Shown: piece by piece, positions 1 through 64,000 of the stretch
How positions within the stretch are numbered: the stretch's first letter is position 1
Layout of the letters: every line of letters begins with the position of its first letter
DNA from: Clostridia bacterium
GTDB taxonomy: Bacteria; Bacillota; Clostridia; TANB77; CAG-508
Length of the DNA stretch: 64,000 bases
NCBI GenBank assembly: GCA_022797215.1
Contig: JAAWKD010000002.1
Coordinates: 13 to 64,012, forward strand
Direction: 5' to 3'
Notes under the pieces: model-generated
What the model saw: only the letters and a program-made list of their open reading frames with translations
The model's database searches: none
What the model was told of the DNA's origin: nothing
Translations under genes and position numbers: made by a program

Positions 1-22
1 TAATACAATAAAAGGAGAAAAA

Positions 23-379
23 ATGGAGTGGAATTTTGAAAATGATAGGCCTATTTATATACAATTAGTTGAAAAAATGAAGCTTGCTATTGTAGCAGGA
101 GAATATCCAGCAGGGGAGAGACTTCCTTCTGTAAGAGATTTAGCCATAGAGATAAAAGCAAATCCAAATACAGTACAAAGGGCTTTGGTAGATTTAGAAC
201 AAACAGGATTGATTTACACCCAAAGAACAAATGGAAAATTTGTGACAGAAGATAAAGAATTAGTACAAAAAATTAGGGAAGAGTTAGCCAAAGAAACTTT
301 TAGTAAATTTCAGGAAAATATGAAACAACTAGGCTTTGGGGAAGATGAAATTAGACAGTATGTGATGAAACAAAAATAA
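23..379 (+). CDS. GntR-family (YtrA-like) transcriptional regulator
   Basis: 118-aa ORF with AAAGGAG SD upstream. The winged-helix stretch LPSVRDLAIEIKANPNTVQRALVDLEQTGLIYTQRTNGKFV is typical of short GntR/YtrA regulators. It heads an ABC ATPase + membrane protein operon. Confidence 0.85.
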   Translation: MEWNFENDRPIYIQLVEKMKLAIVAGEYPAGERLPSVRDLAIEIKANPNTVQRALVDLEQTGLIYTQRTNGKFVTEDKELVQKIREELAKETFSKFQENMKQLGFGEDEIRQYVMKQK

Positions 380-396
380 AGAAAGGGGAATGAAAA

Positions 397-1095
397 ATGG
401 AATTGATAACATGTAAAAGCTTATCCAAGGATTATGGTGTGAAAAAAGCTTTAGATAATGTTAGCTTCCAGATACCAGCAGGAAGAATAGTTGGTTTATT
501 AGGGAGTAATGGAAGTGGGAAAACTACTTTAATTAAAATTATGAATGAACTATTGGTGCCTACATCAGGAGAAATATTAATTGAGGGGCAAAGACCAGGA
601 ATAGAAAGCAAAAAGGTTATTTCTTATTTGCCAGAAAGAACTTATTTACCTTATGATAAAAAAGTAGCGGAGGTAATAGCATATTTTAAAGACTTTTATA
701 GTGACTTTAATGTAGAGAAGGCATATAAATTATTAGGTGAATTAGGGATAAAAAAAGAAGATAAATTAAAACAAATGTCAAAGGGAACGAAAGAGAAAGT
801 ACAACTAGTATTGGTCATGAGTAGGGAAGCAGATATTTATATATTAGATGAACCAATTGGTGGAGTAGATCCAGTTGCAAGGGATCAAATTTTAGATTTA
901 ATACTAAAGAATTTTAAAGAAGGTGCAAGCCTTATTATTTCTACACATTTAATAGCAGATATTGAGAAAATTTTAGATGATGTTATTTTTATTCATCAAG
1001 GAAAAGTTTTATTAAATAGTAGTGCAGATGAAGTGAGAAATAAATATCATACGTCTATTGAAAATGCATTTAAGGAGGTATTTAAACAATGTTAG
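397..1095 (+). CDS. ABC transporter ATP-binding protein
   Basis: Walker A GSNGSGKTT, signature-like MSKGTKEKV, Walker B IYILDEP, H-loop STHL. SD GAAAGGGG upstream. Confidence 0.9.
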   Translation: MELITCKSLSKDYGVKKALDNVSFQIPAGRIVGLLGSNGSGKTTLIKIMNELLVPTSGEILIEGQRPGIESKKVISYLPERTYLPYDKKVAEVIAYFKDFYSDFNVEKAYKLLGELGIKKEDKLKQMSKGTKEKVQLVLVMSREADIYILDEPIGGVDPVARDQILDLILKNFKEGASLIISTHLIADIEKILDDVIFIHQGKVLLNSSADEVRNKYHTSIENAFKEVFKQC

Positions 1096-1517
1096 GAAAG
1101 TTATTAAAATATGAAATGAAATCACAGGGAAAAAGCTTATTTCTATTTTGGATGGCAATTTTAGGATTAGGGTTATTAGTAAGAATATTCAGTTTATTAG
1201 AAGAAGCTGTGCCTATTTTTCAATATTTAATACCTATTTCAATATTCACCTTTGTTCTTGCTATTGTGCTTAGTCTTGTTTATTGTTTTTTCTTAGCCAT
1301 TAGAAATTATTATAAAAAAGTGTTAAGAGAAGAAGGATATTTGACCAATACATTACCAGTAAAAAAGAGTAGCATCATATTATCTTTTTTAATTACAGAT
1401 GTGGTAGCACTTATTGTAACAGTTGCGTTTAGTTTTTTAGGCTGTCTTATTGCTTTGGGTTCAGGTAGTGAAGAAATAAGGAGTATGTGGGAGGCATTTT
1501 CTATTTCTATAGAGTAA
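1089..1517 (+). CDS. Membrane protein, N-terminal part of the putative permease partner of the ABC ATPase (ends at an in-frame TAA)
   Basis: Overlaps the ATPase stop (ATGTTAGG). Multi-span hydrophobic sequence. Same reading frame as the next ORF, separated only by TAA at 1515-1517. Confidence 0.5.
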   Translation: MLGKLLKYEMKSQGKSLFLFWMAILGLGLLVRIFSLLEEAVPIFQYLIPISIFTFVLAIVLSLVYCFFLAIRNYYKKVLREEGYLTNTLPVKKSSIILSFLITDVVALIVTVAFSFLGCLIALGSGSEEIRSMWEAFSISIE

Positions 1518-1526
1518 GAATTTAAT

Positions 1527-1889
1527 ATGAGTATAGAAACTGTTAGATGTATTCTTGCAGGAGCTATGTTGTTAGGATATATTAATACAATTTCGCTATT
1601 TTATGCAGCTATGACAGTAGGGCATAGCTTTTCGCAGAATAAGATTGCGAATTCTATTGGAGTAGGAGTTGCCTTTTATATGATATTTCAATTTTTAAAT
1701 GTAATAGAAATGATAGTGATTTTCTTAAAGAATAAAATGGACTTTACAAATGCTTTAGTGACAAATGAGGTACCATATGAATTAATTGGGACAATTCTTG
1801 GTGAGGCTCTTATCGTAGTAGCTATTTCTTTGATTACTACTTATACATTTACGAATTATTTTTTAAGCAGAAAATTAAATCTAGAATAG
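1527..1889 (+). CDS. Membrane protein, C-terminal continuation of the previous ORF
   Basis: Same frame as 1089..1517 and no SD in front of its ATG. Hydrophobic helices. Followed by a bidirectional terminator. Confidence 0.45.
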   Translation: MSIETVRCILAGAMLLGYINTISLFYAAMTVGHSFSQNKIANSIGVGVAFYMIFQFLNVIEMIVIFLKNKMDFTNALVTNEVPYELIGTILGEALIVVAISLITTYTFTNYFLSRKLNLE

Positions 1890-1893
1890 ATGT

Positions 1894-1926
1894 AAAAAAA
1901 CCAGCAAGTATTTATTTGCTGGTTTA
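1894..1926. terminator. Bidirectional intrinsic terminator
   Basis: A-run, stem CCAGCAA...TTGCTGG, then T-run, between convergent ORFs. Confidence 0.7.
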
Positions 1927-1937
1927 CTGTTATGAAA

Positions 1938-2216
1938 TTAACTTTTAATTTCCTTTTGAATTTTACTAAAAGCAAAGGCGAAAACAACAAAGCCTACGAT
2001 AAAAAATAAGCTAGTTTTAAATAAAGAAAATCCAATATCATAAACAAAAGGAATGGTATAAACAAAGTCATATGTAAGCAAAACGAGAATGGATAAAATA
2101 CTTAAGCAAAAAGAAAATTTAATTCCAGATTTCATTAAATTTAAGATGGAATGATCCATTTCTTTAAATTCTAATAATAATTGACGCATAAAGATACCCC
2201 TTTCCAATAAAGTCAT
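1938..2216 (-). CDS. Small integral membrane protein, unknown function
   Basis: 92-aa ORF with two or three hydrophobic helices. No motif recognised. Confidence 0.45.
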   Translation of the reverse strand: MTLLERGIFMRQLLLEFKEMDHSILNLMKSGIKFSFCLSILSILVLLTYDFVYTIPFVYDIGFSLFKTSLFFIVGFVVFAFAFSKIQKEIKS

Positions 2217-2441
2217 CTAACTTATATTTATGATACCATAAATAAAATCATGAAAGCAAAGGTAATTTATACCAAGAAAAGGAGAAAAAGAAAAAACTCC
2301 ACTATTAAAATAAATGGAGTTCAAATAACTTATTTGCTAAAGTATAACTTAACTGCAATTTACGTACATTCATACAGTTAAGAAGTCTACATTACTAAAG
2401 TTTCCTAAAACTAATAAAACTGTGCACAATTTTATTAAAAT

Positions 2442-2705
2442 TTAGTTCATAGCATTTAATTTTTTAGCCATATTAGATTTTTTCCTAGCTGCAGTGTTTT
2501 TTACGATAACACCTTTTGTACAAGCTTGATCTACTTTTTTTGTAGCAAAAGAAAATAATTCAGTAGCTTCTGCTTTATTTCCGGCTTCTACGGCTTGTTC
2601 GAATTTCTTAACAGCTGATTTATATCCAGATTTAATCATATTATTTCTAAGAGTTTTCTTTTCAATAACACTAACACGTTTAATTGCTGATTTGATATTT
2701 GGCAT
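2442..2705 (-). CDS. rpsT: 30S ribosomal protein S20
   Basis: [26 protein letters not shown]... is the canonical S20 N-terminus. Basic 87-aa protein with SD GGGAGGTG upstream. Confidence 0.95.
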
Positions 2706-2923
2706 CTTTTGGCACCTCCCTTTTGTAAGTTCATAATTTAACAGTGTTTATTATAGCATGGAAAAAGAGATTTGGCAAGAGAAAACTGAACATTTCTATG
2801 AAAGCAATAAATTTATTTAAAAGAATAATGAATTTCAAAAAAAACTTGAAAAGAAAAAAGAAAACGTATATAATAAATTTATACCAAAGACAGCAAAGAA
2901 AAAATTTGGAAGGAGAGATATTT

Positions 2924-3457
2924 ATGAACATTAAAATAGTAGGAAAAGAATTAAAAGCAACAGATGCAATTAAAGAGTATATTGGTAAAAAATCAGAAAG
3001 ATTAATAAAATATTTTGGAGAAGAATTTGATGTTACAGCAACGATTAAAACAGAAGGCGGAATGCAAGTAGCAGAGACAGAAGTAAGAACACCAACAGAT
3101 AGATTTAGAGCAGTAACAGCACATAGAGACTTATATGCTTCTATTGACAAAAATATAGATATTTTAGAAGGTCAAATTAGAAAAATGAAGACGAAAAAAG
3201 ATCAACAAAATATGACTGATTCTATTCGTAACAAGGAAATTGCAAGAGAAGTAGAAGCGCACCCAATTGAAGGTGAAATTATTAAAACATTATATTATGA
3301 AATTAAACCATTATCACCAGAAGATGCAAAACTAAAACTAGAAGAAAAACCACAAGATAGATTTTTAACATTTATCAACATTGAAACAGGAAAAGTAAAT
3401 GTTATTTATCGTTTGAAAGATAATAGCAACTATGGTTTAGTAGAACCAGAAGCTTAA
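2924..3457 (+). CDS. hpf: Ribosome hibernation-promoting factor (long HPF)
   Basis: Start moved to the ATG at 2924, behind GGAAGGAGAG. MNIKIVGKELKATDAIKEYIGKKSERLIKYF... plus a C-terminal dimerisation domain (IIKTLYYEIKPLSPEDA...FLTFINIETGKVNVIYRLKDNSNYGLVEP). The upstream part of the supplied ORF is lysine-rich and non-coding-looking. Confidence 0.9.
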   Translation: MNIKIVGKELKATDAIKEYIGKKSERLIKYFGEEFDVTATIKTEGGMQVAETEVRTPTDRFRAVTAHRDLYASIDKNIDILEGQIRKMKTKKDQQNMTDSIRNKEIAREVEAHPIEGEIIKTLYYEIKPLSPEDAKLKLEEKPQDRFLTFINIETGKVNVIYRLKDNSNYGLVEPEA

Positions 3458-3471
3458 GTAAATAATTATAT

Positions 3472-3517
3472 AAAAAGAAACCTATCTAAATATGTAATCT
3501 AAATAGGTTTCTTTTTT
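3472..3517. terminator. Intrinsic terminator after hpf
   Basis: Stem GAAACCTAT...ATAGGTTTC followed by TTTTTT. Confidence 0.75.
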
Positions 3518-3557
3518 GCTGTATAAGTATACAACAAGGATTGTTTCTTAAATGAAA

Positions 3558-3758
3558 CTATTTCATTTGGTTTTCAGCTTGTTGAATTAACTTTTTAACC
3601 ATTTGTCCACCGATTCTACCAGCATCTCTTGCAGATAAATCACCGTTGTAACCTTGTTTTAAGTTAACACCAACTTCACTAGCTACTTCATATTTGAATT
3701 TGTTAAGAGCTTCTTTAGCTTCTGGAACTACAGAACGATTGCTATTGTTGTTTGCCAT
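3558..3758 (-). CDS. Alpha/beta-type small acid-soluble spore protein
   Basis: MANNNSNRSVVPEAKEALNKFKYEVASEVGV...GDLSARDAGRIGGQMVKKLI matches the two conserved SASP blocks. Start taken at the ATG behind AGGAGGTG. Confidence 0.9.
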   Translation of the reverse strand: MANNNSNRSVVPEAKEALNKFKYEVASEVGVNLKQGYNGDLSARDAGRIGGQMVKKLIQQAENQMK

Positions 3759-4024
3759 GTCTTTCACCTCCTAAGTTATGTGATAATTGTTCATTTGAAA
3801 AAACTATTTAATTGCTTTTTCAGTATTTATGTTGTGCAATAAAAATGAAAATACACTGGAAATTTTTAGAAAATAATAGATTTTTAAATTTTATAAGACC
3901 CAATAAAATTCATTGACAAATTTCTACAAAAAAGAATATAATGTTGATAAATAAAAAACAATAATAAAAAATATATTTATTTTAAGTAGATTTTATAAAT
4001 ATATTCTATAAGGAGTAACTTAAG

Positions 4025-5038
4025 ATGAAGAAAATAAAAAATTTTTTCATGTCATTACTTTGCATTTTTGCAACTTTAATAGTAGTTGCATTAGTAATAA
4101 AGCTAGCAATTCAAATTTTTGATACTACTGTATATGCAGACGTAGGAAGTTTTGAAGATTATAGCAGTGGAAGTGACTGGGGTGGTTCCTCTTGGGGTGG
4201 TTCCTCTTGGGATCGTGGAAGTTCATGGGATAGTAGCAGTTGGGGAAGTTCTTGGGATGATGATGATTATAGTTCTAGTGGAGGTTTTTTCTTTTTCGGC
4301 GGTGGATGGAGTTTCATTATCTTTTTGATTATTGTAATTGCAGTTGTAGTTGCTAAAAATAGTGGAAAAAATAGAAATACAGGAAATAGCCGTCGTAACG
4401 ATGAATTCTATAGACGTATGACTCAGAATAATATGCCAAACATGCAAGCATTAGATGCCACACAAACCCAAATTGAGAACAAAATTCAAGCAAATGATCC
4501 TGCATTTAATAAAGAAGAGTTTGTAGCTTGGAGTAAAAACTTATTTGTCAAATTACAACAAGCTTGGACTGCTAGAGATTGGTCTACTATTAGGACATTT
4601 GAAACAGAAAACTTATTTGAACAACATAAAAATCAATTACAAGGATACATCAATAATAATCAAATCAATGTTATGGATAGAATTTGTGTAAACTATGCTC
4701 ATTTATATAATTACCGTGTAGAAGGAGATAAAGAAATTCTAACAGTAAGATTAAATTCTAGAATGGAAGACTATATTATAGATGCTACTACAAAACAAGT
4801 AATAAAGGGACAAAAAGGTTTAGATAAAGTTAATACCTATTTACTAACTTTTATTAGAAAAAATGGAGTAAAAACGAAACCAGGAACAATAGAAGTTAAT
4901 ACAACAAATTGTCCAAACTGTGGAGCTCCAACACAAATTACATCTAGTGGAAAATGTGACTATTGTGGAAGTGTTATTACAACAGGAGAATATAACTGGG
5001 TATTATCTAATTTACAAAGAGAGAATGTTAGACTTTAA
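4025..5038 (+). CDS. Membrane-anchored Tim44-like domain protein with an SSWG repeat linker and a C-terminal zinc ribbon
   Basis: N-terminal TM helix; repeat SSWGGSSWGGSSWDRGSSWDSSSWGSSWDDDD; second TM helix; C-terminal CPNCGAP...CDYCGS ribbon. The Tim44-like assignment is from memory of similar bacterial proteins. Confidence 0.55.
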   Translation: MKKIKNFFMSLLCIFATLIVVALVIKLAIQIFDTTVYADVGSFEDYSSGSDWGGSSWGGSSWDRGSSWDSSSWGSSWDDDDYSSSGGFFFFGGGWSFIIFLIIVIAVVVAKNSGKNRNTGNSRRNDEFYRRMTQNNMPNMQALDATQTQIENKIQANDPAFNKEEFVAWSKNLFVKLQQAWTARDWSTIRTFETENLFEQHKNQLQGYINNNQINVMDRICVNYAHLYNYRVEGDKEILTVRLNSRMEDYIIDATTKQVIKGQKGLDKVNTYLLTFIRKNGVKTKPGTIEVNTTNCPNCGAPTQITSSGKCDYCGSVITTGEYNWVLSNLQRENVRL

Positions 5039-5097
5039 AGTAGAATGATTTTAAATAAAAAATAAATCAATTTTTATGAAAGAAAGGAAGAAAAAAT

Positions 5098-6342
5098 ATG
5101 GGATTATTTAAAGCAGCAAAAGATGCTATAGGAGGAACCTTAGCTGATCAATGGAAAGAGGCTATTCGTTGTGATGACATGTCGAATAATGTATTAATGG
5201 TAAAGAAAACAACTCCAAATGGAGTAATTAGCAACAAAAGTACCATTATTGTAGCACCAGGACAATGTGCCGTTATTTTTGATAATGGTAAGGTTATTGA
5301 TGCAACAGCAGAAGAAGGATTTTATCAATTTGATAGTTCAACATCTCCATCTTTTTTTGCAGGAGATTTTGGCAAAACTTTTAAAGAAATGTGGGAAAGG
5401 TTTACATACAATGGAGCAACAGCTAAACAACAAGCTGTATTCTTCTTTAATACAAAGGAAATATTAGATAATAAGTTTGGAACACCTGCACCAATTCCAT
5501 TCCAAGATTGGTCACATCCAATTCCAAATCAAATGACGAATACCTTAACACCAATGAGAGTAGAAATTAAATGTTTTGGAAAATATACATTTAAGATTAG
5601 TAATCCAGCAGTATTTATGCAAGAAATAGCGGGAACAGCAGATAGATATACAAAAGAACAAATTGTAGAACAAATGCGTGCAGAAGTTATCGCAGTGTTC
5701 CAAAACTTAATCAATGAATTAGGTTCTGAAAGACATAAAGTTCCTGTGCTTGAAATGCCAAGTCAAACAGATGAAATTAGAACTATGATGGATGAAATGG
5801 TATTTGATGAGCAGGTTAGAAGAAGAGGAATTTCGATTGTATGTTTTGCAGTTGAATCAGTAACACTTGATGAAGAATCAGAAGCAAAAATTGATAATTA
5901 TGAGTTTAGTTCAAATGCGCATTTACAACAAGGAAGATTAGTAGATGCTTATGCAGAAGCGGTTCAAAAAGCTGCTGAAAACAAAAGTGGTTCTATTAAT
6001 GGCTTTATGGGAATTGGTATGATGAATATGGCAACTAATGGAATGACAAGTGGAGCTGCAAATGGTCCTTGGCAGAATGCACAAAATAGCCAAATGGATT
6101 TAAGCAAGCAAAATATAGAAAATGCACCAAAAACAACAGAAGAACAAATGAAAGTTGCAATGGTAGGCAAAGTAGAAGATACAGAGTGGACTTGTGAATG
6201 TGGTTCAAAAAATAATGGAAAATTCTGTGGAAATTGTGGAAAAGCAAAGCCAACGCAAGATAAAAAACAATGTCCAAATTGCAAAGCAATGAGTGATAAA
6301 AATGCAAAATTCTGTGGTGAGTGTGGAACAAAACTTGACTAA
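5098..6342 (+). CDS. SPFH/virion-core-like domain protein with C-terminal double zinc ribbon
   Basis: 414 aa. The N-terminal 280 aa resemble SPFH-like YdjI-type proteins. The C-terminus has CECGSKNNGKFCGNCG and CPNCKAMSDKNAKFCGECG. Confidence 0.6.
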   Translation: MGLFKAAKDAIGGTLADQWKEAIRCDDMSNNVLMVKKTTPNGVISNKSTIIVAPGQCAVIFDNGKVIDATAEEGFYQFDSSTSPSFFAGDFGKTFKEMWERFTYNGATAKQQAVFFFNTKEILDNKFGTPAPIPFQDWSHPIPNQMTNTLTPMRVEIKCFGKYTFKISNPAVFMQEIAGTADRYTKEQIVEQMRAEVIAVFQNLINELGSERHKVPVLEMPSQTDEIRTMMDEMVFDEQVRRRGISIVCFAVESVTLDEESEAKIDNYEFSSNAHLQQGRLVDAYAEAVQKAAENKSGSINGFMGIGMMNMATNGMTSGAANGPWQNAQNSQMDLSKQNIENAPKTTEEQMKVAMVGKVEDTEWTCECGSKNNGKFCGNCGKAKPTQDKKQCPNCKAMSDKNAKFCGECGTKLD

Positions 6343-6423
6343 AATAGGATAAATAGAACATAATAAAAGAAAGTATATTACATAAACAGAGTAATATACT
6401 TTCTGTATGTAAAAGGAGAAAAA

Positions 6424-7303
6424 ATGTATAAATTAGTTGCAATTGATTTAGATGGTACTTTATTAGATACTTATCGGGCAAGCTTCGAGCCAAAACTGTC
6501 AAGTGGTTAAGCAAGCAATGGAAAAGGGAGTAGAAGTTGTACTAACAACAGGAAGAAGTCCAGCATCTGTTAAAAACTTAGCAGAAGAAACTGGAGCAAA
6601 TCACTATATTATTTGCGGAAATGGTGCGATTGTTTATGATTTGCAAAAAGAAGAGACTATTTATCAGAATTTACTAGATAAGAAAAAAGTATTACAATTA
6701 ATTCAAATTTGTGAAGAAAATAGTATTTATTATAACGTATATACGGAAAATACCATTATTACAAAAACCTTGAACTATAACACACTTTTCTATCATCATG
6801 AAAATAGTAGGAAACCAGATGATAAAAAAACGAATATACATATTGTACAAGACATTTATCAATATGTAAAAGATAGGGAAGAAGAAGATTACAGTAAAAT
6901 CATGATTTGTGATGATAATAATATTATTTTTAGCAGTATTATTAAAAAATTAAAAATGGTTAAGAATGTAGATGTTTTAGATGTAGGTCACATGTCTAAA
7001 AAGATTATTAAAAATGGAACAGAGGAATTACCATTAGAATATTACTATACTGAAATAAGTAGCCAAAATGTAGATAAATGGAGTGCCATTTTAAAATTAA
7101 TTGAAAAATTAGAGATTAAACCAGAAGAAGTGATGGCAATAGGTGATAATGTAAATGACAAAACAATGCTAGAAAACGCGGGAATGGGTGTTGCAATGGG
7201 AAATAGTGCACCATATATCCAAGAAATGGCAGATGAGGTAACTTTAGACAATAACTCAGATGGAGTAGCAGTTACGATTGAAAAGCATATTTTAACAGTA
7301 TAA
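6424..7303 (+). pseudogene. Cof-type HAD-IIB phosphatase, +1 frameshift near codon 18
   Basis: MYKLVAIDLDGTLLDTY (HAD motif I, DxDGT) starts at 6424 behind AAAGGAGA and stops at 6508-6510. The rest (VKQAMEKGVEVVLTTGR...GDNVNDKTMLENAGMGVAMGN) continues in the +1 frame to 7303. Confidence 0.75.
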
Positions 7304-7406
7304 AAGAAAATAAAATGCACACAACTATTATTAATAGAAGTGTGTGTTTTTGTTGTGTATAAACTAAAAACAAATTGTCACACAAAAATAGAAAGGAGAA
7401 ATTTTT

Positions 7407-7553
7407 ATGAATAAAAAGAATAAAATAGGAAATATGGAAGAAATGGAAGATGTGACTAAATATGGGGAGTTTGTGTCCTCCTATTTTGCTTGGCTTACAT
7501 TAGAACATCAAAAAGAAAATGCAGATAAAATGGAAGATATGACAAAAAAATAG
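7407..7553 (+). CDS. Possible 48-aa small protein
   Basis: ATG 7 nt after GAAAGGAGA. Below the ORF-track length cutoff, with no homology signal. Confidence 0.25.
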   Translation: MNKKNKIGNMEEMEDVTKYGEFVSSYFAWLTLEHQKENADKMEDMTKK

Positions 7554-7579
7554 TTCACCAAATATTCACAAAAAATATA

Positions 7580-7634
7580 TTGACAAACAGAAAAAAGAGA
7601 GTATAATAAAACTATAGGTCAAAGAAAGTCAAAG
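7580..7634 (+). promoter_or_regulatory. SigA-type promoter plus CtsR operator of the ctsR operon
   Basis: TTGACA (7580-7585), 16 nt, TATAAT (7602-7607). Directly followed by the tandem heptad GGTCAAAGAAAGTCAAAG (7617-7634), which matches the CtsR box consensus (A/G)GTCAAANAN(A/G)GTCAAA. Confidence 0.8.
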
Positions 7635-7669
7635 TCTAAAAATGCTAATAAAAGAAAGGAAGTGATGGA

Positions 7670-8119
7670 TTGAGAATATCGGATATTATAGAAGAATTTA
7701 TCAAAGAAATGTTTTCAGAAGATGACTCTATTGAAATTCAAAGAAATGATTTAGCAGAGTACTTTAATTGTGTACCATCTCAAATCAATTATGTAATAGC
7801 AACAAGGTTCAAGCCATCACAAGGATATTATGTAGAAAGCAAGCGTGGTGGTGGAGGACATATTAAGATTACAAAAGTCAATATTACCAAAAGTAATTAT
7901 TTAATGCATGCAATTAGTAGTATTGATAATAAGATTACAGCACAAGAGGTAGACATTTTCATCAGTAATTTCTTATCAGAGGGCATTATTTCTGAAACAG
8001 AGGCGAAACTTTTAAAAGTAGCAACAAGTGATAATGTCTTAATTGTACCACAAGAGATAAAAGATATGCTAAGAGCAAATATCTTAAAAAATATGTTAAT
8101 TAATTTAGTAGAAGATTAG
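7670..8119 (+). CDS. ctsR: Class III stress gene repressor CtsR
   Basis: TTG start. RISDIIEEFIKEMF... and the glycine-rich loop KRGGGGHIKI are CtsR hallmarks. First gene of the ctsR-mcsA-mcsB-clpC order. Confidence 0.9.
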   Translation: MRISDIIEEFIKEMFSEDDSIEIQRNDLAEYFNCVPSQINYVIATRFKPSQGYYVESKRGGGGHIKITKVNITKSNYLMHAISSIDNKITAQEVDIFISNFLSEGIISETEAKLLKVATSDNVLIVPQEIKDMLRANILKNMLINLVED

Positions 8120-8132
8120 GAGGTTGATAGTT

Positions 8133-8699
8133 ATGTTATGTCAAAATTGTGGAAAAAATGAAGTGAATTTTCGTTATACACAAATTATTAATGGGGTAAA
8201 AAAGGAGATGGCACTTTGCGATAAATGTGCTAAAAGTTTAGGATTAGAAAGTTTGGATTTTAATATGCCAATTAACTTTTCTAACTTTTTAGGAGACTTT
8301 TTAAATGTAGCAGCAGATGCAGACATTTTGCCTAGTTTTACAAAAACAGGAGTATTGCAATGCAATGAATGTGGAATGACATACAATGAATTTGTAGATA
8401 CTGGTAAATTTGGATGTAGACATTGCTATGATATTTTTGCAAATGTATTAGACCCTGTACTTAAAAATATTCATGGTTCTAGTAATCATGTAGGAAGGAG
8501 AAGCAGGTTATCAGCAAGTGAGAAAAAGAAAGTAGCTCAAGATGTGCAGCAAGCACATAAGAAGGCTACAAAAGCAGTAAAGAAAGATGAAAAACAAGAA
8601 AAAATAGATAAATTAAATGAGGAATTGAAGCAAGCAATCAAAGAAGAACGATATGAAGATGCAGCAAAGTTAAGAGACGAAATTAAGAAGTTGTGTTAG
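8133..8699 (+). CDS. mcsA: Protein arginine kinase activator McsA
   Basis: Two CxxC zinc-finger pairs (CQNCGK...CDKCAK; CNECG...CRHC) and a C-terminal UVR motif EERYEDAAKLRDEIKKL. ATG at 8133 behind TAGGAGG. Confidence 0.85.
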   Translation: MLCQNCGKNEVNFRYTQIINGVKKEMALCDKCAKSLGLESLDFNMPINFSNFLGDFLNVAADADILPSFTKTGVLQCNECGMTYNEFVDTGKFGCRHCYDIFANVLDPVLKNIHGSSNHVGRRSRLSASEKKKVAQDVQQAHKKATKAVKKDEKQEKIDKLNEELKQAIKEERYEDAAKLRDEIKKLC

Positions 8700-8801
8700 G
8701 GCTTTAGCACTTACAAACTGCTATATACAGCGAAGCTGTATAAGAAGTTGGATAATTAAAACTTTAAATATATCTACTGTACAATAAAAGGAGGAAACAA
8801 A

Positions 8802-9818
8802 ATGCAAAATTGGTATTTACAAAATGGAAAAGATTCAGATGTAGTCATTAGTTCTAGAGTAAGACTTGCTAGGAATTTAGAAGAAATTCCATTTCCAACA
8901 AAATATTCTAAAGAACAAGCAAAAAGGGTACTAGAAAAGGTAAAAGAAATTGCACCAAGTATTGGATATGGAATTAAATATATGGAGTTAAACGATTTTG
9001 ATGATATCACCAAAGTAAGTTTAGTAGAAAAACATGTGATTAGTCCAGAGTTTGCTATGAATAAGATGAAAACAGGAGCAATTCTTTTAAATGATGAAGA
9101 AAATATATGCATGATGATTAATGAAGAAGATCACTTACATATGCAAGTATTTGCATCAGGTTTAGAATTAGAAAATTTGAAAAATTTAGCCATTGAATTA
9201 GATGAAAAACTAGACAAGTTATTAAACTATGCTACTCATGAAAAATATGGTTATTTAACTTCATGTCCAACTAATGTAGGGACAGCTATGAGGGCATCTG
9301 TTATGGTACATTTACCTGCTTTAACAATGACAGGGAATATCGGAAAAATCTTTAATATTGTAAATGGATTTGGCATGAATATTCGAGGAATCTATGGAGA
9401 AGGAACACAAAGTCAAGGCGAATTTTATCAGATTTCTAACAAACAATCATTAGGAATTACAGAAAATGATATTATTAAGAACTTAAATATTATTATTGAA
9501 AAGGTAATAGAACAAGAGAGGATGGCAAGAAAGTATTTAGCGAAAAATTCTATTGATTTAGAAGATAGAGTATATCGTGCTTATGGAACACTTGCTTATG
9601 CTACAAAACTTTCATCAGATGAGTGCAAAAAGCTATTATCTTTTGTAAAATTAGGTACAGATTTGGGAATTATTAAAGAATTGAATGATAGTAAAATATC
9701 AAAATTGTATTTATATAACCAACCAGCTAATTTGCAAAAATATGTGGGAAAACCATTAGATGGATATGAACGTGAGATTAAAAGGCCAGAAGTAGTGAAA
9801 GAGATAATACAAAGTTAG
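8802..9818 (+). CDS. mcsB: Protein arginine kinase McsB
   Basis: ATP:guanido phosphotransferase signature CPTNVGTAMRASVMVHLPAL. 338 aa, positioned between mcsA and clpC. Confidence 0.92.
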   Translation: MQNWYLQNGKDSDVVISSRVRLARNLEEIPFPTKYSKEQAKRVLEKVKEIAPSIGYGIKYMELNDFDDITKVSLVEKHVISPEFAMNKMKTGAILLNDEENICMMINEEDHLHMQVFASGLELENLKNLAIELDEKLDKLLNYATHEKYGYLTSCPTNVGTAMRASVMVHLPALTMTGNIGKIFNIVNGFGMNIRGIYGEGTQSQGEFYQISNKQSLGITENDIIKNLNIIIEKVIEQERMARKYLAKNSIDLEDRVYRAYGTLAYATKLSSDECKKLLSFVKLGTDLGIIKELNDSKISKLYLYNQPANLQKYVGKPLDGYEREIKRPEVVKEIIQS

Positions 9819-9823
9819 GTAAC

Positions 9824-9875
9824 AAAAAAAGACCACCCACAAAATATTTTTCAGTATTTTGTAGGTAGTCTGGTC
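9824..9875 (-). terminator. Intrinsic terminator of the antisense small gene
   Basis: Long stem GACCACCCACAAAATA...TATTTTGTAGGTAGTC. On the minus strand it is followed by TTTTTTT. There is no U-run on the plus strand. Confidence 0.55.
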
Positions 9876-9898
9876 TCCCACTTGGGAGGAATGAAGGT

Positions 9899-10036
9899 TT
9901 ACTTTTTACTTTCCTTAATAGCAAGCCCGATGATAAATGCTCCAAAGATAATGCTCATAGGAAGTGCGAGTCCAGGAATAAAGCTATGGAGAAAGCCTAA
10001 TCCAAAAGCAGACGCCATCATAGTAACAGTAATCAT
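9899..10036 (-). CDS. 45-aa hydrophobic peptide encoded antisense inside the clpC operon
   Basis: My own translation is MITVTMMASAFGLGFLHSFIPGLALPMSIIFGAFIIGLAIKESKK. GGAGGA lies 8 nt upstream of the ATG. The gene has its own promoter and terminator. It is shorter than the ORF-track cutoff. Confidence 0.55.
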   Translation of the reverse strand: MITVTMMASAFGLGFLHSFIPGLALPMSIIFGAFIIGLAIKESKK

Positions 10037-10121
10037 AAATCATTCCTCCAAGTAGTTTGTACTGCCAATAGGCAGTGTGTTGTGGTGTAGTCAAATGACT
10101 ACTTGCATAAGAGATATTTCT

Positions 10122-10150
10122 ATTATACCACATAATAAAGAAATTTTCAA
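10122..10150 (-). promoter_or_regulatory. Consensus SigA promoter (minus strand) for the small peptide gene
   Basis: Reverse complement reads TTGAAA, 17 nt, (TGg)TATAAT. The -35 is at 10145-10150 and the -10 at 10122-10127. Confidence 0.55.
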
Positions 10151-10184
10151 ATTATGGTAACTATATAGAAAGGAGAACAAAAAA

Positions 10185-12635
10185 ATGATGTATAAATTTA
10201 CAGGTCGTAGTGAAAAAGCATTAGAACTTGCAGCAGAGCTTGCAGCCGAATTTGGTCATAATTACATAGGAACAGAACACATCCTATATGGCTTAACTAA
10301 AGAAGGCACAGGCGTTGCTAGCAAAGTGCTAGAATTACAAGATATTACTGCAGATAAAATTGCAGAAGAAATAGAAATCCTAATTGGTAGAGGGGAAGAA
10401 ATAGAAGATGTCGCAGACATTGGATTTACTCCTCGTAGTAAGAGAATTATTGAAAATGCTTTTATTGAAGCAAGAAAATTAGGTTCAGAATTTATAGGAA
10501 CAGAGCATTTATTAATTGGAATTATGCGTGAAGGGGATAGTGTGGCAGTTCGTATTATGATGGACTTAAAAGCTGATCCACAAAAGTTATATAATGAAAT
10601 TATCAAAGTAATTAATGAAGAAGATAATACGGCAATCAATGCAAAACAGACAAAGAGTAAGGCACGTGGAAGCTACAATCAAACACCAACATTAAATCAA
10701 TTTGGAACTGATTTAACAAAACGTGCACAAGAGGGAAAGCTAGACCCAGTTATTGGTAGGAAAGAAGAAATTGAAAGAGTAATTCAAATTCTATCAAGAA
10801 GAACGAAAAATAATCCATGTTTAATAGGAGAGCCAGGTGTTGGTAAAACAGCAGTAGTAGAAGGATTAGCAGAAAAAATTGTGGCAGAAGATGTTCCTGA
10901 AATGTTAAAAAGTAAAAGAGTAGTTAGTTTAGATATTGCTAGTATGGTAGCAGGGGCGAAATATCGTGGAGACTTTGAAGAAAGAATTAAAAAATGCTTA
11001 GAAGAAGTTAAAAAGGCAGGAGATGTCATCCTATTTATCGATGAAGTTCATACAATTGTAGGGGCAGGCTCAGCAGAAGGTGCAGTAGATGCAGCTAATA
11101 TTCTAAAACCATTATTAGCAAGAGGAGAGGTACAAGTAATTGGAGCTACTACTTTAAATGAATATCGTAAGTATATTGAAAAGGATAGTGCATTAGAAAG
11201 AAGATTTAGTCCAGTTAATGTAGGAGAGCCATCTTTTGAAGAAACCATTCAAATTTTAAAAGGAATTCGTGATAAATATGAAGCACATCATAATGTAAAG
11301 ATTACAGATGATGCAATTAAGTCATCTGTGGAGTTATCTACTAGATATATTAATGATAGATTTTTGCCTGATAAAGCAATTGATTTAGTAGATGAAGCGG
11401 CTTCTCGTGTAAAAATGAGGATTTATACACAACCAGAGTCTATTAAAAAATTGGAAGATAAGATTATAGAACTAGACAAAGAGAAAGAAGATGCTATTCG
11501 TTCACAAGATTTTGAAAAGGCAGCAAAACTTCGTGATAAAGTAAAAGAAGAAAAAGAAAAGTTAGCAAAAGAAAAGGAAAAATGGCGTAACAAAAATACA
11601 AAGAGTGTAACAACTTTAACAGAAGAAGATATTGCAGAAGTGGTATCTAGTTGGACTGGTGTGCCAGTTCAAAAATTAACACAAAGTGAAAATGAAAAAT
11701 TAAAGAATTTAGAAACTATTTTACATCAAAGAGTAGTAGGACAAAATGAAGCAATAGAAGCAATTGCAAAAGCAATTAGAAGAGGAAGAGTAGGATTAAA
11801 AGACCCTAATCGTCCAATTGGTTCTTTCCTATTCTTAGGTCCAACTGGTGTAGGAAAAACAGAACTTTCTAAAGCATTAGCAGAAGCCTTATTTGGTAAT
11901 GAGAATGCAATGATACGTGTAGATATGTCTGAATATATGGAGCCACATTCCATTTCCAAATTAATTGGTTCGCCTCCAGGATATGTAGGATTTGATGAAG
12001 GTGGACAATTAACAGAGAAGATTAGAAGAAAGCCATATTCTGTTATCCTATTTGATGAAGTAGAAAAGGCACATCCTGATGTTATGAATATGTTACTCCA
12101 GATTTTAGATGATGGAAGATTAACAGATGCACAAGGTAGAACAGTAAACTTCAAAAATACAGTTATTATTATGACGTCTAACATTGGTGCTAGAATGATT
12201 ACTGACAAGAATACATTAGGATTTAGTATTAGCACAAATCAAAAAGAAGAAGCACAAAAAGAATATGAAAATATTAAAAAAGATGTTATGGGAGAACTTA
12301 AAAAGCAATTTAGACCAGAATTTATTAACCGTATTGATGAAATTATTGTATTCCATAAACTAACAGATGAAGATGTTAAACAAATTATTGAAATTATGTT
12401 AAATCAATTACAAAAACGTATGAAAGAACAAAATATTGAATTAGAAATTGATGAAAGTGTAAAAGATTTAATTGCAAAAAAAGGAGTAGATACCAATTAT
12501 GGTGCAAGACCATTGAAAAGAGCAATTCAAAGTGTACTAGAAGATAGAATTGCAGAAGAGATTTTAGATGGAAAAATTAAGCCAAATCAAAAGGCAAAGG
12601 TGTTATCTAAAGAGGAAGAAGTTGTTGTGGAATAA
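10185..12635 (+). CDS. clpC: ATP-dependent Clp protease ATP-binding subunit ClpC
   Basis: Clp N-repeats; two AAA+ modules ([18 protein letters not shown]; DEVH / FDEVEKAH); UVR-like linker [12 protein letters not shown]. 816 aa. Confidence 0.95.
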
Positions 12636-12679
12636 ACAATATAAAAGAGAAGATAACATAAAAAGTTTGCGAAAAAGTA

Positions 12680-13172
12680 TTGACAAATGAAAAATAGGAG
12701 AGTATAATAAAAAACATAGTCACCCACAGGGTGCAAAAATACTTCCAGTAAGGAAGAATACATTGAAAAGGAGAGAATAGCTTATGCGATGTCGGAACAG
12801 CTTTTTTGTGAAGATTGCGAAAAAGATGTGACCTGCACCGGCCGCCGCCGGCAATAGCCAGCCATCGTTTTGAGGAAAAGGAGGGCAAAATATGCCTCGG
12901 TTTCCAGGTGGTTTCCTGTAGCCCCTTCGGGGGCCAAGAAAAACAGCTAAAAAAATCATGTATTTCCGCCAGATATAAGGGGCCGTCTAGAGCGCTGATG
13001 CGCTAAGAGGATGTATGCCCACGCAAATGTCAGCGGAAGAAAGGTGAGTGCAACATGCCGAAACGGTTTCCGAGCGGATTCCTGTAGCCCCTTCGGGGGG
13101 CTAAGAAGAACAACAGACCCAAGCTATATCTCGAAAAACGGGCGCCCTATTTGGGGCGCCCGAGTCTTTTTT
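12680..13172 (+). ncRNA. Unclassified GC-rich structured transcript with two paralogous mini-ORFs
   Basis: TTGACA (12680-12685), 17 nt, TATAAT (12703-12708). About 450 nt of roughly 50% GC in a roughly 30% GC genome, with many short GC hairpins. Duplicated approx 75-nt module. Strong terminator CGGGCGCCC...GGGCGCCCG + T-run (13139-13172). No long ORF with an RBS. Confidence 0.55.
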
Positions 13173-13213
13173 ATATAAAAACATATAATCAATTACTATA
13201 ATAACACAACTAA

Positions 13214-14071
13214 TTAGATTGGTTCTACATGAACAATCGCACGATAAATTTTATCTAGTCCAGAAACACTTAATTCTAATTGATCAGCTAATTCATGACT
13301 TTTGAAGGTACTCATATTTCCATCTACATAAATGGTTAATACAACAACATATTGATGCCCAACAGGAGTAGAAGAAATCTCATCTACATTTTGAATTTCC
13401 TTGTAATTATGTGCTAAATCCATAATAATTTCTTTTGTCTTTTCATCAATTGAAATATCCATTAAAATGTTATAACTTTCCATAAAGATTTTTGCGCCTG
13501 TTAAACAAATCCAAATAGAAATTCCAATTCCTACAATACCATCAAACCAGTAAATATTGGCGAACGTAAGTAAAATAGAGATTAAAGTAAATGTTGTTAC
13601 AATACAATCATTACGATGGTCATTTCGATTAGCTTCTAGTAAAATATTTTCAAACTTTTTAGCTAAGCGATTGGTATATAAGAATAAAGCTAGTTTAACA
13701 ACGATTGTAATAAGGCAAACAATTACTAAAAACCAAGAAAAGATTAATTCACTTCCATAAATTAGAGTATAGATAGAATCATAAAGTAGTTTAAAAGCAA
13801 TAACTATCATAGAAATACTAATAAACATAGAAAAAATATACTCAGCTTTTCCATGACCAAAATTATGACTTTTATCTTGTGGCTCACTAGCAATTTTGTT
13901 ACCAATAAAGGTCATTAAAGAAGCAAAAATATCACCAGCACTGTTTGCGCTATCCGCAATCATTGACTGGCTCTTAAAAAGGAAACCTACAGTTCCTTTG
14001 ATAATTAATAAAAATAAATTCCCCAAAATTCCCAATAACCCTGCTTTTTTTGTTTGTTCAAAGCGATTCAT
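13214..14071 (-). CDS. Cation diffusion facilitator family transporter
   Basis: Six TM helices; SMIADSANSAGD and HNFGHGKAEY motifs; C-terminal cytoplasmic domain. 285 aa. Confidence 0.9.
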   Translation of the reverse strand: MNRFEQTKKAGLLGILGNLFLLIIKGTVGFLFKSQSMIADSANSAGDIFASLMTFIGNKIASEPQDKSHNFGHGKAEYIFSMFISISMIVIAFKLLYDSIYTLIYGSELIFSWFLVIVCLITIVVKLALFLYTNRLAKKFENILLEANRNDHRNDCIVTTFTLISILLTFANIYWFDGIVGIGISIWICLTGAKIFMESYNILMDISIDEKTKEIIMDLAHNYKEIQNVDEISSTPVGHQYVVVLTIYVDGNMSTFKSHELADQLELSVSGLDKIYRAIVHVEPI

Positions 14072-14236
14072 GCTAAATCCCCCTATTAGTAAGCTTTTAT
14101 ATTATCATATCATTTAATAATTAAGTTTATGCACTATTATATCATAAGTATTTTTAAATTCAATACATAGAGTTATTGAAAATTATTAGGATTTATAATA
14201 TACTTTTTATATAACATGTGGAAAGGAAGTTAAAGA

Positions 14237-14698
14237 ATGTTTTGTAATAAATGTGGAAAAGAAATAAATGGAGATTCAATATTTTGTAATTATTGTGGAA
14301 ATAAATTAAAAACTGAAGAAACAAGACAAGAAAATGCTAAACCAAATTTGAAAGAAGAGATAAAAGAAGCTTGGAAAAGTGGACCAGAGAGGGCAGAAAA
14401 GGAGAGACGTGAAAAAGAACAAAGAGAATATTTAAAGCAATTGAAAGAAACAAAAGAAGAAGTACAGAAAAATTTAAAACCAAAAGATGGAAAATATCAT
14501 GTTGTGTTGATAAAGAGTAAGGCTAGATATTTGACAGGATATAAAATATGTGATAATCAATATGCTATTGAATTAGAGGATATATTGGAAATGATACAAA
14601 GTAAAGGATATGAAATAATAGATGTAAAAATGATAGGGATAGAAGAAGGTTCTGCATATGGTACGACCAGAGTAGAAACATTAGTGATGTATAAGTAG
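14237..14698 (+). CDS. Zinc-ribbon domain protein
   Basis: N-terminal CNKCGK...CNYCGN ribbon, a charged helical linker and a small C-terminal domain. Confidence 0.55.
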   Translation: MFCNKCGKEINGDSIFCNYCGNKLKTEETRQENAKPNLKEEIKEAWKSGPERAEKERREKEQREYLKQLKETKEEVQKNLKPKDGKYHVVLIKSKARYLTGYKICDNQYAIELEDILEMIQSKGYEIIDVKMIGIEEGSAYGTTRVETLVMYK

Positions 14699-14789
14699 GA
14701 AGGGCAAAATTTATGTGTTGTAATTATTATGAGAAAGAATGATGAAAATAAAATACAAGTTGCGTGTGAAAAATATATGTGATATACTT

Positions 14790-14968
14790 AAGTTAGCTGT
14801 TCGAACGAAGTGAGTTACAGATAACTTATGTGTAGCGTAGCGAAGCTAAGTTAGCCGTTCGAGCAAAGCGAGTTATGGATAACTTATGCGTAACAAGGTG
14901 AAGTTAAGTTAGCCGTTCGAGCAAAGCGAGTTACGGATAATTTATGCAATCGAGCGTATAGCGAGATT
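14790..14968 (+). repeat. Three tandem copies of a 58-bp intergenic repeat
   Basis: Units start at 14790, 14848 and 14906 (AAGTTAGCYGTTCGARCRAAGYGAGTTAYRGATAAYTTATG...). Further copies lie at 15455-15492 (+) and 25977-26075 (inverted). Confidence 0.85.
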
Positions 14969-15005
14969 GTAAACATTAGAAATAAGATACAAAGGAGCGA
15001 AAAGC

Positions 15006-15356
15006 ATGGAATTTGTAACAATTATTTATCTCCTACTTTTTGTCATATTTGCATTAGTCGCAATGGCAGTGATGCAAATTCGTATGGCAGGAATTAAGAT
15101 TAAAGATTTCTGGGGATTTATTCAAGCAAATCAAATGTTAGATAAATTATATAAGTTTTCAAAAAGATGTAGGATTATGAGTCCACAAGAGCAAATCATT
15201 TTTTTATCGGAAGCAGAAAAAGTTTTTGATGCATATGATAAAATACCATCTATTGTGTGGGAAGAAGAATATCGTAAATATTCAGATGTATTAGAAGCAT
15301 ATAAAAATATTCGAGTAACTAGATGGAGTGAAGAAAATTCAAATAAAGAGAAATAA
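15006..15356 (+). CDS. Small membrane-anchored protein, unknown function
   Basis: 116 aa with an N-terminal TM helix. SD AAAGGAG. Flanked on both sides by the 58-bp repeat family. Confidence 0.5.
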   Translation: MEFVTIIYLLLFVIFALVAMAVMQIRMAGIKIKDFWGFIQANQMLDKLYKFSKRCRIMSPQEQIIFLSEAEKVFDAYDKIPSIVWEEEYRKYSDVLEAYKNIRVTRWSEENSNKEK

Positions 15357-15454
15357 GATGTAATTGTAAATGGATACATCTTATTTTTTTATATTCTAGG
15401 AAATTACAGCGAATTGTTTTAACAATTTATTGTAGAGTTCAGTAGATTTCTTTA

Positions 15455-15492
15455 CCATTCGAGCAAAGCAAGTTACAGATATCTTATGTAGA
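15455..15492 (+). repeat. Partial copy of the 58-bp repeat family
   Basis: CCATTCGAGCAAAGCAAGTTACAGATATCTTATGTAG aligns with the core of the 14790 units. Confidence 0.6.
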
Positions 15493-15649
15493 AACACTTA
15501 ATGCTTTAACATTTAGAATTTGTTAACATCGCTTTTTTATACTTTTGTAACCAAATTATGTGGACATTGGTTGCATTTTTGCAATAAAATTTAAAAAAAT
15601 ACATATAATATAGAAAAAGATTCGAATAACGAAAAAGGAATGAGGGTTT

Positions 15650-16783
15650 ATGAAGATTAGATATTTTGACCATGCAGCAACTACGCCAGTGGATGAAAAG
15701 GTATTAAAAGCGATGTTACCATATTTTACTTGTGAATATGGTAATGCTTCATCATTATATACAATTGGCAGACAGTCTAAAAAGGCAATAGATGAGGCAA
15801 GAAAAAAAGTGGCGAGTGCAATCGGAGCAAGACAACATGAAATTTATTTTACTTCCTGTGGAAGTGAAAGTGATAATTTAGCAATTAAAGGAGTAGCTTA
15901 TAGCTACAAAGAAAAGGGAAAACACATTATTACAAGCAAAATAGAGCATCCAGCAGTATTAAATTCATGTAAGACATTAGAAAGACAAGGATTTGAAGTT
16001 ACTTATTTAGATGTGGACGAAAAAGGATTTGTAAGTATAGAGCAACTAATAAATAGCATTAAGTCAACTACTATTCTAATTTCTATTATGTTTGCTAATA
16101 ACGAAATAGGAACTATACAACCAATTGAAAAAATAGGAAATATTGCAAAACAAAAAGGAATTTTATTTCACACAGATAGTGTGCAAGCAATAGGAAATGT
16201 AAAAATTGATGTAAATAGATTGCATATTGATTTATTATCTATGTCAGCTCACAAGTTCTATGGACCAAAGGGAGTAGGAGCTTTATATGTAAAAGAGGGA
16301 GTGGAATTTGAAAAGATACAAGATGGAGGACACCAAGAAAGAGACAAAAGAGCAGGAACAGAAAATGTAGCTGAAATTGTGGGATTAGGAGAGGCAATAG
16401 CTGAAATTTACCAAAATTATGAAAAGTACAATCGAAAGTTAATAGAGTTAAGAGATTATTACATTTCTGAGGTACAAAAAAGAATTCCAAATACAAAGTT
16501 AAATGGAGATACAAAAGAAAGGTTGCCAGGAAATGCAAATATATCTTTTCCAAAGATAAATGCACAGGAACTATTATTAGAATTAGACGAAAAAGGAATT
16601 TGTGCTTCAGCAGGTTCTGCATGTAGCAGTGGAGAGGCTAGCCCTTCTCATGTATTAACGGCTATTGGATTAAGTCCAGATATAGCAAGGGGAAGTTTAC
16701 GTGTTACCTTTGGAAAAGATAACACAAAAGAGGATGTGGATTATTTGATAAATTCTTTAGAAGAAATCATCCAGCAAAATTAG
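15650..16783 (+). CDS. Cysteine desulfurase, NifS family (class V aminotransferase)
   Basis: PLP lysine motif SAHKFYGPKG, active-site loop SAGSACSSG. 377 aa. Confidence 0.9.
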   Translation: MKIRYFDHAATTPVDEKVLKAMLPYFTCEYGNASSLYTIGRQSKKAIDEARKKVASAIGARQHEIYFTSCGSESDNLAIKGVAYSYKEKGKHIITSKIEHPAVLNSCKTLERQGFEVTYLDVDEKGFVSIEQLINSIKSTTILISIMFANNEIGTIQPIEKIGNIAKQKGILFHTDSVQAIGNVKIDVNRLHIDLLSMSAHKFYGPKGVGALYVKEGVEFEKIQDGGHQERDKRAGTENVAEIVGLGEAIAEIYQNYEKYNRKLIELRDYYISEVQKRIPNTKLNGDTKERLPGNANISFPKINAQELLLELDEKGICASAGSACSSGEASPSHVLTAIGLSPDIARGSLRVTFGKDNTKEDVDYLINSLEEIIQQN

Positions 16784-16901
16784 GCAATTTTATTTAGCAG
16801 TAGCAGAAGATTAAAAATATGTTAAACAAGGAAAATAAGCAGATGTGTATACTAAAAAGATATAATAACGTAAAATAATTCTTTAAATTTAAAAAAATAA
16901 T

Positions 16902-16932
16902 AAAAAACACTAGTAATTTGCTAGTGTTTTTT
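16902..16932. terminator. Bidirectional intrinsic terminator
   Basis: AAAAAACACTAGtaatttgCTAGTGTTTTTT between convergent genes. Confidence 0.75.
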
Positions 16933-16975
16933 GATATAATTACATTAACCTATAAATTAATCTTGAAAAATAAAT

Positions 16976-17191
16976 TTATTCGGTTTTATCTTTTGGTATG
17001 TACTCTAATAACTCAGAAATTTCACAGTTAAAGGCCTCACAAATACGATTTAATTGGTCAATATCAATTCTTTTTGTTTCCTCGTAATACATTTTAGAGA
17101 TAGTTGCAGGGCGAATATGAGTGATATCTGCAAGAGCCTTCTGAGTCATCTTATTCTTGCCAAGTAAATCAGATAATTTTATTTTAATCAT
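16976..17191 (-). CDS. XRE-family helix-turn-helix transcriptional regulator
   Basis: MIKIKLSDLLGKNKMTQKALADITHIRPATISKMYYEE... is the Cro/C1 HTH. Start taken at the ATG behind AAAGGTGAAG. Confidence 0.85.
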   Translation of the reverse strand: MIKIKLSDLLGKNKMTQKALADITHIRPATISKMYYEETKRIDIDQLNRICEAFNCEISELLEYIPKDKTE

Positions 17192-17357
17192 GAACTTCAC
17201 CTTTCTAAATGTAAAATAGTAGTGACGAAAATTGTCGGATTTTGTCACCGTCCTTGTATTTTATCACGAGATGTATTAAAATGACATATTAATGAAACAA
17301 CATAACGATAAAAGTAATAAAAGGTTATCTGAAAGTAAATGAAAAGAGGTGTGCTAA

Positions 17358-17579
17358 ATGAGTTTGAAATCATTTTTTACAAAAGATAATACACCTACCA
17401 ATAGGGAATGGAAAGAGAAAAATAAAGGATATTTAAGACAACTGCAAAAATTTTTAGATGTAGCAGATAATATAGAAAGAGAAGAGTTAAGAAAGTCAGT
17501 TATTGCAGAAATGTTAAAATGCGACATGATTTTAACTGAATTAGCAGAAAGACAAATTAAATTAATTTCTCGGAGATGA
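17358..17579 (+). CDS. Small helical protein, unknown function
   Basis: 73-aa ORF with SD AGAGGTG, divergent from the XRE gene. Confidence 0.4.
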   Translation: MSLKSFFTKDNTPTNREWKEKNKGYLRQLQKFLDVADNIEREELRKSVIAEMLKCDMILTELAERQIKLISRR

Positions 17580-17644
17580 AAACAATAGGAAGTAAAGTGA
17601 ATAATAATAGCAAATTGGATCATACTAAATGAAGAAGGTAAAAA

Positions 17645-17992
17645 ATGATAAAAAGAATTTTAGTTGGTCTAATAGCAGGAGTGATTAGTGGATTGTTCAC
17701 CGCAGGTGGAGGTTTAATTATTGTGCCTGCTTTATTATACACTTTAAAAATGGAAGCTAAAAAGGCAAGAGCCACCTCATTATTTTGTATTTTACCAATG
17801 GTACTAGTGACAACTATTTTTTATGGGCAAAGCAATTTTATTAGATGGGATATTGGTATTAGATGTGCAATTGGAGGAATAATAGGGGGAATAATAGGGG
17901 CGAGGCTACTTAATTATTTACCAGAAAAGTATTTAAAGGTTGCTTTTACATTATTTCTCATCTATGCAGGAATCAATATGATAGTTAAGTAA
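17645..17992 (+). CDS. Half-size TSUP (TauE/SafE) family membrane protein
   Basis: 4-TM unit with GLIAGVISGLFTAGGGLIIVPALL, the TSUP glycine-rich first helix. Confidence 0.7.
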   Translation: MIKRILVGLIAGVISGLFTAGGGLIIVPALLYTLKMEAKKARATSLFCILPMVLVTTIFYGQSNFIRWDIGIRCAIGGIIGGIIGARLLNYLPEKYLKVAFTLFLIYAGINMIVK

Positions 17993-18007
17993 GGAAGTAA
18001 AGGGTTT

Positions 18008-18410
18008 ATGATAGAATTAGTAATAGGTTTAATTTCTGGAATAATCAGTCGGAATGGGAATGGGAGGAGGAACAATTTTAATCCTCCTTCTTTCTATTTT
18101 TATGCAAGTAGACCAACATGTAGCTCAAGCAACTAATCTTGTGTTTTTTATTCCGACGGCAGTTGGTGCTATTATTATTGGAATAAAAAATAAAAATATA
18201 CAATGGAAGCTAGCTATACCCATTATTTTATCAGGAATAGTAGGAGCAGCTATTAGTAGTAGCATTAGCACTCATATTAATGTACAATTATTAAGGAAAC
18301 TATTTGGAACTTTTTTACTAGTAATTGCAAGTTTTGAAATATATTCGTGGTATAAAATGTATATTAAAGAAAAAAATAAGCATACTAACAAAGAGAACAA
18401 AATTAAATAA
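18008..18410 (+). pseudogene. Second half-size TSUP family protein, +1 frameshift at codon 15
   Basis: ATG at 18008 behind AAGGAAG gives MIELVIGLISGIIS. The paralogous continuation GMGMGGGTILILLL... is in the +1 frame from 18051. The frameshift is confined to 18045-18053. Confidence 0.65.
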
Positions 18411-18425
18411 AGGAGGAAATGCTAA

Positions 18426-18566
18426 ATGAAGTTTATGAAAGGTATGCTAATTGGAGGAATTGTGACAGCAGGAATTGCTATGATGTATGCTGAAACAATG
18501 GACCAAAACAAAAGAAGAATGATGAAAAAAGGAAAACAATTTGCAAAAAGAATGGGAATAATATAG
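18426..18566 (+). CDS. 46-aa small membrane protein
   Basis: AAAGGAGGAAAT SD. MKFMKGMLIGGIVTAGIAMMYAETMDQNKRRMMKKGKQFAKRMGII. Terminator follows. Confidence 0.4.
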   Translation: MKFMKGMLIGGIVTAGIAMMYAETMDQNKRRMMKKGKQFAKRMGII

Positions 18567-18641
18567 ATTCTCATTAGAATAAAAGAGAAACCATAGTACG
18601 AATACTATGATTTCTTTTTTGTTTTATGAAAACAGATAAAA

Positions 18642-19091
18642 CTATTTGCAAGGTTTATCGCATGGTTTTTCACATGGCTTGTCGCAAGGTTTCTCGAAAC
18701 ATTCTTTACATGGAGGACATTCTAGTTCAACGCCTTTTAAGCATTTACCCTCATGTTTACCACAAGTACATACTTTACAATGTTTTACTCTGTCTACCCA
18801 GATTTCAATTTCATAAAGTCTGTTAGCACATAAAGGTCCAAAAACGAATTCTCCGTTTTTGTCAGTAAAAGTATGAGAAACAGGACGTCTTTCCTCCTCA
18901 CCACATTCACAAACAACCTCAACTAATTTTACAACAGCATCTTTTACAGGATCTTGATAACAATCCTTTACAATACCATAAATAACAGTTCTGTTATCTT
19001 CAGGTAAAGTAATGTCTAAATCAAATTGTTTTCCAGTAGCTAAAATACCATCAACATTCATAACAGGGCATACGCATTTTTCGTAATCCAT
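18642..19091 (-). CDS. Cysteine-rich protein with C-terminal KPC repeats (possible spore-surface protein)
   Basis: Start at MDYEKC. A beta-rich middle region (NGEFVFGPL, reminiscent of CarboxypepD_reg-like folds). About 20 Cys. Tail KECFEKPCDKPCEKPCDKPCK. Confidence 0.5.
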   Translation of the reverse strand: MDYEKCVCPVMNVDGILATGKQFDLDITLPEDNRTVIYGIVKDCYQDPVKDAVVKLVEVVCECGEEERRPVSHTFTDKNGEFVFGPLCANRLYEIEIWVDRVKHCKVCTCGKHEGKCLKGVELECPPCKECFEKPCDKPCEKPCDKPCK

Positions 19092-19299
19092 AAATATTTT
19101 CATTCCTTTCTTTTTGTTATTAATATATAGTATGCAAAAGTCGACAAGTTGTGACAAGAAAGAATAAAAGTAGTATTAATAAAGAATGCTAATGCAGAAG
19201 GAATAGTTGTTATCCTATTGAATTTTACATAAAATAGTGATATGATAAAAAAGATGTAACAAATGTTACAAAAATTTTTATTAAAGTGAGGTCAGAGAA

Positions 19300-19881
19300 A
19301 TGAATCGGAAATTAAAACAGAAACTATTTATTCTCTTCGTCATCGTGAGTGCTATTACTTTGATAGTGGTTGCATGGAACGTTGCATGGTGGCAAGGCTT
19401 AGCAAAAGCCAATAACCAAATGCAGAGTGTTGAGGTCGAAGAAGCATTGGGCAAGCAACCGAAACAAGGCGAGAACAATGAGCAAGCAGATATGATAAAC
19501 AAAACTATTCAAGAGGTGGCTAAAGAACAGGAAAGATATGATGAATACACCTTTATAGGAAGTTTTCATGAGGGGCTGGCTCGTGCAAGTAAGGAAGTTG
19601 AAGGTAGCCTTTGGCGAAAATATGGATATATTGACACAGAAGGCAAAGAAGTAATTGCATTTAAATATGAGTGGGTAAATAACTTCAGCGATGGACTGGC
19701 ATCAGTTTCGGAAGATGGAGAAAAATATGGGTATATTGATCATCAAGGAAATTGGGTGATTGAGCCAATATTAGACTGTGCAAGGGACTTCGAACAAGGT
19801 GAAGCAAGGGTCCAGGTAGGCATCAATTGGTATATTATTGACAAAGAAGGAAACATCTTGGAAGAAGAAAGTAAATCATAA
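19300..19881 (+). CDS. WG-repeat (KWG) containing protein with N-terminal TM anchor
   Basis: Repeats KYGYIDTEGKEVIAFKYEWVNNFSDGLA / KYGYIDHQGNWVIEPILDCARDFEQGEA. GC content is visibly higher than in neighbouring genes. Confidence 0.7.
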   Translation: MNRKLKQKLFILFVIVSAITLIVVAWNVAWWQGLAKANNQMQSVEVEEALGKQPKQGENNEQADMINKTIQEVAKEQERYDEYTFIGSFHEGLARASKEVEGSLWRKYGYIDTEGKEVIAFKYEWVNNFSDGLASVSEDGEKYGYIDHQGNWVIEPILDCARDFEQGEARVQVGINWYIIDKEGNILEEESKS

Positions 19882-20018
19882 CTAAATTTCTATGAGAGTT
19901 TTTCTGTAATCAAAAAGGAAGAGGATGTGCAAAGATTTTTGCACATCCTTTTCCTTTTAGGTTATAAATCCAAAAAAGTAGACATATATTCTAATAAAAC
20001 GAAAAGAAGGAGAAAGTT

Positions 20019-20192
20019 ATGTTTATCGTATTTAATAAACAAAAAATATATTCTTATTTAGTAGCACTTAGCACAGTGGTTATTTTATTTGTTATCGCCT
20101 TTGCTGTTACTAATTCACCTAATAATGTGCTGCAAACTTCTACAAACTTACAAGAAGGAAATAATATTATTACGAATCAAATAAATAACTAA
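20019..20192 (+). CDS. 57-aa membrane-anchored small protein
   Basis: AGAAGGAGAAAG SD. MFIVFNKQKIYSYLVALSTVVILFVIAFAV... Below the ORF-track cutoff. Confidence 0.4.
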   Translation: MFIVFNKQKIYSYLVALSTVVILFVIAFAVTNSPNNVLQTSTNLQEGNNIITNQINN

Positions 20193-20256
20193 ATTTTTGT
20201 ATAGCTCCTAAAACATTGGGTATACTTATGCTTAGAATGAAAAGGAGTTTATAGAT

Positions 20257-20736
20257 ATGTCCTTAATAGGTATCTTAACAGAACCAAAAAATAAAGCATA
20301 TTTAAAAGAAGAAGTTAAAAAGAGACGATTAGGAGATGTATTTTTTCTAACAGAAAATACAATTCAAAATATGCATAATGTAAAGTTTGATATATTTCTA
20401 TTAGGAAAAAAAGTAACTAAAAATCAAGAATTAGTTCGTGAAATTGCAAAAAGAACCGACTATTTTATACTAAATAGTGATATAAAAGAAAATTTGCGAC
20501 TTTTAGAAAATTTAGATTTAAAAATTATTACTTATGGGTATAACCAAAAAGCAACAATAACGACTTCTAGTGTAGAGGAAAATAAAGTAATCCTATGTTT
20601 ACAAAGAGGAATTAAGAATGTTTATGAAGAAGGAATAGAGCCTCAGGAAATTAAATTAGAAGCAGAGAAAGCTACAAATAATATAGCTATGATAGAACTT
20701 GCAGGTTTACTTTTTTTATGTTCTAGTAAACATTAA
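20257..20736 (+). CDS. Hypothetical protein
   Basis: 159-aa ORF with AAAAGGAG SD. No motif recognised. Confidence 0.5.
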   Translation: MSLIGILTEPKNKAYLKEEVKKRRLGDVFFLTENTIQNMHNVKFDIFLLGKKVTKNQELVREIAKRTDYFILNSDIKENLRLLENLDLKIITYGYNQKATITTSSVEENKVILCLQRGIKNVYEEGIEPQEIKLEAEKATNNIAMIELAGLLFLCSSKH

Positions 20737-20893
20737 AATTAAAAATTGACATAAAAAATAGAAAAAATTAACATTTTATGTAGACAAAACCAAAAAAGTG
20801 TAGTATAATAGGTATTGTATTAGGGTTTACTAGTGCAAATTTTATATACTATGAATAAACTAAATAAGAAACAAAGGTAGGGAGGAAAACAAA

Positions 20894-21598
20894 TTGAATA
20901 CAAATTATGATGATAATAACCATTTAGTATTGGTTGGAAAGGTAACAAGTGACAAAAGATTTAGTCATGAAATTTATGGAGAGAAATTCTACATTTTTGA
21001 TTTAAGTGTACCTCGTTTAAGTGGAAATGCAGACAATATTCCAGTTACTATTTCAGAGAGATTATTAACAATTAAAGATATAGCAATTGGAAGCAAATTG
21101 GAAATTGATGGACAATTTAGATCATATAATAGTTATGATCAAGAAAAGAACAGATTAATTCTAACTGTTTTTGCAAAAGACATTAATTTCCTAGAGAATC
21201 AAGAAGATGAAGTAGAAGTAAGTAATGAAATTGTATCAAATGAAGTAACTTTAGATGGATATATTTGTAAAAAGCCAATCTATCGTAAAACTCCATTTGG
21301 AAGAGAAATTTCAGACATCTTATTAGCTGTTAATAGAGCATATAATAAATCTGACTATATTCCATGTATTGCATGGGGAAGAAATGCTAGATTCTGTGAA
21401 AACATTCCAGTTGGAACAGAAGTTAAGATCATCGGACGTGTTCAATCAAGAGAATATGAAAAGAAATATGAAGATGGTACAGTAGAAAAAAGAATTGCAT
21501 ATGAAGTATCTGTATCAAGTTTAGAAGTAGCAAACCAAGAAAGCAATGAAAACCAAGAAGAGAATACAGAAGTAGCTGAAAATCAAGAAGCTATTTAG
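20894..21598 (+). CDS. OB-fold single-stranded-DNA-binding-like protein (two OB units, acidic tail)
   Basis: TTG start behind GGGAGGAAAA. The second half (CIAWGRNARF...IIGRVQSREYEKKYEDGTVEKRIAYEVSVSSLEV) looks SSB/PriB-like. Acidic C-terminus. Confidence 0.5.
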   Translation: MNTNYDDNNHLVLVGKVTSDKRFSHEIYGEKFYIFDLSVPRLSGNADNIPVTISERLLTIKDIAIGSKLEIDGQFRSYNSYDQEKNRLILTVFAKDINFLENQEDEVEVSNEIVSNEVTLDGYICKKPIYRKTPFGREISDILLAVNRAYNKSDYIPCIAWGRNARFCENIPVGTEVKIIGRVQSREYEKKYEDGTVEKRIAYEVSVSSLEVANQESNENQEENTEVAENQEAI

Positions 21599-21676
21599 GA
21601 AAATAGAAAAATGAGCAATTCTAATTTTTAAGAAGTTAGAATTGCTTTTTAGTTGATACAATAAAATCGTGAAGAA

Positions 21677-21856
21677 TTAATTTTCTTCACGATTTGTTTT
21701 TTTAACTTCAGGTATCAAAATAGTTCTGTCTTCTTTTGGCTTGGGTTTTTCCACTTCTAAGTGTTCACGAACAGGGGAAATCTCTAAATCTCCATCTCCA
21801 GTTATCACTTCTATTTTTTTTGGGGTCTCTTCTTTTTTTTCTTCTTCTTCCTCCAT
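21677..21856 (-). CDS. 59-aa acidic small protein
   Basis: My own translation is MEEEEEKKEETPKKIEVITGDGDLEISPVREHLEVEKPKPKEDRTILIPEVKKTNREEN. GGAGGA lies 9 nt upstream. A terminator hairpin overlaps the stop. Preferred over the plus-strand ORF 21741..21944. Confidence 0.4.
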   Translation of the reverse strand: MEEEEEKKEETPKKIEVITGDGDLEISPVREHLEVEKPKPKEDRTILIPEVKKTNREEN

Positions 21857-21987
21857 TTTGAATTATCCTCCACTCTTTAAACTAAATTCATCTTATCACA
21901 AGCCAAAAACAATGTCAATGATTCTTGCAAATAGCTTGACATAAAGCAGTAAGCGTGGGATAATATGGTAGGAAGGAAATTAGAAAG

Positions 21988-22644
21988 ATGGAAATTAATA
22001 AGGCAAAAGGAATGATAGAAGCAATACTTTTTGCAGCAGGTAGAGAAGTAAAAATCAAAGAATTAATGCTTGCACTAGAAGCAAATTCAGAGGAAATTAT
22101 TAGTATTGTAGAGAGCATGAAAATAGAATATCAAGAAGAAAATAGAGGGCTTCAAATTATTAATGTAGGAGAAGCCTATCAATTATGCACGAAAAAAGAA
22201 TATTACGAAGTGATTTATAGTATATTTGATAAAAGAAATAAGCCCAATTTATCACAGGCAGCATTAGAAACATTAGCTATTATTGCATATAATCCACGTA
22301 TTACAAGAGCAGAAATAGAGTCAGTTCGTGGTGTTGGTTCTGATGCAACTATCTATAAATTATTAGAATATCATTTGATAGAAGAAACAGGAAAACTAGA
22401 TGCACCAGGAAAGCCAGGTACTTATGGAGTAACACCAGAGTTTTTTAGAATGTTTGGATTTAATAGTTTAGAGGAACTTCCAGAACTACCAAGATATAAA
22501 GTAGATGAGAATCAACAAATTGTAATTGATGATGTTATAGAAGAACAAGATAAAGCTAAAAAGGATAACGAAGAAGAAGCTCAAAATGAGGCTCCAATGC
22601 CCGAAAGGGAAGAAGAAGGAAATAGAGAAAATATTAATGACTAA
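21988..22644 (+). CDS. scpB: Segregation and condensation protein B
   Basis: IEAILFAAGREVKIKEL..., LSQAALETLAIIAYNPRITRAEIESVRGV... are the tandem winged-helix ScpB signature. Confidence 0.9.
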   Translation: MEINKAKGMIEAILFAAGREVKIKELMLALEANSEEIISIVESMKIEYQEENRGLQIINVGEAYQLCTKKEYYEVIYSIFDKRNKPNLSQAALETLAIIAYNPRITRAEIESVRGVGSDATIYKLLEYHLIEETGKLDAPGKPGTYGVTPEFFRMFGFNSLEELPELPRYKVDENQQIVIDDVIEEQDKAKKDNEEEAQNEAPMPEREEEGNRENIND

Positions 22645-22727
22645 ACTTCGGTGGGACATATCTTATCCCTAAAGGATAGACCCTAGGAAAAGATGTGTCC
22701 CCCTTAGAGAAAAAGGAGAGAGTAAAA

Positions 22728-24167
22728 ATGAGTAAAGAAAAAGAATTCGTAAAAGAAATTACAAATATTGAAGATGATTTTGCACAATGGTATACAGATA
22801 TTGTAAAAAAGGCTGATTTAGCAGATTATACAGATACAAAAGGGTGTGTAGCAATTAAGCCTTATGGATATGCTATTTGGGAAAATATTCAAAAATATGC
22901 AGATGATTTGTTTAAAAAATCAGGAGTAGAAAATGTATATTTACCATTACTAATCCCAGAAAGTTTATTACAAAAAGAGAAAGACCATGTAGAAGGATTT
23001 GCACCAGAAGTAGCTTGGGTAACACAAGGTGGAGGAGAAGAACTAGAAGAAAAGTTATGTATTCGTCCAACTTCTGAGACCATGTTTTCCAATTTATATT
23101 CTAAATGGTTAAGCTCATGGAGAGATTTACCAATGGTATATAACCAATGGTGTAGTGTATTAAGATGGGAAAAAGAAACAAGACCTTTCTTACGTTCTAG
23201 AGAATTTTTATGGCAAGAAGGTCATACAATACATGCAACAGAAGAAGAAGCAAGACAAAGAACCATTCAAATGTTAAATATTTATGAGCAAGTAATAGAG
23301 GAATTATTAGCTATTCCAGTAGTAAAAGGAGAAAAGACACCAAGTGAGAAATTTGCAGGAGCAGATAATACCTATACAGTAGAAACTATGATGCATGATG
23401 GAAAGGCATTACAATCTGGAACTTCCCATTATTTTGGTCAAAATTTCACAAAACCATTTGAAGTAAAATTCCAAAATAAAGAGGGAAAAGAAGAGTATGC
23501 TTATCAAACTTCTTGGGGAATAAGTACACGATTAATTGGTGGAGTTATTATGGCACATGGAGATAACAGAGGACTAAAACTACCACCAAGAGTGGCACCT
23601 ATTCAAGTAGTTATTGTACCAATTGCAGCACATAAAGAAGGTGTTACTGAAAAAGCACAAGAAGTATACCAAATGCTTGAGGAAAATTATAGGGTAAAAT
23701 TAGATTTAAGAGATAATTATTCTACAGGATATAAGTTCAATGATTGGGAAATGAGAGGGGTTCCAGTACGTATTGAAATGGGACCAAGAGATATTGAAAA
23801 TGGTATATGTGTTGCTGTTAGAAGAGATACACTAGAAAAACAAGAAATAAAATTAGAAGAATTATCTAGTGAATTAGGAATTCTTTTAGAAGATATTCAA
23901 GCAAATATGTTTGCAGAATGCAAAAAAAGATTAGAAGAAAAGACAACAGTTGCTACTAATATGGAAGAATTTGCTAAAAATATGGAAGAAAATCAAGGAT
24001 TTGTCAAAGCTATGTGGTGTGGAGAAGAAGCTTGCGAAGATAAAATCAGAGAGTTAACAGGTGCAAAATCAAGATGTATTCCATTTGAGCAAGAATATAT
24101 TTCAGATACTTGTGTATGTTGCGGTAAGAAGGCAGATAAAATGGTAGTATGGGGTAGACAATACTAG
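22728..24167 (+). CDS. proS: Proline--tRNA ligase, archaeal/eukaryote-like type without INS editing domain
   Basis: Start at the ATG behind AAAAGGAGAG. Class II motifs ([34 protein letters not shown]) and the C-terminal Zn-type domain ending WGRQY. About 479 aa, too short to hold the bacterial INS insertion. Confidence 0.93.
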
Positions 24168-24179
24168 GCTACAATAATA

Positions 24180-24220
24180 GCAGGTAGAACAATGAAGTTC
24201 TACCTGCTAGCTGTTTTTGT
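24180..24220. terminator. Bidirectional terminator
   Basis: GCAGGTAGAACaatgaaGTTCTACCTGC followed by a T-run. Lies between convergent proS and the 24222 gene. Confidence 0.7.
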
Positions 24221-24221
24221 A

Positions 24222-25238
24222 TTAGAGAAATCCTTTAACCTCAAGAATTATTTCTTCAAGATTACTACAATCAGTGAGTAGTTTGCTATTAACAATGCTT
24301 TGCACAACATATAAGATATCCAGATTTCTGGTTTCCAAGGCTGTTCTAGCCATAATAGCTTCTAAGCAATATTCTTTAGGGTGTAGCAAAGCACCATGAT
24401 GTCCAGAGTATGCAATTTCATTACTTACACGAAATACATTAGGCGCTTGAGCTAAAATGAAAAGTAACCTTTTCCAGTCATTCATGTTGCTAATCAAATG
24501 TGGATCCATATTACGGTTGTCCTGAAAATCACATTCTGATTCCTTACAGCAACGGCTATAACCGCCAGAACAGTGAATAATGAAAATTTGTGAAAGGTCT
24601 AAATCTGCTAAATAATCTTCAAAGGTATAGGACATACCATAGACTTTTTTAGACAGATAATCAGAAGCAATAGAACTGTGACAAATGTCTAAGACCAATC
24701 CGTCAAGACCACTTTCAAAACCATGTGATTTTAGTGTATGATTTAAGAAGGTTGGTGTAATTGTCCGTGGGTCAAAGTAAGTAGAAAATAAACCTTCGCC
24801 GTAAATATGGGGCTCACAATTGGTTTCCTCAAAGATTAACTTGCGAAGCTTAGAAAGGTTTTCTCTAAGTATATCATCGAAGTGTGCTTGAGAAATAAAA
24901 CCATTAGGCAATTTTGCTGTGGAAGCACCGATATGACTTGAATAATCAGATGCTCCAGGAAGGTTAAGGTATTCTGATAAATGCTCAAAACTTTGAATGT
25001 TGTCTGCAAAGTGTAAATCATGAAGCTGAGCTGTAATACCATTCCAACCATGATTATCAACTTGACAGCCAAGAGTTTTTACCAAAGCAATAAAAGAGTT
25101 ACTTACTTCAATGCTAACGCTAGTGCCGGGAAATTTAAGGCCGTCGAGAATACCAGTAGCTATCAAGGTTTGATATATGCTATATGCAATGTGCTGAATG
25201 TAGTTTTGGAAAACTTGTATTTTGCCTTTCTGTAACAT
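24222..25238 (-). CDS. Hypothetical protein, possibly a TIM-barrel (xylose-isomerase-like/DUF692-like) enzyme
   Basis: 338 aa from the ATG behind AAAGGAG. His/Asp/Glu-rich strand ends (HDLHF, LVLDICHSS, IIHCSGG) loosely recall metal-dependent TIM barrels. Higher GC than neighbours. The family assignment is weak. Confidence 0.4.
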   Translation of the reverse strand: MLQKGKIQVFQNYIQHIAYSIYQTLIATGILDGLKFPGTSVSIEVSNSFIALVKTLGCQVDNHGWNGITAQLHDLHFADNIQSFEHLSEYLNLPGASDYSSHIGASTAKLPNGFISQAHFDDILRENLSKLRKLIFEETNCEPHIYGEGLFSTYFDPRTITPTFLNHTLKSHGFESGLDGLVLDICHSSIASDYLSKKVYGMSYTFEDYLADLDLSQIFIIHCSGGYSRCCKESECDFQDNRNMDPHLISNMNDWKRLLFILAQAPNVFRVSNEIAYSGHHGALLHPKEYCLEAIMARTALETRNLDILYVVQSIVNSKLLTDCSNLEEIILEVKGFL

Positions 25239-25389
25239 AATCAATGTCACTCCTTTATATGTAATGTGAATATATCCAAAAACAACTAATAAAAAATTTA
25301 ACAAACTATATTATACCATAATTTAGGGGAAAAAAACAATAAGTGTTCTTAACACAACACTTATTACGATAAAACATATAAACTCTTAA

Positions 25390-25920
25390 TTATTTATTTA
25401 ACGAATTCAAAATTTCAGGGTAGATACGGTAAGCATTTTCTTTCCAGTTATCTACTATTTTTTTTGCTTCCTCACGAGAACCAGCAAAAACACTAACTTC
25501 AAAAATACAAGTGTTATTTTCATTAATCTTACAAGTTACAGTATAATCATTTTCACTTCTAGGAGTAAATTCAGCTACAATGGATTCTTCTTCAGCAGTA
25601 GAGGTGAGTTCGCTCTGAAAGCTAGTATCTACTTTTAGTTTCATAATACCAGGTAACATATCAAGTGTTAATTCTAAAGCCTCTTGACCTTTTTCTGTAA
25701 TAGAATAGGTATGTTTTCCATCTATATCAAATCGAGCAATATATTGATTTTCTAATAAATCCAATAAAAACTGTTGAAAATAGAAATAATTCATATCCAT
25801 GACAGATAGAACTAACCTGAGTAGTCCATCATTGGTAATGGGATTTTCTAATTTATTTAAAATATATAAAATTAATACTTTGTTTTCTGCTAAAACTTCT
25901 CCGTCTTGTGTTAATTTCAC
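25390..25920 (-). CDS. Winged-helix (PadR/DUF4364-like) protein
   Basis: GTG start behind AAAGGAGTG. The N-terminal ENKVLILYILNKLENPITNDGLLRLVL...ITEKGQEAL resembles PadR-like wHTH proteins. Confidence 0.5.
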   Translation of the reverse strand: MKLTQDGEVLAENKVLILYILNKLENPITNDGLLRLVLSVMDMNYFYFQQFLLDLLENQYIARFDIDGKHTYSITEKGQEALELTLDMLPGIMKLKVDTSFQSELTSTAEEESIVAEFTPRSENDYTVTCKINENNTCIFEVSVFAGSREEAKKIVDNWKENAYRIYPEILNSLNK

Positions 25921-25976
25921 TTTTTTTCACTCCTTTAAGGGTTTTTACAAGGAATACAATTGCCTTGTGGCAATTG

Positions 25977-26075
25977 CATAAGCTATCTGTAGCTCACTTC
26001 ACTTCGTTACGCATAAGTTATCTGTAAAGTCACTTCGTTCCTAACAGCTAACTTAACTTTCGTTTCGCACAGCTA
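25977..26075 (-). repeat. Inverted copies (about 1.5 units) of the 58-bp repeat family
   Basis: Reverse complement reads AAGTTAGCTGTTAGGAACGAAGTGACTTTACAGATAACTTATGCGTAAC..., matching the 14790 units. Confidence 0.7.
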
Positions 26076-26170
26076 CCTTAATTATAACACAAAGTATTTT
26101 AAAATACTATTCTTTTTGAAAGAAAAATGGTATACTAAGAATGAGAAGAAAAAATAAAGGAAAGAAAAAG

Positions 26171-26839
26171 ATGAAAACACTATATGAAATACTAGAAGTG
26201 AGTGAAAATGCTTCAAAAGAAATTGTTGAGAAAGCATATAAAGTACTAGCTAAAAAATATCATCCTGATTTGCAAGCTGAAGGAGATAAGCAAGAAGCGG
26301 AAAAGAAAATGAAGCAAATTAATGAGGCATATGAAGTATTGAGTGATGAAGAAAAAAGGAAAGAATATGATTTAAAGCTAACACAAGAAAGAAGCAAAGA
26401 AGAAGTACAAAAACAATCACAGACAGAGTATTATCAAAATCAATATACACAGCCTTACCAAACACAGCCAATGTCAGAGAAGGAGTATAGAGAGGCTTTA
26501 AAAAGACAGTATCAGGAAAGAAGAGAAGAACAAGAAAGACAAAGGCAAATGCAAGAACAATATGAGCAAAGATACCAGCAAGCGTATGAAGGATATTTAA
26601 GAAGTTTAGGGTATAAAATCAAGTATAAGTGGACATGGAAAAGATTCAGAGATTTGATGATTACCATTTTTATTATTATTGTCATTTGCGCTATTTTATG
26701 GTTTTTTCCGCCAACCAATAAATTAATCATGGATTTTTACAATTCCAATTCTATTATTCAGGCAGTAATAGATACTATAGGTAATGTATTTAAGGGGATT
26801 TGGAATGGTATTTGTGCAGTATTTCAAAAAAATAAATAA
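26171..26839 (+). CDS. J-domain protein with C-terminal membrane anchor
   Basis: [30 protein letters not shown] (HPD motif), a Q/E-rich linker and a C-terminal TM helix. Start at the ATG behind AAAGGAAAG. Confidence 0.8.
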
Positions 26840-26904
26840 CCTCTATACAAAATACATAAAATATGATAATATGGACAAAACTATGAAAGAAAGGAAGAAA
26901 AATT

Positions 26905-27462
26905 ATGAAAAAAGTTATCATTGGAGTAGTAGCAATTGCTATCATTGCATTAGTTGTTGTTGGAATTGTAATGGTAAGTGGAAAAAATAAGGAGAATGGA
27001 GGAGAAACCACTAATGCAAAAATGCAAACAACACAAGAAATGCAAGACACATTAAACAGCATTTATACAAAATTAGGGGACAAGCTTCCATCTATTGAAA
27101 CAAGAGAACTTGATGTGACAGATGAACTAGCAGTAAAAGCAGCAACAGGTTTACAATCAACACAAAATGTAGAAGCACTTGTGCTATCAGAGCCTATGAT
27201 GAGCTCACAAGCATATTCAGCAGTATTTGTAAAAACTGCTAAAGGTGCAGATGTTGAGAAAATGAAACAAGAAATGCTTGATAATATTGACACAAGAAAA
27301 TGGATTTGTGTAACAGCAGAAAAAGTATATGTTACAAACCATGAAAACGTTATCTTTTTAGTAATGGCAAGTGAAGAATGGGCAAAACCTGTATATGATG
27401 AATTCAAAAGTGCAGTAGACGGAAAAGTAGGAAAAGAACTACAAAAAACAGAAGAAATTTAG
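26905..27462 (+). CDS. Membrane-anchored protein (DUF4358-like) of the O-acyltransferase cluster
   Basis: N-terminal TM helix. It sits upstream of the MBOAT and DHHW genes, an arrangement I recall for DUF4358 proteins. Confidence 0.5.
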   Translation: MKKVIIGVVAIAIIALVVVGIVMVSGKNKENGGETTNAKMQTTQEMQDTLNSIYTKLGDKLPSIETRELDVTDELAVKAATGLQSTQNVEALVLSEPMMSSQAYSAVFVKTAKGADVEKMKQEMLDNIDTRKWICVTAEKVYVTNHENVIFLVMASEEWAKPVYDEFKSAVDGKVGKELQKTEEI

Positions 27463-27471
27463 GAGGAAATT

Positions 27472-28870
27472 GTGCTTTTTTCAAGTATTAGCTTTTTATA
27501 TTATTTTTTACCGTGTGTATTAATTCTATATTTAGCAGTACCAACAAAATACAAAAATACAATATTACTAATAAGCTCCCTATTGTTTTACTTCTATGGG
27601 GAGCCTATTTATATATTAGTAATGATTGGATCAATATTATCTGCTTATATACACCGGAATTTTGATGGAAAAATATCCAAAACAGAAAAAGATATTTTTA
27701 ACTACATCTGTTATCATTAGCTTAGGTGCTCTTATTGTATTTAAATATTCAGACTTTATGATTGCTAATTTTAATGGAGTGTTTGGTACAAAAATAGCAT
27801 TATTAAATTTAGCACTGCCAATTGGAATTTCTTTTTATACTTTTCAAGTATTAAGCTATATTATAGATATCTATAACGGAAAAGTGGCTGCACAAAGGAG
27901 TTTGATTAAACTAGCAACCTATGTGTCATTATTCCCACAATTAATAGCAGGTCCAATTGTACGATATACAGATGTAGAAAAAGAACTTACTAAAAGAGAA
28001 CATACTTTTGAAAAGTTTTCTTTGGGAATTAGAAGATTTATAGTAGGACTTTCTAAAAAAGTACTAATTGCTAATAGTTTAGGCGAACTATGCCAAATCT
28101 TTTTAGCAACAGATGAGAAGAGTATAGTATTTTATTGGATTTATGGAATTGCCTTTAGTCTTCAAATTTACTTTGACTTTTCTGCTTATTCCGATATGGC
28201 AATAGGGCTAGGGAAGATGCTGGGCTTCGACTTCTTGGAGAATTTTAATTATCCATATATATCTAAAAGTATTACAGAATTTTGGAGAAGATGGCATATT
28301 TCACTTAGCCAATGGTTTAGAGATTATGTGTATATTCCACTTGGTGGAAATCGAGTAGGAAAAGTAAAACTCATTCGCAATATTTTTGTTGTATGGATGC
28401 TAACAGGCTTATGGCATGGGGCTAATTGGACATTTATTATATGGGGCTTATTATTTGGAGTTTTATTAATTATTGAAAAGACATTTTTATTAAAGATATT
28501 AGAAAAGGTACCAAAGATATTTCAACATATTTATGTACTATTTATTGTCATGATAAGCTTTATTATTTTTAATGGTAATGATATAGGACAAGCATTGGCA
28601 CAAATAGGAGGACTATTTGGAGCAAATGGAGAAGCTGTGATGAATTCCTATACTTTGTATTATTTAAAAAGTTATTTTGTAATTCTTGTACTTGGATTAA
28701 TTGGTGCAACACCATTTTTGAAAAACAAGATTAGTCAATTAAAAGAGAAAGCAAAAATAAGGAAGGTAATAAACTTTTTAGAGCCAATTGTATTAATTTG
28801 CTTATTAATATTTGTGACAGCTTACTTAGTAGATAATTCCTATAACCCATTTTTGTATTTTAGATTTTAA
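27472..28870 (+). pseudogene. MBOAT family O-acyltransferase (AlgI/DltB-like), +1 frameshift around codon 61
   Basis: GTG start behind TAGGAGGAAA. MLFSSISFLYYFLPCVLILYL... stops at 27718-27720. The +1 frame continues GILMEKYP...FWRRWHISLSQWFRDYVYIPLGGNR...LTGLWHG (MBOAT catalytic His region). Confidence 0.8.
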
Positions 28871-28880
28871 GGAGAAAGTT

Positions 28881-29975
28881 ATGTCAGATAAAACAAAAAA
28901 TGTAGTAGTAACATTTACATTTTTATTAGTGCTAGTATTATTTTTTGTCATCAACTTATGTACCAAAGACATAGAAATATCTTATGCAGAAAGAAGAAAA
29001 CTTGCACAGTTTCCCAAGATAACAGTAAAGAAGTTATTAGATGGCAGTTTAGGACAAGATTTTGATAAATACAGTACAGACCAAATGATAAAAAGGGAAG
29101 ACTTTAGAAAGTTAAAAGCAGCATTAGAATTAGATGTGTTTAGGAAGAAAGATAATCATAATATTTATCTATATCAAGATAGTTTGGTTAAAATAGAATA
29201 TCCATTAAATGAAGTATCTATATCTAATGCAACTAATAAAATAAATGCTATTCAAAATGACTATTTACAAGGGATGAAATGCTACTATACAATTGTTCCA
29301 GATAAGAATTACTTTGTTAGCAGAGAAGAATATATTGGTATGGACTATGAAAAAATGGAAGCAATGATGACACAAAACTTAAAAGGAATGGAATATATCC
29401 CTATTTTTGATTGTGTACAATTAAAGGACTATTATGTAACAGATATTCATTGGAAGCAAGAAAATTTACAAAAGGTAGTAGATAGAATTAGTACAAAAAT
29501 GAATTTTAAAAACAGAATGCATACTAATTATACAAAACAAGATGTAATTGAATTTGATGGTGTGTATGCAGGGCAGTTAGCAGTTAAAACAGCAAAGGAT
29601 AAGATTTGTGTTAGCACAAATGAAATCCTAGAAGATGCAACCGTATATAACTATGAAAATAAGAAAGAAACTAAAATATATGATAAAGAAAAACTAACTA
29701 GCAATGACAAGTATGATATTTATCTATCAGGACCTACACCACTAATTACTATAACCAATCCAAAAGGAGAGGAAGGAAAAGAGCTAGTAGTATTTAGAGA
29801 TTCTTTTGCCAGTAGCCTAGTTCCTTTATTTACAGAGGCTTATTCTAAAATAACATTAGTAGATATTAGATATATGAGAAGTAAAGATATTGGAAATTAT
29901 ATAGAATTTCAAGACCAAGATATATTGTTTATTTATAGCACAACAGTTTTAAATAATAGTAGTACGTTCAAATAA
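28881..29975 (+). CDS. DHHW-family protein (SGNH-like partner of MBOAT)
   Basis: N-terminal TM helix. The YYVTDIHWKQENL motif corresponds to the DHHW box. RDSFAS near the C-terminus. Immediately follows the MBOAT gene. Confidence 0.65.
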   Translation: MSDKTKNVVVTFTFLLVLVLFFVINLCTKDIEISYAERRKLAQFPKITVKKLLDGSLGQDFDKYSTDQMIKREDFRKLKAALELDVFRKKDNHNIYLYQDSLVKIEYPLNEVSISNATNKINAIQNDYLQGMKCYYTIVPDKNYFVSREEYIGMDYEKMEAMMTQNLKGMEYIPIFDCVQLKDYYVTDIHWKQENLQKVVDRISTKMNFKNRMHTNYTKQDVIEFDGVYAGQLAVKTAKDKICVSTNEILEDATVYNYENKKETKIYDKEKLTSNDKYDIYLSGPTPLITITNPKGEEGKELVVFRDSFASSLVPLFTEAYSKITLVDIRYMRSKDIGNYIEFQDQDILFIYSTTVLNNSSTFK

Positions 29976-29989
29976 AAGGAGGAAGCAAT

Positions 29990-30481
29990 ATGGGAGGAAT
30001 TAGTGTTATACTTTTAATGGGAATATTATCAGCAATTTTTTATATTTTTCTTGCAATATTTTTACTCATTGTCATATATCAAATTATGACTTACGTTTTT
30101 GAAAGCATTGCGATTATGGAAATGAGTAAAAACTTAGAATATAAAGCAGTGGGAACAGCATGGATACCATTTTATAATAAATATCTATTAGGAAAAATTG
30201 CAGGACATAAAATTTTAGGGAGCATGGTAGCAGTATTAAATGCTGTAATGGCAGTAACTTGCTTTTGGAGTTATATGCAAGGTAATATGATTTTATTCGG
30301 AATATTTTTAATTTGTATATTGATTAGTTTTGTATTAGATGTTATTATAGCACACAAAATATATACAAAAGCAATCGGCAAATACGGTGATATTTTTACT
30401 GTATTTAGTGTACTAACTTTAGGATTTTTGAGACCAATATTTCTTTTTGCGATAAGAAGTAAAGTAAAAAAAGAAACTTAA
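29990..30481 (+). CDS. Integral membrane protein, unknown function
   Basis: 163 aa with four hydrophobic helices. AAAGGAGGAAG SD. Confidence 0.5.
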   Translation: MGGISVILLMGILSAIFYIFLAIFLLIVIYQIMTYVFESIAIMEMSKNLEYKAVGTAWIPFYNKYLLGKIAGHKILGSMVAVLNAVMAVTCFWSYMQGNMILFGIFLICILISFVLDVIIAHKIYTKAIGKYGDIFTVFSVLTLGFLRPIFLFAIRSKVKKET

Positions 30482-30576
30482 GCAGAAGATATTGACATAA
30501 AAATTTAGATATTATATAGTACCCCTTACATGAGAAGATAAGGGGCTTTTATTTTGCCAAAATGGAGGAGGAAATA

Positions 30577-31905
30577 ATGAACATACAATTATCGGAACAT
30601 TTTACGTATAAAAAATTAATTCAGTTTACTATACCAACTATTATTATGATGATATTTACTTCCATTTATGGTGTAGTAGACGGACTATTTGTATCAAACT
30701 GTGTAGGCGCAGATGCCTTTGCAGGGGTGAACTTAATTATGCCAGCTCTTATGATTTTAGGTTCAATAGGTTTTATGATAGGTACAGGTGGAAGTGCCCT
30801 AGTTTCTAAAACAATAGGTGAGGGAAACAAAGAAAAAGCAAATAGGTATTTTTCTATGCTTCTTTATGTGGTTACGATTATAGGTTTCATTTTTACAGTT
30901 ATAGGGCTTATTGTAATGGAGCCAGTAGCAAAACTACTAGGAGCGGAAGGAAATCTTGTAGAGATTTGTGTAACTTATGGTAGAACTTTAATTATTGCAC
31001 TAATACCTTTTATGCTACAAAACTGTTTCCAAAGTTTCTTAATTGTAGCAGAAAAGCCAAGAATGGGACTAATCATTTCCATTATAACTGGTGTGCTAAA
31101 TATGATCTTAGACTTTCTGTTTATCTATGTTTTTAAAATGGGAGTTTTTGGAGCAGCAGTTGCTACAGGAATTAGTCAATTGATAGGAGGAATTGTACCA
31201 CTTATTTACTTTATAAAGAAAAGTGAAACCTTGAAATTAGTGAAAACAAAATTTGAATTAAAGCCAATCTTACAAGCATGTGCCAATGGTTCTTCTGAAA
31301 TGGTGACGAATATTTCCATGTCATTAGTAAATATGCTATACAATTTACAATTAATGAAATATGCTGGGTCAGATGGAGTAGTAGCTTATGGAATTATTAT
31401 GTATGTTAGCTTTATCTTTTCAGGAACTTATATGGGATACTCCATAGGTTCAGCACCAATTGTAGGATATCATTATGGAGCAGAAAATAAAGAAGAATTA
31501 AAAAGCTTATTGAAAAAGAGTTTAAAACTTTTAACCGTTACCTCAATTGTGATGACAGTAATAGGGGAACTACTAGCAAAGCCACTAGCAGGGATATTTG
31601 TTAGTTATGATGCAAATCTATTAGATATGACAACAAATGCAATACGTATATTTTCCATTTCCTATTTAATTAGTGGAATTAATATTTTTGAATCTTCATT
31701 CTTCACTGCATTAAATAATGGAGTAGTTTCAGCAGCCATCTCATTTTTAAGAACACTACTTTTCCAAATAGCAATGATATTTATACTTCCACTTATTTGG
31801 GGATTAAATGGTATTTGGATTGCAGTTGTTTTTGCAGAAGTATTAGCATTAATAGTTAGTATCGCCTTCCTTGTAGTAAATAGGAAAAAATACCAATATA
31901 TTTAA
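30577..31905 (+). CDS. MATE family efflux transporter
   Basis: 12 TM helices. N-terminal FTIPTIIMMIFTSIYGVVDGLFVS is typical of MATE. Start at the ATG behind GGAGGAGGAAAT. Confidence 0.9.
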   Translation: MNIQLSEHFTYKKLIQFTIPTIIMMIFTSIYGVVDGLFVSNCVGADAFAGVNLIMPALMILGSIGFMIGTGGSALVSKTIGEGNKEKANRYFSMLLYVVTIIGFIFTVIGLIVMEPVAKLLGAEGNLVEICVTYGRTLIIALIPFMLQNCFQSFLIVAEKPRMGLIISIITGVLNMILDFLFIYVFKMGVFGAAVATGISQLIGGIVPLIYFIKKSETLKLVKTKFELKPILQACANGSSEMVTNISMSLVNMLYNLQLMKYAGSDGVVAYGIIMYVSFIFSGTYMGYSIGSAPIVGYHYGAENKEELKSLLKKSLKLLTVTSIVMTVIGELLAKPLAGIFVSYDANLLDMTTNAIRIFSISYLISGINIFESSFFTALNNGVVSAAISFLRTLLFQIAMIFILPLIWGLNGIWIAVVFAEVLALIVSIAFLVVNRKKYQYI

Positions 31906-31982
31906 AAATAGGGCAGATAATTTCTTGAAAATTATCTGCTTTTGTAATATGATATGGAAATAAATAATGAAGAAGAGGAAAA

Positions 31983-32612
31983 ATGAAAGAGTTTATTAAA
32001 AAGAATTTAAAGTGGTTTATCTTATTAGTCTGCTTAATTGGATTTTTAAAGCTAGCGGAAGATGTGTTTAGCAAAGAAATATTGCAAGCTGATATTGTAG
32101 GCTATAAATTAATATCGAGCTTGCTTATATCAGATTTTGCAACACCAATTGCAAAATTTATCACTAATTTTGGTGGAGCTATTGTTTTAATAGGAACTAC
32201 CATTATTTTGGTTATTAGTATCAGAAATAGAAGAATAGGACTTTCTATTATCGCCAATTTAGGTATTATAACAGGTTTGAATTTGTTATTAAAGCAGATT
32301 GTACAAAGACCAAGACCAACAGAATATAGAATTATTAATGAAACTGGTTATAGTTTTCCATCAGGACATTCTATGGTTAGTATGGCTTTTTATGGATTTT
32401 TGATTTATCTTATTTATAAGTATGTGAAGAATCAGTATGTGAAAATAGGGTTGATTACATTTTTAAGCATTCTAATTATTTCTATTGGAATTAGTAGAAT
32501 TTATTTAGGAGTACATTATACAAGTGATGTTATGGCAGGTTTTTGCATATCAGTTTCCTATTTAGTACTATATGTAAGTAGTGTGAGCAATTGGATAAAG
32601 GCAAGTGATTAA
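31983..32612 (+). CDS. PAP2-family phosphatase
   Basis: Motifs KQIVQRPRP, PSGHS, SRIYLGVHYTSDV. Confidence 0.87.
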   Translation: MKEFIKKNLKWFILLVCLIGFLKLAEDVFSKEILQADIVGYKLISSLLISDFATPIAKFITNFGGAIVLIGTTIILVISIRNRRIGLSIIANLGIITGLNLLLKQIVQRPRPTEYRIINETGYSFPSGHSMVSMAFYGFLIYLIYKYVKNQYVKIGLITFLSILIISIGISRIYLGVHYTSDVMAGFCISVSYLVLYVSSVSNWIKASD

Positions 32613-32667
32613 TTCATAATTACTTGCTTTTATGTTATAATTTAGAAAAAATGGAGGAAAAAATAAG

Positions 32668-33282
32668 ATGGAAAAATGGTTGAAATGGGCTATTGAAATA
32701 CAGAGTTTAGCACAAGCAGGGCTTGCATATACACAAAATGTTTATGATATAGAAAGATATGAAAGACTAAGAGAGATAGCAGCAGAAATGATAGCAGAAA
32801 AAAGTGAGATTAGTTTAGAAAAGGTAAAAGATTTGTTTTGCAATGAAACAGGTTATCAAACACCAAAGCTAGATACAAGAGCAGCGATATTTCAGGATAA
32901 CAAAATTCTATTAACTCACGAAAAAAATGGAACATGGTCATTGCCAGGAGGTTGGGTAGATGTATTAGAATCTGCAAAATCGAATACCATAAAAGAAGTC
33001 AAAGAAGAAACAGGACTAGATGTAGAAACTGTAAGATTAATTGCCGTGCAAGATAGAAATAAACATAATAAACCTGTGTATGCTTATGGAGTATGGAAAG
33101 TATTTGTTTTGTGTGAACGAATTGGTGGAGAATTTGTAGAAAATATTGAAACAACAGAAATAAAGTATTTTGGATTAGATGAATTGCCAGATAATCTAGC
33201 AGAAGAAAAATGCACGAAAGAGCAGATAGCAATGTGCTTTCAAGCAAGAGAAGATGAAAATTGGCAGGTACAATTTGATTAA
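32668..33282 (+). CDS. NUDIX hydrolase with N-terminal Nudix_N_2-type helix domain
   Basis: WLKWAIEIQSLAQAGLAYTQNVYDIERYERL, then Nudix box GGWVDVLESAKSNTIKEVKEETGL. Confidence 0.85.
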   Translation: MEKWLKWAIEIQSLAQAGLAYTQNVYDIERYERLREIAAEMIAEKSEISLEKVKDLFCNETGYQTPKLDTRAAIFQDNKILLTHEKNGTWSLPGGWVDVLESAKSNTIKEVKEETGLDVETVRLIAVQDRNKHNKPVYAYGVWKVFVLCERIGGEFVENIETTEIKYFGLDELPDNLAEEKCTKEQIAMCFQAREDENWQVQFD

Positions 33283-33371
33283 TAATTGAGAAAATATTTT
33301 AAAACTATTGACTTGGAGTTAACTATAAGTGGTATATATACTGTAAAGAAATTGATAGTAGGAGGCAAATT

Positions 33372-33848
33372 ATGAATAAATTAATTGTATATTTTTCATA
33401 TACCAATAACACAAGGATGATAGCTAATAAAATTAAAGAAAAATTAGAATGCGATATTTTAGAGATTAAAACAGTTATACCATATTCACAAGATTATGAG
33501 ACAGTTGTTAATGATGAACAAAATAGTGAGGCAAGTAATCACTTACCAGAAATTCAAAAGATAGATGTGGATTTAAGTAAGTATGATGAAATGATTATAG
33601 GAACTCCAGTATGGTGGTATAGACCAGTGCCAGCGATTAGAACCTTTCTAAGCCAAAATAATTTATCAGGAAAAGTGATTAAACCCTATGCTACAAATGC
33701 AGGTTGGCTTGGTAAAACTTTTCAAGAAATAAAAATGCTTTGTCCGAATTCAGAAGTAGAGGAAGGTATGAATATTGTGTTTGAAAGTTATAGTGATAAA
33801 TTAGTTACAAAAGAACAAGAAATTGAAAATTGGATAAATCAGTTATAG
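33372..33848 (+). CDS. Flavodoxin-like protein
   Basis: MNKLIVYFSYTNNTRMIA (FMN phosphate loop) and GTPVWWY. Confidence 0.75.
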   Translation: MNKLIVYFSYTNNTRMIANKIKEKLECDILEIKTVIPYSQDYETVVNDEQNSEASNHLPEIQKIDVDLSKYDEMIIGTPVWWYRPVPAIRTFLSQNNLSGKVIKPYATNAGWLGKTFQEIKMLCPNSEVEEGMNIVFESYSDKLVTKEQEIENWINQL

Positions 33849-33919
33849 AAAAAAGAAGCAGGTGATTGATAGTCACTTGCTTTTAAGATATAATAGGGAT
33901 AAAAGATAGGAGAAATAAT

Positions 33920-34387
33920 ATGAATATTTATGATATTTTAAAAGAATTAGATATAAGATATGAAGAAATAGAACATAAAGCCATATATACAGCAGAGGAA
34001 GCATTACAAGAGAATATTGCTAATAGAATTGATGGAATAGGATGTAAAAATTTATTTGTCAAAAGCAAAAATAAATATTATCTCATTTTTATAAAAGCAG
34101 AGAAGAGAGCAGAACTAAAGCTTGTAGCGGAGTTGTTAAATGAAACGAGATTGAGTTTTGCAAGTGAGAAGGAATTAAAAAATATATTAAATCTTACAAT
34201 AGGTAGTGTCACACCATTTGGATTAGTAAATGATAGGGAAAATTTAGTAACATTATTAATAGACAAAGAATTAGAAAATCAGAAGGTTTTAGTTCATCCT
34301 AATGTGAACACAAAAACAGTATCTATACAGCTAAGTGATTTAATAAAATTAATAGAGCATATCAAACATCAATATATTTTATTTTAA
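33920..34387 (+). CDS. YbaK/ProX-type aminoacyl-tRNA trans-editing deacylase
   Basis: 155 aa. CKNLFVKSKN..YYLI and GSVTPFGL motifs of the YbaK/INS superfamily. Confidence 0.8.
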   Translation: MNIYDILKELDIRYEEIEHKAIYTAEEALQENIANRIDGIGCKNLFVKSKNKYYLIFIKAEKRAELKLVAELLNETRLSFASEKELKNILNLTIGSVTPFGLVNDRENLVTLLIDKELENQKVLVHPNVNTKTVSIQLSDLIKLIEHIKHQYILF

Positions 34388-34461
34388 AGTTGTAAAATCA
34401 AGAAGGGAATGCTATAATTAATTTCGCTTTAAATTAGAGAAACGGAAGAGAGGAAGAAAAT

Positions 34462-34665
34462 ATGGAAAAGAAGTTAAAAATTATCATAGAAAATTGTCCA
34501 CAAAATCATAAATGTCCTGCTGTGAAGGTTTGCCCAGTAGGAGCATTAACACAAAAAGACTTTGAAGCACCAGAAATTGATTATGAGAAATGTATTAGAT
34601 GTGGTAAATGTTCTAATTTTTGTCCTAAAAAAGCATTAGTGCTACATGAGGAGGAAAGCAAGTGA
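34462..34665 (+). CDS. Small 4Fe-4S ferredoxin-type protein
   Basis: CIRCGKCSNFCP cluster motif plus upstream CPQNHKCPAVKVCP. Confidence 0.7.
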   Translation: MEKKLKIIIENCPQNHKCPAVKVCPVGALTQKDFEAPEIDYEKCIRCGKCSNFCPKKALVLHEEESK

Positions 34666-35612
34666 TAGTTTCAATCTTTTTTATTATTGTAGGATTTGCA
34701 CTGCTTATTTTAGGTGCTGATTGGTTAGTAAATGGAGCAAGCAGTATAGCTAAGAAGTTTCACATTCCAGAAATCATTATAGGACTTACCATTGTTTCAA
34801 TAGGAACATCCATGCCAGAGTTATTTGTTAGCACAACATCAGCTTTAGAAGGACTTTCAGATATGTCCATTGGAAATGTTGTTGGTAGCAATTTATGCAA
34901 TTTGTTACTCATATTAGGACTTTCTACCATTATAAAGCCAGTTAAATTTCAAAAAGAAACTAGACTTTTTGAAATTCCTATGTGCTTGATATTTACTGTA
35001 ATTTTCATTATTCTTTGCAATACAGGTGGAACAATTAATAAAGTAGAAGCAGTACTGTTACTTCTTTTATTCTTACTATTCATTACTTATACTATTTTTA
35101 TGGCAAAGAAACAAAACAGTCAAGAAAAGCAGCAAGAAGTAAAAACACAAAAAAAGTTATTACCGATTTTAAAAGATATCTTATGGATTATATTAGGGGT
35201 TATAGGATTAAAAGTTGGTGGAGATTTAGCTGTAAATAATGCTGTTAATATTGCTAACTATTTTGGAGTTAGTGAGAAAATTATTGGTTTAACGATACTT
35301 GCAGTAGGGACAAGTCTTCCAGAATTAGTAACAAGTGTAACTGCAGCGATTAAAGGTAATAGTGATATTGCAATTGGAAATATTATTGGTTCTAACATAT
35401 TTAATATGTTACTAATTATTGGTGTGGTTGCTTTTATTAATCCAATTAGCTATAACTTTAGTTATAACATGGATTTAATAGTATTAGTAGTAGCAACATT
35501 AATTTTAGCGTTATTCCCAGTCATTCCACCTAAAAATGAAATGAGTAGAGCAAATGGAATAATTTATTTCTTAATGTATGTAGGATATATAGGATATTTA
35601 TTAGTAAATTAA
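34662..35612 (+). CDS. Ca2+/Na+ antiporter (CaCA, YrbG-like)
   Basis: Two alpha-repeats (GTSMPELFVS...GNVVGSNLCN and GTSLPELVTS...GNIIGSNIFN). GTG start overlapping the upstream stop. Confidence 0.9.
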   Translation: MIVSIFFIIVGFALLILGADWLVNGASSIAKKFHIPEIIIGLTIVSIGTSMPELFVSTTSALEGLSDMSIGNVVGSNLCNLLLILGLSTIIKPVKFQKETRLFEIPMCLIFTVIFIILCNTGGTINKVEAVLLLLLFLLFITYTIFMAKKQNSQEKQQEVKTQKKLLPILKDILWIILGVIGLKVGGDLAVNNAVNIANYFGVSEKIIGLTILAVGTSLPELVTSVTAAIKGNSDIAIGNIIGSNIFNMLLIIGVVAFINPISYNFSYNMDLIVLVVATLILALFPVIPPKNEMSRANGIIYFLMYVGYIGYLLVN

Positions 35613-35915
35613 TTAACATAAGGGAGCAGAGATGCTCTCTTTTATTGTATAGGAAAAATCGCAGATTTTTCCTATACAACAAGGTTAGGTTTCCTTAGTC
35701 TGTGCAGTTGCGAAGCAACTTGCACAAGTGTGCGTCGGAAGCTTTGCTTCCGTTAACGCATATCTTTCTTATTTTTAAGAAAACTTAAAAGGAAATATTG
35801 ATATATAGATTATTATATAGTATAATACGAACAATAGTTTTTGGTAAAACGAATAAAGTTTAAATATAGTAATAGATGTAGCTAACTAAATTTTTATGGA
35901 AAAGGAAGTGGTTGT

Positions 35916-36728
35916 ATGGACGAAAAAAAGAACGAAATTATCTTATTTGAAAATCAAGGTGTGAAATTGGAGGTTAATTTAAAAGATGAAACAGTATGGC
36001 TTACTCAAAAACAAATGGCAGAGTTATTTAATAAAGACAGAAAAACAATAACAAGACATATTCAAAATGTATACACAGACGAGGAGTTAGAAGAGAATGC
36101 AGTATGCTCATTTTTTGAGCATACTGCCGAAGATGGAAAAAGATATAAAGTCCAATATTATAATCTTGATATGATTATTTCTATTGGATATCGTGTAAAA
36201 TCAGCACAAGGTATTGCTTTTAGAAAATGGGCTACGAAGATCTTAAAAGACTATATGTTAAAAGGATATGCTGTAAACCAAAAAAGATTAGAATATTTAG
36301 AAAAGACAATAAAATTAATAGATATAGCAAATCGTATGGATGAAAGATTAGAAAATCATGATGCAAAAGAAATATTAAAAGTAATTGGAGAATATTCAAA
36401 AGCATTAGATTTATTAGATGATTATGATCACAAAACATTAAAGAAGATAAAGGGAAATATTGATGAAAGGAAAATTGAATATAATCAATGTATAGAAGTT
36501 ATTAATAAGCTTAGATTTAATGAAGAAAGTACATTGTTTGCTGTTGAAAGAGGAAAAGGATTAGAGTCAATTATAGGGAATATTTATCAAAGTTTTGGTG
36601 GACAAGATATATACAAAAGCATAGAAGAAAAAAGTGCTAATTTTTTATATTTAATAGTAAAGAACCATGTATTTACAGATGGGAATAAAAGAATTGCAGC
36701 AACTTTATTTGAAAAAACCGAAGTTTGA
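35916..36728 (+). pseudogene. RhuM-family / Fic-domain protein, truncated just after the Fic motif
   Basis: RhuM N-domain (LTQKQMAELFNKDRKTITRHIQNV...ISIGYRVKSAQGIAFRKWATKILKDY), then the Fic core HVFTDGNKRIAA. The ORF stops 10 codons later, and the +1 frame continues with unrelated sequence. Confidence 0.75.
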
Positions 36729-37196
36729 TGATATACAATATGAAGAAGTATATACGATACCTTATGATGAAAATGTTTGGGAAACATTTAAGATAATTAA
36801 AGATGAAAACTTTATGCATCAACAAGTAGAAGAGATTTTTGATGATAGACTTGTATCATTAAGAGCTAAAAGTTTTTATGATGATTTTTACATTAAAGAG
36901 GGCGACATATATACTTATATTTACTATATGCCATTTGCTAATTTCAATTTAATGCATTATATCAATTTCCAAGCAACAAACTATTTAATGAACAATACAA
37001 AAGCTATAGTAATCTGCCTAGAAAATTGTGTGGAGTATGTTAGGAGATATTTGGATGAGAGCGTGGAGGTTATTTGTCTTAGTATGTATTAGGTATAATT
37101 CGACAGGATAATTGAAAATATTGGAAAATGAGTTGTTAAAAGTTAAATTTTATGATATAAATTAAATGGATAAAGATAGAATTAATGAGGTAAGAA

Positions 37197-38696
37197 ATGA
37201 AAGAAGAAGATTTAAAAGATTTAGAAAAAAAGTTATGGGAAGCAGCAGATAAAATGAGAGGTGCTGTTCCAGTATCAAGCTATAAATTTATAGTATTAGG
37301 ATTAATATTTTTGAAATATATATCAGATTCATTTGAAGAAAAATATCAATCTTTAGTAGAAGAAGGATATGGACTAGAGGAAGATAGAGATGCTTACGAA
37401 ATGGATCATATATTTTATGTGCCACAAAAAGCAAGATGGGAATACTTAAATGCTCATTCAAAAGATAGCAATATCGGTCAGATAATAGATGAAGCATTAG
37501 AGAAAATAGAAAAAGAAAATCCAAGCTTAAAAGGAGTTTTAATAAAACAATATAATAGCCCAGACTATAAAAATGTTAATTTAGGGGAATTAATAGACTT
37601 ATTTACAAACATAAAAATTGGCAGTAAAGAAGCACAAGATAAAGATATCTTAGGAAGAATCTATGAATACTTTTTAGGTCAATTTGCATCTAATGAATTA
37701 CAAAAAGGTGGAGAATTCTATACACCAGCTTGCTTAGTTAGAACAATGGTTGAAATATTAGAACCATATCAAGGAAGAGTATATGACCCTGCTTGTGGTT
37801 CTGGAGGTATGTTTGTACAAAGCTTAAAATTTATACAAAGACATCAAGGAAATATTAATAATTTAAGCATATATGGGCAAGAAAAAAATCCGACTACTTG
37901 GAAATTAGCCAAAATGAACTTAGCAATTAGAAGCATAGATGGAAATTTAGGAAAGTTTGCAGATGATACATTTCATAATGACTTACACAAAGACTTGAAA
38001 GCAGATTTTGTGTTGGCAAATCCTCCATTTAACATATCTGATTGGGGACAAGAGAAATTAGTGGATGATAGCAGATGGAAATACGGAATACCACCAAAAG
38101 GAAATGCTAACTTTGCATGGGTACAACATATGATATCTAAATTATCTATAAATGGCAAAGCAGTAATTATACTTGCAAATGGTTCTTTATCAGCAGGTGG
38201 TCAAGAAGAAGAAATTAGAAAAAAATTAATTGAAGCAGATTTAGTAGATTGCATATTATCAATGCCATCAAATTTATTTTATACAGTAACAATACCTTGT
38301 AGCATATGGATTTTAAACAGAAATAAAAAGCAAAAAGGAAAAACATTATTTATAGACGCAAGAAATTTAGGAACAATGGTTACAAGAAAATTAAGAGAAC
38401 TAAACGAAGAAGATATTATGAAAATTGCAGGTACATATCATAACTATCAAAACAATGGAAAGTATGAAGATATGGCAGGATTTTGCAAAGTTGCTACAAT
38501 AGATGAAATAAAAGAGAATAACTATGTTCTAACACCAGGAAGATATGTAGGAACAGAAGAACAAGAAGACGACGGAATACCTTTTGAAGAAGAAATGAAG
38601 AATATGACATCAGAACTAAAAATACAATTTGAAGAGTCTCATAAGTTAGAAGAAGAAATAAGAAAGAACTTGGAGGCTATAGGGTATGGAATATAA
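37197..38696 (+). CDS. hsdM: Type I restriction-modification system methyltransferase subunit
   Basis: HsdM N-domain (LWEAADKMRG), motif I DPACGSGGMF, motif IV LANPPFN. 499 aa. Confidence 0.93.
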   Translation: MKEEDLKDLEKKLWEAADKMRGAVPVSSYKFIVLGLIFLKYISDSFEEKYQSLVEEGYGLEEDRDAYEMDHIFYVPQKARWEYLNAHSKDSNIGQIIDEALEKIEKENPSLKGVLIKQYNSPDYKNVNLGELIDLFTNIKIGSKEAQDKDILGRIYEYFLGQFASNELQKGGEFYTPACLVRTMVEILEPYQGRVYDPACGSGGMFVQSLKFIQRHQGNINNLSIYGQEKNPTTWKLAKMNLAIRSIDGNLGKFADDTFHNDLHKDLKADFVLANPPFNISDWGQEKLVDDSRWKYGIPPKGNANFAWVQHMISKLSINGKAVIILANGSLSAGGQEEEIRKKLIEADLVDCILSMPSNLFYTVTIPCSIWILNRNKKQKGKTLFIDARNLGTMVTRKLRELNEEDIMKIAGTYHNYQNNGKYEDMAGFCKVATIDEIKENNYVLTPGRYVGTEEQEDDGIPFEEEMKNMTSELKIQFEESHKLEEEIRKNLEAIGYGI

Positions 38697-39969
38697 AAAA
38701 TTAGACGATATAATAGAGTTTAATCCAACTGAAACATTGCAGAAAGGAACTTTGAGTAAGAAAATTTCAATGGATAAATTAGGGAATTTTTCTAAAAATA
38801 TAACATCATTCGAATATGAAGAATATGGTGGAGGGATGAAGTTTAGGAATGGTGACACTTTATTAGCAAGAATAACTCCGTGTTTAGAAAATGGAAAAAC
38901 ATCGAAAGTTACAATATTAGATGAAAATGAAGTTGGATTTGGATCTACTGAATATATTGTTATGAGAAGTAAAAAGAATATTTCAGATGAAGATTTTATT
39001 TTTTATCTTGCAATAAGTCCGAAATTCAGAGAAATTGCAATTAAATCTATGAATGGTACATCAGGGAGACAAAGAGTACAATTAGATGTAGTAAAAAATA
39101 CTGAAATGTTAATACCTAATTATGAAGAACAGACTAAAATTGGGAAAATTTTGTCGAGTATTGATAAAAAAATAGAATTAAATACTCAGATAAATGATAA
39201 TTTGCAGAGCTTACTTAATAAAATTTTCACCAAGTGGTTTTGTGAATATGACTATCCAAATGAAAGTAATCAACCATATAAATCTTCTGGTGGAAAAATG
39301 ATTGAATCAGAACTAGGGGAAATACCAGAAAATTGGAGAATAGGATTATTTCAAGATGTTATTGATTTCTCAAATGGATATGGTTTTAAATCAAATGATT
39401 TATTAGATAATGAGGAAAAAGAAACATATAAAGTATTTAAGCAAGGAAATATAAATCTATCTGGTGGAATAAATGAAAAAAAGACAAAGAGTTGGTTTTA
39501 TAAAGAAAAAGCAAAAGGATTAGAGAAATTTATTCTCCAAAAAGGGGATATTCTAATGTGCATGACAGATATGAAAAATAGCACTTCTCCTTTATTAGGT
39601 CATACTGCTTTAATGAATGTAAATGATGAATATATTGTGAATCAGCGTGTTGGTTTAATTCGTTGTAAAAAGGAGATTACTGATTATCCTTATGTATATA
39701 CGATGAGTAATTTAGAATATTTTTTGAAAGATATAAGAAGTAGAGCTAATAGTGGTGTTCAAGTAAATCTTTCTACAAAAGGTATTTGTGAAACAAAAAT
39801 AATTATACCAGATAAAAGAGTTCTTAATAAATATAATGAATTTGCCATTCCTTTATATGAAATGATGTTTAGAAATCAAAAAGAAAACCAAGACTTAGAG
39901 AAACTACGAGATACACTATTACCAAAATTAATGAATGGCGAAATTGACCTAAATAGAATTGAGATTTAG
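38686..39969 (+). CDS. hsdS: Type I R-M specificity subunit
   Basis: Overlaps hsdM by 11 nt. Two target-recognition domains separated by the conserved helices EQTKIGKILSSIDKKIELNTQINDNLQSLLNKIF and ENQDLEKLRDTLLPKLMNGEI. Confidence 0.9.
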   Translation: MEYKKLDDIIEFNPTETLQKGTLSKKISMDKLGNFSKNITSFEYEEYGGGMKFRNGDTLLARITPCLENGKTSKVTILDENEVGFGSTEYIVMRSKKNISDEDFIFYLAISPKFREIAIKSMNGTSGRQRVQLDVVKNTEMLIPNYEEQTKIGKILSSIDKKIELNTQINDNLQSLLNKIFTKWFCEYDYPNESNQPYKSSGGKMIESELGEIPENWRIGLFQDVIDFSNGYGFKSNDLLDNEEKETYKVFKQGNINLSGGINEKKTKSWFYKEKAKGLEKFILQKGDILMCMTDMKNSTSPLLGHTALMNVNDEYIVNQRVGLIRCKKEITDYPYVYTMSNLEYFLKDIRSRANSGVQVNLSTKGICETKIIIPDKRVLNKYNEFAIPLYEMMFRNQKENQDLEKLRDTLLPKLMNGEIDLNRIEI

Positions 39970-40006
39970 TCATACAAATAGTTATTTATAAATATGTAGG
40001 AGTAAA

Positions 40007-40822
40007 ATGGAAAAGATGAAGAGTATTTTTGAACTAGAAAATAGATTGGATATAAATAATGAATTTGAAAAGTTATTACAGGCGTTTCAAGGAGAAGGAT
40101 ATGCAGTAAAATATAAGAACCAATACAATTTAAGAGAGTATGGAAGCTTCATGGATGGGATAAATAATACAGTATTTTTAGAATGGCAATACAGAGATAC
40201 TTTTTTAAATGTATATGATTATTTGGATTTTATAGGAATTGATGAAATTTTTCTTGAAAATGAAGATTATAATGATGAAAATAAATTTTTATTGTATTTA
40301 GAGTTTATATTAAATATGGCTAAGCTTTTATGTTACAGTGATAAAATAGAATTAATGCCAATAACAGCAGCTGCTATTGAGAATGTACCAAGAATTCTAG
40401 AAAAAATGAATTATAAAATGGAGGAATTAGAAGATAAAGTAATAATTACTAAAAGAGATGCAAATGCTGATTCAATATTAGAAAAAGTACCAGAAGACAT
40501 AACAAAATTATTATTAGAGTATAATGATTTTAGAATAAGCAAGGACATAAAAGAAAAGAAGAGAATACTTAAATCATTGGACCTCTATATGGATAAGGAT
40601 AATAAATTCATTAAGAAAAATATAAATAATGAACTGAAGAATTGTATTGAAACAATAGTAAATAATATGGGGATTAACCATGAAACTGAAAAGGAGCCAT
40701 TTAATACAATGACAGATAAAGAAAAAATAGAATGGTATGATAAGTGTTATCTAATGATTATTCATGCAATTAGAAGTATAGAAATAAAAAAGATAATGGA
40801 AGAGAGAAAAAAACTAATTTAG
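40007..40822 (+). CDS. Hypothetical protein embedded between hsdS and hsdR
   Basis: 271-aa ORF with GTAGGAG SD, 37 nt after hsdS and 9 nt before hsdR. No motif recognised. Confidence 0.6.
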   Translation: MEKMKSIFELENRLDINNEFEKLLQAFQGEGYAVKYKNQYNLREYGSFMDGINNTVFLEWQYRDTFLNVYDYLDFIGIDEIFLENEDYNDENKFLLYLEFILNMAKLLCYSDKIELMPITAAAIENVPRILEKMNYKMEELEDKVIITKRDANADSILEKVPEDITKLLLEYNDFRISKDIKEKKRILKSLDLYMDKDNKFIKKNINNELKNCIETIVNNMGINHETEKEPFNTMTDKEKIEWYDKCYLMIIHAIRSIEIKKIMEERKKLI

Positions 40823-40831
40823 GGGGCAATT

Positions 40832-43800
40832 ATGTTTGATGAACAAACACTAGAAAAAGTAACAATAGAAATGCTACAAAATCTAGGATATGAATGTATA
40901 AATGGATATGAAATGAATAGAACAGACTTTTCTAAAATAATGTTAGAAGAAGATTTAGTACAAGCAATAGAGAAAATAAATAAAAACATCAAGACTGAGC
41001 AGATACAAGAAACGGTAAGACTAATCAGAAACTTAGACCATAATAATATAATACTAAATAATAAACAATTTACAAAATACTTACTAGAAGGAATTTCTGT
41101 GCCTATTCAAGAAAATGGAGAAACAAAATATAAAACAGTAAAAATACTTGACTTTAATAATATCCAAAACAATACATTCAAAGCAATTAACCAATATACA
41201 ATCATTGAACATAGTGAAAAAAGACCAGATATTATTTTATTTGTAAACGGTTTGCCTCTAGTTATAATAGAACTAAAATCAACAGTAAGGGAAGAAGTAA
41301 AACTAGAAGATGGATACAACCAATTAAAAGGATACCAAGAGGTTCACATACCAAGCTTATTTTATTACAATCAATTCATAATAGTAAGTGATGGAGTACA
41401 AGCAAGAAGCGGAACTATAACAAGTCCATGGAGTAGATTTTCTGAATGGAAAAAAGTAGAAGATACTGATGAAGTAAAAGAAAATATGCCAACACATCAA
41501 ACATTATTTAATGGTATGCTTAGGAAAGATAGGTTGCTAGACATCATTTCAAATTTTATATTATGGAGTGAGAATAGCAAAATATTATCAGCATATCATC
41601 AATACTTTGGTGTAAAAAAAGCAATTAACAGTACAGAAAAAGCAATAGATAAGAAAACAGGAAAAGCAGGTTTATTATGGCATACACAAGGAAGCGGAAA
41701 GAGCTTTTCAATGGTATTCTATACTGGAAATATGATTAAATTATTGCAAAATCCAAGCATTGTAGTTGTAACAGATAGAAATGATTTAGACAATCAACTA
41801 TTTACCACATTTGCAAAGTGTTCAGAATATTTAAAACAAGAGCCAGTACAGATTGAAAATAGGCAAGACTTAAATGATAAGCTAGAAGGAAGAATGTCTG
41901 GAGGAATATTCTTCACTACATTGCAAAAGTTTGAAGAAGAAACAGGCATATTTAGTAATAGAGACGACATTTTGGTTTTAGTTGATGAAGCACATAGAAG
42001 TCATTATGGACTAGATGCAATCATTAAACTAGACAAAGAAAAAATGAAAGCATACAAAAAATATGGAACAGCAAAATATTTACATGATGCATTTCCTAAT
42101 GCTACATATATTGGATTTACAGGAACACCAGTTGAAACAAAAGAAAAATCTACAACCAATATATTTGGAGAGATAATTGATACATATGATATGACACAAG
42201 CAATCATGGATGGAGCAACGGTTCCAATTATGTATGAATCAAGAATGGCAAGAGTAGGACTAAATCAAAAAATCTTAGATGAAATTGACGACTACTATAC
42301 ATACTTGGAAACTGAAGAAGATGTAGAAGAATATAAAATAGTAGAATCTAAAAAAGCAATGGCAACTATGAAGCAAATTATAGAAGATCCAGATAGACTT
42401 CAAATGATAGTAGAAGATATTATAAAACATTATCAGGAAATACAGAATTCAGTTGCTAATAAAGCAATGATTGTTGCTTATTCAAGGCAATCTGCTTATA
42501 TAATGTACAATAAATTCATAGAACTAAAACCAGAATGGAAAAATAAAGTTAACATGGTAATAACATCAAATAATAAAGATGATGAGGAAATGCAAAAGGC
42601 CATAGGTTCCAAAAAAGACAAAAAGCAATTAGAAGTAGATTTTAAAGATATGGATTCAGAATTTAAAATAGCAATTGTAGTAGATATGTGGCTAACAGGA
42701 TTTGATGTACCAAGTTTAGGAACAATGTATATAGACAAGCCTATGAAAGCACATAATTTGATGCAAGCAATTGCAAGAGTAAATAGAGTATATAAAGATA
42801 AAACAGGTGGACTTATAGTAGACTATATAGGCTTAAAAAGATGGTTATTAGATGCACTAAAAACATATACAAAGCGTGACCAAGGTAAAATAGTAGATAA
42901 CAGTGAACTTGTAAAAGTATTGAATGATAAAGTGGAACTCATTAGAGATTTATTTAAAGGTTTCCATTATGGGCATTTTGCAACAACTACGGATAGTGAT
43001 AAATATGAAATCATTATGGCAGGAGCAAACTGGGTATTAAAAACAGAAACAACCAAAAAGGCATTTATGAAATATAGTTATGATGTTAAAAGCCTATATT
43101 CTCTATGCACAGGTGCTTTGTCACAAGAAATGAAAGACGAAATATTATTTTTCATTTCAGTAAGATCATTCATTTCAAAATTGAGTGGAGAAAAGATAGA
43201 CGTTAAGGAAATAAATGAAAATGTAGCTAAAATGTTAGAAAGAGCTATACAAGACGACGAAATGTTACAAATAGGAGAAATACATAATAGCAATAGACTA
43301 GCGTTGTTAAGCAACGAAATATTAAATAAAATTGCTAAAATGCAAAAGAAAAATATTGCAGTAGAAGTATTAAATCGAGTATTAAAAGAATATGTAGAAC
43401 AAGTGGGCAAACAAAATGTAGTATTAATGGAGAAGTTTTCGACTAAATTTCAAAAAATTGCTGCAGCTTATAATGAAAGAACAAGTGTAGAAGACATAGA
43501 AAAAATCATACAAGAAATGATAAACTTAAAGAATGAAATAGAAGAAGAACTAAAGGCAGGAAATGAATATGATTTATCACCAGAAGAAAAAGCATTTTTT
43601 GATGCACTTGGAGATGACCCAGAAGTAAAAGAATTAATGCAAGATGAAATATTAGTTCAAATAGCAAAAGAACTTGTAGAAACTGTAAACAAAAATATGA
43701 CAATAGATTGGGATGTAAGAAAAGATGCAAGAGCAAGAATGAGAATTGAAATAAAGAAACTTTTGATTAAGTATGATTATCCACCAAACAAAAGCGAAAA

Positions 43801-43858
43801 AGCAGTTCAAACAGTTATTAAGCAAGCAGAATTAAAGTGTAAAGAGATGGTAGGATAA
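40832..43858 (+). CDS. hsdR: Type I R-M restriction/helicase subunit
   Basis: N-terminal PD-(D/E)xK (RPDIILFVNGLPLVIIELKS), SF2 motifs HTQGSGKS and VLVDEAHRSH, QAIARVNR. 1008 aa. Confidence 0.95.
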   Translation: MFDEQTLEKVTIEMLQNLGYECINGYEMNRTDFSKIMLEEDLVQAIEKINKNIKTEQIQETVRLIRNLDHNNIILNNKQFTKYLLEGISVPIQENGETKYKTVKILDFNNIQNNTFKAINQYTIIEHSEKRPDIILFVNGLPLVIIELKSTVREEVKLEDGYNQLKGYQEVHIPSLFYYNQFIIVSDGVQARSGTITSPWSRFSEWKKVEDTDEVKENMPTHQTLFNGMLRKDRLLDIISNFILWSENSKILSAYHQYFGVKKAINSTEKAIDKKTGKAGLLWHTQGSGKSFSMVFYTGNMIKLLQNPSIVVVTDRNDLDNQLFTTFAKCSEYLKQEPVQIENRQDLNDKLEGRMSGGIFFTTLQKFEEETGIFSNRDDILVLVDEAHRSHYGLDAIIKLDKEKMKAYKKYGTAKYLHDAFPNATYIGFTGTPVETKEKSTTNIFGEIIDTYDMTQAIMDGATVPIMYESRMARVGLNQKILDEIDDYYTYLETEEDVEEYKIVESKKAMATMKQIIEDPDRLQMIVEDIIKHYQEIQNSVANKAMIVAYSRQSAYIMYNKFIELKPEWKNKVNMVITSNNKDDEEMQKAIGSKKDKKQLEVDFKDMDSEFKIAIVVDMWLTGFDVPSLGTMYIDKPMKAHNLMQAIARVNRVYKDKTGGLIVDYIGLKRWLLDALKTYTKRDQGKIVDNSELVKVLNDKVELIRDLFKGFHYGHFATTTDSDKYEIIMAGANWVLKTETTKKAFMKYSYDVKSLYSLCTGALSQEMKDEILFFISVRSFISKLSGEKIDVKEINENVAKMLERAIQDDEMLQIGEIHNSNRLALLSNEILNKIAKMQKKNIAVEVLNRVLKEYVEQVGKQNVVLMEKFSTKFQKIAAAYNERTSVEDIEKIIQEMINLKNEIEEELKAGNEYDLSPEEKAFFDALGDDPEVKELMQDEILVQIAKELVETVNKNMTIDWDVRKDARARMRIEIKKLLIKYDYPPNKSEKAVQTVIKQAELKCKEMVG

Positions 43859-44716
43859 ATGGATAACGAGATAAAAAATATTTTTGGCGATATAAATAAT
43901 ATTTTTATAAGCAAATTACAGAGGGCTAAGAACAAGATAAATAATTTTAATGAAATTGAATTATTCAATGATTGTATAGATACATATAAACGTGCCTACA
44001 AACTGGTAGAGAATAATAGATTACTAGATGGAATAGTTTTAACTAGAAATGCATTTGAATTAATGATGATGTTATTTGGAATTAGAATTGATACCAATGT
44101 TAGAAAAGAATATTGCAAAGAAGATAGTTATGAACGTTATCTTGAAAGAAGAAAAATAAATAGGAAAGAAAAAGATTATTTATCGCAAAGCTACTTGAGG
44201 GAAATAATACTAAAAAAATATAAAAATATAGAGGAAGAATATAAGAAAATATACAATATTTTATCCAAATTTGCACATCCAACAATTCATAGAAATATAC
44301 TAAGATTTTTTGAAAGAGAAAAAGTAGATGTTGTATTGTTGTATCTAAAAATAATAATGGTTTTGCCAATATTATTTTTAGAAATATTATATGAAGAAAA
44401 AATAATAGATCACAATGTCTTTCAAGATTTTGTAGTATTTAAATATATTATAGAAAGATTAACTTTAATTTATTTTTGTAATAACACAGACAAAGGCAAA
44501 CTAAAGAAAGCAAATAAATATGCATTTTTAAATATTAATAAAGATTATTATGGAAAGATGGAAAGTAAGATAAAAAGAGAGATTAAAATAACTGAAAAAG
44601 AATTGAAAGAGAATCAAACAAAGTTTAAAGAAGCAATAGAAAAGCTTTTGTCTAAAGTAGAATATTATGATATTGCCAAGAAATTAGCAAATTTAAAATT
44701 AGTAATTGGAGATTGA
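43859..44716 (+). CDS. Hypothetical helical protein translationally coupled to hsdR
   Basis: Its ATG directly abuts the hsdR stop (TAAATG). 285 aa, Lys/Glu-rich. No catalytic motif recognised. Confidence 0.6.
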   Translation: MDNEIKNIFGDINNIFISKLQRAKNKINNFNEIELFNDCIDTYKRAYKLVENNRLLDGIVLTRNAFELMMMLFGIRIDTNVRKEYCKEDSYERYLERRKINRKEKDYLSQSYLREIILKKYKNIEEEYKKIYNILSKFAHPTIHRNILRFFEREKVDVVLLYLKIIMVLPILFLEILYEEKIIDHNVFQDFVVFKYIIERLTLIYFCNNTDKGKLKKANKYAFLNINKDYYGKMESKIKREIKITEKELKENQTKFKEAIEKLLSKVEYYDIAKKLANLKLVIGD

Positions 44717-44718
44717 AT

Positions 44719-44970
44719 ATGAAGATAAAATGTTTATTATGTAATGACGTAATTGAATCTAAAAACAGACATAACTTAGTAAGCTGTAAATGTGAAAGTT
44801 GTTACATAGATGGTGGACAAGACTATCTGCATTTTGGAGGAAAGGATTTTAGTAAAATTCTAATTATTTTTGATGATGGTACAGAAGTATTAGCAAGTAA
44901 TGAGACTAAGTATAAAAGGAAATATGAGGAATGGGAAGAAAACAGAATGAAGGAGCTTGTTAGTAATTAA
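44719..44970 (+). CDS. Small zinc-ribbon protein
   Basis: ATG 6 nt after TTGGAGA and 2 nt after the previous stop. CLLCNDVIES...CKCESCYIDGGQDY. Confidence 0.5.
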   Translation: MKIKCLLCNDVIESKNRHNLVSCKCESCYIDGGQDYLHFGGKDFSKILIIFDDGTEVLASNETKYKRKYEEWEENRMKELVSN

Positions 44971-45163
44971 AGCTTTAACAAGCATTGGAAGAATATCTAG
45001 AATTAATTTTACAAAGGAGAAGCAAAGTATGAGAGTAATTATAGTTACAGGATTATTTTGCTTTTTTGATGATAAATGGCAAAATATAATAAATTTTTGC
45101 AAAATGTAAATGATAAAATTATATATTACAATTAATACAATAAAAGTCGAAAGGATATATATT

Positions 45164-48100
45164 ATGGAAGAAAGAAAAAGAATTAAAAAATATTTTTTGA
45201 AAGATAGCGAACTAGTTAGTATAGACGATGATAAGTTTAATCAAAAAGATGTAGTAGATAATTTAAGAATAATTATTGAAAATACAAATCCACCATATAA
45301 TATAGCATTAATAGGCAAGTGGGGAATAGGAAAATCTTCAATAATAAATTTATTGTTAAATAAATATAAAATGGATTCTGATAATTATATTGTTCAAGAA
45401 ATAAATGCATGGAAGTATGAAAAAGAATCTTTAAAAAATGTATTTTTAAAATAATTATGGGAAGGTATTAGTGGTGAAAAAGTTAAAACATTTGAAACTA
45501 TTAAAAGAATATATAGAGATATTATAAATCAAGATAATGCAGAAGATGATTCAAGATTTAAAAATATGATGAAAACATTTGGAAAAATAAGCTTTGCAAT
45601 ATTTATAGTAAGTATTATAGCTTTTACAATATATAAAGCTATACAATTCAATGGAATTAAAGATGGATTTTGGAAAGAATGGTTTCTGAGTTATTGTAGA
45701 AACATGGGGAAAGTACTAATATTTCCTTTAATACTATCATTTGTTACAGTCACTCTATCAGAATTCATCAAAAGATATGATAAAAAAATTGAAGTTAAAA
45801 TACCAATAGAAACAACAGATGATTATGAAACATTTTTAGAAGATACAATAAATAAAAGAATAGGGAAAAACAATAAAAAGAAAGTTATAACTGTAATAGA
45901 TGATTTAGATAGATTAAGTATTGATAAAATAGTGGAAGCATTAGATGCAATAAAAGCATTTGTAGGATTTGAAAATTGTATTTTTATAGTTCCTTTTGAT
46001 GATTCGATTTTGAAAAAGGCATTAGATAAAAACAGAACAATAAAATTAGATGGTAATCATCAAACAGTAGAAAGTGAGCTAATACTGGATAAGTTGTTTC
46101 AATATAAAATATATATACCACCTTTATTAGATTTTGATATAAAAGAATATGCTATAAACTTAGTAAAAGAGAATATACCAGACTTTATAGAGAGATATTG
46201 CTCAATGGATAGAATAGAAAAAGTAATTAGAAAGGTATTAATACACAAAAATGTAACGACTCCTAGACAAGTAAAAAAGATTATAAATATATTTGTTAAC
46301 AATAAAATATTAATGACCAATAGAAGCCAAAATGGAAAGATTGAAAGAGATTTTTTGGATAGTGAAGAATCAGATTTGCAATTAGCGAAGATATCAGTTC
46401 TACAATCAGACTTTAATGACTTTTATGATGTACTATTTAGAAACTTCAATTATATAAAAAGAATTGTTGACTTCCATGAAACAAGTAAAAAAATAAATGA
46501 AATAGATAAAGATTTACAAATATTTTTTGAGCAGAAGGGCAATGAAGAAAATAGTTATGCAGAAATAAAACCAGAATATGAGCCTTTAATAAATTTTTTA
46601 AAACAAACTGAGAAATATCAAGTCAATAATATAGCACCATTTATGTATCTAATACAAGATGAAATAAGCATAAAAACAGGTGATGAAAATAATAGACGTA
46701 TGATTTCGTTTATGGAGAGCAAAAATACAAAATCTGTTAGAAAGATGATTGAAGAAAACGACAATATAATAGATTCAATTATATATGAGCTAGAAAATGT
46801 AGAAGGTACTGATTTATTGAATGGAATAATAACAACAATAAATTCTTTTGATATTATAAAAGAAGCAAATAGAGCTATGATTGTCGAGAGCCTATCAGAG
46901 AAAATATATAACTTAGCTTATACTAAAGAAGAAATGGATATTTTAGAATTAAATATAAATAATGTATTTTCTATATTAAAATTAGCAAATAAAAAAGAAT
47001 ATATAAACAAGCTGTTAGATAAATATATAGATTGTGCAAAAGAAAATATTGATTTAGATAAAAATATAGAAATTATAAATAAATATTTAGAAGAAAAAGA
47101 TAACTTAGAAAGTAATATAAAGGATAATTTTAAAGAGTTTATTTTTAAAGTAATAGAAAATAATACAGAAAAAATTAATATATTTATTGAGAAAGTAAAT
47201 ATCAAAGAACAGACCATTTTTGTAGAATATTTTGGGAATCAACTATTTAACACACTATGTAAATATATGGACACAAGTAATGACTTTTCAGAAAATATTC
47301 TATCTAAATATGAAGAGTATTTCAAACAACTAGAAAAAGTTGATAAAGTATTAGATTCTATAGATGACATAATGGTACTATTTAAATATACTAAATTACT
47401 TGAAATGCTAAATAGACTATTTACAAAGGAATTATGTAACAATATAGAAGTAAATAAAGGTACAGAAATAGCCAACATAATAGTAACATCTAAGAGTCAA
47501 GATAAATTGAATGCTTTAGATATATTAAATAAAATAAAATTCGAAATAAATGACGAAAATAGTGAAGATATAGACCAATATTTAAATGATAATCTAGAGC
47601 AAGAGAAAGCCCAAAAACTTATAAAGAACAATTTAATTAAAGACAAAGATAATATACAGTACTTAGAAAAGAGTTTAATTAATATAACTGAAACCATATT
47701 CGAAAACGAAAAATTTGATGAAATATTTAAAGATATAGTAATATATCTAGATGAAGATATATTAGATACTATATTTGAAAAATTAACAGAGTTATCTGCA
47801 TTTAATTCATCTAAGGAATATTCAAGAGAAAAACAAATATTTAAATACTTATGTATAAAAGAAAACGCATCATATATTACTAAATTTATAGAAGATACGA
47901 TAATAAAAAAATATAAATCATATTCATCATATAAGATATATTTTAATTATACATATGAAGTGGTTATATATGCAAAAGAATATATAAGTGATGACGAGTT
48001 GGAAGAATACTTAAAAACAGTTATATCAGCTTATAATAACTATCCAGAAAGAGCAATTTTGCCGTTCAAACTTTTAAAAGATGAAATACCAGATAATATA

Positions 48101-48892
48101 ATGAAACTGTTAATACCAAAGTTAAATGAACACTTAAATACGAGTACATATGAAGATAGTTTTAGTATATTAAGGAACAATAGAAAATTCTTTTGCAGTG
48201 AAAATGACAATTTGACAGAATATGTGCAATTTTTAGTGGATAATATAAAATTAGCAAACAGCCCTAATACAGTAATTGACGCACTAGATGAACATTTTAG
48301 TTATATATCAAAAATATATGAACTAAATAGAAATATTAAAGATTTAGAGGGATTTAATTATGATAAAGCATTTAAATTTATAGGAAAATCATTTGATAAT
48401 AAAAATTTGGGAACTGTTACTGATGATATAAATAGAATTCTTAGTGATAAAGGAACTGTACAAGATTGCTTAGACATAGAACTGAAAATGCACAAATATA
48501 CATTAAAAGATATAATTGAACAAGATAGTGAGAACATAGACACAATTGAAAATACCACATTATTAGAAAATATAATAGAATTATGTGCAAATAAGCAAAA
48601 ATTACTAGATTCAAAAACAGTTTTAAATTTTATTGCAAAAGCACTACAAAATATAGATAATACAGATCATATTATGGAGATTAATAATTTATTAAATGAA
48701 TTTGATAGAGTATACTTTAATGAAATTAAAAGCGAGTTAGGCGAAATTTTATATAATTGTTATCATATGACTACAAGTTGCACAATTAAAGTAGCAATGA
48801 TACAAAGAGCACGATATTACAAGGTTACAAGGATATTTAAAAATAAAATGCAAGATGAAGAAAAAGAATTTTATAATGATAATGTTGTATAG
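45164..48892 (+). pseudogene. Giant KAP-family P-loop NTPase interrupted by one in-frame TAA (45452-45454)
   Basis: Walker A IGKWGIGKSS. After the stop the same frame continues with the two KAP-specific TM helices (ISFAIFIVSIIAFTIY, VLIFPLILSFVTVTL) and Walker B VITVIDDLDRL. About 800 aa of helical C-terminal extension. No SD before the downstream ATG. Confidence 0.8.
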
Positions 48893-48949
48893 TAGAAAGG
48901 CGAGAATTAATCTCGCCTTTCTGATACGTTAAAGTGCAGAATTTGCACT

Positions 48950-49258
48950 TTAAAACGGAATGTTATTATCTTTACAACATCCAAAAATGAACTGCACCCC
49001 ATCACAAAACCCATTCCTATAATATTTCTCATTCCAATAGCCAAGATAATCAATAAAATTATCATAAATCTGGTCCAACTGGACTTGAACATACTTCTTA
49101 TTTTCTTCAGAAACATTCGCCAAAATATTATCAGAAAGCTCATCAAAATAAAGGTAATGCTCCTTATCTTTTGTAGAATTATTAGCAAAGATTTGATCCT
49201 CTCTAAATTCTAACCAATCCTTTAAAATATCATCATTTACTTCTCTGAAATTATTCAT
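48950..49258 (-). CDS. Hypothetical small protein
   Basis: 102 aa from the ATG 8 nt after GGAGG. Convergent with the KAP gene. Confidence 0.5.
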   Translation of the reverse strand: MNNFREVNDDILKDWLEFREDQIFANNSTKDKEHYLYFDELSDNILANVSEENKKYVQVQLDQIYDNFIDYLGYWNEKYYRNGFCDGVQFIFGCCKDNNIPF

Positions 49259-49431
49259 AATCAATACCTCCATAAATCTAAAAATTACAAAATTTCCTTC
49301 GAAAATTTTGCATACTTAGGCTGTAACAAACAAGTTTTAACAGCCTAAGCAAACTGGGCTCAATTTGGGCACACCAAATATACCAATAAAAACTGACAGA
49401 AGCCTTGTAAATCAATACTTACAGAGAATTA

Positions 49432-49476
49432 CTCATAACCCGAAGGTCGTAAGTTCGAGTCTTACCCCCGCAACCA
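49432..49476 (+). other. 3' fragment of a tRNA-Met(CAT) gene (anticodon loop to CCA), a putative att core
   Basis: CTCATAA | CCCGA | AGGTC | GTAAG TTCGAGT CTTAC | CCCCGCA A CCA parses as anticodon loop, stem 3' strand, variable loop, T-arm, acceptor 3' strand and CCA. The upstream sequence cannot form the D-arm or the acceptor 5' strand (no TGCGGGG). A hairpin + T-run follows at 49489-49519. Confidence 0.7.
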
Positions 49477-49765
49477 AACGTATATCACTAGAACTATAAT
49501 GGTTTTAGTGATTTTTTGTTGCTTTTAAACAGTTTACGATAATGCTATTTTTAAGCCCTATTATGTAGAATTGGGTAAAAGTTGGGTAAAATAAGTACCT
49601 CAAACTACTTAAATTCTAATAAAAAATCATTAAAATTTTATACTTTTTTATAAAATAAAAGGCAATGGGAAATCTAAATTTTTCTATTTAGTTGCCTTTT
49701 AATTTCATATCGTGAAAATTGTAACGGCTTTATTTCCGTTTGTGAAAATTAGAAAAAAGTTTAAA

Positions 49766-50959
49766 TTAAGACCTTGCTGGTAATAACAAGTTTTCTAATG
49801 CATATCCAGCTTTTCTATTATGAGAAAGTAGTGGATGCACATAAAAATCTAATGTAGTGCTAATTTGTGCATGACCAAGTCTTGCAGAAATAACAGCTAT
49901 ATCAACATTCTGTGCTACTAGTAAACTTGCATTTGTATGTCTTAATCCGTGAAAATTAATTACAGGTAATCCAATTGTACTTACATATCTAACAAACCAT
50001 TTGCTAATTGAAGAAGGATGCATAGGTTTGCCATCAGCTTGTACAAATAACCTATCAGAATTAGTCCACAATTCGCCGTAAATGGATTTTTGTTCTTCAT
50101 ACCATAACTTATATTCCTCAAGTAAAGAAATAATAAATTCGGGTATTGCAATCTCTCTAATGGAACTTTCTGTTTTAGGTGTTTTTGTAAAAACTCCCAT
50201 ATCAGATAGATATTGACTAGAACGATTAATACTGATTATTCCATTTTTAAAATCAACATCTTGCCATTCTAGTCCCATTAACTCGCCTAAACGAACGCCA
50301 GTAAAGATTGTTAGAATGATAGCAACTTTATATTTAGTATCTTCAATAGAAAGTAGTTCTAAATTTTTAAGTAGTATTTTAGTTTGATCATCATCATAAG
50401 ATCTTCTTTTAGGTTTTCTAGCCTTAGGTGCTTGAACACGTTCTGCAGGATTAGCCACTATAAGTTGCCAATAAACTGCCTTATGAAGCATTGCTCTTAA
50501 TAATCTGTGATGTTCTAAAATCGTTTTGCCAGATAAAGGCTTTTTAGTTTTTTCGCCATTGTTACCACTTTTTCTAACTAACTGAGTATCTTTTTCAAGT
50601 AAATCATAAAACTTCATAATGTCAGTTGGTTTGATTTTGTTAATGTAAAAATGACCAAAGTAAGGTAAAAGTCTTGTTTCTAACATTCTACAATAACGCT
50701 TGTATGTAGTAGGAGCAAGTTCCTTTGAACCATAATCTCTTTTCCATATTTCTGTAAATTCAGAAAATCTAAGAGATTTACCATCAACAACTAAGCCATT
50801 TTGTACTTCAGTAACAAATTTCGCTAGTTCAACTTCTGCATCTTTTTTAGTTCCGTGTACTGTTTTTCTGTGTATCATAGGATTTCCATTTAAGTCAAAA
50901 CCTTCAGACACTGTTAGCCTGTAACTATTTTTGCCTCTTTTTTCTATACTCCCAGCCAT
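49766..50959 (-). CDS. int: Tyrosine recombinase / phage-type integrase
   Basis: N-terminal AP2-like arm-binding domain (GSIEKRGKNSYRLTV). Catalytic R (GVRLGEL), HGLRHT, LGHAQISTTLDFYVH (R-H-R-Y set). Confidence 0.93.
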   Translation of the reverse strand: MAGSIEKRGKNSYRLTVSEGFDLNGNPMIHRKTVHGTKKDAEVELAKFVTEVQNGLVVDGKSLRFSEFTEIWKRDYGSKELAPTTYKRYCRMLETRLLPYFGHFYINKIKPTDIMKFYDLLEKDTQLVRKSGNNGEKTKKPLSGKTILEHHRLLRAMLHKAVYWQLIVANPAERVQAPKARKPKRRSYDDDQTKILLKNLELLSIEDTKYKVAIILTIFTGVRLGELMGLEWQDVDFKNGIISINRSSQYLSDMGVFTKTPKTESSIREIAIPEFIISLLEEYKLWYEEQKSIYGELWTNSDRLFVQADGKPMHPSSISKWFVRYVSTIGLPVINFHGLRHTNASLLVAQNVDIAVISARLGHAQISTTLDFYVHPLLSHNRKAGYALENLLLPARS

Positions 50960-51163
50960 TACTTAATTCACCTCCTTTCAAGTATTCCTATGGGTGGGAG
51001 GAGTATGTATTTTATTGTTAACAAAACTATTATACAATAATAGTTAACAAAATGCAATAGTTTTCAAAAAGAAACTTAAAATTTTATAGCACTAAAAACA
51101 TTAATGAAAACTGGTTTTTAATGACAAAATATGATATAATGCGACTTATCAAGGAGGTAAAGA

Positions 51164-52510
51164 ATGAAATTTGGACTATTAGGATATTATCCAGAATATA
51201 ATCATAATGATATGGAAACAATAATTCTGTCTAACGATAAAACTATATTAGAATATGATGCATTACTAATAGATTTAAAAAATATATTTGAAGAGTATGC
51301 ATCTCATACTGAATTTAATGGGCTTCCACGAATAACTGATCATGATTCTACACGATTAAAGAAAGATTTGGAAAGAAGAAAAAGTGAAATAAAAGAATTT
51401 TTAGAGAGTGGCAAAAATATAATTGTTATTGGTGGTAATGATGAATGTGTTTATTGTTATTCAGGAAATAAAACTGTCTCTGGTACGGGAAGAAATGCTA
51501 AAACGACTTATTTAGTTGAAGATGTTCATTCTAGTTCATTGTTGCCTGTAACAATATCTTCATTAAATTTAACAGGGAGGTCAGTTTTTTTTACTAATAG
51601 AAAGATTATTGATATTTTTAATAAGTATATTGATTATATAGAATATAGAACAACTTATGAAAATGTAGAAGATAAAAATATTTTAATGACAATAAAAGGG
51701 ACAAAAAAAGTAATTTCTTATTATGAAAAAATAGGTAATGGCTTATTGATATTTGCTCCAGATTTAGCCTTTGATAAAACAGATCACAAGAAAGAATGTG
51801 CTTTAGAAAAAAAGTATTATAATGATTTAACTAATTTAAATACAGTTATTTCACAAAATGAAATCGATTTACCATTATATTCAAAAAAATATTTATTACA
51901 TAATGAAGAATTAATGATTAGTGATATAGAAAAAAGTAAAGATAAATTAAATAAACTTATGATTGATATTGAAAAAAAAGAAGCAAAATTACATGAGTTG
52001 CAAAATCAAAAAGTTATGTTCACAGGGACAGGAACACCACTAGAAATAAATTCTGTTGAAAATTTTAAGGAAATGGGGTTTTCAATAATTAAATATGATC
52101 CAAATTCGGTAGATGAAGATATAGTGATTAAATATAAAGAAAAAATAGCAGTTGTAGAAGTAAAAGGTGTATCTGGAAGTGCCACAGAAAAACATACATC
52201 ACAAATTGTAAAATGGAAATCTGAATATCATATAGAAAATGATATATTACCTAAAGGAATACTATTGGTAAATGCCTTCAATGAGAAAGAACTAGAAAAA
52301 AGACAAGAATATTTTCCTAATCAAATGTTAAAATATGCAACACATCAAGAAATTTGTCTTTTAACTACAATTCAATTATACAATATTAAAGAATATTTAA
52401 CGAATAATCCAAATGAGAAAGAAAAAATAGTTAATGAAATATTTGGAACAAATGGAATATATAAAGGATTTGAAGATTGGAAATTAAATATAAAAACAGG
52501 ACAAATTTAG
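51164..52510 (+). CDS. Hypothetical protein with coiled coil and C-terminal PD-(D/E)xK-like nuclease motif
   Basis: 448 aa with AAGGAGG SD. Coiled coil at ISDIEKSKDKLNKLMIDIEKKEAKLHELQNQK. C-terminal VDEDIVIKYKEKIAVVEVKGVSGSATEKHTSQIVKW fits a D...ExK...Q layout. Confidence 0.6.
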   Translation: MKFGLLGYYPEYNHNDMETIILSNDKTILEYDALLIDLKNIFEEYASHTEFNGLPRITDHDSTRLKKDLERRKSEIKEFLESGKNIIVIGGNDECVYCYSGNKTVSGTGRNAKTTYLVEDVHSSSLLPVTISSLNLTGRSVFFTNRKIIDIFNKYIDYIEYRTTYENVEDKNILMTIKGTKKVISYYEKIGNGLLIFAPDLAFDKTDHKKECALEKKYYNDLTNLNTVISQNEIDLPLYSKKYLLHNEELMISDIEKSKDKLNKLMIDIEKKEAKLHELQNQKVMFTGTGTPLEINSVENFKEMGFSIIKYDPNSVDEDIVIKYKEKIAVVEVKGVSGSATEKHTSQIVKWKSEYHIENDILPKGILLVNAFNEKELEKRQEYFPNQMLKYATHQEICLLTTIQLYNIKEYLTNNPNEKEKIVNEIFGTNGIYKGFEDWKLNIKTGQI

Positions 52511-52562
52511 ATGATTAAAATATTGTACAATTGAAAAGTTACACATTTATTTGTGTAACTTT

Positions 52563-53762
52563 TCAATTGTTTTCTAGCCACTTATCAAATTCTTCATAAG
52601 TTTTCTTTTCACTTCTAATTTCATCCATAAATTTTTTAGCTTCTTTTTTCCAATTCTCATAATCTTTTTTATAAACTTCTATATCAGGATTACGTTTAAC
52701 TAACATAGCTTTTTTAGAATATATTTTACGATATTTACCATAGACTTTATCATTTTCTTGTTTTACTCTTTGAGCAATTTGATTACCAATATCCCTGCAA
52801 GTTTGTTTGCCTTTGAATAAATTATTACAATAATTAATGCGAGGATTATCTGTTATAAAGTATTTACTACAATTTTTACACTTTTTTATTATATAATTAT
52901 TTTCTTCTACAAATTTAAATAATGTAATATAAAGTATGGTATAAACACTAGAGCTTGTTGCATTAGTTTCAGCATATACATCTGCAAAATGTTGACCTGT
53001 TGTAAAAAATTCTAATAATTTATCTTCACTGGTTTCAAGATACTTAGGAAAAATTTTATAATTAAAAGCATCATCTATTTTAAAATCAGTAACATATGGC
53101 TTTAGTGTTTTAAAATGTGAGGTGTAGTAAATATAAAATCTCATTTGGTTAGTCATTGTTCTTGAATTTTCAAGAGGATGTTTGCTAAAAATGTAGTCAA
53201 CAAATTCAGAGTAAATCTTTTGAACTTTTATGGTATCTTTTTTTATTAATTTGAAGTATTTTTGTCCTAAATTTTCAATTTCGTCATAACTATAAGACTT
53301 ATCAACCTTTAAATTCTCTATATCACTTTTTTCAAAATATTTTATATAAGAAGTAAAAAATTTAGTAAACCAAACAAAGTATTCATCAAAATTAGAGAAA
53401 TTTGTATTTAAAAAATCAATTAAATTTGTTCCCCTATCATAAATTGAGAAATGGTCTTTTATAAAAAAATGACAATTTGAAAGTTCGCCTAGTTCATAGT
53501 AATGCAATTTTTTAGGTATATCTAAATAATCTATCTTTCTTTTTATTTCATTAGTAAAAGATTTGGTTCTTAAATGTTTAGTAAATAATTCTTCATATTC
53601 TTTATATTCATTTTCAGTTAAGCAATCTTTTATAATATCTAAAATTGAAACACCTTTAGGTAATTTACGATCTGGATCGCCATACAATAAAGTTATATGT
53701 TTGATTTCTTCTCCATTATTAATAGAGATGTGTATATTGCTATTCACTTTATCTTCTTTCAT
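52563..53762 (-). CDS. Hypothetical protein with C-terminal zinc ribbon
   Basis: 399 aa with GGAGGAG SD. CKNCSKYFITDNPRINYCNN...CRDIG. Divergent from the excisionase-like gene. Confidence 0.55.
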   Translation of the reverse strand: MKEDKVNSNIHISINNGEEIKHITLLYGDPDRKLPKGVSILDIIKDCLTENEYKEYEELFTKHLRTKSFTNEIKRKIDYLDIPKKLHYYELGELSNCHFFIKDHFSIYDRGTNLIDFLNTNFSNFDEYFVWFTKFFTSYIKYFEKSDIENLKVDKSYSYDEIENLGQKYFKLIKKDTIKVQKIYSEFVDYIFSKHPLENSRTMTNQMRFYIYYTSHFKTLKPYVTDFKIDDAFNYKIFPKYLETSEDKLLEFFTTGQHFADVYAETNATSSSVYTILYITLFKFVEENNYIIKKCKNCSKYFITDNPRINYCNNLFKGKQTCRDIGNQIAQRVKQENDKVYGKYRKIYSKKAMLVKRNPDIEVYKKDYENWKKEAKKFMDEIRSEKKTYEEFDKWLENN

Positions 53763-53911
53763 AACTCCTCCGTTAACAGCTTATAAAATTATTAAAAGTT
53801 AACTTGCTATCAAAATAAACAATAAAGTATTTACAAAGTTAACTATACACAATATAATACAAATGTTAACAAAAGTCAATGCAAATTTGCTAAAAATCTG
53901 GAGGTGATACT

Positions 53912-54109
53912 ATGGAATTACAAAAAGGTCAAAGAACTACACTAACAATGAAAGAAGCATCAGAGTATCTAGGAATTTCATATTGGTTGGTAAATCAATT
54001 AGTAAGAAGAAAACAAATACCATGCTCAAAAGTTGGTGGAAAATATTTATTTAGAGTACAAGCACTAGATGAGTATTTAGAAAATATGGAACAACAATCT
54101 ATTAGTTAG
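53912..54109 (+). CDS. xis: Excisionase-family helix-turn-helix protein
   Basis: LTMKEASEYLGISYWLVNQLVRRKQIPCSKVGGKYLFRVQALDEYL is a MerR-like excisionase HTH. 65 aa. Confidence 0.8.
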   Translation: MELQKGQRTTLTMKEASEYLGISYWLVNQLVRRKQIPCSKVGGKYLFRVQALDEYLENMEQQSIS

Positions 54110-54137
54110 ATTGTAAGGAAAGTGGGGAAAGGAGGAT

Positions 54138-54644
54138 ATGTATAATTTACAATGGTTAAAACTAGAAATTAAAATATTTTCAAACAGGAAAATGCAAATA
54201 TTACTAAAAGAAACTGATGGAGATACATATTTTAGAGTATGGATTCAACTAATAACTATTGCTATGGAATGTAATAGTGAAGGAAAGTTAGTAATAGGAA
54301 AAAAAACACCAATGACAATAGAAAATTTTTCAAAGATTATGGGAAAGTCTAAGAAAAAAATGGAGAAAATTATTAAAAAATTTCAAGAATTAAATATGCT
54401 AATTATAGAAGAAGGAGCATACAAAATTAAAAATTGGAATAAATACCAAAGTGTTGAAACAACTGAAAAATATCAAGAACAAAATAGAATAAGACAACAA
54501 AGATACCGTGAAAAATTGAAAAGTGAAAAAGAAAAAAGTAACGTTACAATAACGGAAAATAACGAGGTAGAAGATAATACACAAGAAAAAAATACAAGAA
54601 AGGAGAATGAGAACAATAATGGATTTAGAGAATACAAAATATGA
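54138..54644 (+). CDS. Phage replisome organizer N-terminal domain protein
   Basis: WLKLEIKIFSNRKMQILLKETDGDTYFRVWIQLITIAMECNSEGKL matches the replisome-organizer N-domain pattern as I remember it. Basic/acidic tail. Confidence 0.65.
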   Translation: MYNLQWLKLEIKIFSNRKMQILLKETDGDTYFRVWIQLITIAMECNSEGKLVIGKKTPMTIENFSKIMGKSKKKMEKIIKKFQELNMLIIEEGAYKIKNWNKYQSVETTEKYQEQNRIRQQRYREKLKSEKEKSNVTITENNEVEDNTQEKNTRKENENNNGFREYKI

Positions 54645-55467
54645 AAATTGTCAAAAGAATTTTCACAATAAATGCAAATTTTGTGGAAAAGAGTTAAAGC
54701 CAATAGGATTAGACTACTTATACACTAATGTATCTTCAGAATTAATTGAATATGAAAGATGCACTTGTAAAGAATCAAAAGATTATTGGAAAGATATAGA
54801 CTTTAGGATTCAAGAGCAGAAAAAGAAAGAACATTATAGAGAAATGATTAGCCAATTTTATTCTCAAAATTATATTAGTAAAAGGCTAAAAGATTATAAT
54901 TTTAATAATTTTAAAGTAACAGATGTTAATAAAAGAGAAGAAGCAATTGCAAAAGATTATACAAAGAAATGCATTGAAAACAAACAAGAAAATGGACTTA
55001 TTATTACTGGGAATTCTGGAGTAGGAAAAACACATTTAGCAGCATCAATTTTAAATGAATTAATAGAAGAAGATAAACTAGTTTTAATGGGAAGATTAAC
55101 ATCATTATTAGATATGATAAAGGAAACTTTTAAAGATAATTCAAAGTCAGAAAATGAGTTAATAGAATTATTTTCTAATGTAGATATGGTTGTAATAGAT
55201 GATTTAGGAACAGAAAAAATAAGCAGTTGGGCATTGGACAAGCTATATACAATTATAGAAAATAGAAATGAAAATAAGTTACCAATTATCATAACAACTA
55301 AATTTGATAAAGAAGGCTTACTACATAGATTTAAGCAAAGTAATGACAAAGAATTATCGGACGCAATTATTCAAAAATTATATCAAATGTGTTATGGAAT
55401 TGAACTAAAAAGATATGATGAAAATCAAAAAGAAAAAGCTAGCACAAGCGACCAAACTAAATGCTAA
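54607..55467 (+). CDS. DnaC/IstB-like AAA+ helicase loader
   Basis: Walker A GNSGVGKTHLA, Walker B MVVIDDLGTE, N-terminal Cys cluster. The start is uncertain (54607 or 54619). Confidence 0.8.
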   Translation: MRTIMDLENTKYENCQKNFHNKCKFCGKELKPIGLDYLYTNVSSELIEYERCTCKESKDYWKDIDFRIQEQKKKEHYREMISQFYSQNYISKRLKDYNFNNFKVTDVNKREEAIAKDYTKKCIENKQENGLIITGNSGVGKTHLAASILNELIEEDKLVLMGRLTSLLDMIKETFKDNSKSENELIELFSNVDMVVIDDLGTEKISSWALDKLYTIIENRNENKLPIIITTKFDKEGLLHRFKQSNDKELSDAIIQKLYQMCYGIELKRYDENQKEKASTSDQTKC

Positions 55468-55519
55468 CTTAATCCAAAACCTAAATTTATTATAGTATAT
55501 TTTGCTATAAAAGTAAAGC

Positions 55520-55561
55520 AAAAAAGTTCAAATTTTTATTTTAGAAATTTGAACTTTTTTG
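55520..55561 (+). terminator. Intrinsic terminator after the replication module
   Basis: AAAAAGTTCAAATTT...AAATTTGAACTTTTTT. Confidence 0.75.
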
Positions 55562-55792
55562 AAAATCTTTAAATAAAAATTAAGAAAATTTTTACTTAAA
55601 GAAGTCCCTCGGAGAGCAAAAAGGGTATTAGGACATTTTGTCCTAAACAGCAAAAACGGTGTCAAGACACCAAGCTGGTGAATATTAGGTAATAAAAAAT
55701 ATTACCTATATTCAAGCAAAATAAATTTTTCTAAATCTTAATGCTTCGTAAACTAGCATTAAGATATTTGCACAGAAAGGAAATAATAAAAA

Positions 55793-56416
55793 ATGAAAGT
55801 AGATTCAGAGCAATTTTTTGATAGTATTTTTTTATCATACAATAAAATTTTAGAGAGATTACATGTATTGGGGATAACAACTAAAAATGGTAAAGAAATA
55901 TCAGAATTAGATTTAAGAAGAGCGATAGATATAATGGTAAAAAAACATCCAACTTGTAGATGGAGAAGTGAAAAAATTAGAAGTAGAAAATATTTTGTTT
56001 TGATTGAAGGGTACTACTGGCTAACTCAAGTCTATTTTCAAAAAGAAAAGTCTTTAATAGATGCTGATATAGATTTTTTCAAATTAAGGATTAAACAATA
56101 TGAAGAATTGCTAAAAATAGAACATAATGAAAATTGGTGGAATCAAGATATGGATATAAAACAGTTATCTATATATTTTAATAGAGAAGATATCACTGTT
56201 AGAAAAGCAATTAAAAAGATGTGTAATAGTGGGTTAGAAGAATATAAATTTTTAGTTGATAATAAAGTTGTAATTTCTAGTAAATGTATTGAGTGGATTT
56301 GCAAAAATATATTTAAACAGAAGTATATAGAATTATTAGAGAAGTACAAGATGGAATTAACAGAGTTGTACATTGAAGCAGGGTATCCTTATGATAATTT
56401 TTTTCATAAAAATTAA
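55793..56416 (+). CDS. Hypothetical protein (possible DNA-binding regulator)
   Basis: 207-aa ORF. No clear motif; the segment SIYFNREDITVRKAIKKM looks HTH-like. Confidence 0.5.
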   Translation: MKVDSEQFFDSIFLSYNKILERLHVLGITTKNGKEISELDLRRAIDIMVKKHPTCRWRSEKIRSRKYFVLIEGYYWLTQVYFQKEKSLIDADIDFFKLRIKQYEELLKIEHNENWWNQDMDIKQLSIYFNREDITVRKAIKKMCNSGLEEYKFLVDNKVVISSKCIEWICKNIFKQKYIELLEKYKMELTELYIEAGYPYDNFFHKN

Positions 56417-56514
56417 AAAGCATATTGACAATAAAACAAACGTTTAGTAAACTTATAAAAATAAAAACTGGAAAAAAATAAAAAAATATGATATATATAT
56501 AAGGGGTGATATAA

Positions 56515-59499
56515 ATGCAACTATCAAAAGAAAATGAAAACAAATTATTTGAACTAATTAACAAATATAGAGATAATAAGAAATATTATAAAGAAAATCC
56601 TAAATCATTCCCAGAGTTTGAATGTAGATTGGAATATATAGATATATTTCTAAAATTACTCGGATGGGATGTAGAAAATACAAAGTGTGTATCACCTGCT
56701 AAAAAAGAGGTTGTAGTAGAACATTTTGCTGATGATAATAATAAAGATAAGCCTGACTATACATTAACATTAAGAGGAATAAGCAAATTTTTTGTTGAAG
56801 CTAAAAAGCCATCTGTAGATATCTCAAAGGAAAAAGAACCGTCATTTCAAGCTAGAAGATATGGTTGGAATGCAGGACACAAAATAGTAGTATTGACTAA
56901 TTTTGAATACTTAATGATTTATGAATGCACATATGCGCCAAATATCAATGATGGAGCTAATGTAGCACTATTTAGGAAATATTATTATGAAGAATATTTA
57001 GAAAAATTTGAAGAAATCTCAGAAATAATATCTAGAGACAGTATTTATAGTGGGCATTTCGAAGAACTTACAAATCAAAATTTTAAGGATACAAGAACTA
57101 AACTTTCAGTTGATGAATATTTTTTAGAACAAATAAATAAATGGCGTGTGGAATTAGCAAATCATTTATATTTACAGAATAAAAAAAAATATAGTAATGC
57201 AGAGATTCTAAATGATGAAACACAAAGATTTATAAATCAAATTGTGTTTTTAAGGATATGTGAAGATAAGAATTTACCATTATACCATAGTTTAAAGAAT
57301 AATATAAGAGATACTAAAACATTGAAACAAGAACTAAATAGAATGTTTAAAGAAGCAGATAAAAGATATAATTCTGGGTTATTTAAAGACGAAAATATCT
57401 TATTTGATTTAAATAATGATATTATAATGAAAATGATAAATGAGTTATATTATCCACAAAGTCCATATCTTTTTAACATAATAGAACCTAATTTATTAGG
57501 AAAAATGTATGAAATGTTTCTAACAGAAGAATTTCAAATCATTGATAATAAGGTAGTATTATTAACTCGAGAAGAATGTATAAACAGATCTGTTGTAAAA
57601 ACACCTGATGAAATAGTAAAATATATAGTTGAAAATACCCTTAAACCTTTATGCTTGAATAAGACTCCTCAAGAAATACTAAAAATAAAGATAGCAGATA
57701 TTTCTTGTGGTTCGGGTATATTTTTAGAAGAAGCTATGAACTTTTTAAATGAATATTGTATTGAGTGGTATAAGGAAAACCATATAGAATATTTAGAAAA
57801 AACAGGACCAGAACAATATAAATTACCTTTAACAGAAAAAAAGAAAATATTGACATCATGCATTTATGGAATAGATATAGATATTCATGCTGTTGAAGTA
57901 TCAAAATTTTCGTTACTTATAAAATTGATAGAAGATGAAAATATACCTACAACAATAGATGTAAAACCAATATTACCAGATTTAGATGAAAATATTAAAT
58001 TTGGCAATTCTTTGATTGAAAAAGAAGATATTAATTCCGTTAATATTACTTTAGAGGATGAAACAAAAATAAAAGCATTTGATTGGAATTTGATAAATAA
58101 AGGAGAAAAATTTGATGCAATTATAGGAAATCCGCCTTATGTTTGTACAGAGGATATGCATAATTTATTATCAGAACTTGAATTTGAGATTTATTTAAAT
58201 AAATTTAAAACACCATATAAACAATTTGATAAATATTACTTATTTATTGAACAGGCGCTAAAAAAGATAAAAGATAATGGATATGTAAGTTATATCGTTA
58301 CTAATAAATTCTATAAAATAGTAGCCGGTAGAAAGCTAAGAGAATATATAGCTGAAAATAATTATTTGATGTCTTTAATAGATTTTGGAAGTAATCAATT
58401 ATTCGAAGATAAGACGACATATTCAGCAATTATAACTCTTAGTAAGAAAAACAATAGCAAATTTGAATATGCAGAAGTAAAAAATGTATCTGAATTATGG
58501 ACGGAAAATTATAAAAAGATTTATGTGGATATTTCTAATATTACATCTGAACCATGGATATTATCTACAGATAAGAACTTTATCAATATGACAAAGAAAT
58601 TAAAAGATGATAATGTAACTATACCAATTACTGACATTGTAGATATAACTGCAGGAATCCAAACTAGTGCAAATGGAGTATATATCTTTGATAAGTCAGA
58701 GTTAATCGAAATTGATGAGAAAAAATATAAAATTATACGCAATGGTAAGACATATTATATTGAGAAAAATATATTAAGAAAATTTTTCAAAATAAAAGGT
58801 TTAACAACATATGAAAATAACATATATGCTGACAAATATATAATTTTTCCTTATAATAAAGAAGGGATACTCTACACTGAAGAAGAAATGAATAAATATT
58901 TTAGAGGAACATTTCAATATCTTACAGACAATTATGAAAAATTAAGTAAAAGAAAAATGAACATAACTGCTAATATTAATAATTGGTATCAATATGGAAG
59001 AGTTCAACACTTAAGAACATTTAATAAGCCTAAATTAATTTGTGGAGTTCTAAGTAAGCCATATAATCCTTCTTATATGTATGATACTGAAAATATGCTA
59101 ATAGAAGCAGGAGGAACTGCTGGTCGTGTAGCAATTTTCTTGAAAGACACTATAGAGGCACAAAAATATGATTTACTATATATTCAGGCATGGTTAAATC
59201 ATCCATATACAGAAAAAATATTGTCAGTATTAGGAAGTGATTTTGAAAGTGGATTTTTTAGTAGAGGACAAGTTCAATTAAGTCAATTAAGATTTGTAAA
59301 GTTAGACTTTAATAATTTGAATCATAAGAATCTTCACGATAATGTAGTACAAAAAGCAAAACAAATACAAGAAATTAATAATAAACTTACAGAAGAATAT
59401 TTAAGCAGAGAAGTTAGAAAACTACTAGAAAGCAAAAGACTAGATATAAAATTAGAAATAGAAGAATTAATAAAAAAAGTATATTTATTGGAGATTTAA
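56515..59499 (+). CDS. Type IIG restriction enzyme / N6-adenine methyltransferase fusion (Eco57I-like)
   Basis: N-terminal PD-(D/E)xK (KPDYTLTLRGISKFFVEAKKP), methylase motif I DISCGSGIFLEEA, motif IV IIGNPPYV, then a long C-terminal recognition region. 994 aa. Confidence 0.85.
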   Translation: MQLSKENENKLFELINKYRDNKKYYKENPKSFPEFECRLEYIDIFLKLLGWDVENTKCVSPAKKEVVVEHFADDNNKDKPDYTLTLRGISKFFVEAKKPSVDISKEKEPSFQARRYGWNAGHKIVVLTNFEYLMIYECTYAPNINDGANVALFRKYYYEEYLEKFEEISEIISRDSIYSGHFEELTNQNFKDTRTKLSVDEYFLEQINKWRVELANHLYLQNKKKYSNAEILNDETQRFINQIVFLRICEDKNLPLYHSLKNNIRDTKTLKQELNRMFKEADKRYNSGLFKDENILFDLNNDIIMKMINELYYPQSPYLFNIIEPNLLGKMYEMFLTEEFQIIDNKVVLLTREECINRSVVKTPDEIVKYIVENTLKPLCLNKTPQEILKIKIADISCGSGIFLEEAMNFLNEYCIEWYKENHIEYLEKTGPEQYKLPLTEKKKILTSCIYGIDIDIHAVEVSKFSLLIKLIEDENIPTTIDVKPILPDLDENIKFGNSLIEKEDINSVNITLEDETKIKAFDWNLINKGEKFDAIIGNPPYVCTEDMHNLLSELEFEIYLNKFKTPYKQFDKYYLFIEQALKKIKDNGYVSYIVTNKFYKIVAGRKLREYIAENNYLMSLIDFGSNQLFEDKTTYSAIITLSKKNNSKFEYAEVKNVSELWTENYKKIYVDISNITSEPWILSTDKNFINMTKKLKDDNVTIPITDIVDITAGIQTSANGVYIFDKSELIEIDEKKYKIIRNGKTYYIEKNILRKFFKIKGLTTYENNIYADKYIIFPYNKEGILYTEEEMNKYFRGTFQYLTDNYEKLSKRKMNITANINNWYQYGRVQHLRTFNKPKLICGVLSKPYNPSYMYDTENMLIEAGGTAGRVAIFLKDTIEAQKYDLLYIQAWLNHPYTEKILSVLGSDFESGFFSRGQVQLSQLRFVKLDFNNLNHKNLHDNVVQKAKQIQEINNKLTEEYLSREVRKLLESKRLDIKLEIEELIKKVYLLEI

Positions 59500-59507
59500 T
59501 AGATACA

Positions 59508-61142
59508 ATGAAAATGAAAAAAGAGTGTACAGATAAAAAAATAAATGGAGTTTACTATACTCCTTATAAATTAGCATCATTTATATGTAATTTATACAAA
59601 GAAAATAATGTATCACGAATACTTGAACCTAGTTGTGGGGAAGGAGTATTTATAGAAGCATTATGCGATAATAATATGATAGATAATATAAGAGAAATAG
59701 TTGGAGTAGAATACAATAAAGAATCTTGGACTATTTGTAGAAATAAATTTAAAGATGTCAAAAAAGTAAAGATAAAACATAAAGATTTTTTAGAATATTA
59801 TCAAAAGAATAAGAACAAGAAATACGATCTAATAATAGGAAATCCTCCTTACATAAGATATCAATATCTAAAAGAAGAGCAAAGAATTAATCAATCAGAA
59901 ATATTAAAAGAAGTTGGAATGAAATCAAATAAATTAATTAATGCATGGGTATGTTTTTTAGTAGCTTGTGTAAATTTACTATCCGAAAATGGAAAGATTG
60001 CTTTTGTTATACCAGCAGAAATATTGCAAGTTGCCTATGCAGAAGAATTAAGAATGTATTTATCAGAAGTATTATCAAAGATAACATTAATAACTTTTAA
60101 TTCTATAATATTTCCTGATATAGAGCAAGAAACATTAATTTTTATTGCAGAAAAAGGAAACAAGAAGGAAGGAATAAGAATAATAGAATTAAATGATTTA
60201 GATGACTTGGAAAACTTTGAATATAATGAAGTGGGGTATCAAAAAATGAATCCTTCTAAGGATAAGTGGCTTAAATATTTTATTTCGAATAAGGAAAATG
60301 AATTAATTGAACAAATTAAGAAAAATAAGTATTTTAAAAAGTTTTCTGATTTTGGAATTATTAATATAGGTATTACAACAGGTAATAATGACTATTTCTC
60401 GATTGATGATGCTACTTCAAAAAAATATGAATTGGATGGTGTGTGTTTACCTCTAATTGGTAGAAGTTCCCATGCTGAAAGTATATTTTTTACTGAAAAT
60501 GACTTACAAAATAATATAAAATCAGGGAAAAAAGCAAAATTAGTATGTTTTCCAAATAGTGATTATAATAAATATTCTAATAAAAATAAAGCCTATATAA
60601 AATATGGTTTAGATAATAAAGTAAATGAAGGATATAAATGCTCAATAAGAGATAAATGGTATATAATACCATCTGTTTGGGTACCAGATGCATTCTTTTT
60701 AAGAAGAAATAATATATATCCTAAATTTGTAATTAATAAATGCAATGCTGTTTCTACTGATACGATGCATAGAATAAAATTTTACGATAATATAGATAAA
60801 GAAAAAGTTCTATTGTCATATTATAATAGTATATCTTTTGCATTTACTGAAATATGTGGTAGAAGTTATGGGGGTGGAGTACTAGAAATATTACCTGGTG
60901 AAATGGGAAAAATAATGCTTCCAGATTTATCACAAATGGATCAGAAAATTGTTCATAAATTAGTGAAATTCATAGATAAACAGATGCGTCAGGAAGCAGA
61001 TATTAATACAATATTAGATGAAGTTGATGAACAGGTTTTAATTAAATATATGAAAATAGATTATGAGACATGTCAACATTTCAGGAATATGTGGAACAAG
61101 ATGAAAAATCGTAGATTGGACAGAGCTAAGAATGCAAGATAA
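59508..61142 (+). CDS. Stand-alone N6-adenine DNA methyltransferase (gamma class)
   Basis: Motif I LEPSCGEGVFIEAL, motif IV IIGNPPYIRYQ. 544 aa, 8 nt after the type IIG gene. Confidence 0.88.
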   Translation: MKMKKECTDKKINGVYYTPYKLASFICNLYKENNVSRILEPSCGEGVFIEALCDNNMIDNIREIVGVEYNKESWTICRNKFKDVKKVKIKHKDFLEYYQKNKNKKYDLIIGNPPYIRYQYLKEEQRINQSEILKEVGMKSNKLINAWVCFLVACVNLLSENGKIAFVIPAEILQVAYAEELRMYLSEVLSKITLITFNSIIFPDIEQETLIFIAEKGNKKEGIRIIELNDLDDLENFEYNEVGYQKMNPSKDKWLKYFISNKENELIEQIKKNKYFKKFSDFGIINIGITTGNNDYFSIDDATSKKYELDGVCLPLIGRSSHAESIFFTENDLQNNIKSGKKAKLVCFPNSDYNKYSNKNKAYIKYGLDNKVNEGYKCSIRDKWYIIPSVWVPDAFFLRRNNIYPKFVINKCNAVSTDTMHRIKFYDNIDKEKVLLSYYNSISFAFTEICGRSYGGGVLEILPGEMGKIMLPDLSQMDQKIVHKLVKFIDKQMRQEADINTILDEVDEQVLIKYMKIDYETCQHFRNMWNKMKNRRLDRAKNAR

Positions 61143-61263
61143 TTATAAGTACTACTAAAGAGAAATAATTTTATTTCTCTTTTTGTATATTTTGATATAA
61201 AAATACAAAATTCGACAAACTTTGCAAATATAATAATTTATAATGTTATATAAGGAGGAAAAA

Positions 61264-62460
61264 ATGCCACAAAATAGAGAAGCAATAGATACTATAAAAG
61301 GGTATTATTACCAATTTGATTATTTTATATTAAAATTACTAGAAGAAAAAAATAAAGATACATATATTTATTTAGAAGGAATAGAAGACATAGATATTGA
61401 AGATATAGATTCAAAAAAAGCTATTCAGTGTAAATATTATGATAAAACAGAATACCAACACTCAGTTATAAAAAAGCCTATTATAGAAATGTTTAAGCAC
61501 TATTCTGAAAATAAGCAGAGAAATTTTCAATACTATATTTATGGTCATTATAAGTGTGGACAAGAAAAATTACCTGATAATTTTAATATAGAGTTCTTAA
61601 AAAAGAATTTTTTGACTTATAAAAAAGATAATATAAAACATAAAGTTTTTGAAGAATTAAATATAAGTGATGCAGAAATAGAGAAATTCAAAGGTAAATT
61701 AAAAATTAATATCTCAGCAGACAGTTATGAACAACAAGAAAAAAGAATAAAAACTTTAATTCGAAAAATATATAATTGTGATGATGAACTTTCTCAATAT
61801 TATTATAGTAATGCATTAGCAATTGTTAAACTAATAGCAACAAATTCAAATATACAAAAAAGAAAAATTACTCCGAATCAATTTGTAACAATGCTAAAAA
61901 ATAACAAAGAAAAAGTTTTCAATAGCTTATATATACATAAGCAGGGAATAGAAAAGTATTGTAGACTTATTAAAAAAACATATTTTTCTACTCTTAATAT
62001 ATCGCCTTATGAGAGATTTTTTCTAATAGAATGTGATCAATTTATAAGCGATGAAGAGATTAAAGGATTAGTTTATCAAATAAGCAAAAAATGGTGTAAT
62101 ATTTCTAAGAGAAATGATAAGCCTTATTGTCCATATATATTGCTGTATGGAGTAACGGAAAGTAGATTAAAAAAGATAAAAACTAACATACAACTTGAAA
62201 GACACAATTTTATTGATGGATATGATTTTAAAGATGCTGATTTTTGTGTGCAATCTCTAATAAGACAAGCTGATAAAGAGAACAAAATAGAATTTAAAAT
62301 CGTTAATAATATTAAAGAGTTAGATAAGTCTATCAAGCAAATAGATAAAACAAAAGAAGTCTATGAATTTTATTTAGAAAAATCATTTTATCAAAGTAAA
62401 ATAGATAAATGTGTAGAGATTAAAATAACAAGTACTTTAGACGTAGAAAATATGATATAG
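61264..62460 (+). CDS. DUF4297/Cap4-like nuclease-domain protein, partner of HerA
   Basis: Start at the ATG behind TAAGGAGGAAAAA. N-terminus REAIDTIKGYYYQFDYFILKLL...YLEGIEDIDIEDIDSKKAIQCKYY has the GYxYQ helix plus an E/D...QxK nuclease core. The remainder is unassigned. Confidence 0.7.
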   Translation: MPQNREAIDTIKGYYYQFDYFILKLLEEKNKDTYIYLEGIEDIDIEDIDSKKAIQCKYYDKTEYQHSVIKKPIIEMFKHYSENKQRNFQYYIYGHYKCGQEKLPDNFNIEFLKKNFLTYKKDNIKHKVFEELNISDAEIEKFKGKLKINISADSYEQQEKRIKTLIRKIYNCDDELSQYYYSNALAIVKLIATNSNIQKRKITPNQFVTMLKNNKEKVFNSLYIHKQGIEKYCRLIKKTYFSTLNISPYERFFLIECDQFISDEEIKGLVYQISKKWCNISKRNDKPYCPYILLYGVTESRLKKIKTNIQLERHNFIDGYDFKDADFCVQSLIRQADKENKIEFKIVNNIKELDKSIKQIDKTKEVYEFYLEKSFYQSKIDKCVEIKITSTLDVENMI

Positions 62461-62477
62461 ATAAGGAGAAGTTTAAA

Positions 62478-64000
62478 ATGGAAGAAAATATTAATGCGGA
62501 AGTTATTGGAGTTTTTCCAGATAAAATAAAAATATCAGTAGATGATTTGGAAAATTTTTCGTTAGCTAATGAAAGTTTAAAAGTTGGCTCATATTTAAGA
62601 GTGTTAGATAATGAAAATGCAGTGTTAATAGCCATAATAGAGAATTTTTCAATTGAGGTAAAAGAAGATGAAAAAAAGAAATATATTATTGAAGCAACAC
62701 CTTTAGGATTAATTATTGATGGGAAATTTCAAAGGGGAGGAGATACTATTGCAATACCTCCTAAAAGGGTAGAGCCTGCCAAAAGGGAAGAAATTGAAAA
62801 GATATTTATGGATTCAATAGAGAAGAACAAGAAGTTTGTCTTTGCAAAGTTGTCTACTGACAATACTATTAATGTACCAGTAGATGGTAATAAGTTCTTT
62901 AATAAACATATTGCAATAGTGGGTTCTACAGGATCTGGAAAATCTCATACTGTTGCTAAAATAGTCCAAGAAGCAATAAATAGTAAAGATAATGGATATA
63001 ATGGACTAAATAATTCACATATTGTGATATTTGATATTCATTCAGAATATAAATCTGCATTTCCAAATGCAAATTGTATCGATATAGATAATTTGATTTT
63101 ACCATATTGGTTATTAAATAGCGACGAGTTACAGGAATTATTTATAGATACAGAAGCAAATGATCATAACCAACGTAATGTTTTTAAAGAGTCAGTGGTT
63201 TCAAATAGAAAAAAATATTTTGATGGTAGTGATAAAGAAAAAGATAAAATTCATTTCGATTCACCTTTATTCTTTGAAATAAACGACATATTAAAAGATG
63301 CAAAAGATAAAAATGAAGAAATGGTTCCAGGAGCAAGAGATACAATGAAAGCAGGTCCTTTAAATGGGAAACTTTCAAATTTTGTGAGTAGATTGGAAAA
63401 TAAAATTAATGACAAAAGGTTAGAGTTTTTATTAGGTGATAGATCTAAAAAAATAACTTTTGAAGAAACATTAAAGCAACTAATAAGTTATGATAGCAAT
63501 AAATCAAATGTAACAATTATAGATTTAAGTGGTATTCCATTTGAAGTATTGAGTATAACAGTATCTCTAATATCAAGAATTTTATTTGAATATGGTTATT
63601 ATTATAAGAGACTTAGATGTAAGAAAAATCCGAATGAAAATGTAAACAATGATGTTCCAATATTATTGGTATACGAAGAAGCTCATAAATATGTTCCAAA
63701 TAGTGATCTTTCAAAATATAGAGCTTCTAAGCAATCAATTGAAAGAATAGCAAAAGAAGGAAGAAAATATGGAGTATCTATGTTATTAGCAAGTCAAAGA
63801 CCATCAGAAATATCTGAGACGATATTTTCACAATGTAATAATTTTATAGCTATGAGACTAACTAATCCTACAGATCAGAATTATGTGAAAAAATTATTAC
63901 CTGATACATATGGAGGATTAATAAACAAAATGCCAACTCTAAAAGCGGGTGAAAGTTTACTAATAGGAGATTCCATTATTGTACCATCAATGGTTCAAAT
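62478..64000 (+). CDS. HerA/DUF87-type ATPase (partial, continues beyond window)
   Basis: ATG 8 nt after TAAGGAGAAG, translated by hand. N-terminal barrel (VGSYLRVLDNENAVLIAIIENF), Walker A IAIVGSTGSGKSHTV, Walker B ILLVYEEAHKYVP, then GVSMLLASQRPSEIS and FIAMRLTNPTDQ. No stop before 64000. Confidence 0.85.
   Translation, partial: MEENINAEVIGVFPDKIKISVDDLENFSLANESLKVGSYLRVLDNENAVLIAIIENFSIEVKEDEKKKYIIEATPLGLIIDGKFQRGGDTIAIPPKRVEPAKREEIEKIFMDSIEKNKKFVFAKLSTDNTINVPVDGNKFFNKHIAIVGSTGSGKSHTVAKIVQEAINSKDNGYNGLNNSHIVIFDIHSEYKSAFPNANCIDIDNLILPYWLLNSDELQELFIDTEANDHNQRNVFKESVVSNRKKYFDGSDKEKDKIHFDSPLFFEINDILKDAKDKNEEMVPGARDTMKAGPLNGKLSNFVSRLENKINDKRLEFLLGDRSKKITFEETLKQLISYDSNKSNVTIIDLSGIPFEVLSITVSLISRILFEYGYYYKRLRCKKNPNENVNNDVPILLVYEEAHKYVPNSDLSKYRASKQSIERIAKEGRKYGVSMLLASQRPSEISETIFSQCNNFIAMRLTNPTDQNYVKKLLPDTYGGLINKMPTLKAGESLLIGDSIIVPSMVQ

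Follow-up and report, generated by a model that had tools for sequence, protein, structure and literature searches.

A short GC-rich element downstream of clpC, restricted to one lineage of uncultured gut Clostridia, probably encodes ultra-short bacterial peptides that form a new family. On balance, we read the locus as a structured polycistronic mRNA for these micropeptides, which would match no known family. The element has its own transcription signals, is specific to this lineage, varies in copy number, and combines codon-level conservation of its mini-ORFs with conserved RNA helices. Beyond this, we infer that the element is transcribed, that ribosomes translate its ORFs, and that the resulting peptide works in trans. 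The original prediction had proposed a micro-peptide locus or dual-function RNA with constrained mini-ORFs; in-frame conservation, an excess of synonymous changes, and negative Rfam searches support that proposal.

Transcription unit and genomic setting

The element lies in a 64-kb window, by which we mean the whole stretch of DNA analyzed and to which all coordinates refer. Its features are as follows (SD, Shine-Dalgarno sequence).

12680-12708, plus strand: sigma-70 promoter, TTGACA-17 nt-TATAAT, 12/12 matches, the best in the scanned region
12721-12733, plus strand: 5'-proximal hairpin 1, CACCC-ACA-GGGTG
12742-12756, plus strand: hairpin 2, CUUCC-loop-GGAAG, with an invariant stem and the loops AGUAA, GUUAA, GGUAA, and GAAA
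12784-12857, plus strand: ORF0 region with two overlapping candidate frames, 12784-12831 (MRCRNSFFVKIAKKM, then stop) and 12789-12857 (MSEQLFCEDCEKDVTCTGRRRQ, then stop)
12838-12851, plus strand: GC hairpin 3' of ORF0, CCGGC-CGCC-GCCGG, with variants CCGGCGGCCGCCGG and CCGGCGGGCGCCGG
12872-12909, plus strand: predicted SD-sequestering hairpin of module B, from minimum free energy (MFE) folds of six type-B variants
12892-12921, plus strand: mini-ORF 1 (type B), MPRFPGGFL, then stop
12921-12934, plus strand: post-ORF hairpin 1, GCCCC-UUCG-GGGGC, beginning at the G of TAG
12963-13039, plus strand: inter-ORF spacer hairpin (~80 nt), closed by UUUCCGC/GCGGAAG, with inner hairpin GCGC-UGAU-GCGC
13040-13048, plus strand: SD of mini-ORF 2, AAAGGUGAG
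13055-13087, plus strand: mini-ORF 2 (type C), MPKRFPSGFL, then stop
13087-13101, plus strand: post-ORF hairpin 2, GCCCC-UUCG-GGGGGC
13139-13172, plus strand: intrinsic terminator with a 10-bp GC stem (13139-13162) and a U-run (T-run to 13172)

Transcription is predicted to start at ~12714-12716. The predicted transcript is ~457 nt long in the window, whereas other strains would make one of ~290-705 nt. The -10 box is identical in all variants, while the -35 box reads TTGACA or TTGGCA. The terminator also reads on the minus strand and is therefore bidirectional, lying after the convergent gene as well; in L137 and L139, another terminator sequence takes its place. The GC content of 12716-13172 is 0.499, compared to 0.285 for the window, and no other 200-nt stretch of the window reaches 44% GC, making the element its sole GC island. 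The promoter and terminator, and the ~450 nt of ~50% GC that they had been said to bracket, are thus all where they were originally placed.

Gene callers annotate no gene in the element interval. We rejected a larger unannotated protein gene on either strand, since no long ORF is conserved: from variant to variant, the longest ones have different frames, lengths, and sequences. Rfam 15 gave no match in the whole window at the gathering score, and at E<=10 there were only terminator-driven or trivial matches, the best being ncr1575 on the minus strand (31 bits versus a gathering score of 60). ARAGORN detected no tRNA or tmRNA in the window. These searches agree with the earlier failure to match the sequence to known RNA families by inspection.

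The element separates clpC from a cation-efflux (CDF) gene of convergent orientation. On one side are ctsR, mcsA, mcsB, and clpC, and on the other are the CDF transporter, a Zn-ribbon protein, an unknown protein, and a cysteine desulfurase-like protein. There is no CtsR operator (RGTCAAANANRGTCAAA) near 12680-12708, and the sole perfect operator, at 7617-7633, is upstream of ctsR; the element promoter therefore does not appear to belong to the CtsR regulon. We found no partner gene (receptor, transporter, or modifying enzyme) in the 13 kb preceding the element or the 22 kb following it, no helix-turn-helix (HTH)/TPR (RopB-clan) regulator among the ORFs scanned at 0.4-35.6 kb of the window, and no ThiF/MccB-like gene near the element.

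The element was recovered from contigs encoding CDF variants 95-100% identical to that of the window, and only there. Two sister lineages (P0031 and P0045; CDF 94-95% identical) lack it and have a 53-55-nt AT-rich terminator instead. It is also missing from P0052 (CDF 87% identical), where the intergenic region is 118 nt, and from L005 (ClpC 86%), where it is 220 nt. Downstream of clpC, 80 other species have neither a homologue nor a GC island, and a profile HMM built from 13 modules retrieved only the window's two copies, with none in ~98 loci of other species and lineages. A new sRNA class had been suggested for this locus; what the distribution reveals is a lineage-specific insertion, not a widespread RNA class. 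A blastn comparison with plasmids and phages returned no match and three pattern scans of viral contigs gave 0 matches, and on these null results we rejected an origin from a mobile element or phage. A search for a wider family with the degenerate peptide pattern CGGTTYMCNRGNGGNTTYSTGTAG yielded three JGI metagenome matches, all in high-GC DNA without an SD, which we judged to be chance. Querying for the exact ClpC protein gave no entry.

Mini-ORFs and their variation among strains

As originally described, the window contains a duplicated module with two mini-ORFs. We place the SD of each 7 nt upstream. The direct repeat spans 36 nt (12898-12933 and 13064-13099, 89% identical) and reaches ~75 nt once a 3-nt in-frame indel is allowed. 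Tandem Repeats Finder did not report this two-copy repeat, because there are just two copies and they have diverged.

To look beyond the window, we compared ten variants of the element (seven complete), which together contain 14 distinct mini-ORF nucleotide sequences from one lineage. The two copies of one sequence alone could not reveal an excess over chance; the comparison of the ten strain variants did. All 14 sequences retain an SD (4-10 nt upstream), the ATG, and the frame, and 13 of them have the TAG in place. The exception, mini-ORF C9, has a 6-nt in-frame insertion before the TAG that shifts the stop two codons on. Every mini-ORF indel, whether AAA, TCAGCG, or the ATGCAC extension, preserves the frame. 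The peptides are 9-10 residues long (11-13 in one variant) and share the core (M)-x-(K)-R/I-[F/Y/C]-[P/T/V]-[G/S/T]-G-F-[L/V/K/Q], or in shorthand R-F/Y-x-x-G-F-L, with C-terminal residues L, V, K, Q, or A.

The Gly and Phe of the mini-ORFs are invariant as amino acids, while their codons switch between GGT and GGA and between TTC and TTT on many tree edges, with zero changes at positions 1-2. Across the minimum spanning tree there are 19 synonymous versus 20 nonsynonymous codon changes, compared to an expected 27% synonymous (binomial p=0.003, a modest value that comes from 14 related sequences of one lineage), and third positions take 22 of the 46 nucleotide changes (p=0.03). Among differing codon pairs, 36% are synonymous in the ORF frame versus 6% and 22% in the two shifted frames. 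The peptide-level constraint that the original prediction read from the two window copies is therefore borne out in the homologues, which conserve the mini-ORF frames. In L088c, the mini-ORF is retained where the post-stop hairpin has been lost.

Not all of the conservation need be at the peptide level. Type B (50 nt, comprising the SD hairpin and ORF) is 96-100% identical in the most diverged strains, synonymous sites included. Because type B is conserved even at synonymous sites, part of the apparent conservation of residues P-R-F-P may come from RNA pairing, of the SD with CCUC and of GGAAA with UUUCC. The Arg codon is always CGG, located at codon 2-4 of every copy with no synonymous variant, and CGG is the rarest host Arg codon (2 of 530 Arg codons in the window's genes). 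This invariance hints at a nucleotide- or decoding-level constraint. More generally, codon usage in the element is foreign to the host.

Copy number varies from one to four modules of ~165 nt per element. In L108, DNA has been cleanly deleted between the two stop-codon hairpins, leaving a single copy; in L109, a unit has been duplicated.

A possible third ORF (MSEQLF..., 12789-12857) had been noted upstream of the two mini-ORFs, and we found no support for it: an overlapping frame (frame 1, 12784-12831) is just as open, and its SD is better spaced. Frame 1 is dead in L001 (ATG TGA), and the start of the proposed third ORF (frame 2) is missing in L137. ORF0 is the least conserved segment of the element (57-69% identical to L123/L137/L139), and by eye its substitutions have no codon periodicity. 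The motif R-C-R occurs in frame 1 only, in four of the eight variants examined. It is doubtful that ORF0 is translated, as neither frame appears clearly coding.

Conserved RNA structure

Judging from the comparison of variants, the predicted RNA structure of the element is also conserved, and the plus strand folds better than shuffled sequences (z=-3.84). In L088, the stem of hairpin 1 is TTGCC/GGTAA, with three pairs changed on both sides and pairing kept; L117 and L137 likewise differ in this loop and stem. Hairpin 1 is likely a 5' stabilizer. The spacer hairpin has 23 pairs, with 96% of cells paired versus 35-60% when the partners are slid, and four of its pairs are changed on both sides.

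In the module-B hairpin, GGAAA is predicted to form the outer stem with UUUCC (codons 4-5), while GAGGGCA, which holds the SD GGAGG (12880-12884), would pair with UGCCUC from the start codon and codons 2-3. No other segment of the element is as well conserved: 48-50 of 50 nt are identical to L117, L123, L137, and L139. The outer stem in L088b is GUGAA/UUUAC and still paired, and L001b also refolds. The SD hairpin of type B has no counterpart in types A, C, and D.

In the window copies, the G of each TAG opens the GCCCC-UUCG-GGGGC hairpin, as had been noted from the sequence. The proposed UUCG-hairpin module holds in part: the GCCCC/GGGGC stem is conserved, but the loop is not (UUCG, CUCG, UUCA, UUG, CUUG, and CGAUA all occur), and the hairpin is dispensable in one copy, being missing from L088c as well as from type-A copies.

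Interpretation and alternative explanations

In the reading we favor, the element would be a stand-alone, strongly promoted, and highly structured small polycistronic mRNA, whose selected products would be ultra-short peptides of one paralogous family. Each copy would be its own cistron with its own Shine-Dalgarno, ATG, and TAG. The repeat unit would comprise SD, mini-ORF, stop-codon hairpin, and spacer hairpin, and the array would expand and contract between one and four copies by recombination between the ~165-nt units. RNA structure would be in the service of the message: the 5' and GC hairpins may protect the transcript and insulate cistrons, and the type-B hairpin, which pairs the SD with codons 2-5, may throttle or condition initiation.

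Several known systems resemble the element in part. In the staphylococcal psm-alpha operon, four tandem phenol-soluble modulin genes, encoding amphipathic helices of 20-44 residues, are carried on one short transcript. The element is likewise a small, stand-alone, lineage-specific transcript with tandem paralogous peptide genes, their own SDs, and no signal peptides; however, its peptides have 9-13 residues with Pro/Gly in the core and are incapable of such helices, and there is no Pmt-type exporter nearby. The dual-function sRNAs RNAIII/hld, SR1/SR1P, SgrS/SgrT, and psm-mec each encode one peptide of 22-43 residues and have demonstrated base-pairing targets. The element resembles them as a stand-alone structured RNA with its own promoter, terminator, and short ORF, but it has 1-4 copies of a 9-10-residue ORF, and its conserved structure has at most a putative base-pairing or protein-binding role in trans. 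With mccA, the 7-codon microcin C precursor gene, the element shares an ORF of about this size (<10 codons), an SD, a stable hairpin directly after the ORF, and, if it is expressed, a short and plentiful transcript on which ribosomes and RNA structure would influence each other (PMC4231749, PMC6495379). The MccA heptapeptide ends in Asn and its gene precedes mccB-E, neither of which is true of the element, whose hairpin lacks a U-tract and whose copies are tandem and variable. We rejected a microcin C-like precursor, as the C-terminal residue is L, V, K, Q, or A instead of Asn and no ThiF/MccB-like gene is nearby.

It is quite unlikely that the element is a non-coding structured small RNA, acting by base pairing or protein binding, with mini-ORFs that are by-products of purine- or GC-rich structural motifs. 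Such an RNA would account for the fold being stronger than in shuffled sequences, the compensatory changes in hairpin 1 and the spacer hairpin, the conservation of type B at synonymous sites too, and a GC content that stayed at 50% while the clade diverged, against 28.5% for the genome. It would not account for periodic substitutions in which Gly and Phe codons vary at third positions only, for the synonymous excess and its contrast with the shifted frames, for every indel being in-frame, for retention of SD, ATG, and frame even in paralogues of differing flanking structure (types A, C, and D), or for survival of the L088c ORF after hairpin deletion. The compensatory helix changes and synonymous excess also speak against a non-functional recent acquisition, either foreign GC-rich DNA or a leader remnant without its gene, that drifts and recombines without selection, which we regard as extremely improbable. 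A lineage-restricted orphan without homologues downstream of clpC in 80 species or in JGI metagenome contigs, viral contigs, plasmids, and phages, with host-foreign codon usage, unstable copy number, and free decay of the ORF0 region, is what such a fragment would look like, but the -10 box, 5' hairpins, module B, and a terminator are present in all complete variants (though the terminator sequence is replaced in L137/L139), and GC content has not decayed toward the host level.

Two further readings accept translation. One, which we consider unlikely, holds that the mini-ORFs act in cis: translation itself or the nascent chain would control the fate of the RNA or ribosome, for example by pausing at the rare CGG, by stop-codon arrest that melts the abutting hairpin, or by eviction of a tunnel-bound drug, while the free peptide is idle. 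In its favor, a chain of 9-10 residues would lie wholly inside the upper ribosome tunnel; against it, known drug-evicting peptides are shorter, at 4-6 residues. The position of CGG in every copy, the GC hairpin whose first base pair, in most copies, falls on the stop codon, SD sequestration in type B, and a consensus promoter with multiple copies, suited to a need for many ribosome visits, are all consistent with action in cis; the strong terminator and convergent gene that leave no downstream gene in the transcript, and the ORFs that persist in L088c and type A without the hairpin, are not. Short ribosome-arresting leader peptides are known in the macrolide-sensing ErmDL (MTHSMRLR-FPTL.., MTHSMRLRFPTLNQ; PMC8298421) and MsrDL, a short leader controlling msrD (PMC10314930). 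Like these leaders, the element has short SD-bearing ORFs beside hairpins, and RFPT/LRFPS of L088c and L117c resembles ErmDL residues 8-11; unlike them, it has no regulated downstream gene, its GC content is ~50%, and its mini-ORFs have K-R and R-R adjacent instead of the +X+ arrest motif. We rejected an ErmDL-like arrest peptide on the 4-5-residue extent of the resemblance, the absence of +X+, and the lack of a downstream gene, and an erm/msr leader-peptide attenuator does not fit a terminator at 13139-13172 followed by a convergent gene. The other reading, which we think very unlikely, is that these are leaderless communication peptides (SIP/LCP) that would leave the cell without processing, return through an oligopeptide permease, and bind an Rgg/RopB-type TPR regulator whose gene lies elsewhere in the genome, with the variants as pherotypes. 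Size fits, as most LCPs have 8-10 residues, an SD, and no leader or signal (PMC10518010), and in both cases close relatives differ in peptide sequence, here also in copy number, as would be expected of signaling codes. LCPs are defined by adjacency to a RopB-clan receptor, however, and no Rgg/RopB receptor adjoins the element, nor is there an HTH/TPR regulator at 0-35 kb of the window. LCPs are mainly hydrophobic, aliphatic or aromatic, with rare exceptions, some having charged, polar, and Pro residues (PMC10518010), whereas the element peptides are basic and Pro/Gly-rich, all with Arg and some with Lys. Reported LCP hosts are Lactobacillales, Bacillaceae, and Staphylococcaceae, not Clostridia (PMC10518010), and tandem paralogues giving several different peptides from one structured, GC-rich transcript are not an LCP trait.

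If the locus is indeed a micropeptide mRNA, it bears on a class of genes that is easily overlooked. Nine- and ten-codon genes escape gene callers, and a function is established for very few, namely MccA, SIP/LCPs, and a small number of leader peptides. Comparative sequence alone here gives evidence for purifying selection on such ultra-short genes, and would suggest that a GC-rich intergenic island in an AT-rich genome need not be a non-coding RNA. Provided that the peptides are produced, the element would offer a compact natural system for studying ribosome initiation and termination on minimal ORFs in stable RNA structure, a test of functional rare-codon use (CGG), and a candidate new kind of bacterial peptide signal or effector.

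As for what a micropeptide from this mRNA might do, we tentatively raise the possibility, itself doubtful, that the unprocessed, leaderless peptide serves as a small signal or effector; to our knowledge, trans function has rarely been proven for peptides so short. More speculatively, and as something we would be surprised to see confirmed, the locus could be the founding example of a previously unrecognized class of gene-encoded peptides that are ultra-short and undergo no processing. A tandem array of mini-genes, variable in copy number and carried on a self-stabilizing RNA, would yield them in large amounts, and they would act as diffusible effectors of a gut bacterium. Such effectors may include host-directed mimics: the GGFL end of the commonest peptide is also the C-terminal tetrapeptide of Leu-enkephalin (YGGFL), and the core R-x-P-G-(G)-F recalls bradykinin (RPPGF...). 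They may also modulate the adjoining Clp machinery, as the invariant x-G-F of the peptide recalls the (L/I/V)-G-F ClpP-docking loop, which is TLGFS in the window's ClpC.

The predicted transcription unit and its surroundings

The GC-rich element lies immediately downstream of the class III heat-shock operon, between clpC and a convergent transporter gene. The main features are:

7670-8119, plus strand: ctsR, class III heat-shock operon, upstream of the element
8124-8699, plus strand: mcsA, same operon
8802-9818, plus strand: mcsB, same operon
10185-12635, plus strand: clpC, same operon and same strand as the element
12680-12708, plus strand: sigma-70 promoter (TTGACA, 17 nt, TATAAT)
12721-12733, plus strand: 5' hairpin 1
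12742-12756, plus strand: hairpin 2, with a constant stem and variable loop
12872-12909, plus strand: hairpin of the type-B module (the module of mini-ORF 1)
12892-12921, plus strand: mini-ORF 1, MPRFPGGFL then stop, with a Shine-Dalgarno (SD) site
12963-13039, plus strand: inter-module spacer, a long hairpin
13055-13087, plus strand: mini-ORF 2, MPKRFPSGFL then stop, with an SD site
13139-13172, plus and minus strands: terminator
13214-14071, convergent: cation-diffusion-facilitator (CDF) transporter gene, downstream of the element

The observation behind the original prediction is real. The promoter is perfect and the top match in the scanned region, the terminator (10-bp GC stem plus U-run) reads as such on either strand, and the ~457 nt between them have a GC content of 49.9%, compared with 28.5% for the window; nowhere else in the 64 kb does GC reach at least 44% over 200 nt. 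The plus strand of the element folds markedly more strongly than shuffled sequence (z = -3.84). The failure to recognize a known RNA also held: Rfam 15 gave no match at the gathering score across the entire window and only terminator-driven or trivial matches at E ≤ 10, and ARAGORN found none in the window. Gene callers placed no gene within the clpC-CDF interval, and the variants have no larger ORF in common, whichever strand is read.

A perfect CtsR operator (GGTCAAAGAAAGTCAAA, 7617-7633) just 5' of ctsR, the sole zero-mismatch site in the window, is what an autoregulated ctsR-mcsA-mcsB-clpC operon would be expected to carry; the element promoter has no CtsR operator. Beyond the CDF gene are, in order, genes for a zinc-ribbon protein, a small unknown protein and a class-V aminotransferase. 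Pfam scans of most remaining longer ORFs within 0.4-35.6 kb found housekeeping functions and no Rgg/RopB-type regulator, peptide exporter or peptide-modifying enzyme.

Tandem mini-ORFs and their coding signal

The duplicated module is present as originally described: a 36-nt core is 89% identical between copies, and similarity reaches ~75 nt with one 3-nt indel. Each module has an ORF of 9 or 10 codons whose ATG lies 7 nt downstream of an SD site, and a hairpin, GCCCC-UUCG-GGGG(G)C, starts at the final base of each TAG. We recovered 10 distinct versions of the element, seven of them complete, from the window and from loci of other strains (L-numbers).

Mini-ORF modules per element version
1 module: L108, L113
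2 modules: window, L123, L137, L139
3 modules: L001, L088, L117
4 modules: L109

In alignment, the one-copy form lacks, as a clean deletion, the stretch between the two stop-codon hairpins, and the four-copy form has one ~165-nt unit duplicated; therefore, copy number changes via recombination between units. The 14 distinct mini-ORF nucleotide sequences fall into four types: MRRYPTGFK/L; MPRFPGGFL and MPRFTSGFL/V; MPRFPTGFQ, MPKRFPSGFL, MPKRFTSGFL, MLKRFPSGFL and (MH)MLRFPSGFKSA; and MRICVSGFL and MRIYVSGFL. A short ORF upstream of the first intact module, seen within 1513-2172 of L001 (minus strand) and also in L109, ATGCCTAGGTCCAGCTGA (MPRSS, stop), looks like a decayed MPRF... copy with 2 nt deleted.

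The suspected peptide-level constraint is supported by these homologues. All 14 mini-ORF sequences keep the frame and the ATG, with a purine-rich SD lying 4-10 nt before it; the TAG is in place in 13, with one sequence (C9) carrying a 6-nt in-frame insertion before it, and all indels are in-frame (AAA, TCAGCG, upstream ATGCAC). The Gly-Phe amino acids are invariant while their codons alternate on many branches (GGT/GGA, TTC/TTT), positions 1 and 2 remaining unchanged. Along a minimum spanning tree joining the 14 sequences, we count 19 synonymous and 20 nonsynonymous codon changes, against a synonymous share of 27% expected from random single-base changes (p = 0.003), and 22 of 46 nucleotide changes fall at third positions (p = 0.03). 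In the ORF frame, 36% of differing codon pairs are synonymous; shifting the frame gives 6% or 22%. The last L088 copy no longer has its post-stop hairpin, and its ORF (MPRFPTGFQ, stop) is intact. We take these patterns to mean that purifying selection acts on the peptide sequence, or at least on its C-terminal half.

The possible third ORF fared less well. Seven of eight variants keep its frame (12789-12857, MSEQLF...) open, but L137 has lost the start codon and, by our own count, variable sites in this region (ORF0) show no codon periodicity. An overlapping frame (12784-12831; MRCRNSFFVKIAKKM, then stop) has better SD spacing, some synonymous Arg and Ser changes and in-frame indels, but its second codon is a stop in L001. 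ORF0 is the least conserved segment of the element, and we would not count the third ORF as a gene.

RNA structure and competing readings

Several structures are conserved. The stem of hairpin 1 is CACCC/GGGUG in the window; L088 instead has UUGCC/GGUAA, with both sides changed in three pairs and pairing retained. The type-B hairpin pairs the SD with codons 2-3 and GGAAA with UUUCC (codons 4-5), and the diverged copies L088b and L001b refold with altered bases. Its 50-nt segment is the best-conserved part of the element (in the most distant variants it matches at 48-50 of 50 nt, against 57-69% identity for ORF0 and 77-78% for the spacer). Thus, conservation of the N-terminal P-R-F-P of this type may partly reflect pairing, not peptide. 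The stop-codon hairpins retain the GCCCC/GGGGC stem with loops of UUCG, CUCG, UUCA, UUG, CUUG or CGAUA. In the spacer hairpin, 96% of cells are paired vs. 35-60% with partners slid, and four pairs carry compensatory changes; only 25 of 500 shuffles attained its covariation score. The terminators of L137 and L139 differ in sequence and keep the same position. The element therefore combines conserved RNA structure with mini-ORFs under selection.

Our favored reading, which we hold to be somewhat better than even, is a strongly transcribed, self-stabilizing polycistronic mRNA for peptides of 9-13 residues with the core R/I-[F/Y/C]-x-x-G-F-[L/V/K/Q]; we infer transcription, translation and any action of the peptide in trans. 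Hairpins would shield the individual cistrons as well as the 5' end, the type-B hairpin would limit or condition initiation, and unit recombination could tune peptide dosage. Alternatively, translation might matter only in cis, through rare-codon pausing or stop-codon arrest. The main support for this is codon usage: the first Arg codon is CGG in every mini-ORF, with no synonymous variant, whereas synonymous variation occurs in the codons for Pro, Gly, Thr, Ser and Phe. CGG makes up 2 of 530 Arg codons in 44 window genes (0.13 per thousand codons), CUG 17 of 1387 Leu codons, and CCG, CCC and CGC are likewise rare; the mini-ORFs are composed largely of such codons. The invariant CGG could reflect either pairing-constrained bases or slow decoding as part of the mechanism. 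We consider a purely cis role unlikely. A purely non-coding sRNA would account for the conserved folds and not for the synonymous excess, and seems quite improbable to us; an acquired, drifting fragment, which would suit the restriction to one lineage, is set against the compensatory helix changes and the synonymous excess and is very improbable.

Among known systems, leaderless communication peptides (PMC10518010) are alike in ORF size and the lack of a leader, but their adjacent RopB-clan receptor is absent at the locus, and the locus peptides are not hydrophobic; a quorum signal specifically of this type, with a distant receptor, is a reading to which we give little credence. The psm-alpha operon has a similar tandem architecture, but a PSM helix is ruled out, the peptides being too short and too Pro/Gly-rich. 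mccA (PMC4231749) is likewise a gene of under 10 codons with a hairpin behind it, but the locus peptides lack a C-terminal Asn and mccB is absent. Dual-function sRNAs are alike as stand-alone structured RNAs with an ORF. Unlike erm-type leaders, the locus lacks both a downstream gene to regulate and a +X+ motif. Because a defining feature of each fails, we assign the locus to none of these systems, and regard it as a putative locus for bacterial micropeptides or a dual-function RNA, unusual in its extremely short genes, tandem copy-number variation, rare codons and confinement to one uncultured gut Clostridia lineage.

Distribution and origin

The host is an uncultured gut member of Clostridia whose nearest species representative shares 86% ClpC identity (Clostridium sp. 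CAG:452, 72%). No homologue or GC island was found 3' of clpC in the clpC loci of 80 species, and a profile HMM built from 13 modules confirmed this absence. In the 86% species (L005), the intergenic region is 220 nt and lacks the element.

Element presence on contigs encoding close CDF protein variants (P-numbers); identity is relative to the window CDF
Window CDF, 100%, L001-L004: clpC-CDF intergenic 578-660 nt, present
P0005, 98%, L108-L116: 411 or 833 nt, present
P0014, 97%, L088-L097: 634 nt, present
P0033, 96%, L117-L122: 670 nt, present
P0021, 96%, L137-L140: 576 nt, present
P0036, 95%, L123-L131: 598 nt, present
P0031, 95%, L098-L103: 53 nt, absent
P0045, 94%, L104-L107: 55 nt, absent
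P0052, 87%, L132-L136: 118 nt, absent

With P0031 and P0045, the intergenic region is an AT-rich bidirectional terminator and nothing more. The outgroups lack the element, so the simplest history is a lineage-specific insertion acquired by the carriers' common ancestor. Searches of plasmids, phages, viral contigs and JGI metagenomes turned up no source; three JGI metagenome pattern matches, all in high-GC DNA, were rejected as chance. The sole out-of-lineage match with an ATG, ATGCGGTTTACGAGTGGGTTTGTGTAG (MRFTSGFV, stop) on the high-GC JGI metagenome contig L087 (5082-5108, minus strand), is probably chance because it lacks an SD and flanking similarity.

The clpC-CDF intergenic region (12636-13213) is swapped wholesale among close lineages, and the final ClpC codons also differ between them (...EEVVVE vs. 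...NETLLIQ, each before the stop). The ClpP-docking loop of ClpC (10185-12635), TLGFS, resembles the invariant x-G-F of the mini-peptides, which lack its hydrophobic first residue. L098-L107 and L123-L131 have no zinc-ribbon gene (14237-14698 in the window), L109 and L111 have two small ORFs in its stead, and in L137 it is duplicated or split; there is no strict match between its presence and that of the element. Farther downstream, the short neighbouring ORFs at 17645-17992 and 18054-18410 correspond to different halves of the TauE/SafE sulfite-exporter profile, with the order reversed (profile positions 130-237 in the first, 16-110 in the second), and could be two half-size genes or one rearranged gene.

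Follow-up and report, generated by a model that had tools for sequence, protein, structure and literature searches.

The last two genes of the window, the term used here for the whole 64,000-nucleotide stretch of DNA that was analysed, very probably constitute a DUF4297-HerA anti-phage system like the one characterised in E. coli (61264-62460 and 62478 onward; we put the probability at about 0.93). This reading is built on the family membership of both proteins, their domain architecture, the conservation of catalytic residues, the pairing of the genes and the absence of any third conserved gene, all of which were established directly here, and the family matches of the two genes, with E-values from 1e-76 to 1e-264, are far past chance. 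The initial annotation had proposed a DUF4297/Cap4-type PD-(D/E)xK effector next to HerA, belonging to the HerA-effector anti-phage class, and curated HMMs, solved structures, catalytic residues and synteny all agree with that proposal. Both reading frames and all of the motifs quoted for them are present as claimed.

Table 1. Positions of the features discussed in the text, numbered from the first base of the window.
Feature	Position	Strand	Remarks
tRNA-Met-like gene, 3' fragment	49432-49476	+	45 nt; single copy in window
Tyrosine integrase gene	49766-50959	-	Pfam Phage_integrase, 1.7e-24
Eco57I-type restriction-modification pair	56515..61142	+	directly precedes DUF4297-HerA
Type IIG endonuclease-methyltransferase	56515-59499	+	994 aa; PADLOC REase_MTase_IIG, 1.2e-252
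M.Eco57I-like methyltransferase	59508-61142	+	544 aa; PADLOC MTase_II, 6.5e-171
A/U-rich hairpin, 11 bp	61157..61184	+	AAAGAGAAATA / TATTTCTCTTT, loop ATTT, then T tract
Conserved leader, hairpin to gene 1	61185..61263	+	from alignment with L011 and L015; contains gene 1 ribosome-binding site
Gene 1 (DUF4297), ORF	61264-62460	+	398 aa
DUF4297 N-terminal Cap4-like PD-(D/E)xK dsDNA nuclease domain	61264..61938	+	aa 1 to ~225
Predicted catalytic residues	D42 61387-61389; Q55 61426-61428; K57 61432-61434	+	match E. coli D40/Q53/K55
DUF4297 C-terminal alpha/beta domain (CTD, 'UFO' domain)	61939..62460	+	aa ~226-398
Gene 2, HerA hexameric dsDNA-translocating ATPase	62478..64000	+	ATG start; 507 codons, open to window end
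Walker A	62922-62948	+	K155
Walker B	63669-63686	+	E400/E401
Arginine finger	63762-63767	+	R429/K430

The effector gene follows a ribosome-binding site (AAGGAGG, 61252-61258), and its product carries GYYYQ at residues 13-17, EGIEDIDIE at 38-46 and IQCK at 54-57. It matches the PADLOC profile for DUF4297 (PDLC02187) with an E-value of 1.8e-137 (protein 3-398, profile positions 2-404 of 404) and the NCBIfam equivalog NF042945 (DUF4297_antiphage) with 442.9 bits against a cut-off of 300 bits (protein 5-398, profile 1-400 of 400), and it aligns with the solved E. coli DUF4297 chain 8xav_G over residues 4-376 (9.3e-76). Pfam gave no DUF4297 or Cap4 match for gene 1, even at E <= 10; the same database also misses the E. 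coli reference DUF4297 and two other family members, and because the reference protein is likewise without a match this result is uninformative. As the initial annotation led one to expect, curated DUF4297 models do match gene 1. Residues G13, Y14, Y16, Q17, E38, E41, D42, D44, Q55, C56 and K57 are invariant across 56 homologues, and mutation of the equivalents of the predicted catalytic residues, D40/Q53/K55 of E. coli DUF4297, abolishes defence (PMC11291478).

The AlphaFold model of gene 1 (mean pLDDT 91) finds its best Foldseek match in 8zgi_A (4.5e-31), and the fold of its nuclease domain is matched by 8zgi, Avs3, Cap4 and LmuA. The CTD superimposes on the CTD-only chain 8xaw_Q over 172 columns (TM 0.91, rmsd 1.6 Å) and on 8xav_M (TM 0.91), with rmsd values of 1.6-1.7 Å for the two chains. 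In the solved complexes this domain forms two six-membered layers and docks on the N-terminal barrel of HerA (PMC11291478; bioRxiv 10.1101/2024.10.24.620088), and the model indicates that the CTD of the window protein has the fold of this oligomerisation and HerA-docking domain. The effector domain had initially been limited to the first ~70 residues, leaving ~300 C-terminal residues described as motif-less. The nuclease domain instead extends over ~225 residues, and the supposedly featureless part consists of the rest of this Cap4-like domain and the ~170-residue oligomerisation/HerA-docking domain. Since a known CTD fold follows the ~225-residue nuclease domain, the C-terminus of the effector is no longer unexplained.

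The HerA gene starts after a 17-nt spacer with its own ribosome-binding site (AAGGAGA, 62463-62469), and encodes GSTGSGKSH at residues 149-157, VYEEAH at 398-403 and ASQRPSE at 438-444. The protein is matched by PADLOC PDLC02188 (3.9e-264), the solved E. coli HerA (8xau_A, 2.6e-212) and Pfam DUF87 (1.5e-36). Its K155, E400/E401 and R429/K430 align with K157, E426/E427 and R455/K456 of the E. coli protein, and the ATPase site, comprising the Walker A lysine, the Walker B acidic pair and the trans-acting arginine finger, is thus kept. Full-length HerA orthologues of the same clade have 543 residues, and therefore ~36 C-terminal residues should lie beyond the window; the C-terminal 'hook' segment, which locks the hexamer by docking into the adjacent subunit and is present in the 543-residue orthologues L011 and L001 (L numbers denote related loci), falls past base 64000. 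These ~36 missing residues probably also account for the score of the 507-residue, window-cut protein against NCBIfam NF042944 (HerA_antiphage_2), which is 841.8 bits with a cut-off of 850, while the full-length HerA of L011, 91% identical to that of the window, scores 906.5 bits.

It has to be considered whether the locus has decayed or fallen silent, with HerA truncated or frameshifted past the window or the pair unexpressed, as the final ~36 codons are outside the window, a KAP NTPase gene near the pair is broken into two ORFs, a sign of some decay in the island, and a promoter scan found none. We regard this as very unlikely, because both frames are open throughout the visible DNA, both ribosome-binding sites are intact, all catalytic and invariant residues are kept, and the closest relatives (81-92% identity) have complete 543-residue HerA genes on many contigs. 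Judged from its sequence, the window pair is therefore an intact-looking copy over the visible part, with the 3' end of HerA past the window. The best match for the pair in a genome scan was an uncultured Clostridium sp. MAG (64%/88%), and none was identical.

The mobile surroundings of the pair raise another explanation, namely that HerA is a transfer or mobilisation ATPase of the element (VirB4, TraG/VirD4 or FtsK-type) and gene 1 an unrelated element gene. The element in the window has an integrase and a replication module, its relative L011 has a relaxase gene and a ParB-like gene as well, and HerA has secondary Pfam matches to FtsK_SpoIIIE and TrwB_AAD_bind, confined to the P-loop (TrwB residues 142-202). 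However, the anti-phage HerA models match best (842-876 bits), the protein is 61% identical to a solved defence HerA, and DUF4297 accompanies it in every setting, among them E. coli chromosomal loci without adjacent transfer genes. Matches to coupling-protein models in NCBIfam are negligible (E >= 0.01), the TraD/VirD4-like ones reaching E 0.012-0.075, far under their cut-offs. This reading, which the initial annotation had named as one that would speak against its proposal, is effectively refuted.

The DUF4297-HerA pairing itself recurs in the related loci: among the first 97, HerA lies directly downstream of DUF4297 in 95, and the remaining two loci are cut. The initial annotation had left room for further partner genes downstream. 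We searched for a conserved third gene downstream of HerA in 10 lineages and found none; the genes there vary by lineage and include, for instance, a short-chain dehydrogenase, a PD-T4-6-like kinase, a DUF5677-like gene, a UDP-glucose dehydrogenase and a sigma factor. As these downstream genes differ, no third partner is expected. The E. coli loci are likewise without a conserved third gene, and in a published analysis of gene context no further family accompanied the pair at a frequency of >= 35% (bioRxiv 10.1101/2024.10.24.620088). On the comparison of the 10 lineages, the idea of a conserved third gene was rejected.

Upstream, an Eco57I-type restriction-modification pair with Pfam matches to Eco57I, M_Eco57I_C and N6_Mtase directly precedes DUF4297-HerA, and it is a separate defence system and a recurrent neighbour. 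When lineages were clustered at 90% identity, the same four-gene arrangement was seen in 7 of the 31 assessable ones (about a quarter). Between lineages, the restriction-modification proteins are 32-57% identical and DUF4297 40-49%, and the two modules do not diverge in step: the window and L011 share 36-38% identity in the restriction-modification proteins and 81/91% in DUF4297/HerA, whereas L003 and L036 share 98-99% in the former and 84/77% in the latter. The gap from the end of the upstream methyltransferase gene to DUF4297 is just 5-33 nt in other lineages.

Such linkage could mean that the functional unit is all four genes (type IIG enzyme, methyltransferase, DUF4297 and HerA), with the pair coupled to Eco57I-type restriction. 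DNA ends made by restriction of incoming DNA could then be the entry point of the HerA ring, its loading substrate or its trigger, or the pair could be a back-up that kills the cell if restriction is overwhelmed, inhibited or failing. The recurrence of the arrangement across deep divergence and its persistence through the exchange of modules (window versus L011, L003 versus L036) speak for such a unit, as do the gap of just 5 nt between the methyltransferase gene and DUF4297 in L003-type loci, the piece of the methyltransferase 3' end that L015 retains, and the promoter scan, which found no promoter in the intergenic leader of the window. The infection trigger is, moreover, unsolved even for the reference DUF4297-HerA (PMC11291478). 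We nevertheless consider the four-gene unit unlikely. About three quarters of the lineages are without the restriction-modification pair, the E. coli system is alone in its locus and its two cloned genes suffice for protection (PMC11291478), and no additional family reaches the frequency threshold in the published context analysis. The restriction-modification genes of L079 and L087 lie on the opposite strand, the window has a conserved hairpin between the two units, homology to L011 starts right after the methyltransferase stop codon, and defence genes cluster in islands anyway.

The hairpin between the units begins 15 nt past the methyltransferase stop codon and has the form AAAGAGAAATA-ATTT-TATTTCTCTTT (61157-61182, then TT), so the terminator-like structure claimed upstream of gene 1 is present, though weak. 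Its folding energy is -12.7 kcal/mol (z = -4.4), equalled by none of 200 shuffled sequences, and it is conserved in L011 and L015, where two one-sided changes retain G-U pairs in the + strand RNA. A consensus terminator scan passed it over, since three G-C pairs are needed there and the stem has only two; in form the hairpin resembles an intrinsic terminator or attenuator of low strength. DNA homology to L011 begins at 61145. A scan of 61185-61263 on the + strand found no consensus sigma-70 promoter, and manual reading of the same leader gave merely poorly spaced hexamers. The pair had been called an independent operon; with a weak hairpin, no consensus promoter and the short methyltransferase-DUF4297 gaps of other lineages, its independence is only putative.

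The DUF4297-HerA pair is carried by a mobile element with an integrase, in a chromosome of low GC content (host DNA ~29% GC). The tRNA-Met fragment and the integrase gene (49432..50959) form the probable att junction of the element carrying the defence genes, and an identical tRNA-Met fragment lies beside an integrase in L011 and L035. By analogy with L011, the pair may occupy the distal end of the integrative element, as first suggested. No whole tRNA genes and no Rfam matches were found in the window, and 49000-64000 had no megablast match among plasmids and phages. Carriage by phages was dropped as an idea, with just 4 distant relatives (34-40% identity) in 2.9 million viral contigs.

The closest reference is the E. 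coli DUF4297-HerA system (WP_016239654/WP_016239655; PDB 8xau-8xay, 8zgi; An et al., Cell Res 2024, PMC11291478), which shares with the window pair two nearly abutting genes in the same order, both proteins being matched over their full length. The effectors have in common the Cap4-like PD-(D/E)xK nuclease, the alpha/beta CTD and the D/QxK active site, and the HerA proteins the N-terminal barrel, RecA-like core, helix bundle, Walker A, Walker B and arginine finger. The two systems differ in that identity is merely 37% for DUF4297 and 61% for HerA, the host of the window pair is low-GC, and the E. coli pair stands alone beside ygbA, whereas that of the window follows an Eco57I-type pair on an element with an integrase. 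They also differ in the HerA insertion, which in the window protein is a short variant (residues 282-288), ~30 residues shorter than that of E. coli and without the stretch carrying the DNA-contact residues R284/K287. This stretch is also implicated in the autoinhibition of free HerA (PMC11291478). Regulation and DNA grip of the window HerA may therefore differ from E. coli, and the short insertion of this clade could point to another kind of control. This and the low identity of DUF4297 are points against the main reading, although 14 of 30 distinct family sequences have the short form.

Other solved HerA-DUF4297 complexes (PDB 9c1m/9c1n/9c5x, Rish et al.; PDB 8ziq/8zir/8zit) represent the same system and architecture. 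They are matched by the window HerA at 2.7e-122 and 9.3e-109 and by DUF4297 at 2.5e-16 and 1e-12, with the nuclease domain giving the best agreement; the DUF4297 fold is matched over its full length, but at 17-22% identity in structural alignments. SIR2-HerA resembles the window pair in that its effector is assembled and activated on a HerA hexamer (window HerA versus 8j4u/8su9, 7.7e-22), but its effector is a SIR2 NADase while that of the window is a predicted nuclease. The C-terminal hook is reported absent from SIR2-HerA (PMC12198126). Assignment to SIR2-HerA was rejected, with no SIR2 match for gene 1 and 143.8 bits against a cut-off of 800 for NF042943 (HerA_antiphage).

Cap4 of CBASS, Avs3 and LmuA of Lamassu have the same N-terminal nuclease fold and D...QxK active site (Foldseek of the window nuclease domain: 8dgc, 1e-6; 6wan/6vm6, ~1e-5; 9ux7/9nxx, ~1e-5), and effectors of these types are also activated by oligomerisation-driven dimerisation (PMC11291478). 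Unlike them, the window effector is without a SAVED, STAND or SMC-type partner domain, and DUF4297 is activated by docking on the HerA ring instead of by a cyclic nucleotide or phage protein sensor. Sequence similarity to these effectors is below HMM detection, with no Pfam match. A CBASS Cap4 was rejected for gene 1, as its C-terminal domain matches the DUF4297 CTD and not SAVED, and its neighbours are restriction-modification genes and HerA. Archaeal HerA-NurA shares the HerA fold and ring ATPase (4d2i, 1.4e-23), but the window pair is bacterial, on a mobile element, in a defence context and without a NurA partner. A HerA-NurA repair system was likewise discarded: NF040819 (helicase_HerA) gives 109 bits against a cut-off of 970, NF040937 118.5 bits against 800, and the partner gene is DUF4297.

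By homology to the E. coli system (PMC11291478) and following a review of such systems (PMC12198126), six HerA subunits would form a ring, on whose N-terminal barrel twelve DUF4297 proteins would stack in two layers via their CTDs. This assembly would render the HerA ring planar and ATPase-competent and would bring the upper-layer Cap4-like nuclease domains together as dimers. HerA would then translocate dsDNA via its central channel, and the D42/Q55/K57 active sites would cut it without sequence specificity. Host and phage DNA would both be degraded, and the infected cell would die or arrest (abortive infection). A roughly 1-MDa 12:6 complex and protection dependent on both nuclease and ATPase are documented for E. 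coli and other solved homologues (PMC11291478; bioRxiv 10.1101/2024.10.24.620088), and it is from this literature that a similar stoichiometry, DNA degradation and abortive phenotype are predicted for the window pair.

The DUF4297-HerA system is already known from PADLOC, NCBIfam, automatic PGAP naming, several cryo-EM structures and phage-challenge data, and as such a locus the window pair adds little, being an ordinary further copy. Its value is that it documents the system in a low-GC organism, as cargo of a small integrative element, and that it belongs to a short-insertion HerA clade that is structurally unstudied. The recurrent Eco57I-type linkage, finally, might be relevant to how infection activates the complex.

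At the end of the window, two genes encode what is apparently an intact and bona fide DUF4297-HerA defence system. The first matches the PADLOC DUF4297 model end to end (E = 1.8e-137), scores 442.9 bits against the NCBIfam equivalog 'DUF4297 family anti-phage-associated protein' (curated cut-off 300) and, among solved structures, recovers the E. coli DUF4297 chain of 8xav (9.3e-76, residues 4-376) together with the DUF4297 chains 9c1m and 8ziq. The second is recognised by the PADLOC partner HerA model (E = 3.9e-264), by 8xau_A (2.6e-212) and by Pfam DUF87/HerA. Its 507-codon product reaches 841.8 bits against NCBIfam HerA_antiphage_2, just below the cut-off of 850 because the protein is cut by the window end; the complete HerA orthologue of a related locus (L011), which is 91% identical, scores 906.5 bits. 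These matches support the nuclease-HerA defence pair proposed in the initial annotation, and the ORFs, motifs and inverted repeat described there were all found in the sequence. Pfam returned no match for the DUF4297 protein, an outcome that the initial annotation had held would speak against it. However, a control scan at E <= 10 found no DUF4297 match for the E. coli reference DUF4297 (locus L098, 6801-7985) or two other family members either. The Pfam copy used thus gives no DUF4297/Cap4 match for any DUF4297-HerA effector tested, the characterised E. coli protein included, and the miss is hence a property of the Pfam model.

Features of the window around the DUF4297-HerA pair
Feature	Position	Strand	Remarks
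RhuM/Fic gene	35916-36728		Precedes the type I restriction-modification system
Type I restriction-modification system, complete	37197-43858	+	hsdM, hsdS, unannotated 271-aa ORF (40007-40822), hsdR
DUF5677-like gene	43859-44716	+	285 aa; abuts the end of type I hsdR
KAP-family P-loop NTPase, two ORFs	45110-45454 and 45566-48892	+	114-aa N-terminal ORF and 1108-aa ORF
Small convergent gene	48977-49258	-	94 aa
tRNA-Met-like 3' fragment	49432-49476	+	45 nt
Tyrosine integrase	49766-50959	-	
Phage-type replication organiser and DnaC/IstB-like loader	54138-55467		
Eco57I-type type IIG enzyme	56515-59499	+	
M.Eco57I-like methyltransferase	59508-61142	+	Separate gene
DUF4297 gene	61264-62460	+	398-aa ORF
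HerA gene	62478 to last base of window	+	ORF open over 507 codons

Both genes have their own ribosome-binding site, AAGGAGG 5 nt upstream of the DUF4297 start and AAGGAGA before HerA, and 17 nt lie between the TAG of the former and the start of the latter. The DUF4297 protein carries GYYYQ (aa 13-17), EGIEDIDIE (aa 38-46) and IQCK (aa 54-57), while HerA carries GSTGSGKSH (aa 149-157), VYEEAH (aa 398-403) and ASQRPSE (aa 438-444). Defence by the E. coli system is abolished by DUF4297 D40A/Q53A/K55A and by HerA K157A; the same study (PMC11291478) describes E426/E427 of HerA, with R455/K456 as its arginine finger and R284/K287 as its DNA contacts. The window proteins retain D42/Q55/K57 of DUF4297 and K155, E400/E401 and R429/K430 of HerA. 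Moreover, G13, Y14, Y16, Q17, E38, E41, D42, D44, Q55, C56 and K57 of DUF4297 are invariant in an alignment of 56 homologues. The AlphaFold model built on this alignment (mean pLDDT 91) finds the E. coli DUF4297 crystal structure 8zgi as its top fold match (4.5e-31), with the nuclease domains of Avs3, Cap4 and LmuA as more distant matches, and its C-terminal 170 residues superpose on the chains of 8xaw/8xav that comprise only the C-terminal domain (TM 0.91, rmsd 1.6-1.7 A). According to the model, residues to ~225 form a whole Cap4-like nuclease domain, including the active-dimer helices, and residues ~226-398 an alpha/beta C-terminal domain, termed 'UFO' by Rish et al. (bioRxiv 10.1101/2024.10.24.620088). 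The ~300 residues previously left unexplained are therefore accounted for as the rest of the nuclease domain plus this C-terminal domain; in the solved complexes it arranges DUF4297 in two layers of six and contacts the N-terminal barrel of HerA (PMC11291478; Rish et al.).

By homology, HerA hexamers and DUF4297 would assemble into a 6:12 complex of ~1 MDa. Assembly would flatten the HerA ring, dimerise the upper-layer nuclease domains and place the arginine finger at the site of ATP binding. Double-stranded DNA, the presumed substrate, would be translocated through the central HerA channel and cut without sequence specificity, so that an infected cell would lose both host and phage DNA in an abortive infection; nuclease and ATPase activities would both be required in vivo. 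The window and E. coli proteins share 37% (DUF4297) and 61% (HerA) identity, and the helix-bundle insertion of the window HerA (63321-63341; aa 282-288) is ~30 residues shorter than that of E. coli. The distance between the FDSP and NGKL anchors is 31-32 residues in the short form as opposed to 60-62 in E. coli HerA, and the deleted stretch is the one holding R284/K287. The short form occurs in 14 of 30 distinct family sequences sampled. Since the E. coli insertion closes the ring base and has been invoked in autoinhibition of free HerA (PMC11291478), the regulation of the window HerA may differ.

Complete HerA orthologues of the same clade have 543 aa, leaving the window copy short by ~36 residues; their E. 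coli equivalents form a C-terminal hook locking neighbouring subunits (PMC11291478). HerA lies directly 3' of DUF4297 in 95 of 97 related loci collected beforehand from genomes, assemblies and metagenomes, the remaining two being cut. Lineages differ in the gene that follows HerA, which is a short-chain dehydrogenase in L001, a PD-T4-6-like protein kinase in L015-L018, a UDP-glucose dehydrogenase in L008 and a sigma factor in L007; in L003 it lies on the opposite strand. The two E. coli genes, which carry precisely these names in the annotation, form a stand-alone pair next to ygbA, and Rish et al. (bioRxiv 10.1101/2024.10.24.620088) report no other conserved family around DUF4297-HerA. Hence the further partner genes suggested earlier are not expected past base 64000. 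The gene after HerA in L011 encodes a 284-aa protein (12863-13717, 18 nt after HerA) with no Pfam or PADLOC match and 41% identity to the DUF5677-like ORF of the window, which may be an accessory tagging along behind different defence operons.

The initial annotation regarded the pair as an independent operon. An inverted repeat (AAAGAGAAATA/TATTTCTCTTT) followed by a T tract is indeed present at 61157-61182, with 15 nt between it and the preceding methyltransferase stop codon. Its folding energy is -12.7 kcal/mol, none of 200 shuffles being as stable, and it is kept in two related loci. The two substitutions seen there replace an A-U or G-C pair by G-U, which is tolerated in the plus-strand RNA only. 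However, the hairpin is weak; a consensus terminator scan did not list it because its stem has only two G-C pairs, and a promoter scan found no consensus promoter from the hairpin to the DUF4297 start codon. In other lineages with an Eco57I-type pair on the same strand, only 5-33 nt separate the methyltransferase end from DUF4297. Read-through from the restriction-modification genes is hence possible, and the pair is a putative rather than an established independent operon. DNA homology to L011 begins at 61145, directly after the methyltransferase stop codon, and that to L015 at 60972, within the methyltransferase 3' end, a remnant of which is kept in L015-L018. These boundaries indicate that hairpin, leader and both genes travel as one cassette.

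An Eco57I-type pair (type IIG enzyme and methyltransferase) directly adjoins DUF4297-HerA in 7 of 31 assessable lineages, counted as clusters at 90% DUF4297 identity. It shares the strand of DUF4297-HerA in five of these lineages and is inverted relative to it in the other two. The loci are the window, L003, L004, L011-L014, L029-L031 and L033-L039, and further L041, L050, L079, L081, L087 and L092. Between linked lineages the restriction-modification proteins are 32-57% and DUF4297 40-49% identical; the linkage spans deep divergence. It also outlasts module exchange: the restriction-modification proteins of the window and L011 are 36-38% identical while DUF4297/HerA are 81/91% identical, and between L003 and L036 the values are 98-99% and 84/77%. 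The modules are shuffled between lineages while the four-gene architecture persists. No paper naming both DUF4297 and Eco57I was found in the literature searched. Persistence across such divergence and through module exchange would suit a functional coupling of the two pairs, but the E. coli DUF4297-HerA works alone and we consider coupling improbable. The linkage may instead reflect nothing more than the clustering of defence genes in islands, here on small mobilisable elements of one family, in keeping with the TnpV genes that recur in DUF4297-HerA loci.

The first ~34 kb of the window hold housekeeping genes (e.g. ClpC-like ATPase, prolyl-tRNA synthetase, cysteine desulfurase) at ~30% GC, and GC is 23-28% after 44 kb. 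From 35.9 kb follow RhuM/Fic, type I restriction-modification, DUF5677-like, KAP NTPase and the convergent 94-aa gene, then the tRNA-Met fragment, integrase, a 448-aa unknown, DUF6076, replication organiser, loader, a 207-aa unknown, the Eco57I-type pair and DUF4297-HerA. Three restriction or defence systems thus lie within 27 kb. The KAP NTPase ORFs, 111 nt apart, probably represent a disrupted gene; they lie where the GC content of the island is lowest (22-23%). Convergent genes of ~94-97 aa, 55-62% identical between loci, recur near DUF4297-HerA cassettes, often with TnpV (L011 13829-14122, L015 14488-14778, L020/L022/L027), and seem to belong to the backbone of the carrier elements.

The tRNA fragment (anticodon loop CTCATAA, T arm, CCCCGCAACCA) occurs once in the window, which contains no whole tRNA. 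In L011 and L035 an identical copy has a different integrase (27% identity) as its neighbour. The fragment probably marks an att junction, perhaps one between elements inserted in tandem. In the closest relatives (L011-L014, L035; DUF4297 81%, HerA 91% identical) the element has the same backbone (DUF6076, replication organiser, loader) with ParB and a relaxase. Downstream of HerA this element carries the DUF5677-like gene, then the convergent 97-aa gene, then TnpV; the identical tRNA fragment stands 1.9 kb after HerA, and an unrelated integrase lies beyond it. By analogy, the window pair would lie near the element end far from its own integrase, in agreement with the distal position proposed earlier, although that end itself falls outside the window.

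Relatives of the DUF4297 protein are found in 625 database proteins (E <= 1e-5), some named 'DUF4297 family anti-phage-associated protein' by NCBI, with an empty precomputed Pfam field for all 120 homologues listed. Metagenome stretches encoding relatives number 419, the system is carried by 14 of 5426 complete E. coli genomes, and viral contigs hold only four relatives, all distant. The locus belongs to a well-characterised system and is recognised by standard defence-annotation tools.
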